Shown here: piece after piece, positions 1 through 64,000 of the stretch
How positions within the stretch are numbered: the stretch's first letter is position 1
How the letters are laid out: every line of letters begins with the position of its first letter
DNA from: Cetorhinus maximus
Lineage: Eukaryota
DNA length: 64,000 nucleotides
Assembly (NCBI RefSeq): GCF_964194155.1
Contig: NC_135880.1
Span: forward strand, 166,532,001-166,596,000
Direction of reading: 5' to 3'
The notes under the pieces: generated by a model
What the model saw: the letters and a program-made list of their open reading frames with translations, nothing else
Database searches by the model: none
What the model was told of the DNA's origin: nothing
Translations under genes and position numbers: made by a program

Positions 1-1370
1 ATGCACCTCCTCAGAGTGGATCAGCTGCCTGCCCCTTGCTTCCCAGCCGGAACTGGGAAGCAAGGCTTCCTGATTCACTCAGAATTTTTGTCCATTTAAC
101 ATCCATAGTGCCCATTACCTGCTCCAATCCCACCTGCTCATCCATATTAAAACTTTCCAGTTGGTTTCAGGACATGAAAGTGCAAATAAAGATAAATAAA
201 GCCACAAAAATGCAAACATTCCTTTGGATTTTATAAATAATAGCATTGAGTACAAGAACAAATAATAATAAATTTCTACTAGCATTATTTATGCCACAGA
301 GTACTGAGTAGAGTTTTGACTGCCCTCTTATTTCAAGGATGTTAAAGTCATTGAGAATATGCAGCATCGATACAACCGCACAATGATAGTCATAGAAACT
401 ATGAGGAGAGATTTGTGGTACAGAGCCTGCTGCTGATGGAATAGAGAACTGCAGGCATATAACACATTTTTAAAATTAAGGAGAGTTTTTTTCAGAGTGA
501 ACATTTGCTCTGATTAGGGAGCCAGTGATAAGAGAGTCATCAATTTAAAATTGTCAATGAGAATGGGGAGACAGGTTAGAGACTACTGTATAATTTAAGG
601 GGAACAATATATATATGAAACAGAGACACATACAGAGTTATGGGGGGAGTTGTGCACTGGGATTAGCTGGGGACTGTTGGAGCAGAGAGTGGAAGCCGAT
701 GATGATATTGAATGGTGGAGGAGACTGGGCGCCGATCTGGTGTAGATTTGCTCCTGTTTCTTTAAAGTCAGTTTTTGTTTTTGCTCCTGTTTCTTAATGC
801 TCTTATATTCTCATGTAAAGCTGGAATAGACACAGTGGACCAAATAGCATTAATAAGTACCAACTTAAAGCACAATTACCAACAGTCACATCGTTAAAAA
901 GGCCACTAGCAGATTGACAACAAATGGTTAAACCACAATATAGAAAATCAATTTTAGTGATAACAGATTCATAGGGAGGGAAACAGAACAGGGAGAACAA
1001 TGAGAGAGCAATGGGAAAAACAGTCCAAATAAAGGTTTTGCCCAAGAGCTGAGACTAAGATGAAAGCTGAGGAGTCTGCCATGAGGAAATTGAGGGAAAA
1101 AATGTAGTGGAAAATATTTAACGTGAGCTAAACATTTCAAAGAAGTTCGATTAAAACTATGGACAAAAGTGTTAAATGAAAACCAGAAAAAAATGACAAT
1201 GTGTATGAAGGATGAGAGGAGATAAATGTATTGCTGATCGATGCACTTATTCAATCATTCCACAAATTGTAAATGTAATAAGGATCCAGGGGGAGTGTCT
1301 CAACTGAAACGGCGCAAGAATCTCCAAGGGAAAGAGGTGGGACAAGTGATTTAAAAAAAAAGAGCTGCGA

Positions 1371-1405
1371 TGAGTCAGAGCAAAGGAGTAAAAACAGTAT
1401 ATAAA
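1371..1405 (+). promoter_or_regulatory. Relaxin copy A proximal promoter: AP-1 consensus TGAGTCA (1371-1377) and TATA box TATATAAA (1398-1405)
   Basis: Motifs read directly, about 110-145 bp upstream of the ATG, and conserved in copy B. Function is inferred. Confidence 0.6.
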
Positions 1406-1514
1406 GGGAGAGAGATCAGGCATACAGAAAACCACAGGGAGAGAGTCAGAGCAATATAGACATCTCACCAAAAGCCTGAGTACCAGTGAGGGAGGGAAAC
1501 ACTCGTGAGCTGAG

Positions 1515-1698
1515 ATGAAGTGTCTAGTGTGTGTCCTGGTAATCAACCTGCTCCTCACCTCCTTTCCCACTCCTATCTTATCCCTGTCTTTAAGGAGTGC
1601 GGAATCGACAATCAAATTGTGCGGTCGGGAGTTCATCCGAGCCATCATCTATACCTGTGGGGGTTCTCGTTGGAAGAGGCTCCTCGATAACCAGAACG
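1515..1698 (+). CDS. RLN: Relaxin copy A, coding exon 1 (signal peptide, B chain, start of C peptide)
   Basis: MKCLVCVLVINLLLTSFPTPILS-LSLRSAESTIKLCGREFIRAIIYTCGGSRW-KR: hydrophobic signal peptide, CG-x10-C B-chain pattern, relaxin RxxxRxxI cassette and dibasic site. Phase-1 donor G|GTGAGT at 1698/1699. Confidence 0.95.
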
Positions 1699-4319
1699 GT
1701 GAGTATTCAAAAAACAATCTCCCTTTGCTATGCCCCTGTCCAGGAAGTTGGCCGTTTTAGCATCATTGCAATCGAGATGTCTTAATGCTATTTATCGAGT
1801 CTCTCATTGAGTTAATAATAGTGATACTAGTTAGGCTATTGCAACTGGAATCATCTTATTTATCTAACGGACCCAATCTTCAAAATGACAGCGAGTATGA
1901 AAATAGCGAATGAGAAAATGTTTATGCCAATTTTATTTGCGAATGGCTGTCCCTCTTGTGGGGACAATGTACCTGTTATAAGCATATTATTAACATATCT
2001 CATGATGTAAAGAGTGTGTGGACTGCTGCCGTGTGGACAAGGGTGAGTACACATGCTGGAAACACAGAAACAATGCTGGTAACTTCTAAAAGACAAGTTA
2101 ACCTGAGGCTTGTTATCAGCACAGTTACTGTCAGGAGGGGACAGCTGACTTTCAATAGCTGCCTGGCCTGATATTCATTTCCAGGACTGTCAGTTCTTAT
2201 TTCAGATTCTACAGCATTGATGAGGGCTTTCTGGGTGGGGAGAGTTGGGTGCAGTCCTGTCAGTCAGCAGTGACTGTTTATTTGGAGTCACATCATTTAC
2301 CACAGAGCAAGGTTTCCTTGTTCATGGTGCAGGACTTTTCCTGGGTAAATCAATCAGCAAACGTCCTGATCACTTTATAGTGGAATCTGCTAGTGTTTTG
2401 ACATGATAGTGGCATATATTAGTTTAGTGTGAACTTCATTTAGTAAATTCTACACATTTCCGATAAACATTTTAAAATAACAAAGCCTTATTGTTGCTTC
2501 ACATTGTCACTATACTGCAGCTACTACCCACAGGATCGAACGCGGGAAGTGTGATGCGAAACTGAAGGCCAGAATTGGACCGCTGACTTTGAAGTAATGT
2601 CAGCAGATAAAATTCTGACAGCAAGGGTGACTCATTGCCAATACTGAAAAGATCCAATTCTCAGTTTGAGGAGTCATAGAGTACACTGCTAGGACCTGGT
2701 GAAATTCCACCTGACAGAGTTATACCACACCTGGAGTGCAGCTCAAACCTTCCAGGAATGGTTTCATAGCATGAAAGGAATGAAGCCATTCGTCCATCAT
2801 GCGTGCGCTGGCTCTTTGAAAGAGTCCCTTCCCACTCCCATATGTAAACCTCTACGCTACATCAATTGTCTCACACCTGTTGCCTTTGATATACTGGAGA
2901 TTTGGATGGGTCACCCAACTCCTGAGTTATACTTCCAGTTTCAAGGTGCTGTGTATCTATGTGTCTCTACAGATTCACAGAATGGTTACAGCACCGAAGA
3001 AGACACATTCAAAGTGTGAAAATAATACAGTTAAAGACAGATCTGTAATTCGAAAGAGGAATCTGAATGGCCAATAGTGTGGAGATGTTAATATAAAATG
3101 GTATAAACTTGTAAACCACTGCTTTATTGCGCTAACAATTCCCCTTTCAGGCAGTGGGAGGAGAGGTGGGAAATGCTAGGAGAATAGTTCTATGATTAAG
3201 CTGCTGGTAGAACAGTGAGTGTACGCATGTAGAAAGGTGGAAAGAGAATATCACCCACCTGACAACATTCCAGCATGTCAGCCCTGAACATTGAGAATGG
3301 TGACTGATAATGCAATCCCTGATCCATAGTGATTACAATGCAGCAAATTTAATATTGGTAATTATCAATGTTCTACTTCCATCAAACAGCACTGGCATCA
3401 CCACAGATGTTGTCAGACCTGGTGAGTTTTTCCAAAATTTTCTGTTTTTATTTCAGATTTCCAGCATCTGCAGAATTTTGCTTTTAGCACTGGGATGGTA
3501 TCAGTTTATCTAAGTTCTTTTCTGCTTTATTTTCTTTCCCATTCAGGATCCTGGCAATAATAGGAAGGAATGGTTTGAGATATTTGAAGGACTAGGCTGA
3601 AAAAAGGCAACAAACTGGATTGGAAAATTTGTTGAGACAAAGAAATTTCTGGTATAGATCCAGAAGCTGAAGTGCACGACCTGAATGCCAGGATTAGTGA
3701 CTGACTCCCATTCAGCAGGCAGCGACTAGAAACAGTTTGACTGTATCTAATGCAGTAAAAAAAAGCAGAATTTTCACCTGTCAAGCAGGGGTTCAAACCT
3801 TTTAAATCAAAAGTACAAATACAAAGTTCCCATTGGCAGGGGTGGGGATAGTCAGGGAATGATGAGGAGCAAAGAAAGGGCTACCTTCTAAGATTAAGAA
3901 TATATTTACTTGCCAATAGACTGCAATGTTTATCCAAAGATGTGTTAGAATGGATAGACTCTCTCATGAAGTTGCTCCTCTTGAGAATTGGTGTTCCATT
4001 GACCGGAATTTAACCAATTTTCTATCACAGCTGCAGAGTAACACAATTGTTTAACCAAACATTGATGGTCACTTAGAGATGGTTGTCAATTATTTCTCTG
4101 ACTATACAGCAATGTACATTTAATCGACTATATTTGTGTAGTCAAAATACAATGCAGCGCAATTAAGCAAGTGACTTTTGAGACTCCAAGGGCCATTGCT
4201 CTGCCCTAGTCAGAGGAGAGGAGGAGATGGCCATCTACTACCAGGACCGAGTGAACAATATAACTTCAATTTCATTAATCTGGTACATAGTCACAGGTGC
4301 AATTGTATTCCTGTTTTAG

Positions 4320-4666
4320 ATCCCTTCCAGACCTCAGCTGATAAAGACGACTTCAAGGAGATGGACAGCATGAAGAATCTTCAGAGAATGTTTGGCAATG
4401 ACAGGAACCAAGAAGTTGAGCTATCTTTTGTGGAGCAAGCGATCGACGAGTATTACAACCAGCACAATCAGATACCGGAGGATTTCATTGAGTACCTCCG
4501 CCAGATTGATGGAGGCAGCAATAACGACCCCGCATCTGCATTATCACAGATGCAGCATCTACCCTGGGCCAGATCCTTCAGGAAGAAAAGGGCAACAAAA
4601 CCAGGATTGTCAAGCAAATGCTGCTATAACGGCTGCACCAAAAAAGATATCAGCGTTCTTTGCTGA
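4320..4666 (+). CDS. RLN: Relaxin copy A, coding exon 2 (C peptide, RKKR site, A chain ATKPGLSSKCCYNGCTKKDISVLC)
   Basis: Acceptor ctgttttAG|AT is in frame with exon 1 (G+AT = Asp). A chain has the CC-x3-C-x8-C pattern. Spliced CDS is 531 nt, giving a 176-aa preprohormone. Confidence 0.95.
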
Positions 4667-4849
4667 AAACTATACATCTCTATAGATTATTCTATACACA
4701 TGGACTCTGCTTCAGTGAGATTTTAAACCATGTAGTCTATTAAACATCTCACAAACATGGAATAAGGCAAACGTAATTTACCTGTAACTTCTCGTATGGT
4801 CTATGTGACAGGCTTGTGTTCTTCATGCTGAATCTCTTCAAACCAATTA

Positions 4850-4855
4850 AATAAA
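4850..4855 (+). terminator. Probable polyadenylation signal of relaxin copy A
   Basis: AATAAA about 185 nt after the stop, followed by a GT/T-rich tract near 4895-4908. Confidence 0.6.
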
Positions 4856-5499
4856 ATGCAGCTGTAAAGGTTTCAACTCAATTTCTCAAGACAATTGTTT
4901 TTTTTTGTGAATAGTTTATTTAATTCATTCAAAATATTGAAACTTATTTCCCACTGAACACTGCCCACTAACACCTATGCACAAACTCTAAAAATGAGAT
5001 TCTAAAACTATCTAATCTTGGCAAATTTAGTGTGTATTTATGAATCCAGATTTAACATTTAACATAAGTGAAACCATATTAGCTGGAACAGTAAAGTATA
5101 ATTTGTAATGACTTCCTCCTGATAGGCAAGATCTGATTCAGGTGCTCCTCCTTTACAACAACAATAGCTCGGATTTATATAGCACCTTTAATAAATTTAA
5201 AGGCATCATCAAACAACATGCTAAATGGGTTTAACTATTATTTAGCCACAAAGGTGCTCCTGTGTGAGAGGAACAATACAAAATATAAGCTAAAAACAAT
5301 CATGTTATTAATTTCCAATGCATCCAATAATGCTGAACCCAATGAAGGCACTACAATTATCAGATACGCGTTTTCTAAAGCAAGATAAAATTATATAGGC
5401 TGAAAGCAGGTTTCATCACAAAAGCTTAATGCTCAGACTAAAATTAAAGCTTTGTTGTAGCATGATAGGGCGATTAAACTTATTATTCATATTCAGCAA

Positions 5500-5760
5500 A
5501 TTCTCATGTAAACACGAAGAAAGACCTGAAAAATCGGGGCTGTGTTTAGAACAGCTGAGTAAGTGTGATTTGATAAAGGTGTATGAAATTATGAAAGGAT
5601 ACAACACAATAGATGAAACAACAGTTGATCTGTTCTGATTGAGAGATCTAGAATAAGGAAGCATAGCAATGGGAATAAAATGGAGTTTAGCACAGGGTAT
5701 AGGATAATGTTTTTTGCACAGTGTGTTACAAGATTGTGGAATGCACTACCAAAGTAACAA
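5500..5760 (+). mobile_element. Old CR1 LINE 3' fragment
   Basis: Degenerate ERL..LGL..LE..R.DLIKVYKIMKG motif (ORF 5429..5638). Confidence 0.6.
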
Positions 5761-5829
5761 CACCCAGCTCTACCTTACCTCCACCTCTTATGACCCCTTC
5801 ACTGTCTCTAACTTGTCACACTGTAAATT

Positions 5830-6340
5830 TCTTTCAAGTATTAAGAAAGCCGACACCATTGTCTTTGGTCACTGCCACAAACTCTAGGCCAAAGTCAACA
5901 TCTTGCTTCCTGGCAAATGTTGCGGATTGAACAACACCTTGGCGGTGTATCTAGCCCCGAGATGAGATTCTGACCGGATGTCTTTTCTAACACCAAAACT
6001 GCATAGGTCCAATACCGTAACAACGACCTCTACCCCTGCCTCAGCTATTTGCTGCAGAAACTCTCATCCATGTTATAGTTACCTTAGACCTGACTCCCCA
6101 GTGTTCTCCTGCCTGGTCCCTTCTTCCACTCTCCATAAACTTCAGCTCGTCCATGTTCTTCTGCCTGCATCCTAATTTGAACCAAGTCCCGTTTACCAAA
6201 TACCACTGTCCTTGCGACCCTACATTGACTCCATTTGCAGCAAGGCCTTCATTTTAAAATCCACATCCTAGTTTTCGAACCTCTTCATGATCTCGTCGAT
6301 CCCTATCTCTGTAACCTCCTCCAGCCCTACGACCCTCTGA
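5830..6340 (+). mobile_element. L2-type LINE 3' fragment (degenerate)
   Basis: Resembles the L2-like pieces at 38460-38790, 48600-49200 and 50400-50700 (e.g. cctacattgactcc...ttttaaaat, atctctgtaacctcctccagcc). Confidence 0.55.
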
Positions 6341-6829
6341 GAGTAAGCTGAAATTTCCATTGGTCTGGTACTCTCACTGTATCATACCCCAAAATAGCAC
6401 AAACATTTCTGTTGGCAGAGAAATTATTTTTCACTGACAACAGGAACTTATTTTCATACAGTGCCTAAAGGCACCACAGTATTGCAAGTGCTTCACAATG
6501 ACATGCATTCCTGAGTAGAATTAGGAGGGAAAATTGAGGAAAGAACTGAAAGCATGTTTGATGAGGTAGATTTCTGGGATGTTTTTCAAAGCGGAGAAAG
6601 AGTTTCAGAGTTTGGACCCAGGTAGGAGAATGGAGAGTGTGAGCAAGGTGAATAGGATAGAATTAAAACAAACAATGTGAGACCACTTCCAAAAGCTTGC
6701 ACTTCAGTCCATATAGAAAGCCATAATTTAAAAGCACCTACTTAAGTTTTAAATACGACAATACAAAAATTGTCTGCCTGATTGATAATGAGGAAGAAAG
6801 TTGTAGTTTGGAGATTATCAGGAACTAGG

Positions 6830-9800
6830 AACTAAATTAAAGAACAGGTCCTTAAGGGTTATAATCTCTGGATTACTACCCGAGCCACGTGCAAATTGGC
6901 AGAGGGACGCGAGAATAAGGAAAGTAAACACATGGCTAAAGGAGTGGTGCGGGAAAGAGGGGTTCCATTTCGTGGGGCACTGGCATCAGTATTGGAACAG
7001 GAGGGATCTGTACCGTTGGGACGGTCTCCACCTGAACCAATCTGGGACCAATGTTCTAGCGAAAAGGGTAAATAGGTTGGTCAACAGGACTTTAAAATAG
7101 AAATTGGAGGGGGGAGAGAAGGGTAAAACTCCAAGAAGTATGACTAATGGGAAACAAAGCAGCAGGTTAGTGTGTGGAGGGGTGGATTCAACTTCATGGA
7201 AAATTATGAAAAAACTGAAAAGAAAAGAGAGCCCAGGAGAGGCTATTAAAGTCTCCAGAACACAAAATAGGACAGAGTGTTTGGAAAGGGCTAGGAATCT
7301 AACTTCAAGCACAGCAGATAAAGGGACAACAATGAGAAAGGGGACGGGAAATACAGAACTGAAGGCGTTGTATCTGAATGCACACAATATACAAAATAAG
7401 GTAAATGAGCTTGTGGCGCAGATTGAAATTGGCAGGTATGATGTGGTGGGCATTACGGAGACATGGCTGCAAGGGGATCAGGACTGGGAGCTAAATATCC
7501 AAGGATAGACATCCTATAGAAAGGATAGGCAGGTTGGCAGATGGGGTGGAGTTGCTTTGTTAGTAAGAAATGAAATTAAATCGATAGCAAGAAATGATGT
7601 TGGGTCAGATGATGTAGAATCTGTGTGGGTAGAGTTGAGAAACTGCAAAGGTAATAAAAACATAATGGGAGTTATATACAGGCCTCCGAACAGTAGTCAG
7701 GATGTGGGGCACAAGATACACCAGGAGATAGAAAAGGTGTGTAAGAAAGGCAAGGTTACAGTGATCATGGGGGATTTCAATATGCAGGTAGACTGGGAAA
7801 ATCAGGTTGGTAGTGGATCCCAAGAAAAGGAACTTGTGGAATGTCTACGAGATGGCTTTTTGGAGCAGCTTGTGGTGGAGCCCACTAGGGAACAGGCAAT
7901 TCTAGATTTAGTGATGTGTAATGAGGCAGATTTGATAAGGGAGCTTAAGGTGAAGGAACCCTTAGGAGGAAGTGACCATAATATGTTAGAATTTGCCCTG
8001 CAATTTGAGAGGAAAAACCTGGAATCAGATGTAACAGTGTTACAGTTGAATAAAGACAACTACAGAGGCATGAGTGAGGAGCTGGCCAGAATTGACTGGG
8101 AGATGAGCCTAGCAGGAAAGACAGTGGAACAGCAATGGCAGGAGTTTCTGGGAGTAATTTGGGAGACACAGCAAAAATTCATCCCTAGGAAGAAGAAGCA
8201 TACTAAAGGGAAGACGAGGCAACCATGGCTGACAAGGGAAGTCAGGGACAGCATAAAAAATAAAGAGAAAGCATACAATGCGGCGAAGAGCAGTGGGAAA
8301 CCAGGGGATTGGGAAGCCTACAAAGACCAACAGAGGACAACTAAAAAAGAAATAAGGAGGGAGAAGATTAAATATGAGGGTAAACTAGCCAGTAATATAA
8401 AAGAAGATTGCAAGAGTTTTTTTAGATATATAAAGGGTAAGAGAGAGGCAAAAGTGGACATTGGGCCGCTGGAAAATGACCCTGGAGAAGTAGTAGTGGG
8501 GAACAAAGAAATGGCGGAGGAACTGATTAGTTACTTAGTGTCAGCCTTCACAGTGGAAGACACGAGTAGCATTCCCAAAGTTCAAGAGAGTCAGAGGGCA
8601 GAAGTGAGTATGGTGGCCATTACCAAGGAGAAGGTGCTAGGAAAACTGAAAGTTCTGAAGGTTGATAAATCACCTGGACCAGATGGATTACACCCCAGAG
8701 TTCTGAAGGAGATAGCTGAAGAGAGAAGGCAGTCAGGCAAAAAATGGGAAATTACAGGCCGATTAGCCTGATGTCGGTCGTTGGTAAGATTTTAGAGTCC
8801 ATTATTAAGGACGAGATTTCAGAATACTTGGAAGTGCATGGTAAAATCGGGCAAAGTCTGCTTGGTTTCATCAAGGGGAGGTCATGCCTGACAAATCTGT
8901 TAGAATTCTTTGAGGAGGTAACAAGTAGGTTAGACAAAGGCCAGCCAATGGATGTTATCTACTTGGACTTCCAGAAGGCCTTTGACAAGGTGCCACACAG
9001 GAGGCTGCTCAGTAAGATAAGAGCCCATGGTGTTAGAGGCAAGGTACTAGCATGGATAGAAGATTGGCTGTCTGGCAGGAGGCAGAGAGTGGGGATAAGG
9101 GGGTCCTTCTCAGGATGGCGGCCAGTGACTAGTGTAGTTCCGCAGGGGTCAGTGTTGGGACCACAACTTTTCACTTTATACATTAATGATCTAGATGAAG
9201 GAACTGAGGGCATCCTGGCTAAGTTTGCAGATGATACAAAGATAGGTGGATGGACAGATAGTATTGAGGAGGTGGGGAGGCTGCAGAAGGATTTGAACAG
9301 GTTAGGAGAATGGGCAAAGAAGTGGCAGATGGAGTACAACGTGGGGAAGTGTGTGGTCATGCACTTTGGTAGGAAGAATAGAGGCATGGACTATTTTCCA
9401 AAATGGGGAGAGAATTCAGAAATCTGGAGTGCAAAGTGTCTTGGGAGTCCTAGTCCAAGATTCTCTTAATGTTAACTTGTAGGTTGAGTTGGTAGTTAGG
9501 AAGGCAAATGCAATGTTGGCATATATTTCGAGAGGACTAGAATATAAAAGCAGGGATGTGCTGCTGAGGCTTTATAAGGCTCTGGTCAGACCACATTTAG
9601 AATATTGTGAGCAATTTTGGGCCCCGTATCTCAGGAAGGATGTGCTGGCCCTTGAGAGGGTCCAGATGAGATTCACGAGAACGATCCCAGGAATGAAAGG
9701 CTTAACATATGAGGAACGTTTGAGGACCCTGGGTCTATACTCGATGGAGTTTAGAAGGATAAGGGGGGATCTGATTGAAACTTACAGAATACTGAAAGGC

Positions 9801-10149
9801 CTGGATAGAGTGGACGTGGGGAAGATGTTTCCATTAGTAGGAGAGACTAGGACCCGAGGGCACAGCCTCAGAGTAAAGGGAAGACCTTTTAGAACAGAGA
9901 TGAGGAGAAACTTCTTTAGCCAGAGAGTGGTGAATCTATGGAATTCATTGCCACAGAATGCTGTGGAGGCCAGGTCATTGAGTGATTTAAGACCGAGATA
10001 GATAGGTCTTGATTGGTAAGGGGATCAAAGGTTATGGGGAGAAGGCGGGAGAATGGGGTTGAGAAACTTATCAGCCGTGATTGAATGACGGAGCAGACTC
10101 AATGGGCCGATTGGCCTAATTTCTGCTCCTATGTCTTATGGTCTTATGG
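6830..10149 (+). mobile_element. Young 5'-truncated CR1 LINE in the palindrome spacer: end of ORF1 (SGNH esterase), ORF2 APE endonuclease + RT, disrupted
   Basis: ORF1 tail IISGLLP...DGLHLN. ORF2 motifs YLNA, GITETWL, GDFN, SDH, YLDFQKAFDKVPH, PQGSVLGP and FADD. Lesions: stop at 7506-7508, an internal deletion near 8722 relative to the 55.4-57.7 kb copy, and a frameshift near 9400. 3' tail (tcttatgg)n. Confidence 0.95.
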
Positions 10150-10795
10150 ATTGCTGAAAGATATCAATGGACTAGTTCAAGTGAGCAGAAACGTGGCAAA
10201 TATAATTTAATCCAAAGCAGCATGAGGGGCTCTTCATCCTTTGAGGCAAAGATGTCCATGTTCATCATCTGGAGTGTTTGGTAGGGATCCCGTTGGTACG
10301 TTGGTGACTGCTAAGGCCGATCTGCACCCAGAAGGCTCTGCTGAAAATGATAGCTGGAATCCAATGGTTAAACTATGATGAGAGATTAAACAAACTAGGG
10401 AGGTTGTACTCCATGGAATTTAGAAGGTTAAGGGGTGATTTTATTAAAGTTCTCAAGATATTGAGGGGAGTAGATAGAGCAGTTTGTGAGAAACTATCCC
10501 CACTAGTTGGGAAGCCTAGGCCTAGGGGGCATAATCAAAAATTTAGAGCCAGGTCTTCTAGGAGTGTAAAGGATGGTGGAGCTTTGGACCTCTATTCTGC
10601 AAATGGCAACTGAAGCTATTCTAATTGTTAATTTTAAAACTGAGATCGATAGATTTTTTGCTGGTCAAAGGTATTAAGGGATATAGGGCAAAGGCAAGTA
10701 TATGGAGTTAGGTTATTGATCACCCTAACCATTAAATAGCAGAATGGGGTTAAGGGGCTAAATGGCCTATTATTGATCTTATGTTCCTACATTCC
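10150..10795 (+). mobile_element. Older CR1 LINE 3' fragment(s)
   Basis: ORF 10347..10613 ERLNKLG.LYSMEFRRLRGD; CR1-type 3'UTR ggggctaaatggccta. Confidence 0.75.
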
Positions 10796-11144
10796 TAACG
10801 TGAATTCACTGACCTTGACCATTCTTAATGATATTTGAACTCCTTGACACTAGCCTCATAACTGTGACCGTGCAGCTATCTGCTTCCCTGCCTCCCCTCC
10901 CTAAATAGGACGGAATTCATGCATCACATTCCCCATAAACAGAATGAAACAGGAAGAGACTGCAGTAGACTTTGCCTGCATTATCTACCTCAGATTCCAA
11001 GGCCATAGAATGGACTCACATTGCATTTCACACTCCTTATCACCAGTCTGACATATTTCTCTTCTGAAAGGGATACCACTCCCTAAATATAGCTTGTTTG
11101 AGGCCGTAGGCTGTCATGTAGAGTTGTGGCTGGTTTCTTGGTTT

Positions 11145-11491
11145 TCAGCAAAGAACGCTGATATCTTTTTTGGTGCAGCCGTAAAAGCAGCATTTGTTTG
11201 ACAACCCTGGTGATGTTGTCCTTTTCTTCCTGAAGGATCTGGCCCAGGGTAGGTGCTGCATCCGTGATGATGCAGATGCGGGGTTGTTATTGCTGCCTCC
11301 ATAAATCTGGCGGAGGTACTCAATGAAATCCTCCGGTATCTGATTTTGCTGGTTGTAATACTCGTCGATCACTTGCTCCACAAAAGATGGCTCAACTTCT
11401 TGGTTCCTGTCAATGCCAAACATTCTCTGAAGATTCCTCATGCTGTCCATCTCCTTGAAGTTGTCTTTATCAGCTGAGGTCTGGAAGGGAT
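11145..11491 (-). CDS. RLN: Relaxin copy B, coding exon 2 (C peptide, RKKR, A chain TTSPGLSNKCCFYGCTKKDISVLC)
   Basis: 347 nt, same length and acceptor as copy A exon 2. All A-chain cysteines are intact. TGA at 11147-11145. Confidence 0.95.
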
Positions 11492-13666
11492 CTAAAACAG
11501 GAATACAATTCCATCTGTGAATATGTGCCAGATTAATGAAATTGAAGTTATATTGTTCACTCTGTCCTGGTTGTATATGGCCATCTCCTCCTTTCCTCTG
11601 TCTAGGGCAGAGAAACAGCCCTTGGACTTTCAAAAGTCACTTGCTTAATTGGGCTGTATTGTGTTTTGACTACACAAATATAGTCGATTAAATGTACATT
11701 GCTGTATAGTCAGAGAAATAATTGACAGCCATCTCTAAGTGACCATCAATGTTTAGTTAAACAATTGTGTTACACTGCAGTTGCGATAGAAAATTGGTTA
11801 AACTCCAGTCAATGGAACACCAATTCTCAAGAGGAGCAACATCATGAGAGAGTCTATCCATTCAAACACGTGTTTGGATAAACATTGCAGTCTATTGGCA
11901 AGTAAATATTTTCTAAATCTTAGAAGGTAGCCCTTTCTTTGCTCCCCGTCATTCCCTGACTATCCCCACCCCTGCCAATGGGAACTTTCATGTTTGTGGT
12001 TTTGATTTAAAAGGTTTGATCCCCTGCTTGACAGGTGAAAATTCTGCTTTTTTTTTACTGCATTAGATACAGTCAAACTGTTTCTAGTCGCTGCCTGCTG
12101 AATGGGAGTCAGTCACTAATCCTGGCATTCAGGTCGTGCACTTCAGCTTCTGGATCTATACCAGAAATTTCTTTGTCTCAACAAATTTTCCAATCCAGTT
12201 TGTTGCCTTTTTTCAGCCTAGTCCTTCAAATATCTCAATCCATTCCTTCCTATTATTGCCAGAATCCTGAATGGGAAAGAAAATAAAGCAGAAAAGAACT
12301 TAGATGAACTGATGCCATCCCAGTGCTAAAAGCAAAATTCTGCAGATGCCGGAAATCTGAAATAAAAACAGAAAATTTTGGAAAAACTCACCAGGTCTGA
12401 CAACATCTGTGGTGATGTCAGTGCTGTTTGATGGAAGTAGAACATTGATAATTACCAATATTAAATTTGTTGCATTGTAATCACTATGGATCAGGGATTG
12501 CATTATCAGTCACCATTCTCAATGTTCAGGGCTGACATGCTGGAATGTTGTCAGGTGGGTGATATTCTCTTTCCACCTTTCTACATGCGTACACTCACTG
12601 TTCTACCAGCAGCTTAATCATAGAACTATTCTCCTAGCATTTCCCACCGCTCCTCCCACTGCCTCAAAGGGGAATTGTTAGCGCAATAAAGCAGTGGTTT
12701 ACAAGTTTATAGCATTTTATATTAACATCTCCACATTATTGGCCGTTCAGATTCCTGTTTCGAATTACAGATCTGTCTTTAACTGTATTATTTTCACACT
12801 TTGAATGTGTCTTCTTCAGTGCTGTAACCATTCTGTGAATCTGTAGAGACACATAGATACACAGCACCTTGAAACTGGAAATATAACTCAGGAGTTGGGT
12901 GACCCATCCAACTCTCCAGTATATCAAAGGCAACAGGTGTGAGACAATTGATGTAGCGTAGAGGTTTACATATGGGAATGGGAGGGGACACTTTCAAAGA
13001 GCCATCACAAGCATGATGGGCGAATGGCTTCATTCCTTTCGTGCTATGAAACCATCCCTGGAAGGTTTGAGCTGCACTCCAGGTGTGGTATAACTCTGTC
13101 AGGTGGAATTTCACCAGGTCCTAGCAGTGTACTCTATGACTCCTCAAACTGAGAATTGGATCTTTTCAGTATTGGCAATGAGTCACCCTTGCTGTCAGAA
13201 TTTTATCTGCTGACATTACTTCAAAGTCAGCGGTCCAATTCTGGCCTTCGGTTTCGAATCACACTTTCCGGGTTCGATCCTGTGGGTAGTAGCTGCAGTA
13301 TAGTGACAATGTGAAGCAACAATAAGGCTTTGTAATTTTAAAATGTTTATCGGAAAGGTGTAGAATTTACTAATTGAAGTTCACACTAAACTAAAATATG
13401 CCGCTATCATGTCAACACACTCGCAGATTCCACTATAATGTGATCAGGACATTTGCTGATTGATTTACACAGGAAAAGTCCTGCACTATGATCAAGGAAA
13501 CCTTGTTCTTTGGTAAATGATGTGACTCCAAATAAACAGTCACTGCTGACTGACAGGACTGCGCCCAACTCCACCCACCCAGAAAGCCCTCATCAATGCT
13601 GTAGAATCTGAAATAAGAACTGACAGTCCTGGAAATGAATATCAGGCTAGACAGCATTTGAAAGCC

Positions 13667-14433
13667 GAAATACCTGGAAAAACTCAGCAGGTCTAGCAGC
13701 TTCGGCAGAGAAGAGCAAAGTTGACGTTTCGAGTCCTCATGACCCTTCAACAGAACTAAGTAAAAATAGGAAAGTGGTGAAATATAAGCTGGTTTAAGGG
13801 CGTGGGGGTGGGGGGCAGTGTGTGGGGTGGGGGGAGGGTGGGGTTGTTGGGACAAGCAAGCAGTGAAAGGAGGAGATAACCAAAAGGTGTCACAGACAAA
13901 AGGACAAAGAGGTGTTGTAGGCGGTGATATTATCTAAAAGAATGTGCTAATAAAGAGTGGAAAGCAGGACAAGCAAGGTAGCTCTAGTGACAATTGTTTC
14001 CACAATTGTAGATCTTGAACTCCCTCCTCCATCCCCACTCCTTTCCGTTTCTTCTCCCTCCTTTTTGTTTTTTCCAATAATTTATATAGGTTTTTCTTTT
14101 CCTACCTATTTCCATTATTTTTAAATGTATTCCACCCATCGTTTATTTCACCCCACCCCCACTAGAGCTACCTCTTTGTTCTTTTGTCTGTGACATCTTT
14201 TGGTTATCTCCTCCTATCACTGCTTGCTTATCCCTACAACCCCAAGCCCCCCTTCTCCACCACCCCCACTTAAACCAGCTTATATTTCACCCCTTTCCTA
14301 TTTTTACTTAGTTCTGTTGAAGGGTCATGAGGACATTTGCTCTGCTCCGCCGATGCTGCCAGACCTGCTGAGTTTTTCCAGGTATTTCTGTTTTTGTTTT
14401 GGATTTGCAGCATCCGCAGTTTTTTGTTTTTAT
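13667..14433. mobile_element. Fold-back Penelope-like non-autonomous element inserted only in the intron of relaxin copy B; 14-bp TSD
   Basis: AGCATTTGAAAGCC is duplicated at 13653-13666 and 14434-14447; a single diverged copy lies at about 2146-2160 in copy A. About 13667-13990 and 14160-14400 are inverted copies of each other. Hammerhead-like motif present. Confidence 0.85.
13719..13757 (-). ncRNA. Minimal type-I hammerhead-ribozyme-like motif (core variant CUGUUGA)
   Basis: Minus strand reads AGTT-CTGTTGA-A-GGGTC-ATGAG-GACTC-GAAA-CG-TC-AACT: 4-bp stem I, 5-bp stem II, palindromic ACGU stem III, GUC site. A6 is replaced by U, so activity is uncertain. Confidence 0.6.
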
Positions 14434-14892
14434 AGCATTTGAAAGCCAGCTGTCCCCTCCTGACAGTAACTGTGCTGATAACAAGCCTCATGTTAACTTG
14501 TCTTTCAGAAGTTACTTGAGCCGCTCTGTTTCCAGCATTTGTACTCACCCTTGTCCACACGGCAGCAGTCCACACACTCTTTACATCATGAGATATGGTA
14601 ATAATATGGTTATAACAGGTATATTGTCCCCACAAGAGGGACAGCCATTCGCAAATAAAATTGGCATAAACATTTTCTCATTCGCTATTTTCATACTCAC
14701 TGTCATTTTGAAGATTGGGTCCGTTAGATAAATAAAATGATTCCAGTTGCAATAGCCTAACTAGTATCACTATTATTAACTCAATGAGAGACTCGATAAA
14801 TAGCATTAAGACATCTCGATTGCAATGATGCTAAAACGGCCAACTTCCTGGACAGGGGCATAGCAAAGGGAGATTGTTTTTTGAATACTCAC

Positions 14893-15076
14893 CGTTCTGG
14901 TTATCGAGGAGCCTCTTCCAACGAGAACCCCCACAGGTATAGATGATGGCTCGGATGAACTCCCGACCGCACACTTTGATTCCCGGTTCCGCACTCTTTA
15001 AAGACTGGGATAAGATAGGAGTGGGAAAGGAGGTGAGGAGCAGGTTGATTACCAGAACACACACTAGACACTTCAT
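14893..15076 (-). CDS. RLN: Relaxin copy B, coding exon 1 (signal peptide, B chain QSLKSAEPGIKVCGREFIRAIIYTCGGSRW)
   Basis: 184 nt with a G|GTGAGT donor, RxxxRxxI cassette and KR site; same structure as copy A. Confidence 0.95.
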
Positions 15077-15222
15077 CTCAGCTCACGAGTGTTGAGCCTG
15101 GGCTTCTCTGTAAACCTCGCAGTAAGTGTTCCGCTCCCTCACTGGTACTCAGGCTTTTGGTGAGATGTCTATATTGTTTTGACTCTCTCCCTGTGGTCTT
15201 CTGTATGCCTGATCCCTCTCCC

Positions 15223-15257
15223 CTTATATACTGTTTTTACTCCTTTGCTCTGACTCA
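15223..15257 (-). promoter_or_regulatory. Relaxin copy B proximal promoter: TATATAAG (15230-15223) and AP-1 site (15251-15257)
   Basis: Paralogous to 1371-1405, with one base different at the end of the TATA box. Confidence 0.55.
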
Positions 15258-18200
15258 TCGCAGCTCTTTTTTTTTTTAAATCACTTGTCCCACCTCTTTC
15301 CCTTGGAGATTCTTGCGCCGTTTCAGATGAGACACTCCCCCCGGATCCTTATCACATTTATAATTTGTGGAATGATTGAATATGTGCATCGATCAGCAAT
15401 ACATTTATCTCCTCTCATCCTTCATACACTTTGTCATTTTTTTCTGGTTTTCATTTAACACTTTTGTCCATAGTTTTAATCGAACTTCTTTGAAATGTTT
15501 AGCTCATGTTAAATATTTTCCACTACATTTTTTCCCTCAATTTCCTCATTGCAGACTCCTCAGCTTTCATCTTAGTCTCAGCTTTTGGGCTAAACTTTTA
15601 TTCGGACTGTTTTTCCCATTGCTCTCTCATTGTTCTCCCTGTTCTGTTTCCCTCCCTATGAATCTGTTATCACTAAAATTGATTTTCTATATTGTGGTTT
15701 AACCATTTGTTGTCAATCTGCTAGTGGCCTTTTTAACCATGTGACTGTTGGTAAATGTGCTTTAATTGGTACTTATTAATACTATTTGGTCCACTGTGTC
15801 CATTTCAGCTTTACATGAGAATATAAGAGCATTAAGAAACAGGAGCAAGAACAAAAACTGACTTTTAAGAAACAGGAGCAGTTCTACACCAGATTGGCAC
15901 CCAGTCTCCTCCACCATTCAATACAATCATGACCGATCTTTGGCTTCAACTCTCTGCTCCAACAGTCCCCAGCTAATCCCAGTGCACAACTCCCCCCATA
16001 ACTCTGTATGTGTCTCTGTTTCATATATATATATATATCACATTGTTCCCCTTAAATTATACAGTGGTCTCTAACCTGTCTCTCCATTCTCATTGACAAT
16101 TTTAAAATGATGACTCTCTTATCACTAATCAGAGCAAATGTTCACTCTAAAAAAAACTCTCCTTAATTTTAAAAATGTGTTATATGCCTGCAGTTCTCTA
16201 TTCCATCAGCAGCAGGCTCTGTACCACAAATCTCTCCTCATAGTTTCTATGCCTGTCATTGTGCGGTTGTATCGATGCTGCATATTCTCAATGACTTTAA
16301 CATCCTTGAAATAAGAGGGCAGTCAAAACTCTACTCAGTACTCTGTGACATAAATAATGCTAGTAGAAATTTATTATTATTTGTTCTTGTACTCAATGCT
16401 ATTTATAAAATCCGAAGGACTGTTGGCATTTTTGTGGCTTTATTTATCTTTATTTGCACTTTCGTGTCCTGAAACCTACTGGAAAGTTTTAATATGGATG
16501 AGCAGGTGGGATTGGAGCAGGTAATGGGCACTATGGATGTTAAATGGACAAAAATTCTGAGTGAATCAGGAAGCCTTGCTTCCCAGTTCCGGCTGGGAAG
16601 CAAGGGGCAGGCAGCTGATCCACTCTGAGGAGGTGCATTGGCATTTTCAACATGTTAATGAGGCTGGCAGTCTCATATTTGCAGGTTTGGCTGTGGCCGA
16701 CTGGGTTTCCCAGGCCTTGGGAATGCAAATGCTGCACCAAGGCGAGGATGGCCACATGGAGAAGGCAAGTGCCTTTGCAGCTGTCCTTGTGGGCCAGGAG
16801 GAGCAGAAATGCTTCCTCTCGCCCCCACAGTCACCCGCCCATTAGAATCCTCAAATGCCACACCCGGTCCCCTGGAATTGGACCTCCCTAGAATCAAAGT
16901 TAGACACCCTGGAAAGAGGGCTTGGGCCTAACTGGTCTTCACAGTGACCCCTGCATTCCTGGAAGGCAAGCCTGTCAGTCAGGCTGATTTCTGGGCAGGA
17001 AATCTGTCTGGACTGATTTGTTGCACCCATCAAGACCAGAAGTTAAAACTCCAAAGCATATGGAAAAACCCCGACTTCCAGATTTCATATATGCTAAAGG
17101 ATTTCACCAATCCTCCCCTTCCTCCCCAGCCCACTCCCAATTCATTGCCAAGTAGAACGTGCACCTCCTAGGTCTCATTGTGAAGTGGGGTGAATTAAAT
17201 TGAGAATTTAATGAAACATTTGCGAAAACTCCTGTAGCTATGGCACAAACACCTCATTGAGGCTAAATTCCACATTCCTGGTCTTTCTCACTCCACTGAG
17301 TCACGTGATTTGAGGTTAAACTCTCACTTGTCCACTCAAGCATAAAACGCAGTTTACAAAACAATTGGAAATTACATTCATTCAAAGAACAGTTGATCAC
17401 ATTGTTGTGTAACTAATTGGATTTCAACAGCCCACAAATAAGGCACCAAATAAACAGGTTTAAGCAACACAAATGAAGCAACTTACACTTCAAATGCAAT
17501 GAAATAAACAAAAGATGGTGGAAAAGGTGTCAAGGTAAGTTGAAAACTGAAATCATCGAGGGCACATTCTCACCCTTTCTGCTGTTCTCCCCACTATCTC
17601 CAGGAGTTATTTGAGGCCTTTCCTGGTGAGACAAGTGGCAAAAATTCAATCCTCCTAAATAGATGAGGTGGAGGTTCAGGCTGGCTTGGGGTCTTTCTGC
17701 TCAAACACACAATGCTCACACAGCCCGAAAAAGGGATATTATTAAGGGGAAAAGGGTTGGCTGTGAGCCCTGCTTCAGTTAATGCCAGGCTATGAATGTA
17801 ATCATCCGGAATAAGACAAAGGCCTTGTTTGCAAGTGGGCAACCATTCTGGAGAGGGATGGGAATTATTGATCCATTGTAAGAGGCAGGAAGGTGTTTGT
17901 AGATACGGTAAATCCTAAGAAAGCGCACTAGATGGTATGATTGATGAGAGTAGAGGGTATGGCAGTTGCCATTGCTATTCATAGAAAGGCAGTGGAAGGC
18001 ACCACAATGGCCCTAATGGAGAATGTTGAGAGGTACCGGGGGCCTTGATTATGGAGGAAACAATCCTTGGGTAGCAGAAGGAGAGAGGGCAAGCAGAGCA
18101 AATGCAGAGGGGGTAAAGATCGGGTGGTATTTGTAGGAGGCAGAGGAGATAGAACTTGGAATGATGGGGTGAAGGGAGACAGGTGAGTGGAGCTCAGGAA

Positions 18201-19019
18201 GTGCCAGAGAAAGCTAATGGGAGTAGTCGGCTTGGGTCCAGAGCAGCAACCAAGGCAGACACACAGGTAAAAGTTGAACTATGCAAGCAGAGTAGAGATT
18301 TATGGCTTTTCATATGGATGAAAAGTGATTAATCAATTACTCCTGCTCTCAGGACTTGAGTGTGTAAGAAACTGGAGCCAAATGGCCATGAGGCAGCAGT
18401 GGAATGCACTTATAGGAAATGTCAGTATCTGCAGCCAACTGAACATCAAGAACAGGACCAATCAGTTTGGAGATGATGGGTGAAGAGATAGAAATAAGAA
18501 CCACTGGAGGTGTTGATTAATCAGTTGGAGGTGTTGATTAATCACTTAAGGCCAGATTGAAATTAGGAAGCCCAGTAGATTCAGGAGATATTTTGGAGTT
18601 TAATTTCCATCTACTGAGTGGCTGATATAAAGATATGGGTGAATCCAGGATGCAGCAAAAGAGTATAATGTAATTGAAGAAAAGTATAGGAATGAGAAAC
18701 TGCAAAGATTGGGAATACAAAGAAGGTGAAAAGACATTCAGAGACCATAGGGAGGAGGAAGATGGTCCAAGGAACAAGTACAAAATACAAAGAGCAGCAG
18801 ATTGAAGAGAACAGGTGGGGCCAGCCTTAAGGGTAAATAGCACCTAACAGTGCTTTAGATAGAGCAGGCTCAGAGACAGTGAAAGTTGAGCTTTATGGAG
18901 GTGTAGAACAGGAAGTAAAAAGGAAGGCAGCAGTGAGTTTAAGTTCCCAAAAAGAGAATTATCACAACACAAACAGCTTGCCTCTTCTTCAGCTGTGTTG
19001 GCATCACAGACTAGCATCT

Positions 19020-19370
19020 GTATACCACCAACATTTGTAAAGGAACACAGTTAACAATGTGATAACAGCCACATAACCAATTTTTTCTTGTGTGATGTAA
19101 ACTGAGGGACAGACATTAGCCAGGACACCAGGGATTACTTCCATACTCTTACTTTGGAATAGCACAATGGGAATGTTTATATCCCTGAACTGGGACCTTA
19201 GTTTAACAGTTTGACTGAAAGACAGCAGCTCCAAGTATACAGCCATTCCTCATTGCTGCACTGGAGCATCAGCCTTGATTTTTACACACTCAAGTCCTGA
19301 GAGCAGGATTTGAACCTCGAGCCTTATGGCTCAGAGGTACAAGTGCTACCAGCTGAGCCACATCTAACAC
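19020..19370 (-). mobile_element. tRNA-derived DeuSINE-like element
   Basis: Minus strand starts with a tRNA-like head (gtgggctcagctggtagcact...gaggttcaaatcc), followed by body motifs shared with 25425-26115. Confidence 0.65.
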
Positions 19371-19939
19371 CTCCTTACCTTTTAGTCTTTAAACTCTGTG
19401 AACAAAATTTTTTGTGAAGAACACAGGAAGTGCAGATCAGTGGCGATCTAAGATCAGCAATTAATGGCAGCAACCTTTTAGCAGCGGCCAACATAGATTC
19501 ACAAGGGGAAGATCCTGTTTGACAACATTTACTTCTTTGAGGAAATGGCGCCTGAAGTTGACTATGGTAAATCCCACTATGTTTTGTGACTAGACTTGCA
19601 GAAGTCATCCAGGAAAGCAGATCAGGGAGAGAGCATAGGTAAAGATAAAGTTTGAGATAGCTCAGAGCCAGATCAGGAGAGCAGAGGTCAGGGTAGAACA
19701 TGTAGAGCCAGGAATCAGAAGTTGCATTGGAGGTCTGGTTGGGAGGAAGGAAACAGTTAAACAGCTAGACTATAGGTGATTTTATAACAAGAGCCAATGC
19801 CTTTCACTGTCTTTTCACTCTCAGTCAACAGGTTTCTTCCTTCTTCCTGAATAGAATGTGTCCCCCATCACCCAGCTGGGTACCGTTTCTTCTGATTCCT
19901 GTACCGGAAAGAGTTTGTGTATCTTTTTCCCATCCGTCA

Positions 19940-21400
19940 AGAATTCTGGGTGAAACAGACCTTATTCACTGCCTTAAATATTTCCTCTGTTCACCACTGG
20001 TGCAACATGGCTGCAGGGTGTACCATTTACAAGATGCACTGCAGCAACTCGCCGAGGCTTCTTTGAAAGCACCTCCCAAACCCATGACTCCTGCCAACAA
20101 GAAACGCAGGGGGAGTGGGTGCGTGGGAGCGCTGTCACCTGCACATTTCACTCCAAATCACATGCCATCCTGATCTGGAAATATATCACTGTTTCTTCAC
20201 TGTTGCTGGATCAAAATCCTGAAACTCCCTATCTAACAGCAGTGTGGGAGCTTCACCACGTGGGTTGCAGCTATCCAGCAAGGATGCTCATCTGCACCTT
20301 TTCAAGGGCAATGGGTGATGAGCAATAAATTATGTCCTTCCCAGTAATGTCCACATGCAGTAAATCAATTTAAAAAGTCAACTGGCGTAAAGAAAAGACT
20401 CTATGAACATTTCCATCCTTAATAGCACCAAAGCCCAGCATATGTGTAAGATATAGAACTGAAATGTTTCTAACAGTCTTTTGTAATTTTGTAGCCAAAA
20501 CTGCCAAGTGGACAATCTCATTTTACCTCTTCCTGAGGTTCCTACCATCACAGATTCTGGGCATGGCATTAAGGAAAGGCAAAATGTACTGGATAAAATG
20601 AAGGCAATGGACTCTGAAAACATTCCAGTTGAGACTTGTGCACCACAACCATCTGCTCCCCAAACAAAGCTGGTTCAGTACAGGTATCACATTAGCATAT
20701 ATCTAACAATAAGAAAAAGTTCCCATGTACACCCTATCCTCACAAAGCTGGACATATTAAACTTAGCCAATTAGTATCCTATCAGCCTCTTTCCTACACT
20801 TAAGAAAGTGATAGAATGAAACAATAAGTCTACAATCAAGTGATACCTATTCACCAGTAACTGCGCTGATAGTCAGTTTGGGTTCTGCTAGAACCACTAT
20901 GCTCCAGACCTTGTCACAGAATTAATCCAGTCATGTGCTCCAAAGCTGAATGCCAGAGGAAAGGTGAGAGTAGCTGTTCTTGATATCAAGGCAGCATCTG
21001 ACTGAGTATGGCACCAAGGAGCCCCAGTAAAACTGTAGCCAATGGTTGTCAAGCTTCCTGTGGCTGGAATCAGAACTGACACAAATAAAAGTGGTTGTTG
21101 GAAGCTGCAGGGAAACGCCCATGACATATATTCAGCTACTTCTCAATGATTTTCCCTTCATGAATGGGGCTCTCTGTCAATGATTCTACAGAGGCTCCAT
21201 TCACAATTCTTCTGACAACAGAGCTTGTGCTGGACTGCACCAGGACAACAGTCAGACTTGGGCTAAAAAGTGGCCAATAATATTTATGCCACATAAATTA
21301 TGGGCAATGACCAATCATTTTCCTTAATCTTTAACAGTGCCACATTTGGTGAGGTCTTACCATCAACATCCAGACCAGAAGCCTAACTGGACTGAACATT
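19940..21400 (+). mobile_element. Degenerate fragments of a CR1-group (Zenon-like) LINE: 3' end, then RT region
   Basis: Tail gggcaatgggtgatgagcaataaat...ccacat; remnant LDIKAA.D.VWHQGA, as in 52659..53225. Confidence 0.6.
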
Positions 21401-21831
21401 TCATAAACATGGTTCAAATGATGAGGGATTTGTAGAAATAGATAAGAGAAATTGGTCCCTTTCAAAGTGGCAGCTAACAGTGCTGTTATGATTGACTCTG
21501 AGGAACCAGAAGAGCTATAAACACATTTAGCAAGATCCAATCTGCAGAACATTATACAAGACAGTATTTTTCAATTGTCTCATAGACATTTGTGCCATTT
21601 CCAGTCCTATCAGCAACTTTTCATAATAAATCACAAGGCACTGCTATCAAACCTACCACTGCACAAGCAACTCTACACTCTATGCCTTTCCCTCTTGTAG
21701 ATAAAATTTTTGTACACAAAATGTACCTCCTATGGCAATCTAGTTTAGATTGCAAAATGTGGAGCATTTATGAATTGAGAGGAATGTACGTGTTCAAGTT
21801 TGATGGCCTAACTTGTTTTTTCCTTTCAGCT

Positions 21832-21929
21832 ATGGCTGGAGACTTTAAGATGGCTGGAGACTGTAAGATGGCTGGAGACTGTAAGATGGCTGGAGACGGT
21901 AAGATGGCTGGAGACTGTAAGATGGCTGG
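21832..21929 (+). repeat. 18-bp minisatellite (ATGGCTGGAGACTGTAAG) x about 5.4
   Basis: Five near-perfect units (two single-base variants) plus a partial unit. Confidence 0.95.
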
Positions 21930-22612
21930 CAGCTGAGGCGACTTGCAACATCTGTGAGTAGGGCTCCAATAGGCTGCCCTGCTGTAGGTGTGGGGCAGGC
22001 ATCTCCTGCCCACTTTCTGGCACATGCAGTCATTAGGAGAGCTTGGCAAACTGGCATGCTTGTGGGAGAGACAACAGCATCATCCATTGGAGGATTGGCC
22101 TGGCCCCTATGTCATCATGTTCACTGATGTCTGGGTGAGTAGATCCCATGGCATCAATGATGTATATTCAAGTGCCTCTCAATGATTTCATTTGGATGAG
22201 GCATTCAGCTGTCCTGTTCAATAGGCGATATTGCTAGGGAAGTGTGTGTAGCATGAATTCATGAGGAATGTTAAAACTAACTCAACAACCTCTGCCATGA
22301 AGGCCTGTGCTGTCATTGAATTGGCATTTTTTCCAAAGCTGTTTGCATACCTTTCTATGATGGTCATGGAAATTTTCACACTAGGCACAGTGTGTTGAAA
22401 GGGGCAGCAGTTAGGGGGCTGCAATGCCATTCATATTTATGCATTGTGCCAATTATTAGCTTCAAGAACTGCTTCCTCCTACCTATGCACCTTCCTGCTG
22501 ATCACCAGTATGCTGAAGCGTGCACTTGTTAGCACCTCCCTTTGTTCAGCAGCAACCCCTTTAGCAGAAGGCCACACAGAGTTTATTGTGTTGACAGAGT
22601 CTGCCAAGTTTG

Positions 22613-25306
22613 GGGGTCGATGTCAAGGAGGAATTCCAAGAGGTGAAGAGCCAGCAAGCCTCGATCTTTGCCTTGGAGCCTCCAAGATCATCTTCTGGTC
22701 CAAAGTCTGTTTCGTTTCGTGGGGCAGGACGAGAAGTGCTCACATTCCTTCCTCCAAAAAGTACAGAGAGAGAGCAGCCTGAAGGAAGAAGACAGCTCAG
22801 TAAAGTCATCGCAGTCTGACATTTTGACGATCAGGAAATCCTCTTATGCCGGATTGTATGACATGATGTCCACAGACAGCATGGCCTCCCAGTTCTTCTT
22901 GTCCTCTATCACGGAGGTCTAAGACGACAATACACGAGACAGCCTGGACAAACTGCTAACTCTGGATGAACTAACTAAGGCCCTTGAGCCCTTTGAGAAA
23001 GGTAAAGCTCCGAGAAGCGATGGCTGAGTTGTATTCAGCTCTATAGGATTGGACCGGCCTAGTCCCGCTGGAAGTGTATGCTTCTGGCCAACAGCGTGTC
23101 AGAATCCATGAGGAAAGGCCTCATCACCCTCATCTACAAGTGGAAGGGGGAAAGGGAGGAAATTAGAAATTGGTGACCCATTTCACTGTTGAATGTGCAC
23201 TATAAAATTCTGTCCAAGGTCATCGCCAATCGATTCAAGTCTGCCCTGGAGTTGGTGATCACCTTGACCAGACCTGCGCTGTACTTGGCAGGAAGATTTC
23301 TGACAGCCTTGTGCTTTTCAGGGACAAGATTGTCGATGTACGGGACAGAGGTGTGGACACCTGCCTCATCAATCTGGACCTGGAGAAGGCCTTTGACAGA
23401 GTATCACACACCTACGTGGTGGATGTGCTCTCCAAAATGGGGTTTGGGGAGGGAATCTGCAAATGGATCCAGCTTTACTTCACAAACATCCGTAGCACAG
23501 TTTTATTCAATGAGTGGGAATCAGAAAGCTTTTCAATGAAATCTGAAGTCAGGCAGGTCTGCCCTGTTTGTGTGTTGCAAAGAACCCTTTGCTGAGTCCA
23601 TCGTGAAGGATCCGGGCATAAGAGGAGTGATGATCCCAGGCAGTGGAGGCACTGAGGTCAAAGACTCCCTCTACATGAATGATGTCACCGTCTTTTGCTC
23701 GGATCTGCTGTGGGTGTGCAGCCTGATGAACATCTGAAATCAATTCGAAGTGGCCTCAGGTGTCAAGGTAAATTGTGACAAGGGAGAGGCCATGTTCTTT
23801 GGGAACTGGGCTGACTGACCCTTTATCCCATTCACTGTGAGGTCAGATAGCCTGAAGGCATTGGGGACATTGTTCGGAGGGACTGGGGCATGCATTAGAA
23901 ACTTGAAGGAGCGAGTAGCCATGGTGAAAAAAAATGGGCATGTGGGAGTGATGCTCCCTCTACATTGTGGGTAAGAACCTAGTCATCAGGTGTGAGGCAC
24001 GCTTGGCGTTGCTGTACATGGCACAGGTCTGGCCCATTCCTCACTCCGGCACTGGGGTGATCAGGCAAGCCATCTTCCACTTTATCTGGAGGTTGAAAAT
24101 GGACTGTGTTCACAGGGACAAGATGTACAAAGTTCTAGATAAAGGGGGAAGAAATGTACCCAACATTGCCCTCATCCTGATGGCCACCTTTGTGTGTGGC
24201 TGCATCAAGCAGTGCGTAGACCCTCGGTACGAAAACACCAAGTGTCACTACGTGCTGAGGTTCTACCTGTCCCCAATGTTGCAAAGGATGGGTCTGGTCA
24301 CGCTGCCGTAGAACACTCTGAGTAGTTGGACCGTGCCTTACCATCTGTCCCTCATGGAAAAATTTATGCAGAGAAACACCTTTGATCTCAAGTCCACCAG
24401 GCAGTGGTCAGCAAGTAACATCCTAGAGGCCCTGCGGGAAAAGGAGATGGTGGATCCTGTGGGGCGGTTCCCCGAGCAGACTGTCAAAATCATTTGGCAG
24501 AATGCCTCATCGCCAGAACTTTCCAACAAGTATCAAGACGTAGCTTGGCTGGTGGTGAGAAACGCCCTCCCATCCTACATGCCAGGTGTCTCACCCCCTA
24601 TGCATGCTGCCCTCGAGGTGGCTGTGGCAGGGAAGAGATCATTGTGCACCTCCTTGTGGAATGTGCCGTCGCAAAGGAGGTCTGGAGAGAGTGGTATTGG
24701 TCAAGGTTCATCCCAAACAGTTCTGTGACACAGGGTTGTTCCCAGGGACACACACCAAGACAAACGTGAACTGCAGCTGGAGGATCATCAACTTGGTGAA
24801 AGACGCTCTTTGGTCTGCTCGAAACTTGCTAGTCTTCCAGTGCAAAGAGTTGCCCCCGGCTGAGCGTTGCAGACTAGCACATTCCAAGGTCCAGGACTAC
24901 GTGCAGAGGCACGCATTAGAGCTTGGGTCAGGCGCCGCTAAGGCACAATGGGGAAAGGTCACTGCCTAAGATATTTCAGCCAGAGTGCACCAAGAGGCTG
25001 GGAATTGTATAGACCCCTTGGGCTGTATGACTCACATTGAACGTATGCAGTGTATCACAATTGTATTGAAGCACCCCTGGGTGCAACATGATCTATGTAG
25101 GCAACTTAAATACCATTGCACTGTCTGGCATTGTCATTTTGAAATGCCTGTAATGTTCCTTGATTATATTGACGCACTTCAGGGTGCAACATAATCTATG
25201 TGGAAAACATGAATATTATTACGCTTTTTGTGATGGCCATTTTGAAATGTTTTGTAATGTTCTTTCAGATATATTATGAATAAAGTATATTTTTGCAAAA
25301 AAAAAA
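22613..25306 (+). mobile_element. 5'-truncated Tx1-like (L1 clade) LINE with decayed ORF2, poly(A) tail and 13-bp TSD
   Basis: YKILSKVIANR, LDLEKAFDRVSH, CCHC-like CPRGGCGREEIIVHLLVEC and KDALWSARN motifs. AATAAA plus an A-run at 25297-25306. TSD TCTGCCAAGTTTG (22600-22612) / TCTGCCAGGTTTG (25307-25319). Confidence 0.9.
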
Positions 25307-25424
25307 TCTGCCAGGTTTGATGTTTTTACTTGACATCCATCTTGGAGAAGGAGCGGATTGAGCCCACCTCCCCCAAACCTCCAATTTGAACTGTACTTGC
25401 ATCAACAAGATTTCTACATCAGCA

Positions 25425-26115
25425 GGACTATCACCTGGTGCTCTGTGGATAGTACCCTCACCTCTGAGTCTGAAGGTTGTGAACTCGAGAGAACAAAAAT
25501 GAAGGCTGACAGTCTAATGCAGTGCTGAGGGAAGGCTGTACTGTCAAGTGAGTTGTTTGTTGGAGGAGGCACTAAACCCAGGCCCCCATCTGACCTCTCA
25601 GGCGGATGTAAAATGTCCTATCATACAATCTTGAAGGAATTTTTTCCTGTCCTGGCCAATATTTAACCCTCAATCAGCATCACAAAGAACAGATAGTTGG
25701 GAACACCATCACCTGGAAGTTCCCCTCCAAGTCATTCACCATCCTGACTTGGAAATATATCACTGCCCCTTCACTGTCACTGGGTCAAAATCCTAGAACT
25801 CCCTCCTTAACAGCACTGTGGGTGTACTTACACCACATGGACAGCAGCGGTTCAAGAAGGCAGCTCACCACCACTTTCTCAAGGGCAACTAGGGCTGGGC
25901 AATTAGTGCTGGCCCAGCCAGCGAAGCCCACATCCCATGAATGAATTTTAAAAAAATTATCTGGTCATCAGCACTTTGCCCATGGGATCTTCTGAATGCA
26001 AATTAGTTGCTTCATTTCTTACATTACAGTAGTGACTACACTTCAAAAGTGCTTCGTTGGCTGTAAACTGTTTAGGATGTCCTGGGGTCCCGAAAGGTAC
26101 GGTATAAATGTAAGC
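25425..26115 (+). mobile_element. DeuSINE-like (SacSINE1/AmnSINE1-type) SINE interrupted by a Zenon-like LINE 3' tail (about 25695-25955)
   Basis: Decayed tRNA head; body tgtcctggccaatatttaaccctcaa...acagat|tatctggtcat resumes after the insert; L2-like tail ...tataaatgtaag. Confidence 0.65.
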
Positions 26116-26156
26116 CTTAAGTGCTCCAAAGCAAAAAAGTCACTGCTGCTCCCAAT

Positions 26157-26493
26157 AGGGTTGCCAACCTCCCCAGGGTTGGCCTGGAGTCTTCAGGAAT
26201 TGAAGATCAGTCTCCAGGACACTGCTGCATTCAGCCTTGGAGAAAAATCATTGGGACATTAAAAAGGATTGTTTCTTTTCTCATTTTCTTTGAGCATTTC
26301 TCTTTACCAGATATAAAAACACTGAAAATGGCGGTGGGGGAAAAAAGCTGTTTGGCTGACAGCCAAACATCATCCAATTGGGTAATAAGTCTTTCTGCTT
26401 TCAAATTGGTGGAGGAAGGCACGACGTCACAAGTATGGCCCACTAATGGCTGGAGCGTGGTCCAGGGGTACATGTAATCACAGTTGGCAGCCT
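26157..26493. mobile_element. MITE-like element with AGGGTTGCCAAC termini; related copy at about 36640-36980
   Basis: Left end agggttgccaac, right end gttggcagcct. The body matches the reverse complement of 36720-36980. Confidence 0.55.
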
Positions 26494-27391
26494 TGGTTCC
26501 CAGGCATGTCTCCATTGCGCAGCTAACTTTTGCTGCCAGCATTGAAAACAGCAACTTCTTCTTTAAGTTCACTCCTTTTAAAGGCTGAGTGTATTCCACC
26601 AAAGGCAAGCCTCCCATCCCAGGGCAGTAAGACCTCAGCAGTGCTCATCCATAATAAGTTAATAGCCCTAGTGCTGAAATATTGGTTCAGGTGCAATCAG
26701 CTCGGTTTCCCAGGAGTGCATTGTCTAACATAAATGATGGGGGTGAAGTGAGAGGAATTAGCTCCCAGATCACCTTTCCTCCCAGAAAGACCATTTTGTT
26801 TGTAATATGGTTCCAAGGACAGGATTTGTCCAACAGCGTAAAGCAGATTGTTTAGCAGATTGCAAAAACGCCTCTTCAAGGATTATTTTTAACAATTAAT
26901 GCAATTCACCTTTGCCTTAGATTGTTAAATACCAATCACTTTGCCTCTGCTGTGCAAATTGGATTCTCACCCACCACTCATGGAAGATTCATTTGAGCTC
27001 ACAGAAGCAAACTGGGTTCTATCTGTCGTTCATTGACACTTAAAGTCTCACTTATTTGTTCAATTTGATCCAGCATGAAGATTCACTTGCACCTAAAGCA
27101 CAGATGAGTGATCTTTCCCTTGGGCCTGTGGGGATCAGAAAATCGAGCAAAGGTGTGGCTCTTAAAAGGGTACAGCTAACCCTTAAAGGGGAACTTGCGG
27201 TGCGGACAGAAAAGTGGAGAAATTGGTTACTGCGGCACAGCAGACAGGCAGGCAACATTTGCTGTTTTGATGTCTAACATCATTCGCAGGGAAAATGCCA
27301 GGATCTATAATAAAGGATGTGATGACAGGGTATTTAGAAAATAATGGTAGGATTGGGCTGAGTCAACCTGGATTTACAAAAGGGAAATCGT

Positions 27392-28097
27392 GGCCTGAAT
27401 TTCACTCTTGGCCTGCGCGCCCAAGTCGGCAGGAATGGAAGCGGATGTGGAATCTGCTCCTGGCTGCGGTTGTATTGCAAACGCGATTTGACGCTGGATG
27501 GCATATTATGGTCCTCTCAACGACCGGGAAGGGCTGGGTGGGGGTGGGGCCTGTTGGGCACCTGGTCCAATGGCGACTGGGTGGACGCTTCAAAGCCAAC
27601 AGAGGCAGCTCCCTGAAGGCCGCCAGGGGAGAATCTTTGGAGTCTTTCCAGGAAACCATTTCATTCAAACAATGGCCTCGCCAGTGGCTGGAGGCATCAG
27701 GTGGGAGGGCAGGTCAGGTGGGCACTGAACCCTCCATTTCTCGGACGAGTGCCTTGGGGTCCGTGTGGAGAAGGTCAGTATCATTTGGGACACTCTAGTA
27801 CCCAGGGATGGCAGGAGGAGGCCACCGCACCTGACCAAAAAAGCCTGGGATGGAGGTGGCAGCCGATGTCAGTGGCCATGAAGTTGTGCGGCGTGCATGG
27901 GTGCAGTGCCACAAAAGGTTCAACGATCTGCTGCGCTCGGCAAGGGTGAGTACTGAGTTGGCATGGATCAGTGTGGAGAAGTGTTAATGGCTGGCCATCC
28001 CCCCATGGAACTCAGGGGAGTTAGAGTCTGAGTGCCAACTGTCACTGACACTGGCGTCAGCCAAGGGGATGAGCCCTGGCTGCTTGGCCTGAGTGCC
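27392..28097 (+). mobile_element. Harbinger-like element remnant with Myb/SANT-like coding debris, lying within a CR1 fragment
   Basis: Starts ggcctgaattt. Translation near 27730-27945 gives ...LTKKAWD...VQCHKRFNDLLRSAR. Flanked by CR1 pieces (27290-27390, 28098-28330). Confidence 0.55.
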
Positions 28098-28565
28098 TTG
28101 TGGGTGGTGAGTCTTTGGAATTCTCTGCCCCAGAGGGTCCTGAAGGCTCAGTTGTTGAATGCATTGAAGACTGAGATCAATAGATTTCTACATATTAAAA
28201 ACATCAAGGAGTACGGGGATATTACAGGGAAATGCTCTTGAAGTAAAAGATCAGCCATGGTCTCCTTGAATGACAGACTGGGCTTGAAGGGCTGAATGGC
28301 CTACTCCTGCTCCTATTTCTTATGTTCTTATGAGTGCCAAAGATTTGGAGATCCTGCTGCAGGCGATGCTGTAAAGGAGGGCGGGCCTTCCTGGAGATGA
28401 AGACTCTCCAGTAAAACTGCAGGTGCAAATTGCATGGATGTAATGTTGTCCCTCTCACTGCTGGACTTTCCGCATCACATCCTGTGCTCTTATCTCTCTC
28501 TCTCATTCCTTTTTTATGTTTTTTCCTGTAGTTGCTGACCCCAGTGTTTTCATAACTGACGGTTA

Positions 28566-29406
28566 GGGTTGAATTTTCTGTGCCCGCTGGCGTTGGGGAT
28601 GTATGGTGGTGTGAGTGGACAATATGGCGACAAGGCCGAATCTCGGCTTCACGATGTCGTGAAACTGGTTTACAATCGTCCACTCTGCACGTCAATGGCG
28701 GGTCGCGTTTCCCACCGTTGGACATGGGGAACCTCATTGTAATACATCTGCATATCATTATAAGCCCAGCTCGCCAGAATCAACCCTGCACGCTGGATCA
28801 TCTGAGCACATTGGTGTTTCACAACAGCATATATAAGGCATGCACTTGACAGCCTGCACTTCGAGGGGAACTTGGAGGTGAGATAACAGTAACGTTCAGC
28901 AGCGCTCACCTGTTGGGCTTCAAGGTTGAGGTGCTGTGCATACAGGCGAGGGCACAGGTACTAGGTGGCTGTCCTCTTTTGCAGGGTGTTGGCAATGACC
29001 ACCGCTGCCATCGCCTCCCAAACCGGATTAGTGAGGTTGCTGCCCCTCCTGTGGCCAGAACAGGGGCAGAGGACATCACGGCGAGCCTCTACTGTGTTCA
29101 AAAGGCACTCGGGGGACACATTATTAAACTGGGGAGCCCCAGTCTTCTTGCCTTTTGGGGCCATGTCTTCTTTGCAGCAGTCATGGGCTGGAAGCACTGA
29201 GAGGTGTTTGCGCGGCTGCACTTTAAATATGGCACCCGGCGCGAGGAAGCAAATGAGAGCCCACTTAGCATTAAAACCTCGTATTTCCTGAGAATGTATT
29301 ATTCACGAGGCAGGATTGGGATTATATGGAGTGGAAAGCTGCCACTGCGGCCGGTGGTTAAAACGTCCGTTATCGCACGTAGTGCAAATCTGGGACGATT
29401 CCACCC
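28566..29406 (-). mobile_element. Non-autonomous PIF/Harbinger element with TTA TSD and a Myb/SANT-like ORF remnant
   Basis: TTA|GGGTTGAATTT ... GATTCCACCC|TTA. ORF 28961..29221- (APQFNNVSPECLLNTVEARRDVL...VWEAMAAVV) resembles Harbinger Myb-like proteins. Confidence 0.75.
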
Positions 29407-30109
29407 TTAGATTTTCCTATTGTTCCTTCAAGCATTCCTTTCACTTTTAACCCCCACCCCAGCTTCCTTCAGCTTGTATCTCTACTCTTCCCTTTACTCT
29501 TCTCAAGCCCGTCATTCCAGTCTGTCTTCTGCTTCTTGTGTGGCTTTATTCCACTGCTCTTTAGCAACAAACAGTAGTAAATGAAGAGAACACGGTGAAA
29601 ATTTGCATTGCATGGTTCCCCATGGCAGCTGGAAGCTCTCCCCAATCTCCTTTATCAACAGCTGCCTGGGGATTGGAAATATGATGGCAGACTCAAAGGA
29701 CCAGCAAAACTATCTACTTTCCAAGCAGTTCCGCTCTTTACCAGGAGGGATTCAGAGCTCCCACATCAGCAAGATTCACAATTCCATACATTTCAGGGTT
29801 TGGGCCTTTAAACAGATCGGCTCCTATAGCCATTCTCAAACTTCATCCCTTCCTTTTTGAAAGTGTTCCCTGCTGCGTAGTCCCTGCCCCACTGCCTGCT
29901 TCACTCTCACCCTCAGGTGATAACTCCCTGCACTACCCGTCATTTGTGCTCAATCAGTTCCATGTGCCAATTCCAACATCTTCATTCCTTTCTGGCCTTA
30001 GCCCTTGTTTCTTTCTCAATTGTGCAGCAGCCACTGAGAAGCTCAGCCCAACTAATCTCCGTGCTCACTGGCTTCCATTGCTCACAAATCCCTGGTATAA
30101 AAATTGAGT

Positions 30110-30495
30110 GCATCATAGAGTCATCACAGAAAAAGGCCCTTCGGCCCATCGAGTCTGCGCCAGTTAAAACAAGTACCTAACTATTCTAATCCCATTTTCC
30201 AGCACTAGGTCCATAGCCTTGTATGCCATGGCATTGCAAATGTACTTCCAAGTACTTCTTAAATGTTATGAGGCTTTCCTCCTCTACCACCCTTTCAAGC
30301 AGTGAGTTCCAGATTCCCACCACCCTCTGGGTGAAAAAATTCTTCCTCATATCCCCTCTAAACCTCCTGCCCCTTACCTTAAATCTGTGCCCCCTGGTTA
30401 TTGATCCCTCCAGCAAGGGGAAATGTTCCTTCCTGTCTGCCCTATTTATGCCTCTCATAATTTTATACACCTCAATCATGTCCCCCCTCAATCGT
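30110..30495 (-). mobile_element. CR1 LINE 3' fragment
   Basis: ORF 30186..30491- MRGDMIEVYKIMRG...RKNFFTQRVV. Confidence 0.85.
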
Positions 30496-30657
30496 CAGTG
30501 AAGAGACAGGTGATAGCCACACAGACAGATAGAGAGACACATACAGGGAGCTGTAAATTAGAAAGAGAGAGTTACAGAAAGAGGGATAAAAAGGATGAGG
30601 AAAGGGTTGGACACAGGGAGAGAGATGCCACAGGAAGAGGCCATCTAAAGTGAAAAA

Positions 30658-31438
30658 GGGTGGAATTTAGTGGCCTCCTAGGGGGTGTGTTTGGTGTTGG
30701 TGGGGCATTTCATTGGCCTTCTCGCCTCTGCCCTGCATTACGTCTGTGGTGGGAAGGTTTGTGGATGGCTTTCCTACCCTGCCACGAATTGAGGCCTGAA
30801 GTGGGGAATCAATGCTATCAATGCCCACTTAAGGGCCTTATCCCATCACCACTGGTATTCACTCAGCAGCAGCGTGGGGACTTGCCAGATGGGAAGCCTG
30901 GGAAGCAAACCATAGAATCACAGAAACCTGTGAGGGTTGCTTGCAGGTTTCCATAGGGTGGAGCAGTTGGGGCAGGGTGGTTGTGTGTGGAAGCCGAATT
31001 TCAAAGGCACTCAGTGTCTAATTGAGAGATCTGGCATGGGTGGGGGGGTGGATGGATCCTGCTGAGAGTCACTCCCTACCCTTTCTGTTGACTCCCCCTT
31101 CCCTGTGAACACTGCCAACTCTGTGACACCCCCATCCCACCATCACTCACCTGTGGTCTTGGTCCCTTGGCATTCCTGGCTCTTTGATGGGTGCATTGGC
31201 AGCAGTAGACACTGCCCCTGCTGGCGCTGCTGAGTAAACACAGCTGCCAACCTCTGATTGGCCGGCAGCTCGTGGAAGACAGGGTTTCCGCCCCAGGGTC
31301 TTTTTTCCAAGGTAAGGCACACCTAAGTGCCTGATTGGTACTTAATTTGGTGGGCTTTCCTGAAATGAGGCGCATGGTGCTCTCACCAGCTCTCCAGCCA
31401 GCAGACCAGACTCCCATTGCCTCCATTAAAAACCGCCC
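30658..31438. mobile_element. Harbinger-like MITE
   Basis: Termini GGGTGGAATTTA / TTAAAAACCGCCC, flanked by AAA on both sides. Confidence 0.55.
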
Positions 31439-32896
31439 AAAGTGTGAGACATAAATAGAAATCACAGTGGTGAACAGAAATAGGTTTAGAGAGTAGGGAA
31501 GAAGCAGGAAATGTTACAGGAGGGAAACACAATGCTTCTGTCCATTCGCAATCACCCGGCATATCTTATTGTTGTAATGTGCTGCAGTGGTTCAAGAAGG
31601 CAGCTCACCACCATCTCTTCACGGGCAATTAGGGATGGGCAATGATGCTGGCCTAGCCAGCGATGCCCACATCCCATGAACAATTTTTTAAAAAATCACA
31701 CTGGTGCCATAATCAAAACTTTACAGAGGGCCACAAGGGCTGACATTGGTGAGCTCCTGCAGGCACTCATACATAAATGAGCTGAAAGCGTCCACTAATG
31801 AGATGTTAACTTATTTGAAGTCAAGTCCAGATGTATATCTCATTACACAGCAGAGTGTAATTTGCTGGTGTTTTGGATGCCAGCAGTCAGTGAAATATTG
31901 CTGGAGGCCAATTTGGCAGCAGGTGGATTTTCTACTGTGCCATGAGGTCACAGGGCGGAGGTGACACAGGGTCAGGGGCAGAGGCAGTATGAGGGTAGGG
32001 GGGCAGTGGACAGGATGGTAGAGCTGTCTTCTTATGAATTGGAACATTCCCATCACTGCTTGTTCCACTTTGGTATTATATAGCTGGACGGCTCCTGTCC
32101 CACTATGGACACCCCCTTAATTTTAAATGTTTTTCAGGGGCCTAATAAGCCTTGAACACAGCTTGTGTGCACCTTTCCCGGTGCCCTTTACATTGGGATG
32201 CACTGGCTTGCTGAAATCATCTATACCCAATTTTCTGAGGAGCAGGCGCCCATGTTTTTGACTTTCCGCAAACAACGGACTGGATTTTGGATAGCAAGGC
32301 AGAAAGCTTGAATCGGGAAATTTCCTGACTTGCTGGACCCATCTCGGTTAAAGCTATTCTGAAACTCACAATTCTCGTTCTGGGGGAGGGGGTCGGGGGG
32401 GAATGCAGTGTGGGAAAGAGTCAGGCTCACTGATTCCAGAGACAGAGTGCAGGCAGCCACAGGGGCTGGCGAGGGCCGAGGCAGGCCGGTTGGAAGGCTC
32501 ACCTCAGTTCTCTGGGACTACTTCCCAGTTAATTTAGAAATTGTTAGGTCCTCTAACCCTCATACCTGCCCCTGCTCCCCCCATACCCGCCATGCCAACT
32601 CATGTTCCCCGCCCACCCTGCACCACCCTCCCGCCCCCCCCGATGGCCCCTCTTTTTTAAAGGTCTGCGGAGTCTTGCCAATTCTGTGAAAATCCGGACC
32701 AATGTTACAATGCATATCACTAAAAGCGTTGCCACAGGTTTTCTGCAATTTTGCACTGAACTGGGAGCTGCTCAAACTTTTTTTCAACAGATGAAATGTT
32801 AGCGCTGTACTGCTTGGTGCACTTCTGGCTACTGCAGGGTGAAACAAGAAGTTGAACTAATGCAAAAAGAAAAGACAGCTCCAGGGTATTTGGTGC

Positions 32897-32921
32897 TTTA
32901 TTCAATTTTGGATAATTTATT
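32897..32921 (-). terminator. Two AATAAA polyadenylation signals of PLGRKT
   Basis: TTTATT on + at 32897-32902 and 32916-32921, about 120-140 nt past the stop. Confidence 0.55.
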
Positions 32922-33038
32922 GAAGGCAACAACTACACAACATTTGATTAAAAAGATGGATAATCAGCTGCTACTAATACATTTTCCCCTTTGATCTGTG
33001 ACCGACATCTTCAGCCTCACAGCTTTCATGCTTATAGC

Positions 33039-33160
33039 TTATATTTGACTGAAAAATATACTCCGGGCCCTCCTGGCTTTCTCGATACTTTCGAAGGTTG
33101 GCACTCCCTTTGGCATGTCAAGTAGGCTTCGCTCTGTATCAATTATGTTCTCCGCCTCAT
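33039..33160 (-). CDS. PLGRKT: PLGRKT last coding exon (DEAENIIDTERSLLDMPKGVPTFESIEKARRARSIFFSQI*)
   Basis: Acceptor atcttccAG|AT, 122 nt, phase-compatible with the upstream exon. Motif EAE.I...E...L..P.G..TFESIEKAR is characteristic of PLGRKT/C9orf46. Confidence 0.93.
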
Positions 33161-33699
33161 CTGGAAGATAAAATGAAACCCAATAACCATCCATTTAACT
33201 GTCAAGTGTGTATTATCGAATAGCTGAAAATATTAAGTGCACACTTGTATGTCAGGAAACTGATGCTAAATGTGAAAGTCCACACACTGCCTTTTTTGAT
33301 AACTTATGCAGTGTTCCCTACTTATATAGAATATGATGCGAATATAACATCAAGGTTATTTCTGTATGCCCAGGGACGACACTATATTTTTTTAATAAGG
33401 CATAAGTCAGTCAATGCAAAATACTGAGGATTCATTATTATATCTTTAAGGCAAAACCCCTAACTATATCTGGCTGAAAAGCAAACCAACTGCAGAAAAC
33501 TGCTGGGCACGATGCGAGTGGCAGATCTTAAAATTGGGAGTTGACATTGACTGATAAAAATGAAAGAAGTGGGTCTGAATAAGTTAAAGTATGTTTTTAG
33601 TAGAAGAGGAAAAGACAACATGCACTGAGCAATAGAATGCCATCAGGGGCCCTTATAAGGCCAAAACTGTGCTAAGAGCTGTGCTAAAAATTAAGGCCT

Positions 33700-33911
33700 T
33701 GTAATGACTCAATGGAGTAGACAGGATTCAACAAGAAACAGATAAACTTTATTACAGAGAGCTTTTCAGGTGCTGCATGCTCGATCAGGACTCTCATCAG
33801 GAAGCCCCATCCCCTGGATTGCCCGCATTTAGGGCTCATTAATCAGAGCCTCCCAGAAAATCACGTGACCCCTGGTAGGCAGCAGGAGAGGCTATACCTT
33901 CAGTGACTACA
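33700..33911 (-). mobile_element. Short solo LTR
   Basis: TGTAAT...GACTACA termini; 5-bp TSD GGCCT/GACCT (one mismatch); AATAAA on the minus strand near 33748. Confidence 0.6.
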
Positions 33912-34209
33912 GACCTTAATGAACTTTCTCTTCACAGAAATTCTAAAGTAGTAATGGGACAGGAACAGGAACAGGTTATTCAGCCTATTCATGGCGTGTG
34001 TGAATAGAGTCAAATGAATTACAACTTGTTCTCTGGAACCACGTTTACATCTTTGTTGGTTTTGTTTCCTTCGTTGGCATTTTTCAAAACGAGGAGAATT
34101 TTAAATCTAGATTTTTAGAGGTGATCAATTTTTTTCAAATGGAATGACTGCAAGTGCTTAAATCTAACTGACCTTGTGAGATGTAAAATATCTTGTTCCC
34201 ACTTTATCT

Positions 34210-35460
34210 TGTGGGACAAGTGGAGTCCCACAGGGGTCTGTGCTGGGGCCTCAACTTTTTATAATTTATAATCAATGACTTAGATGAGGGGAGTGAAGGG
34301 ATGGTAGCTAAATTTACAGATGACACAAAAATATGTAGGAAAGTATGTTGTGAAGAGGACATAAGGAGGTTGCAGGGAGATATAGATAGTGAGTAGCAAA
34401 ACTCTGGAAGCTGGAGTATAATGTAGGAAAATATGATGTTGTTCACTTTGGCAGGAAGAATAAAAAAGCAGTGTTGCTTAAACAGATAACAGCTGCAGAA
34501 TTCCGAAGTGCAGATGGATCTAAGCGTTCTAGTGCATGAGTCACGAAAAGTTAGTATGCAAGTACAGCAAGAAAATAAGAAGCCTAATGGAATGCTATCC
34601 TTTATCATGAGAGGAATTGAACATAAAAGTAAGGATAAAAGCAAAATACTGCGGATGCTGGAAATCTGAAACAAAAACAGAAAATGCTGGAAAAACCCAG
34701 CAGGTCTAACAGCATCGGTGGAGAGAAAAACAGAGTGAACGTTTTGAGTCCATGTGACAAGAAGAGTCATACGGACTCGAAACTTTAACTCTGTTTTTCT
34801 CTCCACACATGCTGGTAGACCTGCTGAGCTTTTCCAGCATTTTCTGTTTTATAAAAGTAAGGATGTTATGCTTCAGTTATACAGGGCATTGATGAGACCA
34901 CATCTCGAATACTGTGTGCAGTTTTGGTCTCCTTATTTAAGGAAGGATGTAAATGCGTTGGAGGCTGTTTAGAGGGGGGTTTCTTAGATTGATACCTGGA
35001 ATGAGTGGGTTGTCTCATGAGGAAAAGTTAGACAAACTGGGCTTGTTTCCATTGGTATTTAGAAGAGTGAGGGGTGACTTGATTGAAGTATATAAGGTCC
35101 TGAACTGTATTGACAAGGTGAACGTGGAAAGGATGTTTCCTCTAGTGGGTGAGTCCAGAACTAGGGGCCACTGTTTTAAAATTAGAAGTCGCCCTTTTAG
35201 GACAGAGATGAGGAGAATTTTTTCTCTCAGAGGTTTGTGCGACTTTGGAACTCCCTGCCTCAGAAGGCGGTAGTTGAGGGGTCATTGAATATTTTTAAGG
35301 CAGAGATAGATTATTCTTAGGCAAGGGAATCAAAGGTTATCGGGGGTAGATGGGAACATGGAATTCAAGACACAAACAGATCAGCCCTGATCTTATTGAA
35401 TGGTTGAGCAGGCTTGAGGGGCTGGAAAGCCTACTTCTGCTCCTATTTTGTATGTTGTAT
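34210..35460 (+). mobile_element. CR1 LINE 3' part (RT to 3'UTR), interrupted by a fold-back element
   Basis: GVPQGSVLGP, INDLD, FTDD, RPHLEYCVQFWSP and RGDLIEVYK motifs; (tatg)n tail. Confidence 0.9.
34637..34850. mobile_element. 214-bp fold-back Penelope-like element with 14-bp TSD
   Basis: ATAAAAGTAAGGAT at 34623-34636 and 34851-34864. The two halves are inverted copies of the same end sequence as the 13667-14433 element, joined inside the hammerhead motif. Confidence 0.85.
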
Positions 35461-36395
35461 GTATGTTCATGTGGGAATGCAGTAATTTCAGATTTTAAAC
35501 ATAATCAAAGTCAGTATTCACCACCTCACCCATTTTATATTTTAGCCCATTCTTCAGCAAAAATTAAGCTGTTGCTTGCATTGTTAACCACATCTGGGTG
35601 TCTTTGTACAGTAGGCACATACCATTCATCTAACAGCCTTGTTCTACCACTGATTTAGATCTGAATCTTCACTCCATGTCCCCATTTTGGTTCCATAACC
35701 CTTAATAGCCAAACCTAACAAAAATATATTAAGCACAGTTTTTACATTTTAACTGACCTGCAGCCTTAATGGCTTTTGGGGGAATGGGTTCCAGGTTTCC
35801 ACTACACTTAGTGTGAAGAAGTGCCTCATGACATCAGCCTTGAAACGCCTAGCTCTAATTTTAAAGTGGAAACAGTTTCACTCTATCAACATTTGATTAG
35901 AGAATACCAAAAAACTATGTGCATCGACATCAATCTAGACTGACGTTAGTGTTGCATGGAGTCAGTTATGTTTATATGTGTGCATATATGTATATAAACA
36001 GACACACAATAATCCAGCCTAAATAATCCTACCTTTTTACATAGCGAGTGGTTAGAATATGGAATGCACCGCATGAGAGTGTAGCGGAGGCAAATTCAAT
36101 CATGGCTTTCAAAAGGGAATTGGATAATTATCTGAAGAGAAAAATTTGTCGGGCTACGAGAAAACGTGATGGAATTGGACTGGCTGAGAGCTAGCACGGA
36201 CATGACGGGCTGATTGGCCTTCTGTGCTGTAACCATTCTATGCTACTCTTCTCAGAAGTTGCTCTTGAATTGGGCTAAAATTATGAGAGCAAGTTTAGTC
36301 AAAAGTCCATGATCACTTTTTGAATGCCAAGTGCAGATAACTCCCTCCCTTGACTAATCCTATAAAGTCACAGATGTACTCTTGCTGTATCTTAC

Positions 36396-36505
36396 CTTTC
36401 ATTCTTATCATTAATGTTCCGTATGCCAGATCAAATTGATAGGCAAGAATGAAGCTTAGTGGAACGATAGGAAACAGAAATACCGGTGCCCTCCTCTTCA
36501 TGGCT
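36396..36505 (-). CDS. PLGRKT: PLGRKT internal coding exon (AMKRRAPVFLFPIVPLSFILAYQFDLAYGTLMIRMK)
   Basis: 110 nt with tgcAG| and |GTAAG boundaries; second hydrophobic segment P.VPLSFI..YQ.DL.YGTL..RMK. Confidence 0.95.
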
Positions 36506-38019
36506 CTGCACAGAAAATAGCCAAGGTCAAATTTAAATTGCTGAAATTTGTAGTAAGAAACACTTGTTTCGTGGAACTTAATATCGTGCTCCTCTAGCAT
36601 TACTAACTGTGATTAAATATATTCCTGGAGGTTTCATCCCATGACTTGCCACCCATGCTCCAGCCATTATTCAGCCAACACATCCATCCTTGTGATGCAC
36701 TGCACTCTGACACCAACTGGAAAGCAAAAAGGCTCATTGCCCAATTGGATGATGCTTAGCTGTCAGCCAAACAGTCTTTGTACCCCCATTTTCCACATCT
36801 TTAACTGGTAAAGAGGAATGTTGAAAGAAAATGCCAAAATAAACCCTCAACACATTTTCGATGTCCCGATGATTTTTCTCCAGGGTTGCACACAGCAGCA
36901 CTCTGGAGATTCATCTCCAGTCCTGGAAACTCCAGGTCAGTCCTGGAAACTCCAGGTCAATCCTGGAGTGTTGGCAACCCAACTTTCCTCCTGGCCCCAA
37001 AATCTAAACACAGGCGCACTGGTGGGCTCTGATTCAGCTGGACTGCCTAGTGCTGTCCTAAAGTGGCAAGCAGAAGCCCAGTTTATTTGGGCCAACTACC
37101 AGCTGCCTCAGGTGCATGCACTAACTGCGTTGCAATAGACCCAGGGACCACTGCAGCAGCCCCAGTAATGATGGGAATTGGGTGCTAAATCATTTCACTG
37201 GGCAGGAGGCCTTAAAAATCTATCCATTCAAGAATTACAAAGTGCTTACAACACAGAACAAGGCCATACATCCCCACAGGTCCCTGCCAATGTCTATGCA
37301 CCACATGAGCCTCCCTTCATCACTCTTCACCTAACCACATCAATGTATCCTTCTATTCCTTTCCCGCTTCTGTGCTTATCGAGCTTCCCTTTAAATACAT
37401 CAAAAATATTTGCCTCAACTACTCCTTGCGGTCGTGAGTTACTATTTTAACATCCATTACTGTCCTCGAAGTGACCAATGCAAGCTATAGGAGATCGGAA
37501 AATGTTTAAAATATTAATAATATTAAACACTACTGTCCTAAATTGCATATGGAAAATTGTGCTGGATTTCAGTGAATCTGGGCTGGACCTGCTGATGCTC
37601 TACAGGGCTGAATTCACCAGAATTTTGTGGATCAACTCAACTTTAAGACCATTGGCATATCCCCAGTGTAAGTCTTGTGCCGGGATGCTTGGAAACTAGA
37701 GTGTGGTCTTTACGAAGTCAGTCTGGCTAAAAACTGCAGATGTAGCCCAGGGAAGCAGTTGGCAAGTAGGAATGTGTCTAGCTGACTGTGTCCACTGCCG
37801 GGTTGCTGGTTGCTGTACAATTTTGTCTGACACAGGCAACTGAACATGGATGTTGCACACAGGAATGAAAGAAGACCTCACTTAGTTAGTTTTAATGAAA
37901 ATGATCTCTAAACCCTCAAGGAGACTGAACAGAGGAAAAACACATTTGCGCTGTTTCTGCGGGGTGAATGTGTAAAAACTGTTTCTTGTACCATGTGGGT
38001 GGAGGTGGCACCGAGTACA

Positions 38020-38790
38020 ACTCTCTACCAGATTTCCTCTTACCCTCTTCTCTAAGGAGAACAGTCCCAGATTCTCCAACCTACCCACGTAGCTGAAATT
38101 TCTCATCCCTGGAACCTTTCTCGTAAATCTTTTCTGCACCTTCTCTAATGCCTTCACATCCTTCCTAAAGTGTGATGCCCAGAACTTGACACAGTGCTCC
38201 AGTTGAGGCTAATCCAGCATATTGTACTGGTTTATCATAACTTCCTTGCTTTTATACTCTATGTCCCTACTTAAAAAGCTTAGAATCCCATGTGCTTTAT
38301 TAACTGCTCTCTCAATCTGCCTAATGATTTTACCTTCACTGATTTGTGCACATATACCCCCAAATCCCTCTGCTCTTGCACCCCTTTTAGAATTGCATCC
38401 TTTGTTTTATATTGTTTCTCCTCATCCTTCCGACCAAAATGAATCACTTCACACTTCCCCCTTCCTGTATCTGTAAGCTCCTCAACCCTCTGAGATCCCT
38501 CCATTCCTCTAACTCTGGTTTCCTGTGCATTGCATATTGTCATCACTCCAACATTGGTGCCTGCGTGTTTAGAGTCTAGGCTCTCAGCTGCGGAATTCTG
38601 TCCCTGAACCTCTCCTCCTGTCCACCACTCTCCCTTCCTTTAAGACACTTCTTAAAATTTACCTCTTGAGAAAGTTTTTTCCCACCTGTCCTAATATATC
38701 CTTACTTGGCTCAGTGCCAAATCTCATTTGACAACATGCCTGTGAAGCACCACATTAAAGGCGCTTTATAAATGCAAGTCATTGTTATTG
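38020..38790. mobile_element. CR1 fragment (-, about 38020-38460) joined to an L2-type 3' end (+, about 38460-38790)
   Basis: ORFs 37882..38157- and 38280..38546- carry CR1 motifs; L2 tail attaaaggcgctttataaatgcaag. Confidence 0.7.
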
Positions 38791-39079
38791 TGATCACAGA
38801 GGTAAACACTGTCAAATAGAAGTGTAATCAGTTGTGTTCTGATGTCATTTGCAGTAATTACTCAGGAGTGCTTTGAGTGACAGTCATTCTAGTTATTCAT
38901 TTTTGGATTCCGCTATTACTTCACCTCTGATTATGAGATTTAAGTGAAAATAAGAGGCAATCCATAATGTTCTTTGCCTGCTTTCACCTTATAGCTTAAA
39001 TATCTTAACATGAGGAGACATACTACTTGTTATAGGGGACAATTAAAGAGTTGCAATCATGGTTTCTTAAAAAATCATG

Positions 39080-40270
39080 CTGGACCAAATCTTCCACTCT
39101 ATATATCGTAGAGATGCAAACATTGGGACTCTACAGAAGGCCTGACACGTGAACCTACGTGGGAATTGTCAGGGAGGTTTCATTTTCTGATGGACAGTTC
39201 ACCTGCTGCCAGGAACCTCCGCAAATGTCTCGGACTCTGAGTTAGAGTCGGGGACTTTGGACAGTTCCGTGATACTTACCTGGGTAGTTACCCAGGAAAT
39301 GTTAAACAGATTAAAACCTAGTCTAACATCTGGGTAACTACAAACCTGATCCCCACATCACGTCCCCCCCATTCCTTCCACATCACGTTCCCCCCCTTCC
39401 AACCCCCGACCCCTGACTACCCCCCGATCCAGCCACACTCCTGACCATCCGACTAACCCCCCCGACCAACTGCGACTATTTCTAGATTACCCACCCTGTC
39501 TACGCCCCTGACCACCCCCCCAACCAGAGCTAACTAACCCCAAAGCAGACCTGACCTTCACGACTACCACCTCTGACCACCCGACTAGCTTCCTGGCCTA
39601 ACCCGCATTCTCCCCCTGACCACCTGACTACAACTCCCGACCCGACTAGCCTCCTGACCCAACCCGACAACCTCCTGACCAGATCTGACTACTTCCCCGA
39701 CCACCTGACTACTACCCCTGACCCAACTACCCTCCCGACCACCCAACTACCCTCCTGACCCGACCCAAATGCGCCCCCCCGACCCTGACCTGATTACCCC
39801 CACCGAACCTGTCTACCCCTCCCGACCACCTGACCGCACTCCCGGACACTTGACTAACCACCCCCGACCTGACCCCTCACGACTACCCCTCAACCTGCCC
39901 TGATTACCCCCACCAACCTGACTACCTACTTACCCATCTACCACCTTACCCCGCTACCCATTCAGCATTTACCCACCTGCCCACCCCAGCCGCATATCCA
40001 TTCAATCACTCATCCAGACACCCATTCGCTAACATTCAGACTGGACACTTAAACTCACCATGCGCAGCTAGTGCTGTAAAAAGGGGCATGTCCTGTCTTC
40101 CACCAACTCTGCTTCACTCTGATGGAGTTCCATGAGGGACGCTATGCTGCGCATTTCTGTGAAAGCTAGGATCGGGAGACCGTGATAGAAATGCTCAGCA
40201 GCCTCAAGTTGGGGGAATTGTCAAATGCAGCAGCAATCCGGCCACTATTTGCATTCTGAAATTCTGGCGA
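39080..40270. mobile_element. Probable non-autonomous DNA element with an internal C-rich degenerate tandem array (about 39340-40030)
   Basis: Imperfect termini ggaccaaatcttcc / gaaattctggcg; interior built from CCCGAC/CTGACC/GACTAC units. Confidence 0.5.
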
Positions 40271-40457
40271 ATATTGGTACTTTACAACCTTATCCTTGTG
40301 CCCATTTTAGTTGGAGCATTAACAATATGGCATAGTCCAGAGATCTCTGAGTTAGCTATGTGTAAAAGATGCTTAATCAGGCAATCATTTTGTGCAATAA
40401 AAAGTTGCTGTAATGATAAAGCAGTCAATGACCATAAAACAAAAATGAAATACTTAC

Positions 40458-40588
40458 CCTAATGTTAAACCAATAGCTGTAAGTCCAAAAAAACTTCCAA
40501 AGTACTTTATAAATTCACGGGACCATGCGATCTGCATTGCCACTTGTCTCTGTCTCATTTCATCTTGCATCAGAATCTGCCTCTGCAG
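40458..40588 (-). CDS. PLGRKT: PLGRKT internal coding exon (LQRQILMQDEMRQRQVAMQIAWSREFIKYFGSFFGLTAIGLTLG)
   Basis: 131 nt with ttttacAG| and |GTAAGT boundaries; hallmark RQ.AMQIAWSREF.KYFG.FFGL. The first coding exon was not found in the window. Confidence 0.96.
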
Positions 40589-42799
40589 CTGTAAAAGGCG
40601 ACACAAGCAATATGTTAATCAGAAAACAAATTGCAAACTGCTCTCCCAAATCCTAAAAAAAATGTTTTCTTTCCCCAATAAAACTAAGTAGCTAGCCTTG
40701 AAGTTAATGTTGTGTTTAGGGATATGTTATTTATCGGTTACTCAAAATGACATTAGGAAGCACACGAGGAGCATAAAAACCAGCAAATACCAGTTGGTCC
40801 GAATGGTCGGTTTTTGTGTTGTAAGTGTAATGTGAAATTATACAGGTACAATAAATATCAACACACTCCTGAGGATCACATGTCTATAAATCTGAAAGAA
40901 AATCTCACTGAATAAGATCAAATAGTGTCATCATTGAAGAAAATGTAAGTTATTGGTGAATAGCAACAGGAAAAAAAAACATGCCAGTTAAGTCAGTAGA
41001 TGTAGAACATGTCAGAAATCTGGTGACAAACAACAAAACTCTTATCATCTTCGAGATTCCCTGGCATTTCTTTGCCGATCACTGAAGGACCTGATGAGGT
41101 TGAAACCATTGTCTTCAGTGGGGCCAGTGGCCTATATCAACTTATAGGCTCAGGTGGAGTAACATCCCACCATCTCTGTGGGTGAATACCGAATGAAACA
41201 ATGAGACCCAAAAGAGGGGCGTACATATAAATGATTTTTCTGGTCAACGTTTATTGTCAATTATATTAATTTGGATCTTCAAATCGTGCTTGCCTCTCAA
41301 TTACAAGACATTCCAATCTTTTTTAAGCTAATCCTCCTGCTAATTGTACAAAGTATATAAGCTGCACTCTGACTCAGGGGATAGTACAACAGGAAGTCTG
41401 AAGAGTTGGTGGCGGGCGCAGGGGTGTGGGGGCAGGGGTTCGAAACTTTATTCAGTGCCACCTGTCAGCATTCACCTTCATAGAATGTTGAAACCTAGGG
41501 GGCTACGGACCAAGAGCTGGAAGGTAGCATTCCTCTGGATAACTCCTTCGGTCAACAGGGACATGATGAGCTAAATGGCCTCCTCCTGCACCATAAATGT
41601 TTTTATGTTTCTGAGAATTGGTAAGTGCAACTGGGAATTGCCAACTTAAACGGCGTTCAGGCTGCAAGGCCAATTGAATGGCCAATGCACCGTCCCATAA
41701 AATGACAGCAGCTGGTGAGCATCCACGTTACCTCATTTTATGGAGGAGTGCCAAATGCAAGTGGAGAACTCACCCACAGACGGACAGCAAAATGTGAGGG
41801 GTCATCACTCAGCAACTCCTTGAGGACAAGACTAGCAGGAGCTTGGGACAGCTCTGACCCATAGCTGGTGTACGATCTGCCACAAGCAAAATAAAGAGAA
41901 GAAAATAGCTTGTTTATGGGTAAAGATATATGTTTATGGAGTGTGCTTGTTTGTTAATGTGTACCAAAGCCCATACTGGCGGAACTATGCTGTTGTACGT
42001 TCCCACTGAAAGAATCATCTTTAAACATTGCCAGACTTCTTTTTTGAACTGAAAAAGATTGGCATCTGTATGTTAAAGCTTTTCTCACCACTAGCTTCCA
42101 ATCTCTCTCTATTTCTCTCGATGACCATCTTTCTTGTAATGCTTTATGTTATCTATACCAATATGGTCACCACCACCCTTCAACATTGCAGATAGTATTC
42201 TGAGCCACACAAAAGCCTGCTCCCCCTAAAACCCTCTTCCTCACCAAACTGCACATCCCACATCCTATTGAATTACCTTAAGGATACCTATTTTTGATTC
42301 CAACTCCCTCTACCGCCTCATCTATCCTATTATTTCTGCAATCATCTCCAGCTACATGGCTGGCTGACCTTGTAGTCCTCCGACATCAAATTGCAACTTG
42401 TTACGCACTCCCTCTCCTCCACCAATGATGGCCACTCATCTTGGCACGATGCGTGCACATTCTGGTATTCTCTCCCCTGCCAGTTCTGCCTTAAGACTGA
42501 ACTTCCTGCCTTTAAAAATCTCCTTAAACTGTTCCCTTCGACCAAGTCTCTTTAATCACTACAATTGTTGATTTAGTGTATCCCAGAAGCAAGGGACAAG
42601 AAAACAGTGCTCAAAAATTGTCAGAAGTACAAAATCTTACAGTTATGTGTGGCTCCTCGTGTGCAATAAAGTGTCTCTGAGCATGTTACAATAGGGAGAA
42701 ATAGGATACAGTGGACACCAAGTGTAGCAAAAGGGAAAATATGGATTGGTTAGGATGAGAAACCAAATATACACTTGGAGAATAAAGTTTTGAGATTTT

Positions 42800-43960
42800 C
42801 AAAAGCAAGGAGTAAAGTGTCAACTGTGTAGGAAGTTACAGAAGACAGAGGTATAGTAGCTGAACAAGCGGTTGTCAACGGTAGAATGGAAAAGTAAATG
42901 GGTGAAAGGAAGATCAGTATTCGAGTCGAGGATTTGCACTGTTACATATACAAATGGCATTATGAACACAGGGCTATTGAAGCTACGGAGGAATCTAAAA
43001 ACGAGTGTAAAAATGTAAAATTGGGCACACTAGGGGACAGGAAGCAAGTGGAGCTTGGAGAGGACACTGATGACGGGATGTAATATGGCTGTGCCGTTTT
43101 TAATGAATTGAAGTTTATGCTTGTGGGAGGTTAAAATGGGGAGACCAGAAAGGAGGATGGGCATTGGGTAAGTCGAGCCTTGATTTGGTGAAGACACGGA
43201 CAAGGGTTTCGGCAGTGAAAGGGATGAGATGAAGCAGAGGCAGGCAATGTAATGCAGCAGCAGAAAAAAAGCCAGTTACTGCACTCAGAATGGAAGAAGG
43301 TGTCAAAGCATGTACCTCTGTTGGCTTAAGGTGAAAGCCAAGAAGGTTAATGGAATTGAGGCCAGTTGCATGGTTAGCTGTGTGAAAGAATCACTTCAGT
43401 TTTGCTAACATTTAACTGGGGGAAGTTTTGACTCACTCACTCTAATATCAGACAGGTAGTTTGAGAATGTGGCAACAACTCTTAGGCCATAGTGATACAG
43501 GTGGCATCTGACCACGGGTTTTTGGACAATGCCACTAAAGATCATTTGTGGATAGTGAAGATCCAGGGGCCCAGGATGAACAACTGAGTACAAAAAGAGG
43601 TGACCATATAAGTAAAGAAACCATTGGCACTAAAGCAGTGCATTTGTTGATACAGATACCTGCAGAACCTATAGAAAGTGAGAGTGAGAGAGAGCAGTGC
43701 TCTAGCCATAAACTTTGGAGGATAGATGTAGAAGAAACTGGAATGGTCAAAAGTGTTGATAGTGGCAGGAGACCCAAGAGGGAGTCACTGTCATGCAGTA
43801 TGTGATGTGTAATTTTGACTGGAACAGTCTTAGGATGGCAGAGAATTCACAGGGGGAGATAGTGAGAAAAGTAGATTGGAAGAGCTCGAATAAAGAGAGG
43901 TGAGAGTGCCATTTTGAGGCAACAATATGGTTGAGAATCTTGGAGAGGAAGAGAAGGTGC
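42800..43960 (-). mobile_element. Highly decayed L2-type LINE
   Basis: Minus-strand remnants such as AETLVRVFTKSRLD and ESKLPPVKC. Confidence 0.5.
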
Positions 43961-45054
43961 TCCCTTCCTTTAGAGCTTCCTGAATAATTCAAAACTTGAA
44001 GGAATGCGACTCCACACTTGTAATAGTTACTTTTTGATGGCCAACAGGTTGATTGGCAGTCATTGCAACTTATCATCTCATTTAATGGGTACTCATGTTT
44101 CTAATGGCTAGACCTAACTTTCTATGGCAAGTTTAATGGGCAAATACAGAAAGTTCCCATAACAATATGAGGAGGCTAAGGGTAAGATGCAATATTTGTG
44201 AAGCTCACTGCGAATGCAAATCAAATGTCATTTTTTGAATACTCACATTACAAGAATACTTGAGATAATGGTAAATACTTGATATTAAGAATCCAGTGAA
44301 ACTTTTTTCCTTTGAATGATGTTATTACTACTGCAGAAAGTGTAATCTAAATTTAATTGCCATGGAAAATTCCACCCTGTTCAAATTTCAAGTTTAAATA
44401 CCAGGAGGGGACAAACTGCTGGGCTATGAGGAGAGAGCAGGATAATGGGATGAACTGGATTGCTCTTTCAAAGAGCTGGCACAGACACAATGGGCCAAAT
44501 GGCCTCCTTCTGTATCATCCTATGATTCTTTGAAATTCTGTTGAACTGACAGTCACCTACACTCAATTTTGTAGACTAATAATTAAAAGAAAAACAATAC
44601 CAGGTGCTCAATGCTGAAAATTACCGTTGCTCTTACTTTATGTTAAGTCACACAAGAATGGCTCTGTTTAATTCCCATTCATGGAGTCATTTATGGCATA
44701 ATTTCCTTGTCTCCATAATTAACTGAGACAATTATAACAGACCAGACTCGACTTAATAAAATATTAAAATAATTAGGTCTAATTTTATTCATTTTGTTAG
44801 CACAGCACATGTGTAAACTACAAAGTAACTATTCATATAGCCTATTAAGTATCCTTTAGTTGTAACTAATTTTAGAAGACATTCAAAAGCAAGCTTGGAG
44901 TAGAAGATGTTTGAAACAGAAAGCAGATCAATTTACTGATCTGTAATCTCAATTTCATTTGTGTGCAGATGCAAGCGTGAATGGAACCACAGCATGAACC
45001 TAGCTGCCAGCATGAGAAGTCTGCTCCAAGCACACCTCATAGCAACTCTCGTTT

Positions 45055-45805
45055 CATTTTCAATTTGTTCATGGGGTTTGGGCATTGTTGCCAAGGCCAA
45101 CATTAATTGCCCATCGCCATTTGCTATCTTGAACCACTGTAGTCCTTGTGGTGTGTGTGCATCCGCAGTGCTGTTAGGTACGGAGTTCCAGGATTTTGAC
45201 CCAGGAACAATAAAGGAATGATGATGCATTTCTGTGCTGATGTGCTGATACATTTCTTTTTTTAAAATTCATTCATGGGATGTGGGCTTCGCTGGCTAGC
45301 CCAACATTTATTGCCCATCCCTAATTACCCTCGAGAAGGTGGTGGTGAGCTGCCTTCTTGAATCGCTGCAGTCCCTGTGGTGTATACACCCACAGTGCTG
45401 TTAGAGAGGGAGTTCCAGGATTTTGACCCAGCGACAGTGAAGGAATGGCGATATATTTCCAAGTCAAGATGGTGAATGGCTTGAAGGGGAACTTGTAGGT
45501 GGTGGTATTCCCATGTATCTGCTGCCCATGTCCTTCTAGGTATTAGCAGTTGTGTGTTTTGAAGGTGCTGCCTGAGGAGCATTGATGAGTTTCTGCAGTG
45601 CATCTTGTAGATGGTACACACTGCTGCCACTGTGCGTTGGTGGTGGAAGGAGTGAATGTTTGTAGATGGGGTGCCAATCAAGCGGGCTGCTTTGTCCTGG
45701 ATGGTGTCAAGCTTCTTGAGTGTTGTTGGAGCTGAACTCATCCAGGCAAGCAGAGACAATTCCATCACACTCCTGACTTGTGCCTTGTAGATGGTGGACA
45801 GGCTT
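45055..45805 (-). mobile_element. Two adjacent 3' ends of the Zenon-like CR1-group LINE
   Basis: ORF 45325..45768- LKKLDTIQDKAARLI...RTVAAVCTIYKMHC; tail gggcaataaatg...gcccacatcccatgaatgaa. Confidence 0.8.
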
Positions 45806-46006
45806 TCACGTCATAGCCTTAGAGTTAGCAGAGAGAAGAGACTGTTTTTCATGCCAGGCTAGCTTCAACTTTAAGGCTTGGAAGTGCAGTGTGATATTAG
45901 GTTTCATTTAAAACTATTGAAGAAAGTTTCCAGCCCATCTATTCTAATTTAAAACTAATACATTTAATAATTTAGGAGAACTATATCACAATAAGATGAA
46001 CATCAA

Positions 46007-46385
46007 GTGATGCAGTGGTAATGTCACTGGACTAGTAATCCAGAAGCCCAGGTGAATGCTCTGTAAACATGAGTTCAAATCCCACAATGGCTGCTGGAGG
46101 AAATCCGGAATATAAAGTTGGTCTTAGTAATGGTAATAATAACAGTAATAACAACTTTCATTGATTGTTGTTTAAAAACCCATCTGGTTCCCTAATGCCC
46201 TTTAGGGAAAGAAATCTGCCATCCTTACCTGGTCTGCCTGCATGTGACTCCAGACCCAATGTGGTTGGCACTTAACTGCCCTCTGAAATAGCCTAGCCAG
46301 CCACTCAGTTCAATGGCAATTAGGGATGGGTAACAAATGTTTGACTTGCCAGAGACGCCCACATCCCATGAAAGAATAAATTTTA
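46007..46385 (+). mobile_element. tRNA-derived SINE whose 3' tail is shared with the Zenon-like LINE
   Basis: A-box/B-box-like head gcagtggtaatgtcactggactagtaatccag...gagttcaaatccc; tail ggcaattagggatggg...cgcccacatcccatgaaagaataaa. Confidence 0.8.
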
Positions 46386-47939
46386 AAAATCATTAAGGGC
46401 AACCTTGTAAGAACTCATGTTCTTCCCTAAAGAGGCTGGAGGTGGTCTCTGAATCTTTCCTGCTCATTATTTTTGTAGTGCCTCAAGGATCTATCCCGGC
46501 TCCCTCCTGTTCCTCGTCTACATGCGACTGCATCTGAAAACATATCTGGGTTTCACGGCAACACTGATGACACTGAGATCTAACTCAGCGCCACCTCTCT
46601 TGACCGCTCCACCACCTTTGTGTTGTCAGGCTGCTTGCCATCATCATGATGAGCAAGAGTTCTTTCAGTTTAACAATGCGAAGACTGGAGCCATTCGGCC
46701 CCTGTCACAAACTCTGTTCCCTTGCCACCAATTTTGGAAAGGCAACTAAATAGGGAAAATCACAAACACTTGATATAAAATAGGGCAGAAATGCCACCAG
46801 TGGGAGCTAGAAAAAGTATTGAATTGCTTTCCAGTAACACACATAGATTAGTGATGTACAAAACAAGCTTCTAGATACAGTTAGACGAAGGGATATTTAA
46901 CTTTAACACGAAAACCTCAGATTATACAGTGCAGCGATCTTTACTAATTGATTCTTATAACCGGATAGCACATATCAAAAGGTCAAGGCTACAAATCATT
47001 CATGTAATATTGTGTTCCTTGCTGCTCTTGCTACAATATGCAAACAAGAGTTAAGATAATGGAATCAAAATGCCACCTTTGAAAAATTAATATTCAGAAA
47101 GGAAACAACAAAATCGGGGACAAATTCAGCTGATGACTTTTAGAGCACATTGCGTTGATTACTGGCTGAAGAGTACTGTATTCAGGAGAGAAATGTCATG
47201 GAAGGCTCTAACATTTTCTAAATACTGTAGTCCACAGACTCCAATGTATTACTTTGAAGTTCAGTCAAAAAGGAAGCAAAATATCACAGAGGGCATGGTC
47301 CCCATGGCTTTGGGTAGCAAAGAGCACAAACCCATAAAATTATACCGTTACAAGCCAAATTTTACATACATTTATACATATTGGCAACAGGGAGTTTACC
47401 AGTGATCTGTATTGGTTGTTACGTTGTTTTAGCTAGTTAAACTCCAGCCGTGCCTCTATGCACACTTGGAAGTCTCTAAGCTGTGGCTCTGCCAATGTGC
47501 ATCCAAGGAAACTGGACTTGAGTCAATGGGCACATCCAGACAGGCCAGAGAATGCAAATAAAACCTCGACCTGCATAGGCTTTTCAGTAGCTTGATTTTG
47601 AGACTCTAAGGTGCCACACATCCAAATGCCCCAAACCACTCGCTTCTGCTTGGTGCTCAGTGTCTCGGCCCAGATTAGCTACTCACCATTGGAAGAAGCT
47701 TGGACTGTAATGTCAGCTGAGTTGAGGACTAGCAGCTTAACCTTACAACTGGTAGCTCATATGTGTTAACACACTGTACAACCAGGCAGCATTACTGAGC
47801 AATATTTTTGGCTTGAAAATGAAAACAAGTGATTTTGGTGTATGTTTCTTTGATTATGCATTTCAGATTACTGTGTTTTAACAGGGTACTTATTAATAGT
47901 CATTTGGTAGTACAGAACTTGAGTATTTCTGAAACAAGA

Positions 47940-48443
47940 GACATGTTGAAGCTGTTCATGTTGCGTTCATCGGGACACTTTGCAAGAATACCAATTATAA
48001 GGGGAAGACAGCAATTTACACTGTATAAGATGAGAGTGCTGATTGGTTGGCAAGTGGACTCAGATTGGTAGAGGCATTGCCAAGGAGAATGCACCATTTG
48101 ATGGTGACTAACAGTTAACTGCCAAGCATTGTTTGAAATTTAAACCAGGCAGCTTGACTTTGATTGATCAAGGCATTGTCCTGAGGAATGAGTCAGCGAT
48201 TGGCTGTCACTTATTTTGTTTCAGCTGAGCAAGCTGCCCGGTTTAAATTTCAGACAATGCTTGGCAGTTAACCATGAGTCACCATCAACTGGTGCATTCT
48301 CCATGGCAATTCCTCTACCAATCAGAGTCCGCTTGCCAACCAATCACCAATCTTATCTCATAAACTATAAATTGTTGTTTTCTCCTTATATTGGTATTCT
48401 TATGAAGTATCCTGATGAGTGCAAGATGAAAACCTTTGACATC
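47940..48443. mobile_element. Second family of fold-back Penelope-like element with outward-facing degenerate hammerhead motifs
   Basis: Arms at about 47940-48156 and 48231-48440 are inverted. The right end reads CTGATGA-GTGCAAGAT-GAAA-ACCTTTGAC; the left arm has a more decayed copy. Confidence 0.7.
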
Positions 48444-48781
48444 TTCCCGATGTTTAACTGGAGAAAATTCGATCACATCCAAAACTGGATATTGGACATG
48501 CAGCCTGACAAGGCCGGGGCAGTGGAGGAGTTTGAGAATGCTGGTGGAGAAGGACACTTTAAGAAAATACTACAGCTTCAGGTGTTTTAATTGCGGCCTC
48601 ACCTAAAGGGCAACAACATCTGAAGACACAGAAGGTTTTGTACATGTATACTGACAACACCTAGCTCGACTTCTCCACCAGCATTCACAAACCCCTCCAC
48701 TGCCCCGGCCTTGTCAGGCTGCATGTCCAATATCCAGTTTTGGATGTGATCGAGTTTTCTCCAGTTAAACATTGGGAAGAT
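48441..48781. repeat. 112-bp inverted duplication (48441-48552 / 48670-48781) of L2-derived sequence
   Basis: Arms are nearly identical; ORFs 48216..48590+ and 48599..48784- share IFPMFNWRK.DHIQNWILDMQPDKAGAVE. Confidence 0.9.
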
Positions 48782-49259
48782 CAAAGTTATTGTCTTTGAC
48801 TCCTGATCACAAACTCCACAATCTTGCCACTGATTCTATTCCCCTTTCCCTCACACCCCTCTGGTGACTGCCTCAGCTTGAACCATGTTCTCAGTGCCAT
48901 ATTCAAACTTATACACTTCACTATTCCAAAATTCTCCTGACTGACCCACAGACCTCCACTGCTGTAACCTCCTGCTGATACAAATCTCTGCTGCGCATAT
49001 GCTGTACTTCACCAAACCCCACACAAATCATTCCTGCCCTTGCTGATCTATGTTGGTGCCTGGCCCCTTCATTTTAAACTGTTCATTCTGATGTTTAAAA
49101 CCCTTGAAAGGCCTTTTGCCTCCATTTCTTTGCAACCTCCTTCAATCCTACATTCTGTCTCCCCAACCAAGCTCTCCTCTCCTCCCACTCTCTTCAACAA
49201 CAAGAGCTTGAATTTATATAGCGTCTTTAGCATAGTAAAATTACGCAGGATGCTTAATA

Positions 49260-50010
49260 GAGGAGCTGAATATTATTTACATAGAGAAAGACTGCAGAAA
49301 ACTACAGCACAAATGGATTTGGGGGTCCTCGTGCATGAATCACAAAAAGCTAGCATACAAGTTTAGCAGGTAATAGGGAAGGCAAATGGAATGTTGGCTT
49401 TTATTTCAAAGGGAATGGAGTATAAAAATAGAGATGTCTTGCTAAAACTATACAAGACACTAGTTAGGCCACACCTAGAATACTGTGGACAGTTTTGGTC
49501 CCCTTATCTATGGAAAGATATACTGGCGTTGGGGGCAGTCCAGAGAAGGTTCACTAGGTTGAAGGGATTTTATGAGGAAAGGTTGAGTAGGTTGGGCCTG
49601 TACTCATTGGAGCCTAGAAGAATGAGAGGCAACCTTATTGAAACATATAAGATTCTCAGGGGGTTTGACAGGGTAGATGCTGGGAGGTTGTTTCTTCTTG
49701 TGGGAGAGTCTAGGACAAGAAGGCATAATCACAGAGTAACGGTTCACCCATTTAAGACAGAGATGAGGAGGAATTTCTTCTCTCAGAGGATAGTGAATCT
49801 GTGGAACTCTCTACCGCAGAGGGGTGTAGAGGCTGGGTCATTAAGTATAGTCAAGGCTGAGATAGACAGATTTTTAATCAGTAAGGGAATCAAGGGTTAT
49901 GGGGAAAAGGTAGGAAAGCAGGATAGCCATGATCTCATTGAATGACAAAGCAACACGATAGGCCGAATGGCCTACTTCTGCTCCTACGTTTTATTGTCTT
50001 ATGGTCTTCA
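49260..50010 (+). mobile_element. CR1 LINE 3' fragment nested in L2-type sequence
   Basis: ORF 49391..49945 carries CR1 C-terminal motifs; tail tcttatggtctt. Confidence 0.85.
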
Positions 50011-51421
50011 CACCTGCTTGATCAACCAAAATTTGACACCAAGCCACAAAAGGAAATATTAGGACAGGTTTGGTCAAAGAGTTGGGTTTAAGGAGTGTCC
50101 ACCTCACTTTCTCTCTTCTTCCTTTAAGACACTCCTTAAAACCTGCCTCTTTGATCAAACTTTTGGTCATTTGCCCTAATATCTCCTTATGTGGTTCAGT
50201 GTGAAATTATGTTTGATAATGCATCTGTGAGGTGTCTTGGGATATTTTACCACATTAAAGTAAATGCAAGTTACTGTTGGAGGGAGGATATAGAGTTTTC
50301 GGGTGGGATTTCCAGACCTTAGGGTCTAGGCAGCTGAAGGCGTGACCACCAATGGAGGAGCAATTAAAGTTGCAGATGCGGAGGTCAGAATTGGAGGAGT
50401 GCACCTATCTCAGAGGGTTTTAGGATTAAAGGAAGTTACAGAGATATGGCAGGGGGGTGGTGGGTGGTGGTAGGGGTGTGTGGGGGTGGTGGGGGGGGTG
50501 GGGGGGAGGTGGGGTGGGGCTGAGGCCATGGAAGGGTATGAAAACAAGGATGATCATTTTTAAATTGAGCAGTTGACAAACTAGGAGTCGATGTAGGCCA
50601 GTAAGCACAGGGGTGATGGGTGAATGGGACATGGTGGGAGCTTGGATATGGGAGGCAGAGTTTTTGCATGAGCTCAAGTTTATAGAAGGTATAACGTGGG
50701 AAGTCATCCAGGGGAACATTTCAATAGTCAAGATTTGAGGTACCAAATGTATTGCTGTTTGTGCCTTCGTCTATCAAAGCCCCCAACTCTGAAAATCCCT
50801 CCCCAAATGCCTCAGCCTGTCCACCCCCCCTTCCGTCCTTTAAGACCCTCCTAGCTCACCTCTTTTGGCTACACCTCCTAATGTCTACTTATTTGGCTTG
50901 AGTCACATTAGACCTCTGCAGCACCGTGGGATTTTTTTCTATATTAAAAGTACTATATAAATGCAAGTTGTTGTTTATAGTAAACATCAGGATTTTGTTG
51001 ATTCGTAGAAAATGTGATTTTTTTTATCAGCGTTAATTCAATGACAGATATACTAATGATATCAATTATGATTTCCATGCCGAACATGCAGGTATGGATT
51101 TTTTGTAGGATGTAACGTAATGTAGTGCAGGTGCTTCAAGTCTTCTTACATCCTTTTGTATAAAAGACTAACATTCTCTGTGGTGAAAAATTCTCTAGAG
51201 AGATAATATTTCCCTATTTCATAGCTCAACAATTTTCAAAGGTCAAATTTTATGACCTTAGCTACATTTTATGTAATCTTGATGAGTATCTGATTGACAA
51301 GGGAACAGGTTAATTGCATTACTTCAAACCAACATATTGATCAACAAAATGAACAAAGTGCCCTAGATTTGTATATGAAGTGAAAAGTGTGCAGTCTATA
51401 TGAGATCTTTCCTATATGAGG

Positions 51422-52065
51422 TCTGCTTCCAACAAATCATCCTTTTTGTAAAACTTATCCAAATATCTTTGATAGATGGGTCAATCCTTCTTCAGTATCC
51501 AAATCATCCATGTCCAATTCTGAAAATACTTTACACCTAAACTTATTATTGCTCAGAATGACAAAGCCAAAGTCATATTTTGTTTCTTTCGAGGTAACGA
51601 AGGAACTCGTGTCCACATCTCGACTTCATTTTTCCATTGCTGATATGGGACCACCTCTGAAAACAATAAATAAATTGGTGGATGGACAAAGCCTGAGGTT
51701 TTGCAATGTCCTCCCATCATTCTGTAACTGAGTTTGTTAACAGCAGTCTGCTTCTTTTTCACTCAGAAGCTAGGGACAAAAATCTTCTTTTCAGCAACCA
51801 ATCACCAAAGCATAATGGTCAATCTTTGCTGCCATATTAATTCCAATAACTGCATGCTGAGGAAGGAGGAGTCTGAAGCTAGCCTGTACCTTAAAACAGG
51901 TTAATTTCCAAGACAGTAAAGCAAAATCACAGACTCTCCCAGTTCCCCCCAGACACCCAGAGTGAACTGGTTAATATACCCCTTGCAATGATTCCCTGAT
52001 CTTTCCCCTATTGGGGATAGCTGTGCTTAATCACCAACTTAAAGCATGTATTCTACTGCAGCACA
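51422..52065 (-). mobile_element. Inverted partial copy (LTR + PBS + 5' gag) of the copia-like element at 53636-58400
   Basis: Reverse complement of about 53640-54210; mirrored ORFs 51553..51762- / 53871..54059+ and 51510..51731+ / 54027..54224-. Confidence 0.85.
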
Positions 52066-52559
52066 ATTTCAACATCATTATCTCTTCTCTTCCTCTCCCT
52101 CGCCAACATCAAACAGAAAAAGCTGCACAATTTATTGAAATAAGATAACCAAATTGTAGGGGAGAATGCTTATTTTTGATAATTACCTAAGAATTTTGTG
52201 TTTTTTCTCAACTGATTTTGAATCATTAAACAGAGTTATATATTCTTGACAGCACAGAAGGAGGCTTGAAGATTTTAGAAGAGACAATACAATGATAAGA
52301 GTAAACTTATGTGGAAGCAGAAATAGTAACTTAATTCACTAGCACAGGTAGAAGAACGAGGAAAAGGCAAGTTAATGGAAGAGGCTTGTCTCTCCCTATT
52401 CACTGAGAATAGTCATCTTAGTAAGTAGCGTGTGGCCAGAAAGAACCATGCTCTGGTGTTGAGAGACTGAAAGCTCAGTTGTCCAGTATATTTAAGGTTG
52501 ATATCGATAAATTTCTGCACCCTAGATGAATCACAAGACATGGTGATCAGGTGGGAAAC

Positions 52560-53225
52560 TGATCTTTTTTATTCTTTCATGGGATGTGAGTATCAGTGGC
52601 TTGTTCAGTATTTGCTGAACATCTCTAATTGCCCTTGAGAAGGTGATAGCGAACCATTTTATTGAACAACTGCAGTCCATGTGGTGTAGGTGTTGATACT
52701 GGGGGATTCAGTGATGGTAATGCCATTGAATGTCAAGGGATGATGGTTATATTCTCTCTTGTTGGAGATGGTCATTTCCTGGCACTTGTCTGGTGTGAAT
52801 GTTACATGCCACTTGTCAGCCCAAGCCTGGATATTGTTCAGGTCTTGCTGCATTTGGACATGGACAGTATCTGAGGAGTTGCGAATAATGCTGAACATTT
52901 TGCAATCTTCAGCCAACATCCTCACTTCTGACCTTATGGTGGAAGGAAGGGCATTAATGAAACAGCTGAAGATGGTTGGGCCGAGGACACTACCCTGAGG
53001 AACTCCTGCAGTGATGTCCTGGAACTGAGATGATTGACCTCCAACCGCCACAAACATCTTCAATTGTGACTCCAAACAGTGGAGAGATTTCCCACTGATT
53101 CCCATTGACTTCAGTTTTTTTAGGGCTCCTTGATGCCACACTCGGTCAAATGCTGCCTTGACGTCAGGGGCAGTCACTCTCACCTCACCTCGGGAGTTCA
53201 GCTCATTTGTCCATGTTTGAACCAA
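52560..53225 (-). mobile_element. Zenon-like LINE RT fragment joined to its 3' tail
   Basis: ORF 52659..53225- DVKAAFDRVWHQGAL, GVPQGSVLGP, QQDLNNIQAWADKW. Confidence 0.85.
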
Positions 53226-53635
53226 GTATTGAGACCAGTTAACCTGTTTCTGCTCTGGCGGATTCCACCAAGAACGTTGGTCAAGGCACCAGGATAATCT
53301 GCTCTGCTCTTATCTGAAAAGAAATATAGATTGCGAGCTAAACAAAATTATCAATTTATTTAAAACTGAAGCTTTGATTGCCAGCTTAACTCAAGGTGAC
53401 AAATGAAACAGAATTATATTGCATTTGAATCCTTCCAGCATCAATCTTCAGAAAGTGTAGTCAGAACAATCCCTGTAGATAGTTTTCATTCTTACAAAAT
53501 GTTGCTGAGAATATCAAACTGCAGGTGAGAGTGAATACATATAGACTTGGAAAACTCAATGAGATTTGATTTGTGCTCGGTGGCCTCAATGTTTATGTTA
53601 TGCCACAAGAGGGCAGCCTTCCACAACTTTGGGCT

Positions 53636-56600
53636 GAATTGGGGAAGGATTAGGGAATCGTTGCAAGGGGTATATTAACCAGATCACTCCGGGTGTCAGT
53701 CTGTGATTTTGCTTTACTGTCTTGGAAATAAACCTGTTTTAAGGTACAGGCTAGCTTCAGACTCCTCCTTCCTCAGCATGCAATTATTGGAATTAATATG
53801 GCAGCAAAGAATGACCATTAAGCTTTGGTGAATGGTTGCTGAAAAGAAGATTTTTGTCCCTAGCTTCTGAGTGAAAAAGAAGCAGACTGCTGTTAACAAA
53901 CTCAGTTACAGAATGACGGGAGGACATTGCAAAACCTCAGGCTTTGTCCATCCACCAATTTATTTATTGTTTTCAGAGGTGGTCCCATATCAGCAATGGA
54001 AAATGAAGTCGAGATGTGAACACGAGTTACTTCGTTACCTCAAAAGAAACAAAATATGACTTTGGCTTTGTCATTCTGAGCAATAGTAAGTTTAGGTGTA
54101 AAGTATTTTCAGAATTGGACATGGATGATTTGGATACTGAAGAGGGATTGACCCGTCTATCAAAGATATTTGGATAAGTTTTACAATAAGGATGATTTGT
54201 TGGAAGCAGATGAAGCATGGTCATCTTTGATAGATTTAAGAAAAAAGATGATCAGTCCATGGCGAAGTACATTATGCACTTTGATAAATGGTATAAGAGA
54301 CTGAAAGTATAACCTTGAAATCCTAGAGTCTGTATTGGCATTTAAGTTACTTGATTGTGCACTTGTTTCTCATGTTGATAGACTTTTGGTATTGACAGGG
54401 GTTCAATTGCATGGGCAAGACTCTCCTAAACCAATTGGCTGCTTCCCTAAAATAATTTTTGGTTAACAGTCATTTCCAGCTACTTTCCTATCAAATACAG
54501 GAAACTCTGTGGTAAAGCAAAGGATGGAGGATTCCATGATTGGTGAATTTCGAGATTACCAAAATATTAAAGGCAGACTTCAGTACAAGGATTGGCTTGC
54601 TGATAGGCGGTCTGAAGATGGTCGCACTTTTAGCCCATTTGAGAGTCGAGACAAAAAGCCAGTCTGGGATGGTGACCGTAGGTGCTTGAGTCCGAGCAAT
54701 ATAGAGGGAATAGTTAATCGATTCTGAGTATCATTATGCTATAAACTGCCCGCAGCAAAATCTTTTCTTCTTTAATAAGGCATGAAACAGATAGCGGTTG
54801 CACTTTCACAGTGTTTGGAATGGATTGGCTTGACTGTTACCTGGAGTCTCTCAATGAGGCAGATCAGTGGAAGGTTAAGGAGTGTGGAAGCTCCACCTGC
54901 TTTAGGTCTGGGAATGATGACACCTTTTCAAAGGCAGTCCTCCCTTGTAAGATAGCTGGGATTAGTCTCTTCTCCAGTACTGACGTGGTCTCTAATGTAA
55001 TATTTCTATTATTGAGCGCATCTTCGATTGGGCAAAAAGCACAGATGAAGCTAGGCGTGGAGAATGATGGAGCCATTTATGTTCAGGAAAACTGTGGATC
55101 CACATTTTACTCGGTCAGGCCAATACTGGCAGTCATTAGGAAAGCCAGATACTTCCCATCAGAGTTCAAGCAGTCTTGTTAACTCCTGGGGATAAACGTT
55201 TGGTGAATATAAAGATTATTTGGACGTTGCATAAATAATTTGCACATCCAATGCCATAAAAACTGAAAGCTCTACTGTGGGATTCTGGAGTGGTTGATTA
55301 AGAATATGACAAAATTATTGAGCTAGCCATGGCTCATTGTGACTTTATTAAAGATCAAAAGATGTCACCACACTCTGTTGTGATCCTGCCACTGGACAGG
55401 GCATTTAATGATGTAGTGGCAATGTACTTAAGACCATAAGACCATAAGACATAGGAGCAGAAATTAGGCCATTCGGCCCATCGAGTCTGCTCCACCATTC
55501 AATCATGGCTGATAAGTTTCTCAACCCCATTCTCCCACCCTCTCCCCGTTACCTTTGATCCCCTTACCAATAAAGAACCTATCTATCTCGGTCTTAAATA
55601 CACTCAATGACCTGGCCTCCACAGCCTTCTGTGGCAATGAATTACACAGATTCACCTCTCTCTGGCTAAAGAAGTTTCTCCTCAACTCCGTTCCAAAAGG
55701 CCTTCCCTTTACCCTGAGGCTGTGCCCTCGGGTCCTAGTCTCTCCTACTAATGGAAACATCTTCCCCATGTCCACTCTATCCAGGCCTTACACTATTCTG
55801 TAAGTTTCAATCAGATCCCCCCTCATCCTTCTAAACTCCATCGAGTATAGACCCAGAGTCCTCAAACGTTCCTCATATGTTAAGCCTTTCATTCCTGGGA
55901 TCGTTCTCGTGAACCTCCTCTGGACCCTCCCCTTCCTGAGATACGGGGCCCAAAATTGCTCACAATATTCTAAATCTGACCAGTGCCTTATAAAGCCTCA
56001 GCAGCACTTTTATACTCTAGTCCTCTCGAAATAAATGCCAACATTGCATTTGCCTTCTTAACTACCGACTCAACCTGCAAGTTAACCTTAAGACAATCCT
56101 GGACTAGGACTCCCAAGTCCCTTTGCACTCCAGATTTCTGAATTCTTTCCCAATTTAGAAAATAGTCTATGCCTCTATTCTTTCTACCAATATGCATGAC
56201 CTCACACTTCCCCATGTTGTATTCCATCTGTCACTTCTTTGCCCATTCTCCTAACCTGTCTAAATCCTTCTGCAGCCTCCCCGCCTCCTCAATACTACCT
56301 GTCCATCCACCTATCTTTGTATCATCTGCAAACTTAGCCAGGATGCCCTCAGTTCCTTCATCTAGCTCATTAATGTATAAAGTGAAAAGTTGTGGTCCCA
56401 ACACTGACCCCTGCGGAACTCCACTTGTCACCGGCCGCCATCCTGAGAAGGACCCCCTTATCCCCACTCTCTGCCTCCTGCCAGACAGCCAATCTTCTAT
56501 CCATGCTAGTACCTTGCCTCTAACACCATGGGCTCTTATCTTACTGAGCAGCCTCCTGTGCGGCACCTTGTTAAAGGCCTTCTGGAAGTCCAATTGGATA

Positions 56601-58400
56601 ACATCCATTGGCTCTCCTTTGTCTAACCTACTCGTTATGTCCTCAAAGAATTCTAACAGATTTGTCAGGCATGATCTCCCCTTGATGAAACCATGCTGAC
56701 TTTGCCCTATTTTATCATGCACTTCCAAGTATTCTGAAATCTCATCCTTAATAATGGACTCTAAAATCTTACCAACGACGGAGGTCAAGCTAATCGGCCT
56801 GTAATTTCCCGTCTTTTGCCTCACTACCTTCTTAAACAGGGGGGTTACATTTATGATTTTCCCGTCCTCTGGGACCATCCCTGACTCCAGTGATTCCTGA
56901 AGGATCACCACTAACGCCTCCACTATCTCTTCAGCTATCTCCTTCAGATCTCTGGGGTGTAATCCATCTGGTCCAGGTGATTTATCCACCTTCAGACCTT
57001 TCAGTTTTCCTAGCACCTTCTCCTTGGTAATGGCCACCATACTCACCTCTGCCCTCTGACTCTCTTGAACTTTGGGGATGCTACTCATGACTTCCACCGT
57101 GAAGACTGACACAAAGTACCTAATCAGTTCCTCTGCCATTTCGTTGTTCCCCACTACTACTTCTCCAGCGTCATTTTCCAACGGCCCAATGCCCACTTTT
57201 GCCTCTCTCTTACCCTTTATATATCTAAAAAAACTCTTGCAATCTTCTTTTATATCACTGGCTAGTTTACCCTCATATTTAATCTTCTCCCTCCTTATTT
57301 CTTTTTTAGTTGTCCTCTGTTGGTCTTTGTAGGCCTCCCAATCCCCTGGTTTCCCACTGCTCTTCGCCGCATTGTATGCTTTCTCTTTATCTTTTATGCT
57401 GTCCCTGACTTCCCTTGTCAGCCATGGTTGCCTTGTCCTCCCTTTAGTATGCTTCTTCTTCCTCGGGATGAATTTTTGCTGTGTCTCCCAAATTACTCCC
57501 AGAAACTCCTGCCATTGCTATTCCACTGTATTTCCTGCTAGGCTCATCTCCCAGTCAATTCTGGCCAGCTCCTCCCTCATGCCTCTGTAGTTGCCTTTAT
57601 TCAACTGTAATACCGTTACATCTGATTCCAGCTTTTTCCTCTCAAATTGCAGGGTAAATTCTATCATATTATGGTCACTTCCTCCTAAGGGTTCCTTCGC
57701 CTTAAGCTCCCTTATCAAATCTGCCTCATTACACATCACTAAATCTTATGACTTATGAGACAAGCATTGGGTTTTTTCCTCCACTTTGTAGATATGTTGA
57801 CTACATTTAGCCTATCTATGGTATTAATGGTAAGGACAGACACACCATTTTTAAGTTCATGCGGAAATGGGTATGTACTGGATTAGAAACACTAATGAAA
57901 TCCCTGATGGATAACGGGATGTGAAAATTTGAATATCATAGTCTTGCAGAATGCAGCTGTGAACCTATTCAGCAATGGTTTATGCGAGTGCAGTGATAGA
58001 GGTCATGATGCATAAGATACTGGCCGAACAACCTGATTGCAAGTTGCAAACAACGTTTGCATGGGCAGTTATTGTTTACAAATGGTTGGGTGGGTATAGC
58101 CCACATCAGTTTGTGTACAGAAGAAATCTGAAGTTGCCTTCAGTGCTATCTGATGCTGCCCCTGCTCTTGAAGCTGTTTTTTCTGCCCACTTGAATCCTT
58201 TGCAAGCAGGCAGGAAAGCTTTCATTGAGGTGGGGTATTTTGTTCAGAAGTCAGCTGTCCAAAGTTGATTCCCAGGTATCGTATCATCCAGAAGGATCGG
58301 ATAACTGGAGAGATGCAACAAGGTGGATGGGAAGCAAGATTTACTGGAAAATATAAGAATCACCTGAATTTCCAGGATGATGGACAAACAGTGAAAGCCA
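53636..58400 (+). mobile_element. Decayed Ty1/copia (GalEa-like) LTR retrotransposon, interrupted by a CR1
   Basis: LTR with AATAAA ends at about 53798, followed by PBS-like TGGCAGCAAAG. Then gag remnant (YQQWKNEVEMW), protease DSGCTFTVFG (about 54790), LHK.FAHP zinc finger (about 55230) and integrase FNDVVAM...DNG...PFSNG. Integrase directly follows protease, which is the copia order. Confidence 0.7.
55428..57744 (-). mobile_element. Young 5'-truncated CR1 LINE, same subfamily as 6830-10149
   Basis: ORF 56231..57196- RT is nearly identical to 7557..9469+; tail (taagacca)n on +. It splits the copia integrase. Confidence 0.95.
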
Positions 58401-58406
58401 TGGAAT

Positions 58407-58508
58407 TAAAAACAAAAAATGCTGAAAATCTCAGCAGCTCTGACAGCATCTGTGGAGAAGGAAACAGCGTTAACGTTTCGAGTCCGAATGACTCTTCTTC
58501 AGAGCTCT
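58407..58508 (-). mobile_element. Penelope-like end fragment with an intact hammerhead core
   Basis: Minus strand CTGAAGA-A-GAGTC-ATTCG-GACTC-GAAA-CGTT; stem I has mismatches. Confidence 0.7.
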
Positions 58509-58994
58509 TGTTTTAAAAAGTAAATATATTCCGTCTGAAAAAGTTGTCCATGGTGGGGGAGGGGAGAATTTTAAACAAACCTTTGTTGCAACCGACCAAG
58601 GGAGTTGGGGAAAAAAGGGGAGCCAGCTCATTCCTCCTCACCCTGTCCTAACAAAATATAGGATCTCATTTACACTTGTCATAAATTATAATTTAAGCTC
58701 TAACTACAAAAGGAAAGAATTTTTGGAGCTGAATATTTTCATGAATCAACTGTGCTGTGAATGTGCACACAGTGATACATTAAACAATGATTGTCGAATG
58801 TGTGCATTCCTGTAGAATAATGCAGCTGTTGCGATCATTAAGTTCCTATAAGATTTGCTGGTGGTGCGCAGATTTAGAAATTACCATCACATAATATCTT
58901 GAAGAAACCACCTTTAATGAAGGAAGGATTGTGTTGCATGTTGTTGGATCCTAGTCACTGGTTAGGTTGGACTTACAAACACAGGTTATATGCT

Positions 58995-59254
58995 TGTTTC
59001 GGGATGGCCGAGTAGGCACCATAGACAGAGTAAATCAGGAGACGGTTCTTAGACAGAGCTCGTTCTATTTATTTACAAACGAATTCAGCAACTACACTTG
59101 TGCACTTACAATTCAAACCCTGTCTCTACATTACAGACTCTAACTCCAGACTACTGACTATTGAGGTAGCCCGCACTACTCTGCTATTGGATACTAAGAT
59201 CTCTCTCCATTATAACGTTCTTCTTAAAGGTATATTACACATCAGATTACCACA
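58995..59254 (-). mobile_element. Probable solo LTR
   Basis: Minus strand TGTGGTAAT...AATAAA...AACA with TG/CA termini; no convincing TSD. Confidence 0.5.
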
Positions 59255-59825
59255 CATGTGATCTGGCATTTACAGCAATGCATAGAAGCCAGCTTGATCT
59301 GCCATATGTTATACTTCTTAGTCTTAGGTTAATTATATGAAGTAAAGCTCAGGGACATTTTGGTATTTCTTTTTAACAAAGAAACAAAATTATCAATTAA
59401 TTTACGTACATTAATTTGGTAGGAGTTCAAGCCAAACCATCTTTGAGTTTAATCTGCCAATCTGGCCCAACACCAGCTTCTCATGGACAATCAGGGATGG
59501 GCAAAAAATGCCAATCTTGTCAGCAATGCCCACATCCAAAGAATATTTTTTCCAAAATTGTGCAAACTCTCCTTAGTGCCCTGTAGAAAAGCATTCTTCA
59601 GTGAGTCATGAAGTACAAGAAAACTGTAACTATAAAAGCACCAGCATCTGAACTTTTTCCATTTGCCTGTAGTAAAATAAGCATTCCTTTGAGGATTTAT
59701 TCTATGCTAAGTAGTATGCATTTGTAGGATAAATAAATTTGGTTCACACTTACATGGAGAGCAAGGAAATTTTATGACAATATTGATTTAGAGCTTGAAT
59801 TACAAAATAACTCCCCATTCTCAGT

Positions 59826-60525
59826 GGGTAGAATTTCTGGTCGACGAGAGCAGCCAGGGAATGGGCTGCCACCTGCGATCGGTCCCGACGGTGATTTCAC
59901 GCTGACTGGCCAATTAACGGCTAGCCCGTGCGAAAGGCTCAGTGCTGAAAGGCTCAGTGCTGCCGCGGTGGGGGGCAGGATGAGGGTGAGCCCTGAAGTC
60001 AGCATGGGAGAGCGCAGAAGGAAAGCTACCTGGAAGCAGAGAGCTGACAGATTTAAAATCAATGAAGACAATTTAAAATCTGGAAAAAATATCCATGCTT
60101 CAAAATGAATCACCTGTGTGTGCATGTTATAAAAATTTTATGCGTAGATTTATTTTTTTATTTAATTACAGAAACCTCATTCCACCCCCCCCGCCCCCCC
60201 CCCCCCTCCTCCCCCCCCGCCCTCCCCCCCCGCCCTCCCCCCCCACCCTCCCACTTGGATGAGGTTTTTTGAAAAATGCAAAGGCCGACTGGCCGATTCA
60301 CCTGCCAGCCAACTGTAAGGTTGGACGAGCAGCGCAACATCCATGTAATTGATACTTTAATGGCCTTAATATGTCTCTTAATTGTCGGCGGGAGCCCTGC
60401 CGACTCCTGCACACGGTCACTGACCAAAATATTACGCGAATGTGCAATGACATCGGGACCTTCGACCCTCAGGACCGCCGCTATTTCACAACGAGTGTCA
60501 CACACCAAGCGGAAAATACTGTCCC
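59826..60525. mobile_element. Harbinger-like MITE with a central poly-C tract (about 60185-60250)
   Basis: Termini GGGTAGAATTTC / GAAAATACTGTCCC; internal inverted motifs (gctgactggccaattaacggc vs ggccgattcacctgccagc). Confidence 0.55.
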
Positions 60526-60569
60526 TGGTGTTTCTTATTTTTTACAGACTCTTCAGTTCTCTTCTCCAG

Positions 60570-61383
60570 AGGGAGGTGGTGCTATTGCCACTTGACTAGT
60601 AATCCAGAGACACAAGGTAATTCTCTGGGAACCCAGGTTCAAATCCTACCACAGGAGATGGTGAAATTGGAATTCGATCAACAAAAATCAGGAATGAAAA
60701 GACCAGGAATGACCTTGGGCAGAATTTTACTACCCTGGAAAATGTGGTGAGCTGTTCAAAAACCCATTGACTTCAGCGGGACCGAATAATGCAGCTGGTG
60801 GGAGGGGCCCAAACATTCTGCCCATGAAACCACTGTTGATTGTCATTTTTTTTTTAACAAAAGCATCTGGTTTACTCATGTCCTTCAGGGAAAAAAAATC
60901 TGCAGCCCTTACCTGCTCTGGCTGACATGTGACTCCTAGCCCACAGCAATTCCCTCTGAAATGGCCTAGCAAGCCCCTCAGTTGTATCAAATGACTGGAA
61001 AGACTATAAGGAATGAATCTGGATGGATCACCTGGCATCGACTTCAGCACAGGAAAAGACAACAGCCCTGTTGACCCTGCAAAGTCCTCCTTACTTGTTT
61101 CGTGGGGATAGTGGCAAAATTGGGTGAGCTGTCCCATTGACTAGTCAAGCAACAACCTGACCGAGCCATACTCATGGAAACATACCATGCAGATAATGCC
61201 CCAGGCATCACCATCACAATTCCTGGGTATGTCCGTTCCCTCTGGCAGGGCAGACCCAGCAGAGGTGGTGGCACAGGTATACAGTTGGGAGAGAGTTGCC
61301 TGGGAGCCCTCAACATTGACTCCAGACCCCAGGAAGCCTCATGGCATTAGGTCGAACGTAGGCAAGGAAACCTCTTGCTGATT
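60570..61383 (+). mobile_element. 5' end of a LINE: tRNA-SINE-like head continuing into an APE endonuclease ORF remnant; 106-bp MITE inserted at about 60717-60823
   Basis: Head and body match the 46007 SINE up to cctcagtt, then continue into ...WG.VAKLGELSH.LVKQQPD..ILMETY...RQGRPSRGGGT. MITE termini GGGCAGAAT / ATTCTGCCC. Confidence 0.7.
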
Positions 61384-64000
61384 ACAGAATCACAGAATTG
61401 TCACTGTGTAGAAGGAGGCCATGCAGCCCATCGTGTCTGCACTGGCTGTCTGAACATTTTAAATTAGTACCAATCTCCTGCTTTTTCTCCCGTAACCCTG
61501 CACATTGTTTCTATTTAGATAATCATCCAATGCCCTCTTGAATTCCTCAATCGAACCTACCTCCATCACACTTCCAGTGGTGCATTCCAAACCCTAACTA
61601 CTTGCTGTGTGGGAAGAAAGCTTTTTTTTTTCTCACCTCACATTTTCTTCTTTTGCAAAACACTTTAAAACTGTGTCCTCTGGTTCTCAATCCATTTACG
61701 AGTGAGAACGGTTTCTCCCTATCTACTCTGTCCTGGCCCCTCATTATTTTGAAAACTTCTATCAAGTCTCCTCTTAGCCTTCTCCACTCCAAGTAAAACA
61801 GTTCCAACTTCTCCAATCTTTCCTCGTAACTGAAGTGTCCCATCCCTGGAACCATTCTCATAAACCTCTTCTGCACTCTCTCCAATGCGTTCACATCCTT
61901 CTTATAGTGTGGCGCCCAGAACTGTACACAGTGCCCGAGCTGAGGTCTAACCTCAGCTTATATAGGTTCATCCTAACCTCCCCACTCTTGTACTCTATGC
62001 CCCTATTAATGAAGCCTAGAATATTGTATGCTTTAGAAACAGCTCTCTCCACCTGTCCTGCCACCTTTAATGACTTATGTGCACTCAGGTCTCTCTGCTC
62101 CTGCGCACCATTTAGAATAGTATCCTTTATTTTATACTGCTTCTCCATGTTCTTTATACCAAAATGTATCACCTTATACTTCTCCACATTGAACTTCACC
62201 TGCCACCTGTCTGCCCACTCCACCAAAGTGTCAATGCCCTTTTGAAGTTCTACAGTATCCTCCTCACAGTTTACAATTCCAGCCTGAAAAATACCCACTA
62301 ACCAGAGGAAACATCTTAGTTTCCTATCCCTCAGCCAATTTTGTATCCACATTGCTACTGCCCCTTTTATTCTATGACCTATAACTTTCCTCAAGTCTGT
62401 GTGGGGCCGTACCGAATGCCTTTTAGAAGTCCATATACACCACATCAACGGCCTTGCCCTCATCAGGATCTCTGTCACCTGTTCAAAAAAAACCATGTAA
62501 ATTATTTAGACACGATTTTCCTTTAACAAATCAATGCTGACTCTTCCCAATCAATCCAAATTTTTCGATCTGACCAATAATTCTATCCCGAATAATTGTT
62601 TATAGAAGTTTCCCCGCCACCGAAGTTAAACTGAATGGTCTGTAATTGCAGGGCAGATCTTTACAAACTTTTTTGAACAAGGGAGTAATGTTTGCAATTC
62701 TCCAGTCCTCCAGCACCTCCCCCAAATCCAGGGAAAATTGAAATATTATTGGCAGTGCCTCTGTAATTTCCGCTCTCACTTCGTTCAATATTCTTGGATA
62801 CATCTCATCTGGTCCCGGTGCCTTATCAACATTAAGTTCCAACAGCTTATCCAATATCTCCTCCTTATCAATTTTAAATCCATCTAGTGACGGAGTGTCC
62901 TCCTCTGCCACCATGGCTTGGGCAGCATCTGCCTCATAGGTACAGACAGATGCAAAGTATTCATCCAACATCTCAGCCATGCTTCTTGCCTCTATGCGTA
63001 AATACCATTTTTGGTCCCTAATCAGCCCTACTCTTCCTCTTCCGGCCCTTTTACTATTGATGTGCTTACAGAATACTTTGGGATTTCCTTTTATGTTAGT
63101 CGCCAGCCTTTATTCTTAATCACTCTTTCCTTCTCATATTTGCTTTTTCACATCCCTTCTGAACTTTCTGTGTTCACTTTGGTTCTCAATTGTATTTGCT
63201 ACCCGACAACTGTCGTAAGCACATTTTTTCTCCTTTAACTTAATTTCTATCTTCTTTGTCATCCAGGGAGCTCTGTATTTCTTTGTCTTACCCTTCCCTT
63301 TTGAGGGAACATACCTTGACTGTGCTCAAACCATATCCTCTTTAAAGGCAGCCCAGTGTTCAGCTACAGATTTTCCCACCAACCTTTGGTTCCAGCCTAT
63401 CCAGCCCAGCTCTGTTCTTGCCCCATTGAAGTCCATTCTGTGCCCATTGATTATTCTTACTCTGGATTGACCAATATCCTTTCCCACCGTCATCCTAAAC
63501 CTTTTGATACAATGATCACTGTCCCCTAAATGTTCCTCCACTGTCACTTGATCGACTTGGTCGACCTCATTCCCTAGGAACAGGTCTAGTAGTACCTCCT
63601 TTCTTGTTGGACTGGAAACATGCTGCTATCGGAAATCTAGCAACGCTTGTCCCTCACTGCCCCTTACACTAGCACTATCCCAGTCTCCATACAGGCAATT
63701 AAATTCCCCCATTATAACTGCTCTACGATGTTTACACCTCTCTGTAATTTTCCTTGCAGATTTGTTTCTCTATGTCCTTCCCACTAGGTGGCGGTCTATA
63801 CATTACACCAGGCAATGTAATTGCACCCTTCTTATTCCTTAGCTCCAGCCAAATCGATTCTGTCCTTGAATCCTCTGACACATCCTCTTTCTCCAGTACT
63901 GCAATACTCTCCTTAACCAAAAACGCCACCCCTCCTCCTTTTTCTCCCTTTCCTATCTTTTCTGAACACTTTGTAACCAGGAATATTTAGCACCCAGATC
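61384..64000 (-). mobile_element. Older CR1 LINE (endonuclease to 3' end), running off the window end
   Basis: ORFs 63732..63929-, 63326..63547- (HLGDSDH), 62600..62980- (PGPD, NYRP.SLTSV) and 61598..61894-; (acagaat)n tail. Confidence 0.9.

Follow-up and report, generated by a model that had tools for sequence, protein, structure and literature searches.

An inverted pair of relaxin genes at the RLN locus of the basking shark, probably older than the split from the white shark

Background

In the available portions of the published reports, the RLN genes of mammals are described as duplicated locally at relaxin family locus B (PMC2805637, PMC5459885, PMC3310001), and the resulting duplicates as being under positive selection (PMC551602, PMC3449138). 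The human RLN cluster is placed between INSL6 and PLGRKT (PMC5459885), and an exon 1 conversion tract between RLN1 and RLN2 has been described in chimpanzee and bonobo (PMC3971578). The neighbours given for the RLN3 locus (RFLCI) are TNPO2/RFX1/ASF1B (PMC2805637). As far as the accessible text goes, the chicken “RLN3” peptide is no orthologue of human RLN3, and RXFP1 responds to it at least 10-fold better than RXFP3 does (PMC9676923); the RFLB relaxin of the teleosts studied is summarized as a single-copy gene in which no sites are under positive selection (PMC2805637, PMC3449138). Non-mammalian RFLB relaxins are usually labelled relaxin-3-like. In the accessible parts of these sources, RLN is treated as evolving fast and duplicating locally in mammals, whereas the gene of fish is described as single and conserved (PMC3449138, PMC2805637).

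In this work, a 64,000-nucleotide stretch of basking shark (Cetorhinus maximus) DNA, referred to below as the window, was analysed by self-alignment, protein comparison and phylogenetic tests. It contains two convergent relaxin genes, copy A and copy B, which a previous sequence-only reading had interpreted as a palindromic and lineage-specific duplication at the RLN locus.

Results

Two intact relaxin genes in an inverted repeat

The features of the locus are collected in Table 1. Both copies consist of two exons with GT/AG splice sites and encode 176 residues in a 531-nt frame. They share the signal-B-C-A precursor layout with basic cleavage sites (KR at 54-55 and RKKR at 149-152; the signal peptide was judged by eye), the six mature-chain cysteines (C36, C48, C162, C163, C167 and C176) and two more cysteines within the signal peptide, so that the description of two intact genes, with 184-nt and 347-nt exons, canonical splice sites, six cysteines and KR/RKKR sites, holds for each of them. 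The Pfam Insulin domain (PF00049) is matched with 33 and 30 bits by the two copies, against a cut-off of 23. The proteins differ at 20 amino acids and are identical to the basking shark RefSeq models XP_078414669.1 (copy A) and XP_078414682.1 (copy B, 100% match); both genes are thus already annotated, and the genes themselves are not new.

Table 1. Features of the relaxin locus and of the neighbouring gene, in window coordinates
Feature	Position	Strand	Remarks
Arm A	1..4670	+	self-BLAST; runs off window start
TATA-like box, copy A	1398..1405	+	from sequence alone
Copy A exon 1	1515..1698	+	184 nt; signal peptide, B chain, KR site
Copy A exon 2	4320..4666	+	347 nt; C peptide, RKKR site, A chain, stop
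Overlapping ATTAAA/AATAAA poly(A) signal, copy A	4846..4906	+	AATAAA at 4850; T run downstream; normal-looking 3' end
Inter-arm spacer	4671..11140	.	6.47 kb; without further relaxin sequence
Broken LINE in spacer	6807..10148	+	GDSL-like ORF1 remnant, endonuclease, reverse transcriptase
First canonical AATAAA downstream of copy B	10440..10445	-	700 nt past stop; within antisense LINE fragment
Arm B	11141..16638	-	self-BLAST; true far end hidden since arm A leaves window
Copy B exon 2	11145..11491	-	C peptide, RKKR site, A chain, stop
781-bp repeat insertion, intron of copy B only	13653..14447	.	internal inverted halves; 14-bp target-site duplication 13653-13666 / 14434-14447
Copy B exon 1	14893..15076	-	signal peptide, B chain, KR site
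37 nt of 5' leader, in B, missing from A	15094..15130	-	short direct repeat on both sides
TATA-like box, copy B	15223..15230	-	as for copy A
DUF2368 gene, last coding exon	33039..33160	-	poly(A) hexamers at 32921 and 32902
DUF2368 gene, internal coding exon	36396..36505	-	part of three-exon set
DUF2368 gene, internal coding exon	40458..40588	-	most upstream exon located

Self-BLAST of the window identified two inverted blocks: 1-2155 versus 16638-14439 (93.6% identity) and 2149-4670 versus 13664-11141 (95.8%). The proposed arm length of at least 4.7 kb is borne out, with 4.67 kb as a lower bound because arm A begins at the window edge. The term “palindrome” fits the tail-to-tail inversion but not a near-perfect palindrome: the structure is an inverted repeat around a spacer whose broken LINE is presumably of the CR1 type, and the arms differ at 170 of 4632 aligned bases (3.67%). 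Sex-chromosome-type palindromes homogenized by arm-to-arm conversion have near-identical arms, above 99%, whereas the basking shark arms are 96.3% identical. Non-coding divergence between the arms is uneven (bin variance p 0.0006, with identical runs of 178-217 nt within 2564-3791), which fits exchange between them and suggests that such exchange was only occasional. The window contains no N bases, its 64 kb gave 0 matches to structured RNA families of Rfam, and there is no third relaxin copy or fragment, since tblastn with five relaxin proteins returned only the four exons. An intact, RLN-locus duplication in the basking shark is almost certainly real.

Locus identity

At a distance of 18 kb, copy B is neighboured by a DUF2368 gene of the same orientation, which we take to be PLGRKT; JAK2 and CD274 fall outside the window. 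Two pattern scans of the window for its first coding exon yielded only repeat-derived or unconvincing candidates. No other gene was found between copy B and the DUF2368 gene among 27 of the 116 listed open reading frames; these 27 further long frames matched only reverse transcriptase and, below threshold, one repeat, in a scan that short exons could escape.

The Xenopus “Relaxin family locus B” protein aligns over its full length, including the C peptide (31%, E 5e-28), and the best non-shark matches, among those listed, include “prorelaxin H1” of gar and eel. Taking together the DUF2368 neighbour, the position of the human cluster and the Xenopus alignment, copies A and B are very probably co-orthologues of the vertebrate RLN gene at relaxin family locus B. 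The best PDB match of the B chain is the relaxin-3 B chain (E 1e-9). An assignment to RLN3 (RFLCI), as the RefSeq label “relaxin-3-like” would imply, is not supported by the location: the neighbour is DUF2368, and no RLN3-locus genes were present among the scanned frames.

Promoters and 3' ends

Each arm carries a TATA-like box, which does not by itself establish the “complete promoter” attributed to it. The 37-nt difference between the leaders is likely a deletion in copy A. The similarity of the two copies ends 4 nt past the stop codons, so that their 3' UTRs are unrelated. In copy A, AATAAA plus a T run is located 184 nt past the stop in sequence of 32% GC; of 300-nt samples drawn from the window, 0.7% show this pattern. 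Copy B has no canonical poly(A) hexamer over 700 nt after its stop. No displaced ancestral 3' UTR for copy B was detected in the spacer or the rest of the window, and the two 3' flanks are without similarity.

Divergence of the mature chains and predicted function

The mature B and A chains accumulated 12 non-synonymous changes at 123 sites (9.8%), compared with 99 of 2595 in the intron (3.8%; Fisher p 0.004), and they also exceed the signal plus C peptide in non-synonymous change (p 0.011). At the amino-acid level, the contrast between mature chains and C peptide of the pair falls short of significance (p 0.22). Among 125-nt segments of non-coding sequence, 2.8% are as diverged as the mature chains. 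Gene conversion could have lowered intron divergence and so be an alternative source of the contrast between chains and intron. An excess of non-synonymous change over the whole gene was dropped, because dN/dS (0.055/0.028) does not exceed 1 significantly (p 0.17). That the genes are intact was likewise dismissed as a weak proof of function: under neutral drift, the probability of an intact frame is 0.19 if half the divergence is counted and 0.03 if all of it is.

The differences between the mature peptides are confined to five residues in the B-chain N-terminal arm and five in the first half of the A chain; the signal peptide, B-chain residues 36-53 and A-chain residues 166-176 show no amino-acid changes. 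Both B chains retain R38, R42 and I45, which form the R-x-x-x-R-x-x-I/V receptor-binding cassette as defined in the available portions of bioRxiv 10.1101/2022.01.22.477343 and PMC12702675, and both copies keep the C-terminal RW. By analogy with the family and with the A chain purified from the sand tiger shark, whose first residue is at the equivalent position, the preprorelaxins would lose the signal peptide and be cleaved at KR and RKKR, giving a B chain and an A chain of 24 residues joined by three disulfides. Given the common cassette and C-terminal RW, both peptides are most likely ligands of RXFP1, and they may additionally activate RXFP3-type receptors. We infer that the ten mature-residue differences would tune potency or selectivity, with the receptor class unchanged.

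Relaxin copies in other sharks

Among 13 shark species with matches, five have from 2 to 9 distinct relaxin proteins and eight have one. The RefSeq models number nine in sevengill (one isoform dropped), six in epaulette shark, three in cloudy catshark and two in small-spotted catshark; these counts refer to protein models, not genomic DNA, and exact gene numbers may differ. The view that non-mammalian vertebrates usually have one gene applies to teleosts, for which a single rln copy is given in the accessible text (PMC2805637), but not to sharks, where several species have more than one, so that the basking shark pair is not exceptional. No ray or skate orthologues were named among the 120 of 427 matches listed.

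In the whole-protein tree, shark relaxin copies group by species. In all 11 within-species pairs tested, divergence is higher in the mature chains than in the C peptide; when conserved copies of different species are paired, this is so in 1 of 36 cases, although the pairs are not independent. Several shark lineages thus appear to have multiplied relaxin separately, with the hormone part changing faster than the rest. This comparative pattern of repeated duplication and faster mature chains did not appear in the literature searched.

Comparison with the white shark

Copies A and B and the white shark protein form a 100/100 clade within sharks in the protein tree, which bears out the independence of this duplication from the primate RLN1/RLN2 event. 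Restriction to the basking shark was not upheld: an A+B clade that excludes the white shark is disfavoured, with p-AU of 0.043 for the whole protein, 0.040 for exon 2 and 0.057 for exon 1, these values being borderline (0.039-0.057) and the groups picked after viewing the alignment. In the exon 1 tree copy B joins the white shark (95/89), and in the exon 2 tree copy A does (93/88). At sites where the white shark matches one copy, this is B at 3 of 3 in exon 1 and A at 11 of 14 in exon 2 (p 0.029). The derived states held in common fit the mosaic at five of five sites, two in exon 1 and three in exon 2; the pattern thus comprises five polarised residues, and at one of these, position 80, the outgroups are mixed (7/11). 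At position 155, the sand tiger A chain shows the ancestral state. The white shark protein itself is a single model without a signal peptide, which may be damaged or collapsed.

A protein that is B-like in exon 1 and A-like in exon 2 points to a duplication that is probably older than the split between basking and white sharks, for which no date was found in the available parts of the literature searched. Conversion in the white shark line could instead have made the mosaic, with the basking shark arrangement unflipped.

Discussion

The observations would be reconciled by the following history. Before the basking/white shark split, a parent gene co-oriented with PLGRKT would have given rise to an inverted copy truncated just past the stop codon, and the two copies would then have diverged, fastest in the mature chains. 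A later crossover between the inverted introns would have flipped the spacer and swapped the A-chain exons, leaving copy B with the parent promoter and exon 1 and the daughter exon 2, and copy A with the daughter exon 1 and the parent exon 2 and 3' UTR. A single inversion of this kind would explain both the white shark mosaic and the normal-looking 3' UTR of copy A; we give the crossover itself an even chance. Copy B does have the ancestral orientation in that it is oriented like the DUF2368/PLGRKT gene, but the view that it is simply the ancestral copy is not supported, as the poly(A) signal adjoining the stop sits on copy A. For the explanation as a whole, an RLN co-orthologue pair of pre-split origin rearranged by an intron crossover, we estimate a probability of about 0.6.

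A duplication in the basking shark only, with B as the untouched parent, A as a new inverted copy and the white shark pattern as homoplasy under fast evolution, seems rather unlikely to us. It accords with the 96% identity of the arms, the one white shark protein among the matches listed, the shared orientation of B and the DUF2368 gene, and fast mature chains that favour parallel changes. It requires, however, five reversions to the outgroup residue sorted by exon, it meets p-AU of 0.040-0.057 for the A+B clade, and a simple fold-back copy would keep the native 3' UTR on B, yet the poly(A) signal is on A. High identity need not mean a young pair: at the epaulette shark mutation rate of 7e-10 per generation (PMC10587355), 3.5% divergence corresponds to 1.3e7 to 1.3e8 generations. 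That the assembly placed two haplotypes of a single gene side by side, one of them inverted, is hardly credible; the two RefSeq models do lie adjacent at one locus, but the arm divergence is 13.6 times the reported basking shark heterozygosity of 0.27%, which makes mis-joined haplotypes unlikely, and the 20 amino-acid differences, the private 781-bp insertion, the unrelated 3' flanks and the absence of N gaps from the window also speak against them.

It is also unlikely that one copy is redundant, silent or weakly expressed and drifting, so that a gene pair would exist without a two-hormone system. Candidates for such a copy are B, with its 700 nt free of a canonical poly(A) signal, or A, with the leader deletion in its promoter; read-through from a weak 3' end over the spacer could even yield fold-back double-stranded RNA silencing the pair. 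The p of 0.19 for an intact frame and a whole-gene dN not below dS agree with drift, but the signal peptide and the two chain segments named above are unchanged while changes cluster beside them above the intron rate, TATA-like boxes and splice sites are kept in both copies, and B can have a longer UTR that uses the AATAAA at 10445. We consider it very improbable that the extra shark relaxins are ancient, with conversion in the C-peptide region mimicking species-specificity and the basking shark pair part of an old array. When the B and A chains are taken by themselves, 10 divergent copies of sevengill, small-spotted catshark and epaulette shark can form a clade without rejection (p-AU 0.58), and all 10 have E at 157 and F at 175; the C peptide rejects this clade (p-AU 2e-60), the whole-protein tree groups copies by species, eight of 13 species have one protein, and both basking shark copies lack E157 and F175.

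More tentatively, sharks may have evolved RLN clusters of their own repeatedly where mammals made INSL4, INSL6 and RLN1/2, and the hormone chains may have been under positive selection in four or more lineages; in lamniform sharks, the inverted layout may allow an intron crossover to re-pair B- and A-chain exons, so that an inversion, possibly still polymorphic, would toggle two heterodimeric-hormone pairs. An exon swap, if real, would offer a simple route to new chain combinations for a two-chain hormone. Sharks comprise egg-laying and several live-bearing modes, and they appear to repeat the RLN diversification, which would provide an independent test of its drivers. The basking shark pair is a tractable case, with two peptides, one cassette and ten different mature residues. 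Assays of shark relaxin and “relaxin-3-like” labels may mix several genes.

Like the mammalian locus B cluster (INSL6, INSL4, RLN2 and RLN1 beside PLGRKT), the basking shark pair is a local RLN duplication at the same locus. Human INSL4 is probably likewise inverted, tail to tail with RLN2. The basking shark event differs from the mammalian cluster in being independent, in its inverted, 96% alike arms and in the signs of a reciprocal A-chain exon swap, and, unlike INSL4 and INSL6, both copies retain a B-chain core of the RLN3 type, with the same cassette in each. An RLN3-like B chain and a long C peptide with shared motifs also characterize the non-mammalian RFLB relaxins (teleost rln, Xenopus RFLB and chicken “RLN3”), whereas the single teleost rln contrasts with two copies and faster mature chains in the basking shark. 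Among elasmobranchs, the relaxins of dogfish and skate were reportedly also subjects of purification papers. The sand tiger shark entry P01349 records one peptide and, unlike the basking shark, no gene pair; its A chain of 24 residues has the same start (equivalent of 153) and matches copy A at 18/24 and copy B at 19/24 positions. In the other multi-copy sharks, as in the basking shark, copies group by species and mature chains are more diverged than the C peptide, but there one conserved copy stands beside strongly changed ones, whereas copies A and B have each changed to a moderate degree.

Inverted relaxin gene pair and its locus

Self-comparison of the window, which contains no N, identified two long inverted blocks forming arms of at least 4.67 kb (arm A is cut off by the first base of the window). 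Each arm carries one two-exon relaxin gene with GT/AG splice sites and an open frame of 176 codons; the genes converge, and their similarity stops 4 nt past the stop codons. The sequence-only reading of two intact inverted relaxin genes is thus borne out by the inverted blocks, exon sizes, splice sites and open frames. Its term "palindrome" is too strong for an inverted repeat that is only 96% alike, and the "complete promoter" that it ascribed to each copy comes down to a TATA-like box, which is present. No third relaxin copy was found in the window by tblastn with five relaxin proteins.

Positions of features in the window
Feature	Strand	Position	Remark
Copy A, coding exons	+	1515-1698, 4320-4666	184 nt + 347 nt
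Copy B, coding exons	-	15076-14893, 11491-11145	184 nt + 347 nt
Inverted block, outer	+/-	1-2155 vs 16638-14439	93.6%
Inverted block, inner	+/-	2149-4670 vs 13664-11141	95.8%
Spacer		4671-11140	6.47 kb
Codon of residue 24, copy A	+	1584-1586	L
LINE in spacer		6807-10148	broken
Sister LINE, inverted		55434-57746	92-96% identity to spacer LINE, 45 kb away
Repeats with internal inverted halves		13661-14394, 34636-34850, 47943-48786, 51422-54210	common terminal motif
Further occurrences of that motif		3398-3486, 12327-12415	
Inverted pair		51422-52012 / 53637-54210	94%, flanks reverse-transcriptase fragment
Tandem repeat		21832-21929	18-nt unit, 5.4 copies, 96%, within stop-free frame
DUF2368 gene, exons	-	40588-40458, 36505-36396, 33160-33039	

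The stop-free frame of the tandem repeat matched no family above cut-off. About 100 nt of the sister LINE is missing from the spacer copy; besides the arms, these two LINEs could serve as a substrate for inversion.

The pair is very unlikely to represent two haplotypes of one gene: the arms show 170 differences over 4632 aligned sites, 13.6 times the heterozygosity of the species (0.27%, PMC13044535), arm B alone carries a 781-bp insertion bounded by a 14-bp target-site duplication, and the 3' flanks are unrelated. The copies differ at 25 coding bases and 20 residues; just 3 of the codon changes are synonymous.

Annotations exist for both genes: the copy A protein is identical to XP_078414669.1, and exon 2 of copy B matches XP_078414682.1 at 100%, both being RefSeq models of Cetorhinus maximus labelled relaxin-3-like. 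Both copies exceed the Pfam Insulin cut-off, and the nearest solved structure to the B chain is human relaxin-3. At a distance of 18-26 kb, copy B shares its strand with three exons of a DUF2368 gene, which we take to be PLGRKT; the first coding exon of that gene was not found in 40588-64000, so the intron after it probably exceeds 23 kb or the exon is unlike expectation. The human RLN cluster sits between INSL6 and PLGRKT (PMC5459885). The entire precursor, C peptide included, can be aligned to Xenopus "Relaxin family locus B" (RFLB). Non-mammalian RFLB peptides resemble RLN3, and the chicken peptide, described as preferring RXFP1, is no orthologue of human RLN3 (PMC9676923). In view of the DUF2368 neighbour, the RFLB alignment and this resemblance, the relaxin-3-like label is misleading. 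In the sand tiger shark, the purified relaxin A chain is as long as those of the basking shark copies, begins at the same position and shares 18/24 residues with copy A and 19/24 with copy B.

Duplication history

In the white shark, one protein was found (XP_041041366.1, our P0006), with 150 residues and no signal peptide; possible readings of it are gene damage, a faulty model or one member of a pair. At B-chain position 46 it has D in place of Y, as in the divergent cloudy catshark copies. Its distances to A and B are unequal: where it fits one copy only, this is B at 3/3 sites in exon 1 and A at 11/14 in exon 2 (p 0.029). With 11 conserved shark proteins as reference for polarisation, it has two derived residues in common with B (exon 1) and three with A (exon 2), without conflicts. 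It joins B in the exon 1 tree (support 95/89) and A in the exon 2 tree (93/88; 14 rows each). Keeping A and B together gave borderline p-AU values of 0.057 for exon 1, 0.040 for exon 2 and 0.043 for both, for groups picked after alignment. From this site pattern and the exon trees, the duplication is probably older than the basking/white shark split, contrary to the lineage-specific event proposed earlier, and the first exon of B was probably once paired with the second exon of A. At the mutation rate of the epaulette shark (PMC10587355), the non-coding A/B divergence corresponds to 1.3e7 to 1.3e8 generations, a span that does not require a young pair.

The 3' ends agree with such a former pairing. 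Copy A has overlapping ATTAAA/AATAAA hexamers 180-184 nt past the stop and then a T run, all within sequence of 32% GC; 0.7% of 300-nt stretches sampled from the window show such a pattern. No canonical hexamer occurs within 700 nt after the copy B stop. Copy B had been proposed to keep the ancestral orientation, and it is indeed co-oriented with the DUF2368 gene (taken here as PLGRKT), but the normal-looking 3' end is on A. Crossing over within the inverted pair of introns would flip the spacer and exchange exon 2, together with the adjoining 3' flank, between the copies, and a single such event could account jointly for orientation, UTR and mosaic. Non-coding sites diverge unevenly (p 0.0006), and the intron contains identical runs of 178-217 nt, as expected under arm-to-arm exchange. 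An identical protein pattern would result from conversion on the white shark branch, so the direction of the mosaic is tentative; judged from the sequences, an exon swap by inversion is probable.

Divergence of the hormone chains

A and B diverge by 3.8% across the intron and by 3.0% in upstream sequence. Non-synonymous changes occupy 0/50 sites in the signal peptide, 10/240 in the C peptide and 12/123 (9.8%) in the B and A chains, an excess over the intron (Fisher p 0.004) and over signal plus C peptide (0.011); 2.8% of 125-nt non-coding windows diverged as much. Residues 36-53 of the B chain, including the R38-R42-I45 cassette and terminal RW, and 166-176 of the A chain are the same in both copies. 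Whole-gene dN over dS (p 0.17) and the amino-acid contrast for this pair (p 0.22) were not significant. The chance of a neutral copy remaining intact is 0.19 over half the divergence and 0.03 over all of it. The pattern suggests diversifying selection around a fixed binding core; it falls short of proving that both genes function, and a two-hormone system is a candidate reading. In a model of RXFP1 (bioRxiv 10.1101/2022.01.22.477343), B-chain binding is to the leucine-rich repeats, and A-chain contacts are limited and may involve the linker, so the A/B differences would be expected to tune rather than switch the receptor.

Residue 24, likely the first of the B chain, is Q in copy B and 13/13 conserved outgroup proteins and L in copy A, which therefore could not form an N-terminal pyroglutamate there; L also occurs in the divergent small-spotted catshark copy.

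Comparison with other relaxin duplications

Homologue searches and cluster look-ups yielded complete or nearly complete proteins from 13 species of shark, eight with one distinct relaxin protein and five with more: basking shark (2), small-spotted catshark (2), cloudy catshark (3, in 8 accessions), epaulette shark (6) and sevengill shark (9, or 10 with an alternative isoform). Counts for the other sharks come from protein records, which may include isoforms, so gene numbers are approximate; equal-sized contigs and near-consecutive accessions point to one locus in each. No named ray or skate protein was among the 120 of 427 matches listed.

The copies cluster by species in a 29-row tree (omitting isoform P0013 and P0281-P0283; P-numbers are our handles for RefSeq shark relaxins). 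Divergence is greater in the mature chains than in the C peptide for 11/11 within-species pairs tested, nine with p < 0.01 (the pair of the basking shark and one of the sevengill pairs being non-significant), versus 1/36 between-species pairs of conserved copies; pairs in both counts have branches in common. A grouping of ten divergent copies (P0015, P0016, P0017, P0024-P0028, P0031, P0032), drawn from sevengill, small-spotted catshark and epaulette shark, into one clade is rejected by the C peptide (p-AU 2e-60) and not by the mature chains (0.58), a signal of convergence or of old paralogues hidden by conversion. All ten have E at A-chain 157 and F at 175, again through convergence or descent from an old paralogue; an F likewise stands last but one in the A chain of human relaxin-2 (alignment with PDB 6rlx). 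The second copy of the small-spotted catshark, P0015 (XP_038659871.1), bears the RefSeq label INSL5, yet clusters with the RLN copy of that species; its RKKR site is lost.

A relaxin expansion has reportedly been described in rabbit. No report of duplicated shark relaxin genes was found in the open literature, weak evidence of novelty because most elasmobranch relaxin work and the main reviews are in subscription journals, outside its scope. The one-gene norm assumed earlier for non-mammals holds for teleost rln and fails for five of the 13 sharks. The basking shark pair is real and consists of two annotated genes; duplication at the RLN locus is already known, and recurrent in sharks. Most deserving of attention are the recurring expansion in sharks, with its fast-changing hormone chains, and the likely exchange of exons through an inversion. 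Teleost rln is single-copy with zero positively selected sites (PMC2805637, PMC3449138), whereas local RLN duplication with positive selection is well documented in mammals (PMC551602, PMC2805637, PMC3310001, PMC3971578, PMC3449138), including an exon-1 conversion tract among the RLN duplicates of apes (PMC3971578).

Follow-up and report, generated by a model that had tools for sequence, protein, structure and literature searches.

The window analyzed here, a 64,000-nt stretch of Cetorhinus maximus contig NC_135880.1 (positions 166,532,001 to 166,596,000), contains two intact relaxin (RLN) genes, copies A and B, which lie on opposite strands at the facing ends of an inverted duplication. Its features, in window coordinates, are as follows.

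1..4670, plus strand: inner end of the left (parent) arm of the ~40-kb inverted duplication; the arm starts ~35 kb left of the window
1398..1405, plus strand: putative TATA-like box upstream of copy A, read from the sequence
1515..1698, plus strand: RLN copy A exon 1, encoding the signal peptide, the B chain, and the beginning of the C peptide; the copy A protein is identical to P0016
1699..4319, plus strand: RLN copy A intron, GT..AG, 2621 nt
4320..4666, plus strand: RLN copy A exon 2, coding for C peptide, RKKR site, and A chain up to the stop codon
4667..4862, plus strand: ancestral 3' UTR, retained by copy A only; a run X19 contig extends to 4862
7101..10001, plus strand: broken element that we take to be LINE-type, with endonuclease and reverse transcriptase frames in translation, in the spacer between the arms
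11141..51411, minus strand: right (daughter) arm of the inverted duplication, ending 4 nt past the copy B stop
11145..11491, minus strand: RLN copy B exon 2; the copy B protein is identical to P0004
13665..14438, minus strand: ~775-nt repeat inserted into the copy B intron and absent from that of copy A
14893..15076, minus strand: RLN copy B exon 1
15224..15230, minus strand: putative TATA-like box upstream of copy B, read from the sequence
33039..40597, minus strand: 5'-truncated PLGRKT copy (PF10166) with three coding exons at ~40597-40451, 36513-36391, and 33160-33039

Each copy has two exons, a single phase-1 intron with GT..AG borders, and an open frame of 531 nt, and basic sites predicted to be cleaved flank the C peptide (domain borders were placed by homology). 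A contig of run X19, which comes from a relative and was taken by guess to be an RNA run, joins 1697 to 4319 with GT..AG and thereby matches the copy A intron. The whole proteins score 33 bits (A) and 30 bits (B) against Pfam Insulin (PF00049), above the cutoff of 23, and both carry the six cysteines in the B-/A-chain pattern that marks the insulin/IGF/relaxin superfamily. Both B chains also carry RxxxRxxI; according to PMC551602, a B-chain RxxxRxxI/V motif defines relaxin-type ligands.

The database labels both proteins "relaxin-3-like" because the B chain resembles RLN3, a label that the assignment of the locus to RLN corrects. The pair adjoins PLGRKT, and RIC1 lies 1.7 Mb off, oriented as predicted by the human order JAK2-INSL6-INSL4-RLN2-RLN1-PLGRKT-CD274-PDCD1LG2-RIC1 (PMC12094932). 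Because PLGRKT was copied along with the gene and RIC1 is nearby, we identify the locus as RLN (the RFLB) and not RLN3; an RLN3 gene would be expected at its own locus among RLN3 neighbors, and the neighbors of A and B are those of RLN. In a tree of 53 sequences rooted on chimaera P0050, which included no full-length RLN3, INSL3, or INSL5, A and B nest among the canonical shark proteins. Three other relaxin-family loci, on contigs C29, C13, and C18, each lie 0.1 to 2 Mb from a JAK match; the JAK matches among those listed fall on C13, C18, C29, and unplaced C437, with none on C2, where A and B reside. The names of these three loci are presumptive, with a better RLN3 candidate on C29.

A and B arose when a segment of ~40 kb, including part of PLGRKT, was duplicated in inverted orientation. 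The segment G000:C2:166,496,870-166,536,670 matches 166,543,141-166,583,411 in reverse at 94 to 97%, and 1027 of 35,453 aligned sites differ between the arms (2.9%). This divergence is fairly uniform at 1.6 to 4.3% per 2 kb, while at finer scale noncoding differences between A and B range from 1 to 15 per 200-nt window of the aligned part; the two introns differ at 104 of 2618 aligned sites. Matches to PF10166, presumably the PLGRKT family, are present in both arms. The first coding exon of PLGRKT was found once only, at C2:166,458,5xx, outside the duplicated arm, and a query of the protein atlas with a PLGRKT exon gave no usable match. As a coding control the PLGRKT copies yielded 2 replacements and 0 silent changes in 309 nt, too few to judge. 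The spacer element has a second copy at 55434-57746 (92 to 96%). The sequence past the copy A stop, with ATTAAA at 72 and 179 nt, is common to paralogs C, D, and F; copy B has lost this ancestral 3' UTR, and its first AATAAA lies 699 nt past the stop. B is the daughter copy, since it has no ancestral 3' UTR and the PLGRKT beside it is missing the first coding exon.

The first-pass annotation had assumed a lone pair with single-copy orthologs in related sharks. The pair is instead the youngest layer of a 1.7-Mb array of ~30 relaxin-like loci (genes and remnants), largely unannotated, and some relatives have several close copies. Among the array gene models 14 of 20 are intact; counted over all loci, roughly half are broken. 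Seven array lineages have orthologs in other sharks, and members also occur in skate and stingray; the array thus comprises an old layer common to sharks, with ray members, and a young one formed by lineage-specific RLN duplicates. The RxxxRxxI/V motif occurs in only 2 of the 20 models, A and B. The other 18, including the old-array genes, C, D, and F, would by that definition be relaxin-derived, INSL-like peptides and not relaxins. Fixed cysteine codons occur in some hypervariable peptide families; none were seen in the array columns, where both TGC and TGT occur. Our search of openly accessible papers found no account of the array.

The coding sequences of A and B had been reported to differ at 25 nucleotides, 22 nonsynonymous and 3 synonymous, changing 20 of 176 residues. 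Our recount gave exactly these figures and the same split of residue changes (5 B chain, 10 C peptide, 5 A chain), with two differing positions in each of codons 32 and 155 and synonymous differences at codons 7, 141, and 157. The signal peptide and receptor-binding core are unchanged, as claimed (residues 1-23 and 36-53 are identical). The 22:3 ratio rejects constraint and excludes ordinary purifying selection on the pair: 22 or more nonsynonymous changes among 25 would have a probability of 0.0015 under omega 0.5 and of 1e-5 under omega 0.3. Roughly 74 to 78% of sites are nonsynonymous, which gives a neutral expectation of ~18 to 19 of 25. The one-sided p for the whole coding sequence is 0.054 to 0.17 for kappa of 4 to 1, dN/dS is 2.1 to 2.9, the maximum-likelihood (ML) omega of 2.76 is not significantly above 1 (p 0.066), and the excess of 22/25 over omega 1 has p 0.077. 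Whole-sequence dN/dS was dropped as proof of selection since it is not significant. CpG hypermutation was rejected as a source of the excess, with only 4 of the 25 differences being CpG transitions. For the pair alone, then, diversifying selection and relaxed constraint, the two readings originally offered, both stand, because the whole-sequence ratio cannot split omega 1 from omega above 1; the 22:3 count by itself is minor and weak. Selection gains support only from the comparison of mature chains with noncoding DNA and from a like pattern in other duplicates.

Mature-chain changes exceed those in noncoding DNA. The mature chains of A and B differ by 12 nonsynonymous changes in ~117 sites (10.3%), against 4.0% in the intron (Fisher p 0.003) and 2.9% arm-wide (empirical p 0.005, or 0.015 with the two doublets counted once); this domain test was picked post hoc, and p times four is 0.01 to 0.06. 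Mature sites diverge at 2.6 to 3.5 times the neutral (noncoding) rate, and C-peptide divergence is 1.1 times that of the intron. Under a fixed neutral distance, ML omega is 2.7 to 3.8 for the mature chains (p 0.003 to 0.0002) and 1.15 to 1.6, not significant, for the C peptide; tested on coding sites alone, the mature chains give p 0.054, also not significant. The signal peptide and B core show 0 replacements in ~86 sites.

A similar pattern is found among the close paralogs A, B, C, D, and F, where noncoding distance is 3 to 11% and mature-chain nonsynonymous distance is 30 to 42% in 8 of 10 pairs; C and D differ at 28 codons, 2 of them silently. When each domain is given its own synonymous rate, omega for the B plus A chains of these five is ~2 (p 0.006, or 0.04 to 0.05 without 13 ambiguous codons), with the B chain at 2.9 to 5.7 (p 0.002 to 0.007) and the A chain at 0.8 to 1.5, not significant. 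Across 18 array genes, M8 versus M8a gives a likelihood ratio statistic of 79 with 22% of sites at omega 2.7, and the 21 flagged sites comprise 14 in 45 mature-chain columns, 7 in 93 C-peptide columns, and 0 in 22 signal columns. These codon models were custom scripts that scaled branch lengths from M0 and used naive posteriors, and they allow neither multinucleotide mutation nor gene conversion, both of which inflate omega tests. Many mature codons of the five paralogs differ at two or three positions, and synonymous rates in their mature regions are 1.1 to 8 times the noncoding rate; shared-branch models (omega 3.5 to 10) were set aside as inflated because of these raised rates.

As a protein-level control we used the ratio of mature to signal-plus-C divergence. 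It is 0.13 to 0.78 in all 7 non-lamniform RLN ortholog pairs, 0.40 to 1.01 in 6 old-array ortholog pairs, and 2.3 to 34 in all 12 young RLN-paralog pairs, which were drawn from 5 species with sequences shared between pairs. The mature chains of young RLN duplicates have thus also diverged in four other shark species, whereas single-copy orthologs conserve theirs. Against selection, two equally young old-array pairs have no mature-chain excess (1/54 and 0/51 residues). The speed-up may predate the A/B duplication, because the mature chains of lamniform RLN are already fast relative to horn shark (ratio 0.9 to 1.1).

Our preferred reading, to which we give a probability of about 0.6, is that A and B are intact RLN copies from the inverted duplication and that positive selection likely drove their mature B and A chains apart outside the unchanged receptor-binding core, with the C peptide in roughly neutral drift. 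Both copies changed: contrary to the case in which every change falls on one of them, A accounts for at least 5 residue changes and B for at least 9, with 3 of each set in the mature chains. Noncoding changes are symmetric (51 on A, 43 on B, 20 not assignable). The pair is therefore not a case of one copy decaying.

Relaxed constraint on its own, with both copies redundant, everything outside the core drifting at omega ~1, and the mature-chain excess a chance cluster, strikes us as unlikely. Such drift would suit the fit of 22:3 to omega 1, the near-intron rate of the C peptide, the unevenness of local noncoding divergence, the missing 3' UTR and distant AATAAA of copy B, and the broken half of the array, but it cannot outpace the neutral rate as the mature sites do. 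Nor does it agree with the absence of replacements in the signal peptide and B core or with the recurrence of the same domain bias in four other species.

Five residues are at odds with a simple duplication of recent date. At 31 and 35, white-shark protein P0003 matches B, and the deeper-ortholog state is in A; at 80, 96, and 155, P0003 matches A, and that state is in B. In contigs of runs X10 and X14 the letter at 1617 is that of B, and the B letter is absent at 4374 and 4422. Inverted arms favor gene conversion, and it is conceivable, if rather doubtful, that the duplication preceded the lamniform split and that arm-to-arm conversion homogenized silent DNA while selection rejected conversion of residue differences, in which case the high dN/dS would reflect maintained, not rapidly gained, divergence. 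Synonymous divergence of (A,B) from (C,D,F), which peaks in mature regions, would also fit. Yet arm divergence is fairly even, the A pieces of run X10 differ by 3.5 to 8.6%, about twice the arm distance, and the noncoding letters common to A and B at 1757, 1760, 1904, 1945, 2293, and 3601, absent from relatives and paralogs, fit a young duplication equally; conversion, moreover, likewise needs selection on the protein differences. That A and B are alleles or a false duplication is very improbable: although the arm junctions are read from the assembly itself, the arms are inverted and 2.9% apart over 35 kb with private insertions, the window has no N, copy B has its own 3' flank, and no further copy appears on unplaced contigs among the matches returned.

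Positive selection on the mature chains could be explained by birth-and-death evolution at the RLN locus. One copy would retain the RLN role, and in spare copies the exposed hormone residues (B-chain N terminus, A-chain N terminus, and A12-A13 loop) would change fast. Most spare copies would decay; some may become new ligands, whose mature chains would then be conserved. Both A and B are predicted to be cut at KR and RKKR and to bind RXFP1- or RXFP3-type receptors via RxxxRxxI, differing in potency or receptor preference and not in basic activity.

Relaxins have been isolated from shark and skate gonads (PMC551602), and the pair resembles these and vertebrate RLN at the RFLB in its two exons, phase-1 intron, six cysteines, RxxxRxxI, and PLGRKT/RIC1 neighbors. 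Unlike the single-copy rln of teleosts (PMC2805637), shark RLN is here duplicated and embedded in ~30 related loci. The mammalian RFLB likewise underwent local RLN duplication, giving INSL4, INSL6, and RLN1/RLN2, followed by reported positive selection on the B and A chains (PMC551602; PMC3971578), although the human RFLB has four genes against 14 intact of 20 models in the shark array. RIC1 and PLGRKT bracket the old shark layer, whereas INSL4/INSL6 lie on the other side. From this position and the mammal-only origin described in PMC3971578 and PMC551602, we infer that the shark expansion is independent of the mammalian one. PMC551602 also describes an Atlantic stingray relaxin-like peptide without the relaxin motif; the same species carries an array-type protein (P0047/P0051), and our guess from the description is that this peptide is an array member.

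The array likely gives sharks and rays, to judge from its sequences, a family of extra hormones. We would give even odds to the broader proposal that twelve or more relaxin-derived peptide hormones form an unrecognized family in these animals, one that arose at the RLN locus separately from mammalian INSL4/INSL6, which it greatly exceeds in size. Its old motif-less members would have persisted over hundreds of millions of years and would need other receptors or binding modes; new ligands would arise in each lineage by rapid selection on mature chains, with A and B as the earliest stage. Expansion of the relaxin locus with fast evolution has so far been known as a mammalian, pregnancy-linked story. 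The elasmobranch parallel is larger and older, and its egg layers and several kinds of live bearer form a natural series for the origin of hormones from one gene. The array yields named, synthesizable ligands and may account for the odd motif-less relaxin-like peptides of rays.

The two relaxin (RLN) gene copies of the window, A and B, face each other in opposite orientation:

1515-1698 and 4320-4666, plus strand: the two exons of RLN copy A (GT..AG intron, 176 residues)
15076-14893 and 11491-11145, minus strand: the two exons of RLN copy B (GT..AG intron, 176 residues)

Their products are identical to the Cetorhinus maximus database proteins P0016 (A) and P0004 (B), both labeled "relaxin-3-like." On re-count, the gene positions and difference counts of the first-pass annotation proved exact: 25 nucleotide differences (22 non-synonymous, 3 synonymous) change 20 residues, with two codons hit twice. 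The signal peptide and the receptor-binding core of the B chain, which it had described as unchanged, both carry zero replacements.

The 22:3 ratio is not by itself beyond chance. The dN/dS is 2.1-2.9 (one-sided p 0.054-0.17, with 74-78% of sites non-synonymous), and maximum likelihood over the whole CDS gives an omega of 2.76 (p 0.066). Constraint, though, is excluded by these counts (p 0.0015 at omega 0.5). Noncoding DNA is a better yardstick for this pair, which forms the inner ends of a ~40-kb inverted duplication. The introns differ at 104 of 2618 sites (4.0%) and the arms of the duplication at 1027 of 35453 (2.9%). For a partition picked after data inspection, the ~117 non-synonymous sites of the mature chains (residues 24-53 and 153-176) contain 12 changes, a density 2.6 times that of the introns (p 0.003), and the C peptide runs at 1.1 times the intron rate. 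Against two equal-size windows sampled from the arms, p is 0.005 (0.015 with doublets counted once), and mature-chain omega is 2.7-3.8 once the neutral distance is fixed. The initial reading of selection or relaxed constraint on one copy is partly supported: selection gains a mature-chain excess over the noncoding rate, the whole-CDS ratio is not significant, and the changes are not confined to one copy. The pair is likely a modest case of selection; drift, with that whole-CDS ratio on one side and the mature-chain excess on the other, seems to us a rather unlikely account.

Polarity was read from a protein alignment of 25 shark sequences and from relatives' contigs (40 of 383 matches listed in one set, all 20 in the other). 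Derived on A are residues 24, 32, 102, 136, and 165 and silent codon 7; derived on B are two silent codons and residues 72, 88, 110, 125, 131, 138, 153, 160, and 164. The B calls mostly reflect covering contigs with no differing row, plus the white-shark protein P0003. Residue 27 is ambiguous, and residues 31, 35, 80, 96, and 155 conflict: in exon 1 P0003 shares the state of B, in exon 2 that of A, and each time the deeper state lies in the other copy. Clear mature-chain changes number three on each copy, and noncoding changes 51 on A and 43 on B, with 20 unclear. The case that would have overturned the first-pass reading, with every change sitting in a single decaying copy, does not hold. At 4595-4685, DNA contigs from a relative's sequencing run (X14) show several variants across the A-chain exon, which suggests that several closely related RLN copies, or several alleles, exist in this relative as well.

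Exons of PF10166, which we take to be the PLGRKT family, are present in both arms, but the first coding exon was found once, outside the left arm. The right arm ends 4 nt past B's stop codon, leaving B without the 3' UTR still present in A and the paralogues; on these two grounds, B is the daughter copy. A is missing 37 nt of 5' UTR kept in B and relatives. The PLGRKT duplicate (33039-40597, minus strand) is 5'-truncated, with three exons still open and 2 replacements in the 309 nt compared. Broken LINE-type copies, 92-96% identical and in opposite orientation, occupy the spacer (7101-10001) and the stretch just beyond the right arm (55434-57746).

The locus is RLN. The window covers 166,532,001-166,596,000 of contig C2; RIC1 lies at 164.81 Mb on the minus strand of the same contig, and we assume the human strands for the RIC1/PLGRKT/RLN block. 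The order RIC1(-), PLGRKT(+), RLN(+) is the human order in reverse, as compared with the gene list around the human RLN locus in PMC12094932. Genome searches gave no JAK on C2 among the matches listed; a fourth JAK-type FERM exon on an unplaced contig (L216, C437:57,514-57,660) may be the JAK2 expected beside RLN. The relaxin family has three other loci, on C29, C13, and C18. The RLN3-like B chain on C29 (L221, 16,548,014) reads CRREFIRA where relatives have CGREFIRA, altering a normally conserved glycine. A third IGF-like locus (L026, L031, L032; C30:22.05-22.07 Mb) is preceded, 13 kb upstream, by a further, divergent B-domain exon of IGF-like type; C9, C23, and C8 carry other IGF-like loci.

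Further copies first surfaced in sequence searches, and iterated profiles over C2:165.161-166.966 Mb, the count extending no farther to the right, revealed an array of 32 exon-2 and 30 exon-1 places within 1.765 Mb (frameshift duplicates merged, one weak match of each kind left out). Two more exon-2 places and one exon-1 place lie to the left. Exons were paired by proximity, without transcripts, into 20 two-exon models, 14 of which have an ATG, GT..AG, six cysteines, and no stop; the rest are flawed by a cysteine count of four or five, a broken donor, a TTG start, a stop, or doubtful pairing. Model g165497 equals public protein P0038. Of these models, only A and B keep the relaxin motif RxxxRxxI/V. 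A second inverted duplication of >200 kb, 95-99% identical (165.73-165.94 and 166.20-166.43 Mb), copied array genes and pseudogenes and accounts for several loci. None of six old-array queries, from the older, motif-less layer, exceeded the Pfam cut-off (five were exon 2 only); low scores may explain the array's weak annotation.

The open array gene g165261 (L099; 165,260,991-165,265,453, plus strand) has lost exactly two cysteines, the first of the B chain (to Ser) and the second of the A chain (to His), the predicted pair of one interchain disulfide; a relative close by, at 165,197-165,198 kb, still has the two. Among the close RLN paralogues, C and D (L043, 166,772,541; L044, 166,700,472) have exon 2 shortened by 45 codons at its start, still in frame, and have also lost the RKKR site; F starts with TTG; and in E the B chain is interrupted by a stop and no second exon was found. 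The interval 166.59-166.80 Mb contains further young inverted repeats, including an arm pair with 99.6% identity.

The array has two layers. Among 1.84 billion representatives, a profile search gave 17 hits; those with names, mostly "uncharacterized," come from catshark, bamboo shark, whale shark, sevengill shark, little skate, Atlantic stingray, chimaera, and Cetorhinus maximus. In a 53-sequence tree without deep resolution, seven old-array genes cluster with other sharks' proteins (support 94-100%):

g165681, g165622, g166130, g165523, g165497, g165956, g165782/g166367: old-array genes with shark orthologues

Skate and stingray proteins fall inside the old clade (100%) without firm partners; the little skate protein P0043, of array type, has three near-identical ~59-residue repeats in its C peptide. 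Consecutive accession numbers suggest tandem order in bamboo shark and cloudy catshark. Canonical RLN was separately duplicated within sevengill shark, two catsharks, epaulette shark, and Cetorhinus maximus.

A recurring contrast lies in the protein divergence of mature chains relative to signal plus C peptide. The ratio is 0.13-0.78 in all seven non-lamniform orthologue pairs, 0.40-1.01 in six old-array orthologue pairs, and 2.3-34 in all 12 young RLN-paralogue pairs, which are not independent. For A/B the value is 2.3 (p 0.07), and p is <0.01 in ten of the remaining eleven pairs, likewise non-independent. Counter to the pattern, the ratio for lamniform RLN against horn shark is 0.9-1.1, and no mature excess is seen in two young pairs formed by old-array genes. 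Noncoding divergence among A, B, C, D, and F is 3-11%; where A is compared with C, D, and F along exon 1, divergence of 0-5 per 30 nt steps up to 7-14 on reaching the B chain. With each domain given its own synonymous rate, B plus A chains of these five have an omega of ~2 (p 0.006; 0.04-0.05 without ambiguous codons), the B chain 2.9-5.7 and the A chain 0.8-1.5. Synonymous rates are likewise elevated in their mature regions, which points to conversion or multinucleotide change as a contributor. An older duplication with conversion is an explanation we find improbable. An assembly artefact is very improbable indeed. Nineteen array genes were aligned; after removal of one that has a stop, site models on the remaining 18 favor M8 over M8a (LRT 79) and place 22% of sites at omega 2.7. 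Motif positions 38, 42, and 45 are among the flagged columns, as are A/B sites 31, 138, 160, 164, and 165. These codon-site results, from self-written implementations and distant sequences, are suggestive only.

The A chain tunes RXFP1 versus RXFP3 preference. Given the observed structure, synteny, duplication, rate contrasts, and orthology, the reading we favor, with a probability of about 0.6, is birth-and-death evolution of the array genes: duplication would be followed by a burst of selection on exposed mature residues, which surviving copies would then conserve, and A and B are predicted to remain relaxin-type ligands differing in potency or selectivity.

A rabbit relaxin duplication is reportedly the subject of a paper, to judge by its title in a reference list. 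We drew on the relaxin-family literature (PMC551602, PMC2805637, PMC3971578, PMC12702675); a term search of PMC3310001 found neither "shark" nor "cartilaginous." Among the matches listed, no title or abstract opening describes an RLN array in sharks or selection acting on their relaxin duplicates; subscription journals and shark-genome supplements, outside that scope, may contain such a description. Beyond the pair, the larger result is the array together with the recurrent domain-specific divergence.

What the first reader, a model, noticed from the sequence alone, without database searches (positions are those of the whole stretch)
4664..11147. Palindrome homology ends 4 nt after the stop codon, so the paralogs have unrelated 3'UTRs
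Seen: both copies read TGA AAAC and then diverge completely (A: tatacatctc..., B: caagaaaccag...). Copy A has AATAAA at 4850 with a GT-rich downstream element. On copy B's strand the first AATAAA I could find is about 700 nt away (10440-10445), inside an antisense CR1 fragment. Inference: one copy acquired a new 3' end, possibly using a TE-derived poly(A) site. A breakpoint this close to the stop suggests that only a duplicate preserving the last A-chain Cys was retained.
Basis: partly seen in the sequence, partly recalled or inferred. Interest (0 to 1): 0.7.

Follow-up and report, generated by a model that had tools for sequence, protein, structure and literature searches.

The report
Shark relaxin duplicate lost its tail
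A basking-shark hormone gene (relaxin) exists as two back-to-back copies, and one was cut four bases after its stop codon, so it now runs into old neighbouring DNA read backwards; this is a real but fairly ordinary result of an inverted duplication, and where that copy's message ends is untested.

Summary
Two intact relaxin genes, identical to basking-shark RefSeq XP_078414669.1 (A) and XP_078414682.1 (B), lie in inverted arms about 96% alike. Likeness stops at 4670/11141, four bases after TGA, and the flanks show no hidden homology.

Reads of a related shark (organism B) polarise it. That shark holds A's flank and, separately, B's flank as single-copy DNA about 94% alike; its listed contigs leave the window's sequence at 11141-11142 on both sides. 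So A kept the old UTR, and B's flank is not a newly gained element but the far end of the gene's old downstream DNA, read antisense.

Best mechanism (about 0.6): a fold-back or template-switch inverted duplication with a single-copy spacer. Main rival (about 0.3): a later one-sided deletion.

The poly(A) idea is untested. The AATAAA lies in an old CR1 but is private to this copy, and one occurs in 36% of 700-nt stretches. The Cys-retention argument explains only why the break is not upstream of the stop. There are borderline signs of arm-to-arm conversion and a flipped spacer. New member of a known kind; modest interest.

The parts
1..4670 (+). Arm A of the inverted duplication (runs off the left end of the window)
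1515..1698 (+). Relaxin copy A, coding exon 1 (signal peptide, B chain), GT donor
   Evidence: spliced product 176/176 identical to P0014 = XP_078414669.1
4320..4666 (+). Relaxin copy A, coding exon 2 (C peptide, A chain, final Cys, TGA)
4667..4910 (+). Inferred ancestral 3' UTR of A: ATTAAA/AATAAA 4846-4855, CA about 20-25 nt on, U-rich tract about 4895-4909
   Evidence: sequence; A's flank is held by organism B; use as poly(A) site inferred
4671..11140 (.). Spacer, not mirrored: 6470 bp, about 3.1 kb without the young CR1
6805..10149 (+). Young, near full-length CR1 LINE (92-96% like a copy at 55.4-57.7 kb); appears to split an older CR1
   Evidence: the split is read by eye from translations, tblastn did not report the left piece
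10150..10800 (+). Old decayed CR1 fragment, antisense to copy B
   Evidence: 58% DNA identity over 466 nt to the young CR1; repeat-level depth
10440..10445 (-). First AATAAA on B's strand (+699), with CA 25 nt and a GU/U-rich run 43-52 nt further on; candidate poly(A) signal, private to this CR1 copy
   Evidence: use not tested
10800..11140 (-). B's proximal 3' flank: old single-copy DNA at the far end of the spacer, read antisense
   Evidence: organism B contigs 10755-11061 (18 other letters in 307) and 10755-11142
11141..11142 (.). Junction; organism B's contigs from the two sides overlap by 2 bases here (possible microhomology)
   Evidence: records 10, 11, 27; X1 record 2 crosses it with 30 letters on the arm side
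11145..11491 (-). Relaxin copy B, coding exon 2
   Evidence: spliced product 176/176 identical to P0002 = XP_078414682.1
14893..15076 (-). Relaxin copy B, coding exon 1
11141..16638 (-). Arm B (its true outer end is unknown because arm A leaves the window)
33039..40590 (-). Three exons of a DUF2368 gene (recalled as PLGRKT), co-oriented with and upstream of copy B; landmark only
   Evidence: the name PLGRKT is recalled, no call gave it

Best explanation
An ancestral relaxin gene had A's UTR followed by the spacer DNA. A fold-back or template-switch event copied the gene, with at least 1.5 kb of upstream DNA, in inverted orientation. It joined the far end of the downstream DNA (11142) to a point 4 nt past the stop codon, at about 2 bases of microhomology. 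The DNA between the two points stayed single-copy and is the spacer. One copy (B) therefore lacks the UTR and poly(A) signal and is transcribed into the antisense strand of old downstream DNA. If expressed, it most likely ends at the chance AATAAA at +699 (about 0.45; weak earlier sites 0.25; poor 3' processing 0.3). The arms have since exchanged sequence patchily, and the spacer may have flipped by a crossover in the intron. SHOWN: junction, unrelated flanks, both flanks present in a relative, two intact ORFs. INFERRED: A's UTR adjoins exon 2 in the relative (0.9); junction made at duplication (0.6); conversion, flip and poly(A) use.
For: Organism B (runs X7, X15) holds B's flank as single-copy DNA (depth 11.7 against 10.1 for exon 2 in X7). 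One contig runs to 11142 and goes on for 33 unlike letters; exon-2 contigs in both runs stop matching at 11141 and go on for 188 and 61 unlike letters. It holds 0.26-0.29 of the words of 4320-5250, while exon 2 alone can give at most 0.135 if its exon 2 is the white-shark one, so A's flank is there too. Only one exon-2 type is counted at 11185-11364 in each run, and one white-shark protein is listed. A spacer of 3.1-6.5 kb and a 2-base overlap fit human fold-back junctions (median spacer 3428 bp; 2-8 bp microhomology; PMC3907307 passages). No mirrored remnant lies in the spacer.
Against: The loose letters were not printed and table 8 was cut (32 rows shown, 8085 not), so adjacency in organism B and absence of a crossing contig hold for listed pieces only. 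The 2-base overlap comes from alignment ends of single contigs, one with 16 gap letters, and 13% of simulated junctions have 2 or more bases by chance. Protein trees put A with white shark for exon 2 (93/86; AU p=0.052 for A+B) and B with white shark for exon 1 (96/89; 35 columns). Near the junction A-B differences match B-to-organism-B differences (15 vs 17-19 in 268; 21 vs 19 in 279; 13 vs 14 in 202). Both hint that the copies are as old as the species split, which would make the junction younger than the duplication. The outer junction lies outside the window. No RNA evidence.
Confidence: 0.58

Rival explanations
1. Later one-sided deletion. The two inverted copies first existed each with the UTR (a fuller palindrome, or an older inverted pair). 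A deletion in the basking-shark line then removed B's UTR and the DNA between it and 11142. The white-shark line lost, or never had, the second copy.
For: Mosaic trees and 4 sites (31, 35, 96, 155) where white shark shares a derived residue with one copy while the other matches most or all of 7 more distant shark proteins. Inner-arm divergence is 6.0% against 2.9% outside (Fisher p=2e-5). Asymmetric central deletions are a known way of stabilising palindromes (PMC8701086 passages). More diverged relaxin-like pieces (86-92%) in X1, X7 and X15 show earlier duplications.
Against: Needs two events, and a separate loss in organism B if the pair is older than the split. Organism B's second-copy pieces are 9-10% from B, further than its main copy (6-7%), so they are not B orthologs. 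The AU test is borderline, and conversion from older paralogs could give the same mosaic.
Confidence: 0.3
2. Selection placed the break. Losing the old UTR gave B a different message stability or tissue pattern and was favoured, together with changes at the ends of the mature chains. This concerns why the junction was kept and fits either geometry above; its confidence is separate.
For: 22 replacement against 3 silent differences. pN 0.053 vs non-coding 0.034 (Fisher p=0.052). Changes cluster at codons 24-35 and 153-165, the N-terminal ends of the B and A chains. The break lies 4 nt from the stop.
Against: pN vs pS is not significant (p=0.32). Relaxed constraint or conversion from older paralogs fits as well. 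No expression data. The closeness of the break is post hoc.
Confidence: 0.2
3. A transposable element inserted right after B's stop codon and supplied the new UTR and poly(A) site.
For: The first AATAAA lies in a CR1 fragment.
Against: The first 340 nt are single-copy in 3 of 3 DNA runs and are present in organism B apart from exon 2. No displaced UTR lies behind it. The hexamer is missing in 5 of 5 other aligned CR1 copies.
Confidence: 0.04
4. Assembly artefact (misjoin at 11140/11141).
For: The only crossing contig comes from X1, possibly the assembly's own sample, and has 30 letters on the arm side, one short of the tool's bridging rule.
Against: That 504-nt contig matches 10667-11170 with no difference and ends inside the 42 bases that A and B share, as expected at a branch. 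The arms differ by 3.5% plus indels and a ~780-bp insertion, unlike a read chimera.
Confidence: 0.03

Closest known systems
Fold-back inverted duplications with a single-copy spacer (PMC3907307, passages)
   Same: Inverted copies around an unduplicated spacer of a few kb; short overlap at the spacer-arm junction.
   Different: Those are large, terminal, disease-causing human events followed by breakage. This one is interstitial, apparently fixed, and cuts a gene 4 nt after its stop.
Staggered-break inversions with inverted duplication at one breakpoint (PMC1885836, passages)
   Same: Gives exactly this layout in one step if B is the copy in the original place, as its co-orientation with the DUF2368/PLGRKT gene suggests (human orientation recalled).
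   Different: Reported duplications are at most about 1.9 kb; here at least 4.7 kb. The second breakpoint is outside the window.
Maize p1/p2 alleles with rearranged 3' ends (PMC3014980, passages)
   Same: [quoted passage not shown]
   Different: There the sites were mapped by 3' RACE and lie 140-545 nt out; here nothing is mapped and the nearest 340 nt are not TE.
Palindrome arm-to-arm conversion and rare spacer inversion (PMC3723533, passages)
   Same: Patchy arm identity (1 difference in 192 nt where organism B has 9) and a mosaic exon 1/exon 2 signal.
   Different: Human arms are over 99.9% alike; these are 96.5%, so exchange is weak or has stopped.
Local relaxin expansions (human region between INSL6 and PLGRKT, PMC5459885 figure legend; shark paralogs)
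   Same: Repeated local duplication: 9 Heptranchias entries on one contig and 2 in each Scyliorhinus species among proteins listed. That human RLN1 and RLN2 differ in 3' UTR is recalled; one search did not find it.
   Different: Inverted arrangement with complete loss of the UTR in one copy.

Membership tests
Relaxin family, RLN locus | Identity to annotated relaxin-like proteins; RxxxRxxI B-chain motif; six Cys; two coding exons | tested here: met
   176/176 to XP_078414669.1 and XP_078414682.1; motif and Cys intact in both; motif definition recalled
Relaxin family, RLN locus | Pfam Insulin above gathering score | tested here: inconclusive
   Exon 2 alone scored 21.2 and 19.0 bits, cut-off 23; the B chain was not in that query
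Relaxin family, RLN locus | Lies next to PLGRKT (RLN ortholog rather than RLN3) | tested here: inconclusive
   DUF2368 exons 18-25 kb from B; DUF2368 = PLGRKT is recalled; RLN-PLGRKT linkage from a figure legend
Fold-back inverted duplication | Single-copy spacer of a few kb between inverted copies | tested here: met
   6470 bp, about 3.1 kb without the young CR1; no mirror; single-copy depth at its far end
Fold-back inverted duplication | 2-8 bp inverted microhomology at the junction | tested here: inconclusive
   2-base overlap of alignment ends, letters not printed
Fold-back inverted duplication | Junction as old as the duplication; outer junction returns to ancestral DNA | not testable with these tools
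   Outer end of arm A lies left of the window; no genome held
Staggered-break inversion | Spacer inverted relative to outgroup gene order | not testable with these tools
   Outgroup contigs are a few hundred bases long; orientation to PLGRKT only recalled from human
TE-exapted poly(A) site | Transcript 3' ends map in the TE | not testable with these tools
   No RNA holder of this species listed
TE-exapted poly(A) site | Signal supplied by the TE family sequence | tested here: not met
   0 of 5 other aligned CR1 copies carry it
Conversion-maintained palindrome | Arm identity above 99% | tested here: not met
   96.5%
Conversion-maintained palindrome | Tracts homogenised relative to an outgroup | tested here: inconclusive
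   Over-dispersed divergence (chi2 45.8, 18 df, p=3e-4); 1 vs 9 differences in 192 nt in 1 of 6 stretches compared

The most novel reading that the evidence does not exclude
A single rearrangement gave a shark reproductive hormone a second, expressed copy with a wholly new 3' UTR built from antisense intergenic and CR1 DNA. Selection kept it and holds the mature-chain ends apart against gene conversion. A spacer flip made both genes mosaics of the original and the duplicate, and read-through from B past its weak poly(A) site could fold back on A's exon 2 as double-stranded RNA.
Probability: 0.15. Interest if true: 0.58.

Novelty: new member of a known kind. Interest (0 to 1): 0.3.

Why it matters
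It is a clean natural case in which two hormone genes share promoter and nearly all coding sequence but have unrelated 3' ends, so the effect of an instant UTR swap could be read directly from RNA. It also documents recurrent, apparently undescribed turnover of relaxin copies in sharks. Without RNA it stays a well-resolved breakpoint of a known kind.

Tried and rejected
No whole genome is held, so the outer junction and other paralogs could not be read.

No RNA holder of this species was listed; this says nothing about expression. The RNA-guess run X20 of a third organism covered only exon 2 (11181-11427 and 11434-11492) and so gave no UTR.

Hidden homology between the flanks, in either orientation: none. 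B's flank as a TE, or as a copy of something elsewhere in the window: rejected.

tblastn did not detect the left piece of the old CR1 at about 6750-6804; that link rests on reading the translations.

Atlas search for the neighbour gene gave only DUF2368 at score 0.78, a lead. Paper searches gave no statement of RLN/PLGRKT orientation or of DUF2368 = PLGRKT. The supplements of PMC2805637, which hold map positions, could not be read and may bear on the synteny claim. PMC6143958 (passages) and PMC12702675 (passages) added nothing used here.

Listings from searches showed no paper on this locus; the library lacks most subscription journals. Earlier-findings look-ups were empty.

Donor-like motifs at about +125, +157 and +331 in B's flank were not followed.

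Full report
OBSERVATION. The window holds an inverted repeat with arm A at 1-4670 (running off the left end) and arm B at 11141-16638, around a 6470-bp spacer. Over 4649 aligned bases the arms differ at 164 (3.5%), plus 14 indels including about 780 bp inserted in B's intron. Six local alignments of the two flanks, in both orientations and two scoring schemes, all scored within 100 shuffles. The spacer has no inverted self-match at E<=1. The poly(A) hexamers are where stated: 4850 on A's strand, and 10445-10440 on B's, 699 nt after the stop and inside a plus-strand CR1 fragment.

WHAT THE GENES ARE. Each arm holds an intact two-exon, 176-residue relaxin. A is identical to XP_078414669.1 and B to XP_078414682.1, both 'relaxin-3-like' of Cetorhinus maximus. 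A DUF2368 gene with exons near 33.1, 36.4 and 40.5 kb lies on the minus strand, upstream of and co-oriented with B. I recall this family as PLGRKT; no call named it. A figure legend places mammalian RLN genes between INSL6 and PLGRKT (PMC5459885, passage), so this is probably the RLN locus despite the label. The copies differ by 22 replacement and 3 silent changes (pN 0.053, pS 0.027). That is not significant against pS (p=0.32) and borderline against non-coding DNA (p=0.052). Among the proteins listed, white shark has one, each Scyliorhinus species two and Heptranchias nine entries.

WHICH FLANK IS OLD. I laid 4 of the 24 listed runs on 10160-12300: X1 (organism A, perhaps the assembly's own sample), X7 and X15 (organism B, DNA) and X20 (organism C, RNA by guess). 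Organism B's letters at 11193 and 11197 fit the white-shark residues T160 and N161, so it is white-shark-like. In X1 a 504-nt contig matches 10667-11170 without a difference; it has 30 letters on the arm side, one short of the tool's bridging rule. In organism B the flank exists as single-copy DNA: 10755-11061 with 18 other letters in 307 (X7), and 10755-11142 with 33 unlike letters beyond (X15). Exon-2 contigs stop matching at 11141 and go on for 188 (X15) and 61 (X7) unlike letters. No listed organism-B piece crosses the junction, but only 32 pieces were shown, 8085 were not, and the loose letters were not printed. Organism B also holds 0.26-0.29 of the sampled words of 4320-5250 (14 runs), whereas exon 2 can supply at most 0.135 given the 10 residue differences to the white-shark protein. 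So A's flank is present in the relative. That it adjoins exon 2 there is inferred, and fits its A+T-rich make-up (66%), double hexamer and U tract. Conclusion: A kept the ancestral 3' end, B lost it.

WHAT B'S FLANK IS. The first 340 nt are not a transposon: depth is 5-22 against up to thousands in the CR1. The CR1 behind it is old (58% DNA identity to young copies). Read by eye, its RT frame begins at about 6750-6804 and resumes at 10150, split by a young CR1 at 6805-10149; tblastn did not report the left piece. This makes the spacer one old block of about 3.1 kb, and B's flank its far end read backwards. The AATAAA is absent at the same spot in 5 of 5 other aligned CR1 copies, and at the window's density one occurs in 36% of 700-nt stretches. 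Its context is decent (CA 25 nt on, GU/U-rich run 43-52 nt on), so it is the best candidate, but nothing shows that it is used.

MECHANISM. Inverted copies, a single-copy spacer of a few kb and a 2-base overlap match fold-back junctions: human spacers have a median of 3428 bp, and 13 of 21 junctions show 2-8 bp microhomology (PMC3907307, passages). If RLN is ancestrally co-oriented with PLGRKT, as I recall for human, the UTR-bearing copy should be the one next to it, yet B is. Two known routes solve this: a staggered-break inversion duplicating one breakpoint (PMC1885836, passages), or a later crossover between the arms that flips the spacer (PMC3723533, passages). Protein trees of 16 shark sequences favour the flip weakly: exon 2 groups A with white shark (93/86; AU p=0.052 for A+B) and exon 1 groups B with white shark (96/89; 35 columns; bootstrap unsettled). 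Left out of the trees were P0008, the four other full-length-cluster or shortened Heptranchias entries beyond two representatives, and P0019.

AGAINST THE ONE-STEP READING. The same trees, and the uneven arm divergence, hint that the copies are as old as the basking/white shark split. Divergence is 6.0% in the inner 920 bp and 2.9% outside. In the six stretches compared, A-B against B-to-organism-B differences were 15 vs 17-19, 21 vs 19, 13 vs 14, 1 vs 9, 10 vs 6 and 8 vs 11. If the pair is that old, the junction, which organism B appears to lack, was made later by deletion, a known way to stabilise palindromes (PMC8701086, passages). Against that, organism B shows no B-like exon 2, and its extra pieces are further from B than its main copy. 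Older paralogs 86-92% alike exist in both species and could have donated the discordant residues. I put one-step origin at about 0.6 and later deletion at about 0.3.

THE CYS ARGUMENT. Needing the last Cys forbids breaks upstream of the stop; it does not pull them close. A break within 5 nt has a chance of 2.5% over the ~200 nt in which UTRs would come out different, or 0.16% over 3.1 kb. These are post hoc figures from a scan that looks for oddities, so chance is adequate and selection for shedding the UTR is possible but unsupported.

KNOWN VERSUS NEW. It works like the maize p1/p2 case, where duplicates diverge just after the stop and recruit poly(A) sites from adjacent, even antisense, transposon DNA (PMC3014980, passages). 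Listings from searches showed no paper on this shark locus; most subscription journals are not in the library. Verdict: a real junction, correctly spotted, now polarised; a new instance of known processes. Interest 0.3, up to about 0.58 if B proves to be expressed with a functional new UTR.

Noticed in passing
window 1584-1619 and 4592-4630 (codons 24-35 and 153-165), mirrored in B: 13 of the 25 coding differences cluster at the N-terminal ends of the mature B and A chains, 12 of them replacements, next to a 237-bp identical run; looks like divergence held against conversion, or tracts from older paralogs.
   Followed up: partly
runs X1, X7, X15 laid on 11235-12100: Further relaxin-like copies 86-92% alike exist outside the window in both species, up to three in the basking shark.
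   Followed up: no
P0003-P0024: Relaxin is repeatedly duplicated in sharks (9 Heptranchias entries on one contig, 2 in each Scyliorhinus species), with strongly diverged A chains in extra copies; RefSeq labels them relaxin-3-like or INSL5 though this pair sits at what is probably the RLN locus.
   Followed up: partly
window 13661-14433: About 780-bp insertion in B's intron only, with ~250-bp inverted ends (82%) and a short duplicated target (GCATTTGAAAGC-like); related hairpin at 34674-34850.
   Followed up: partly
window 51422-52012 and 53637-54210: A second young inverted duplication (94%, ~590-bp arms, ~1.6-kb spacer) inside or upstream of the DUF2368 gene; the right arm seems to continue into a transposon-like frame.
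   Followed up: no
window 47943-48786: Two adjacent hairpin elements (77% self-complementary), MITE-like.
   Followed up: no
window 22800-24970: Decayed LINE of another kind (Tx1-like by recall) between copy B and the DUF2368 gene.
   Followed up: no
window 4920-4925 and 5192, minus strand: After 10445 and 10211, B's strand has no AATAAA or ATTAAA for about 5 kb, until just before A's UTR; read-through from B would cross the spacer antisense and could reach A's exon 2.
   Followed up: no
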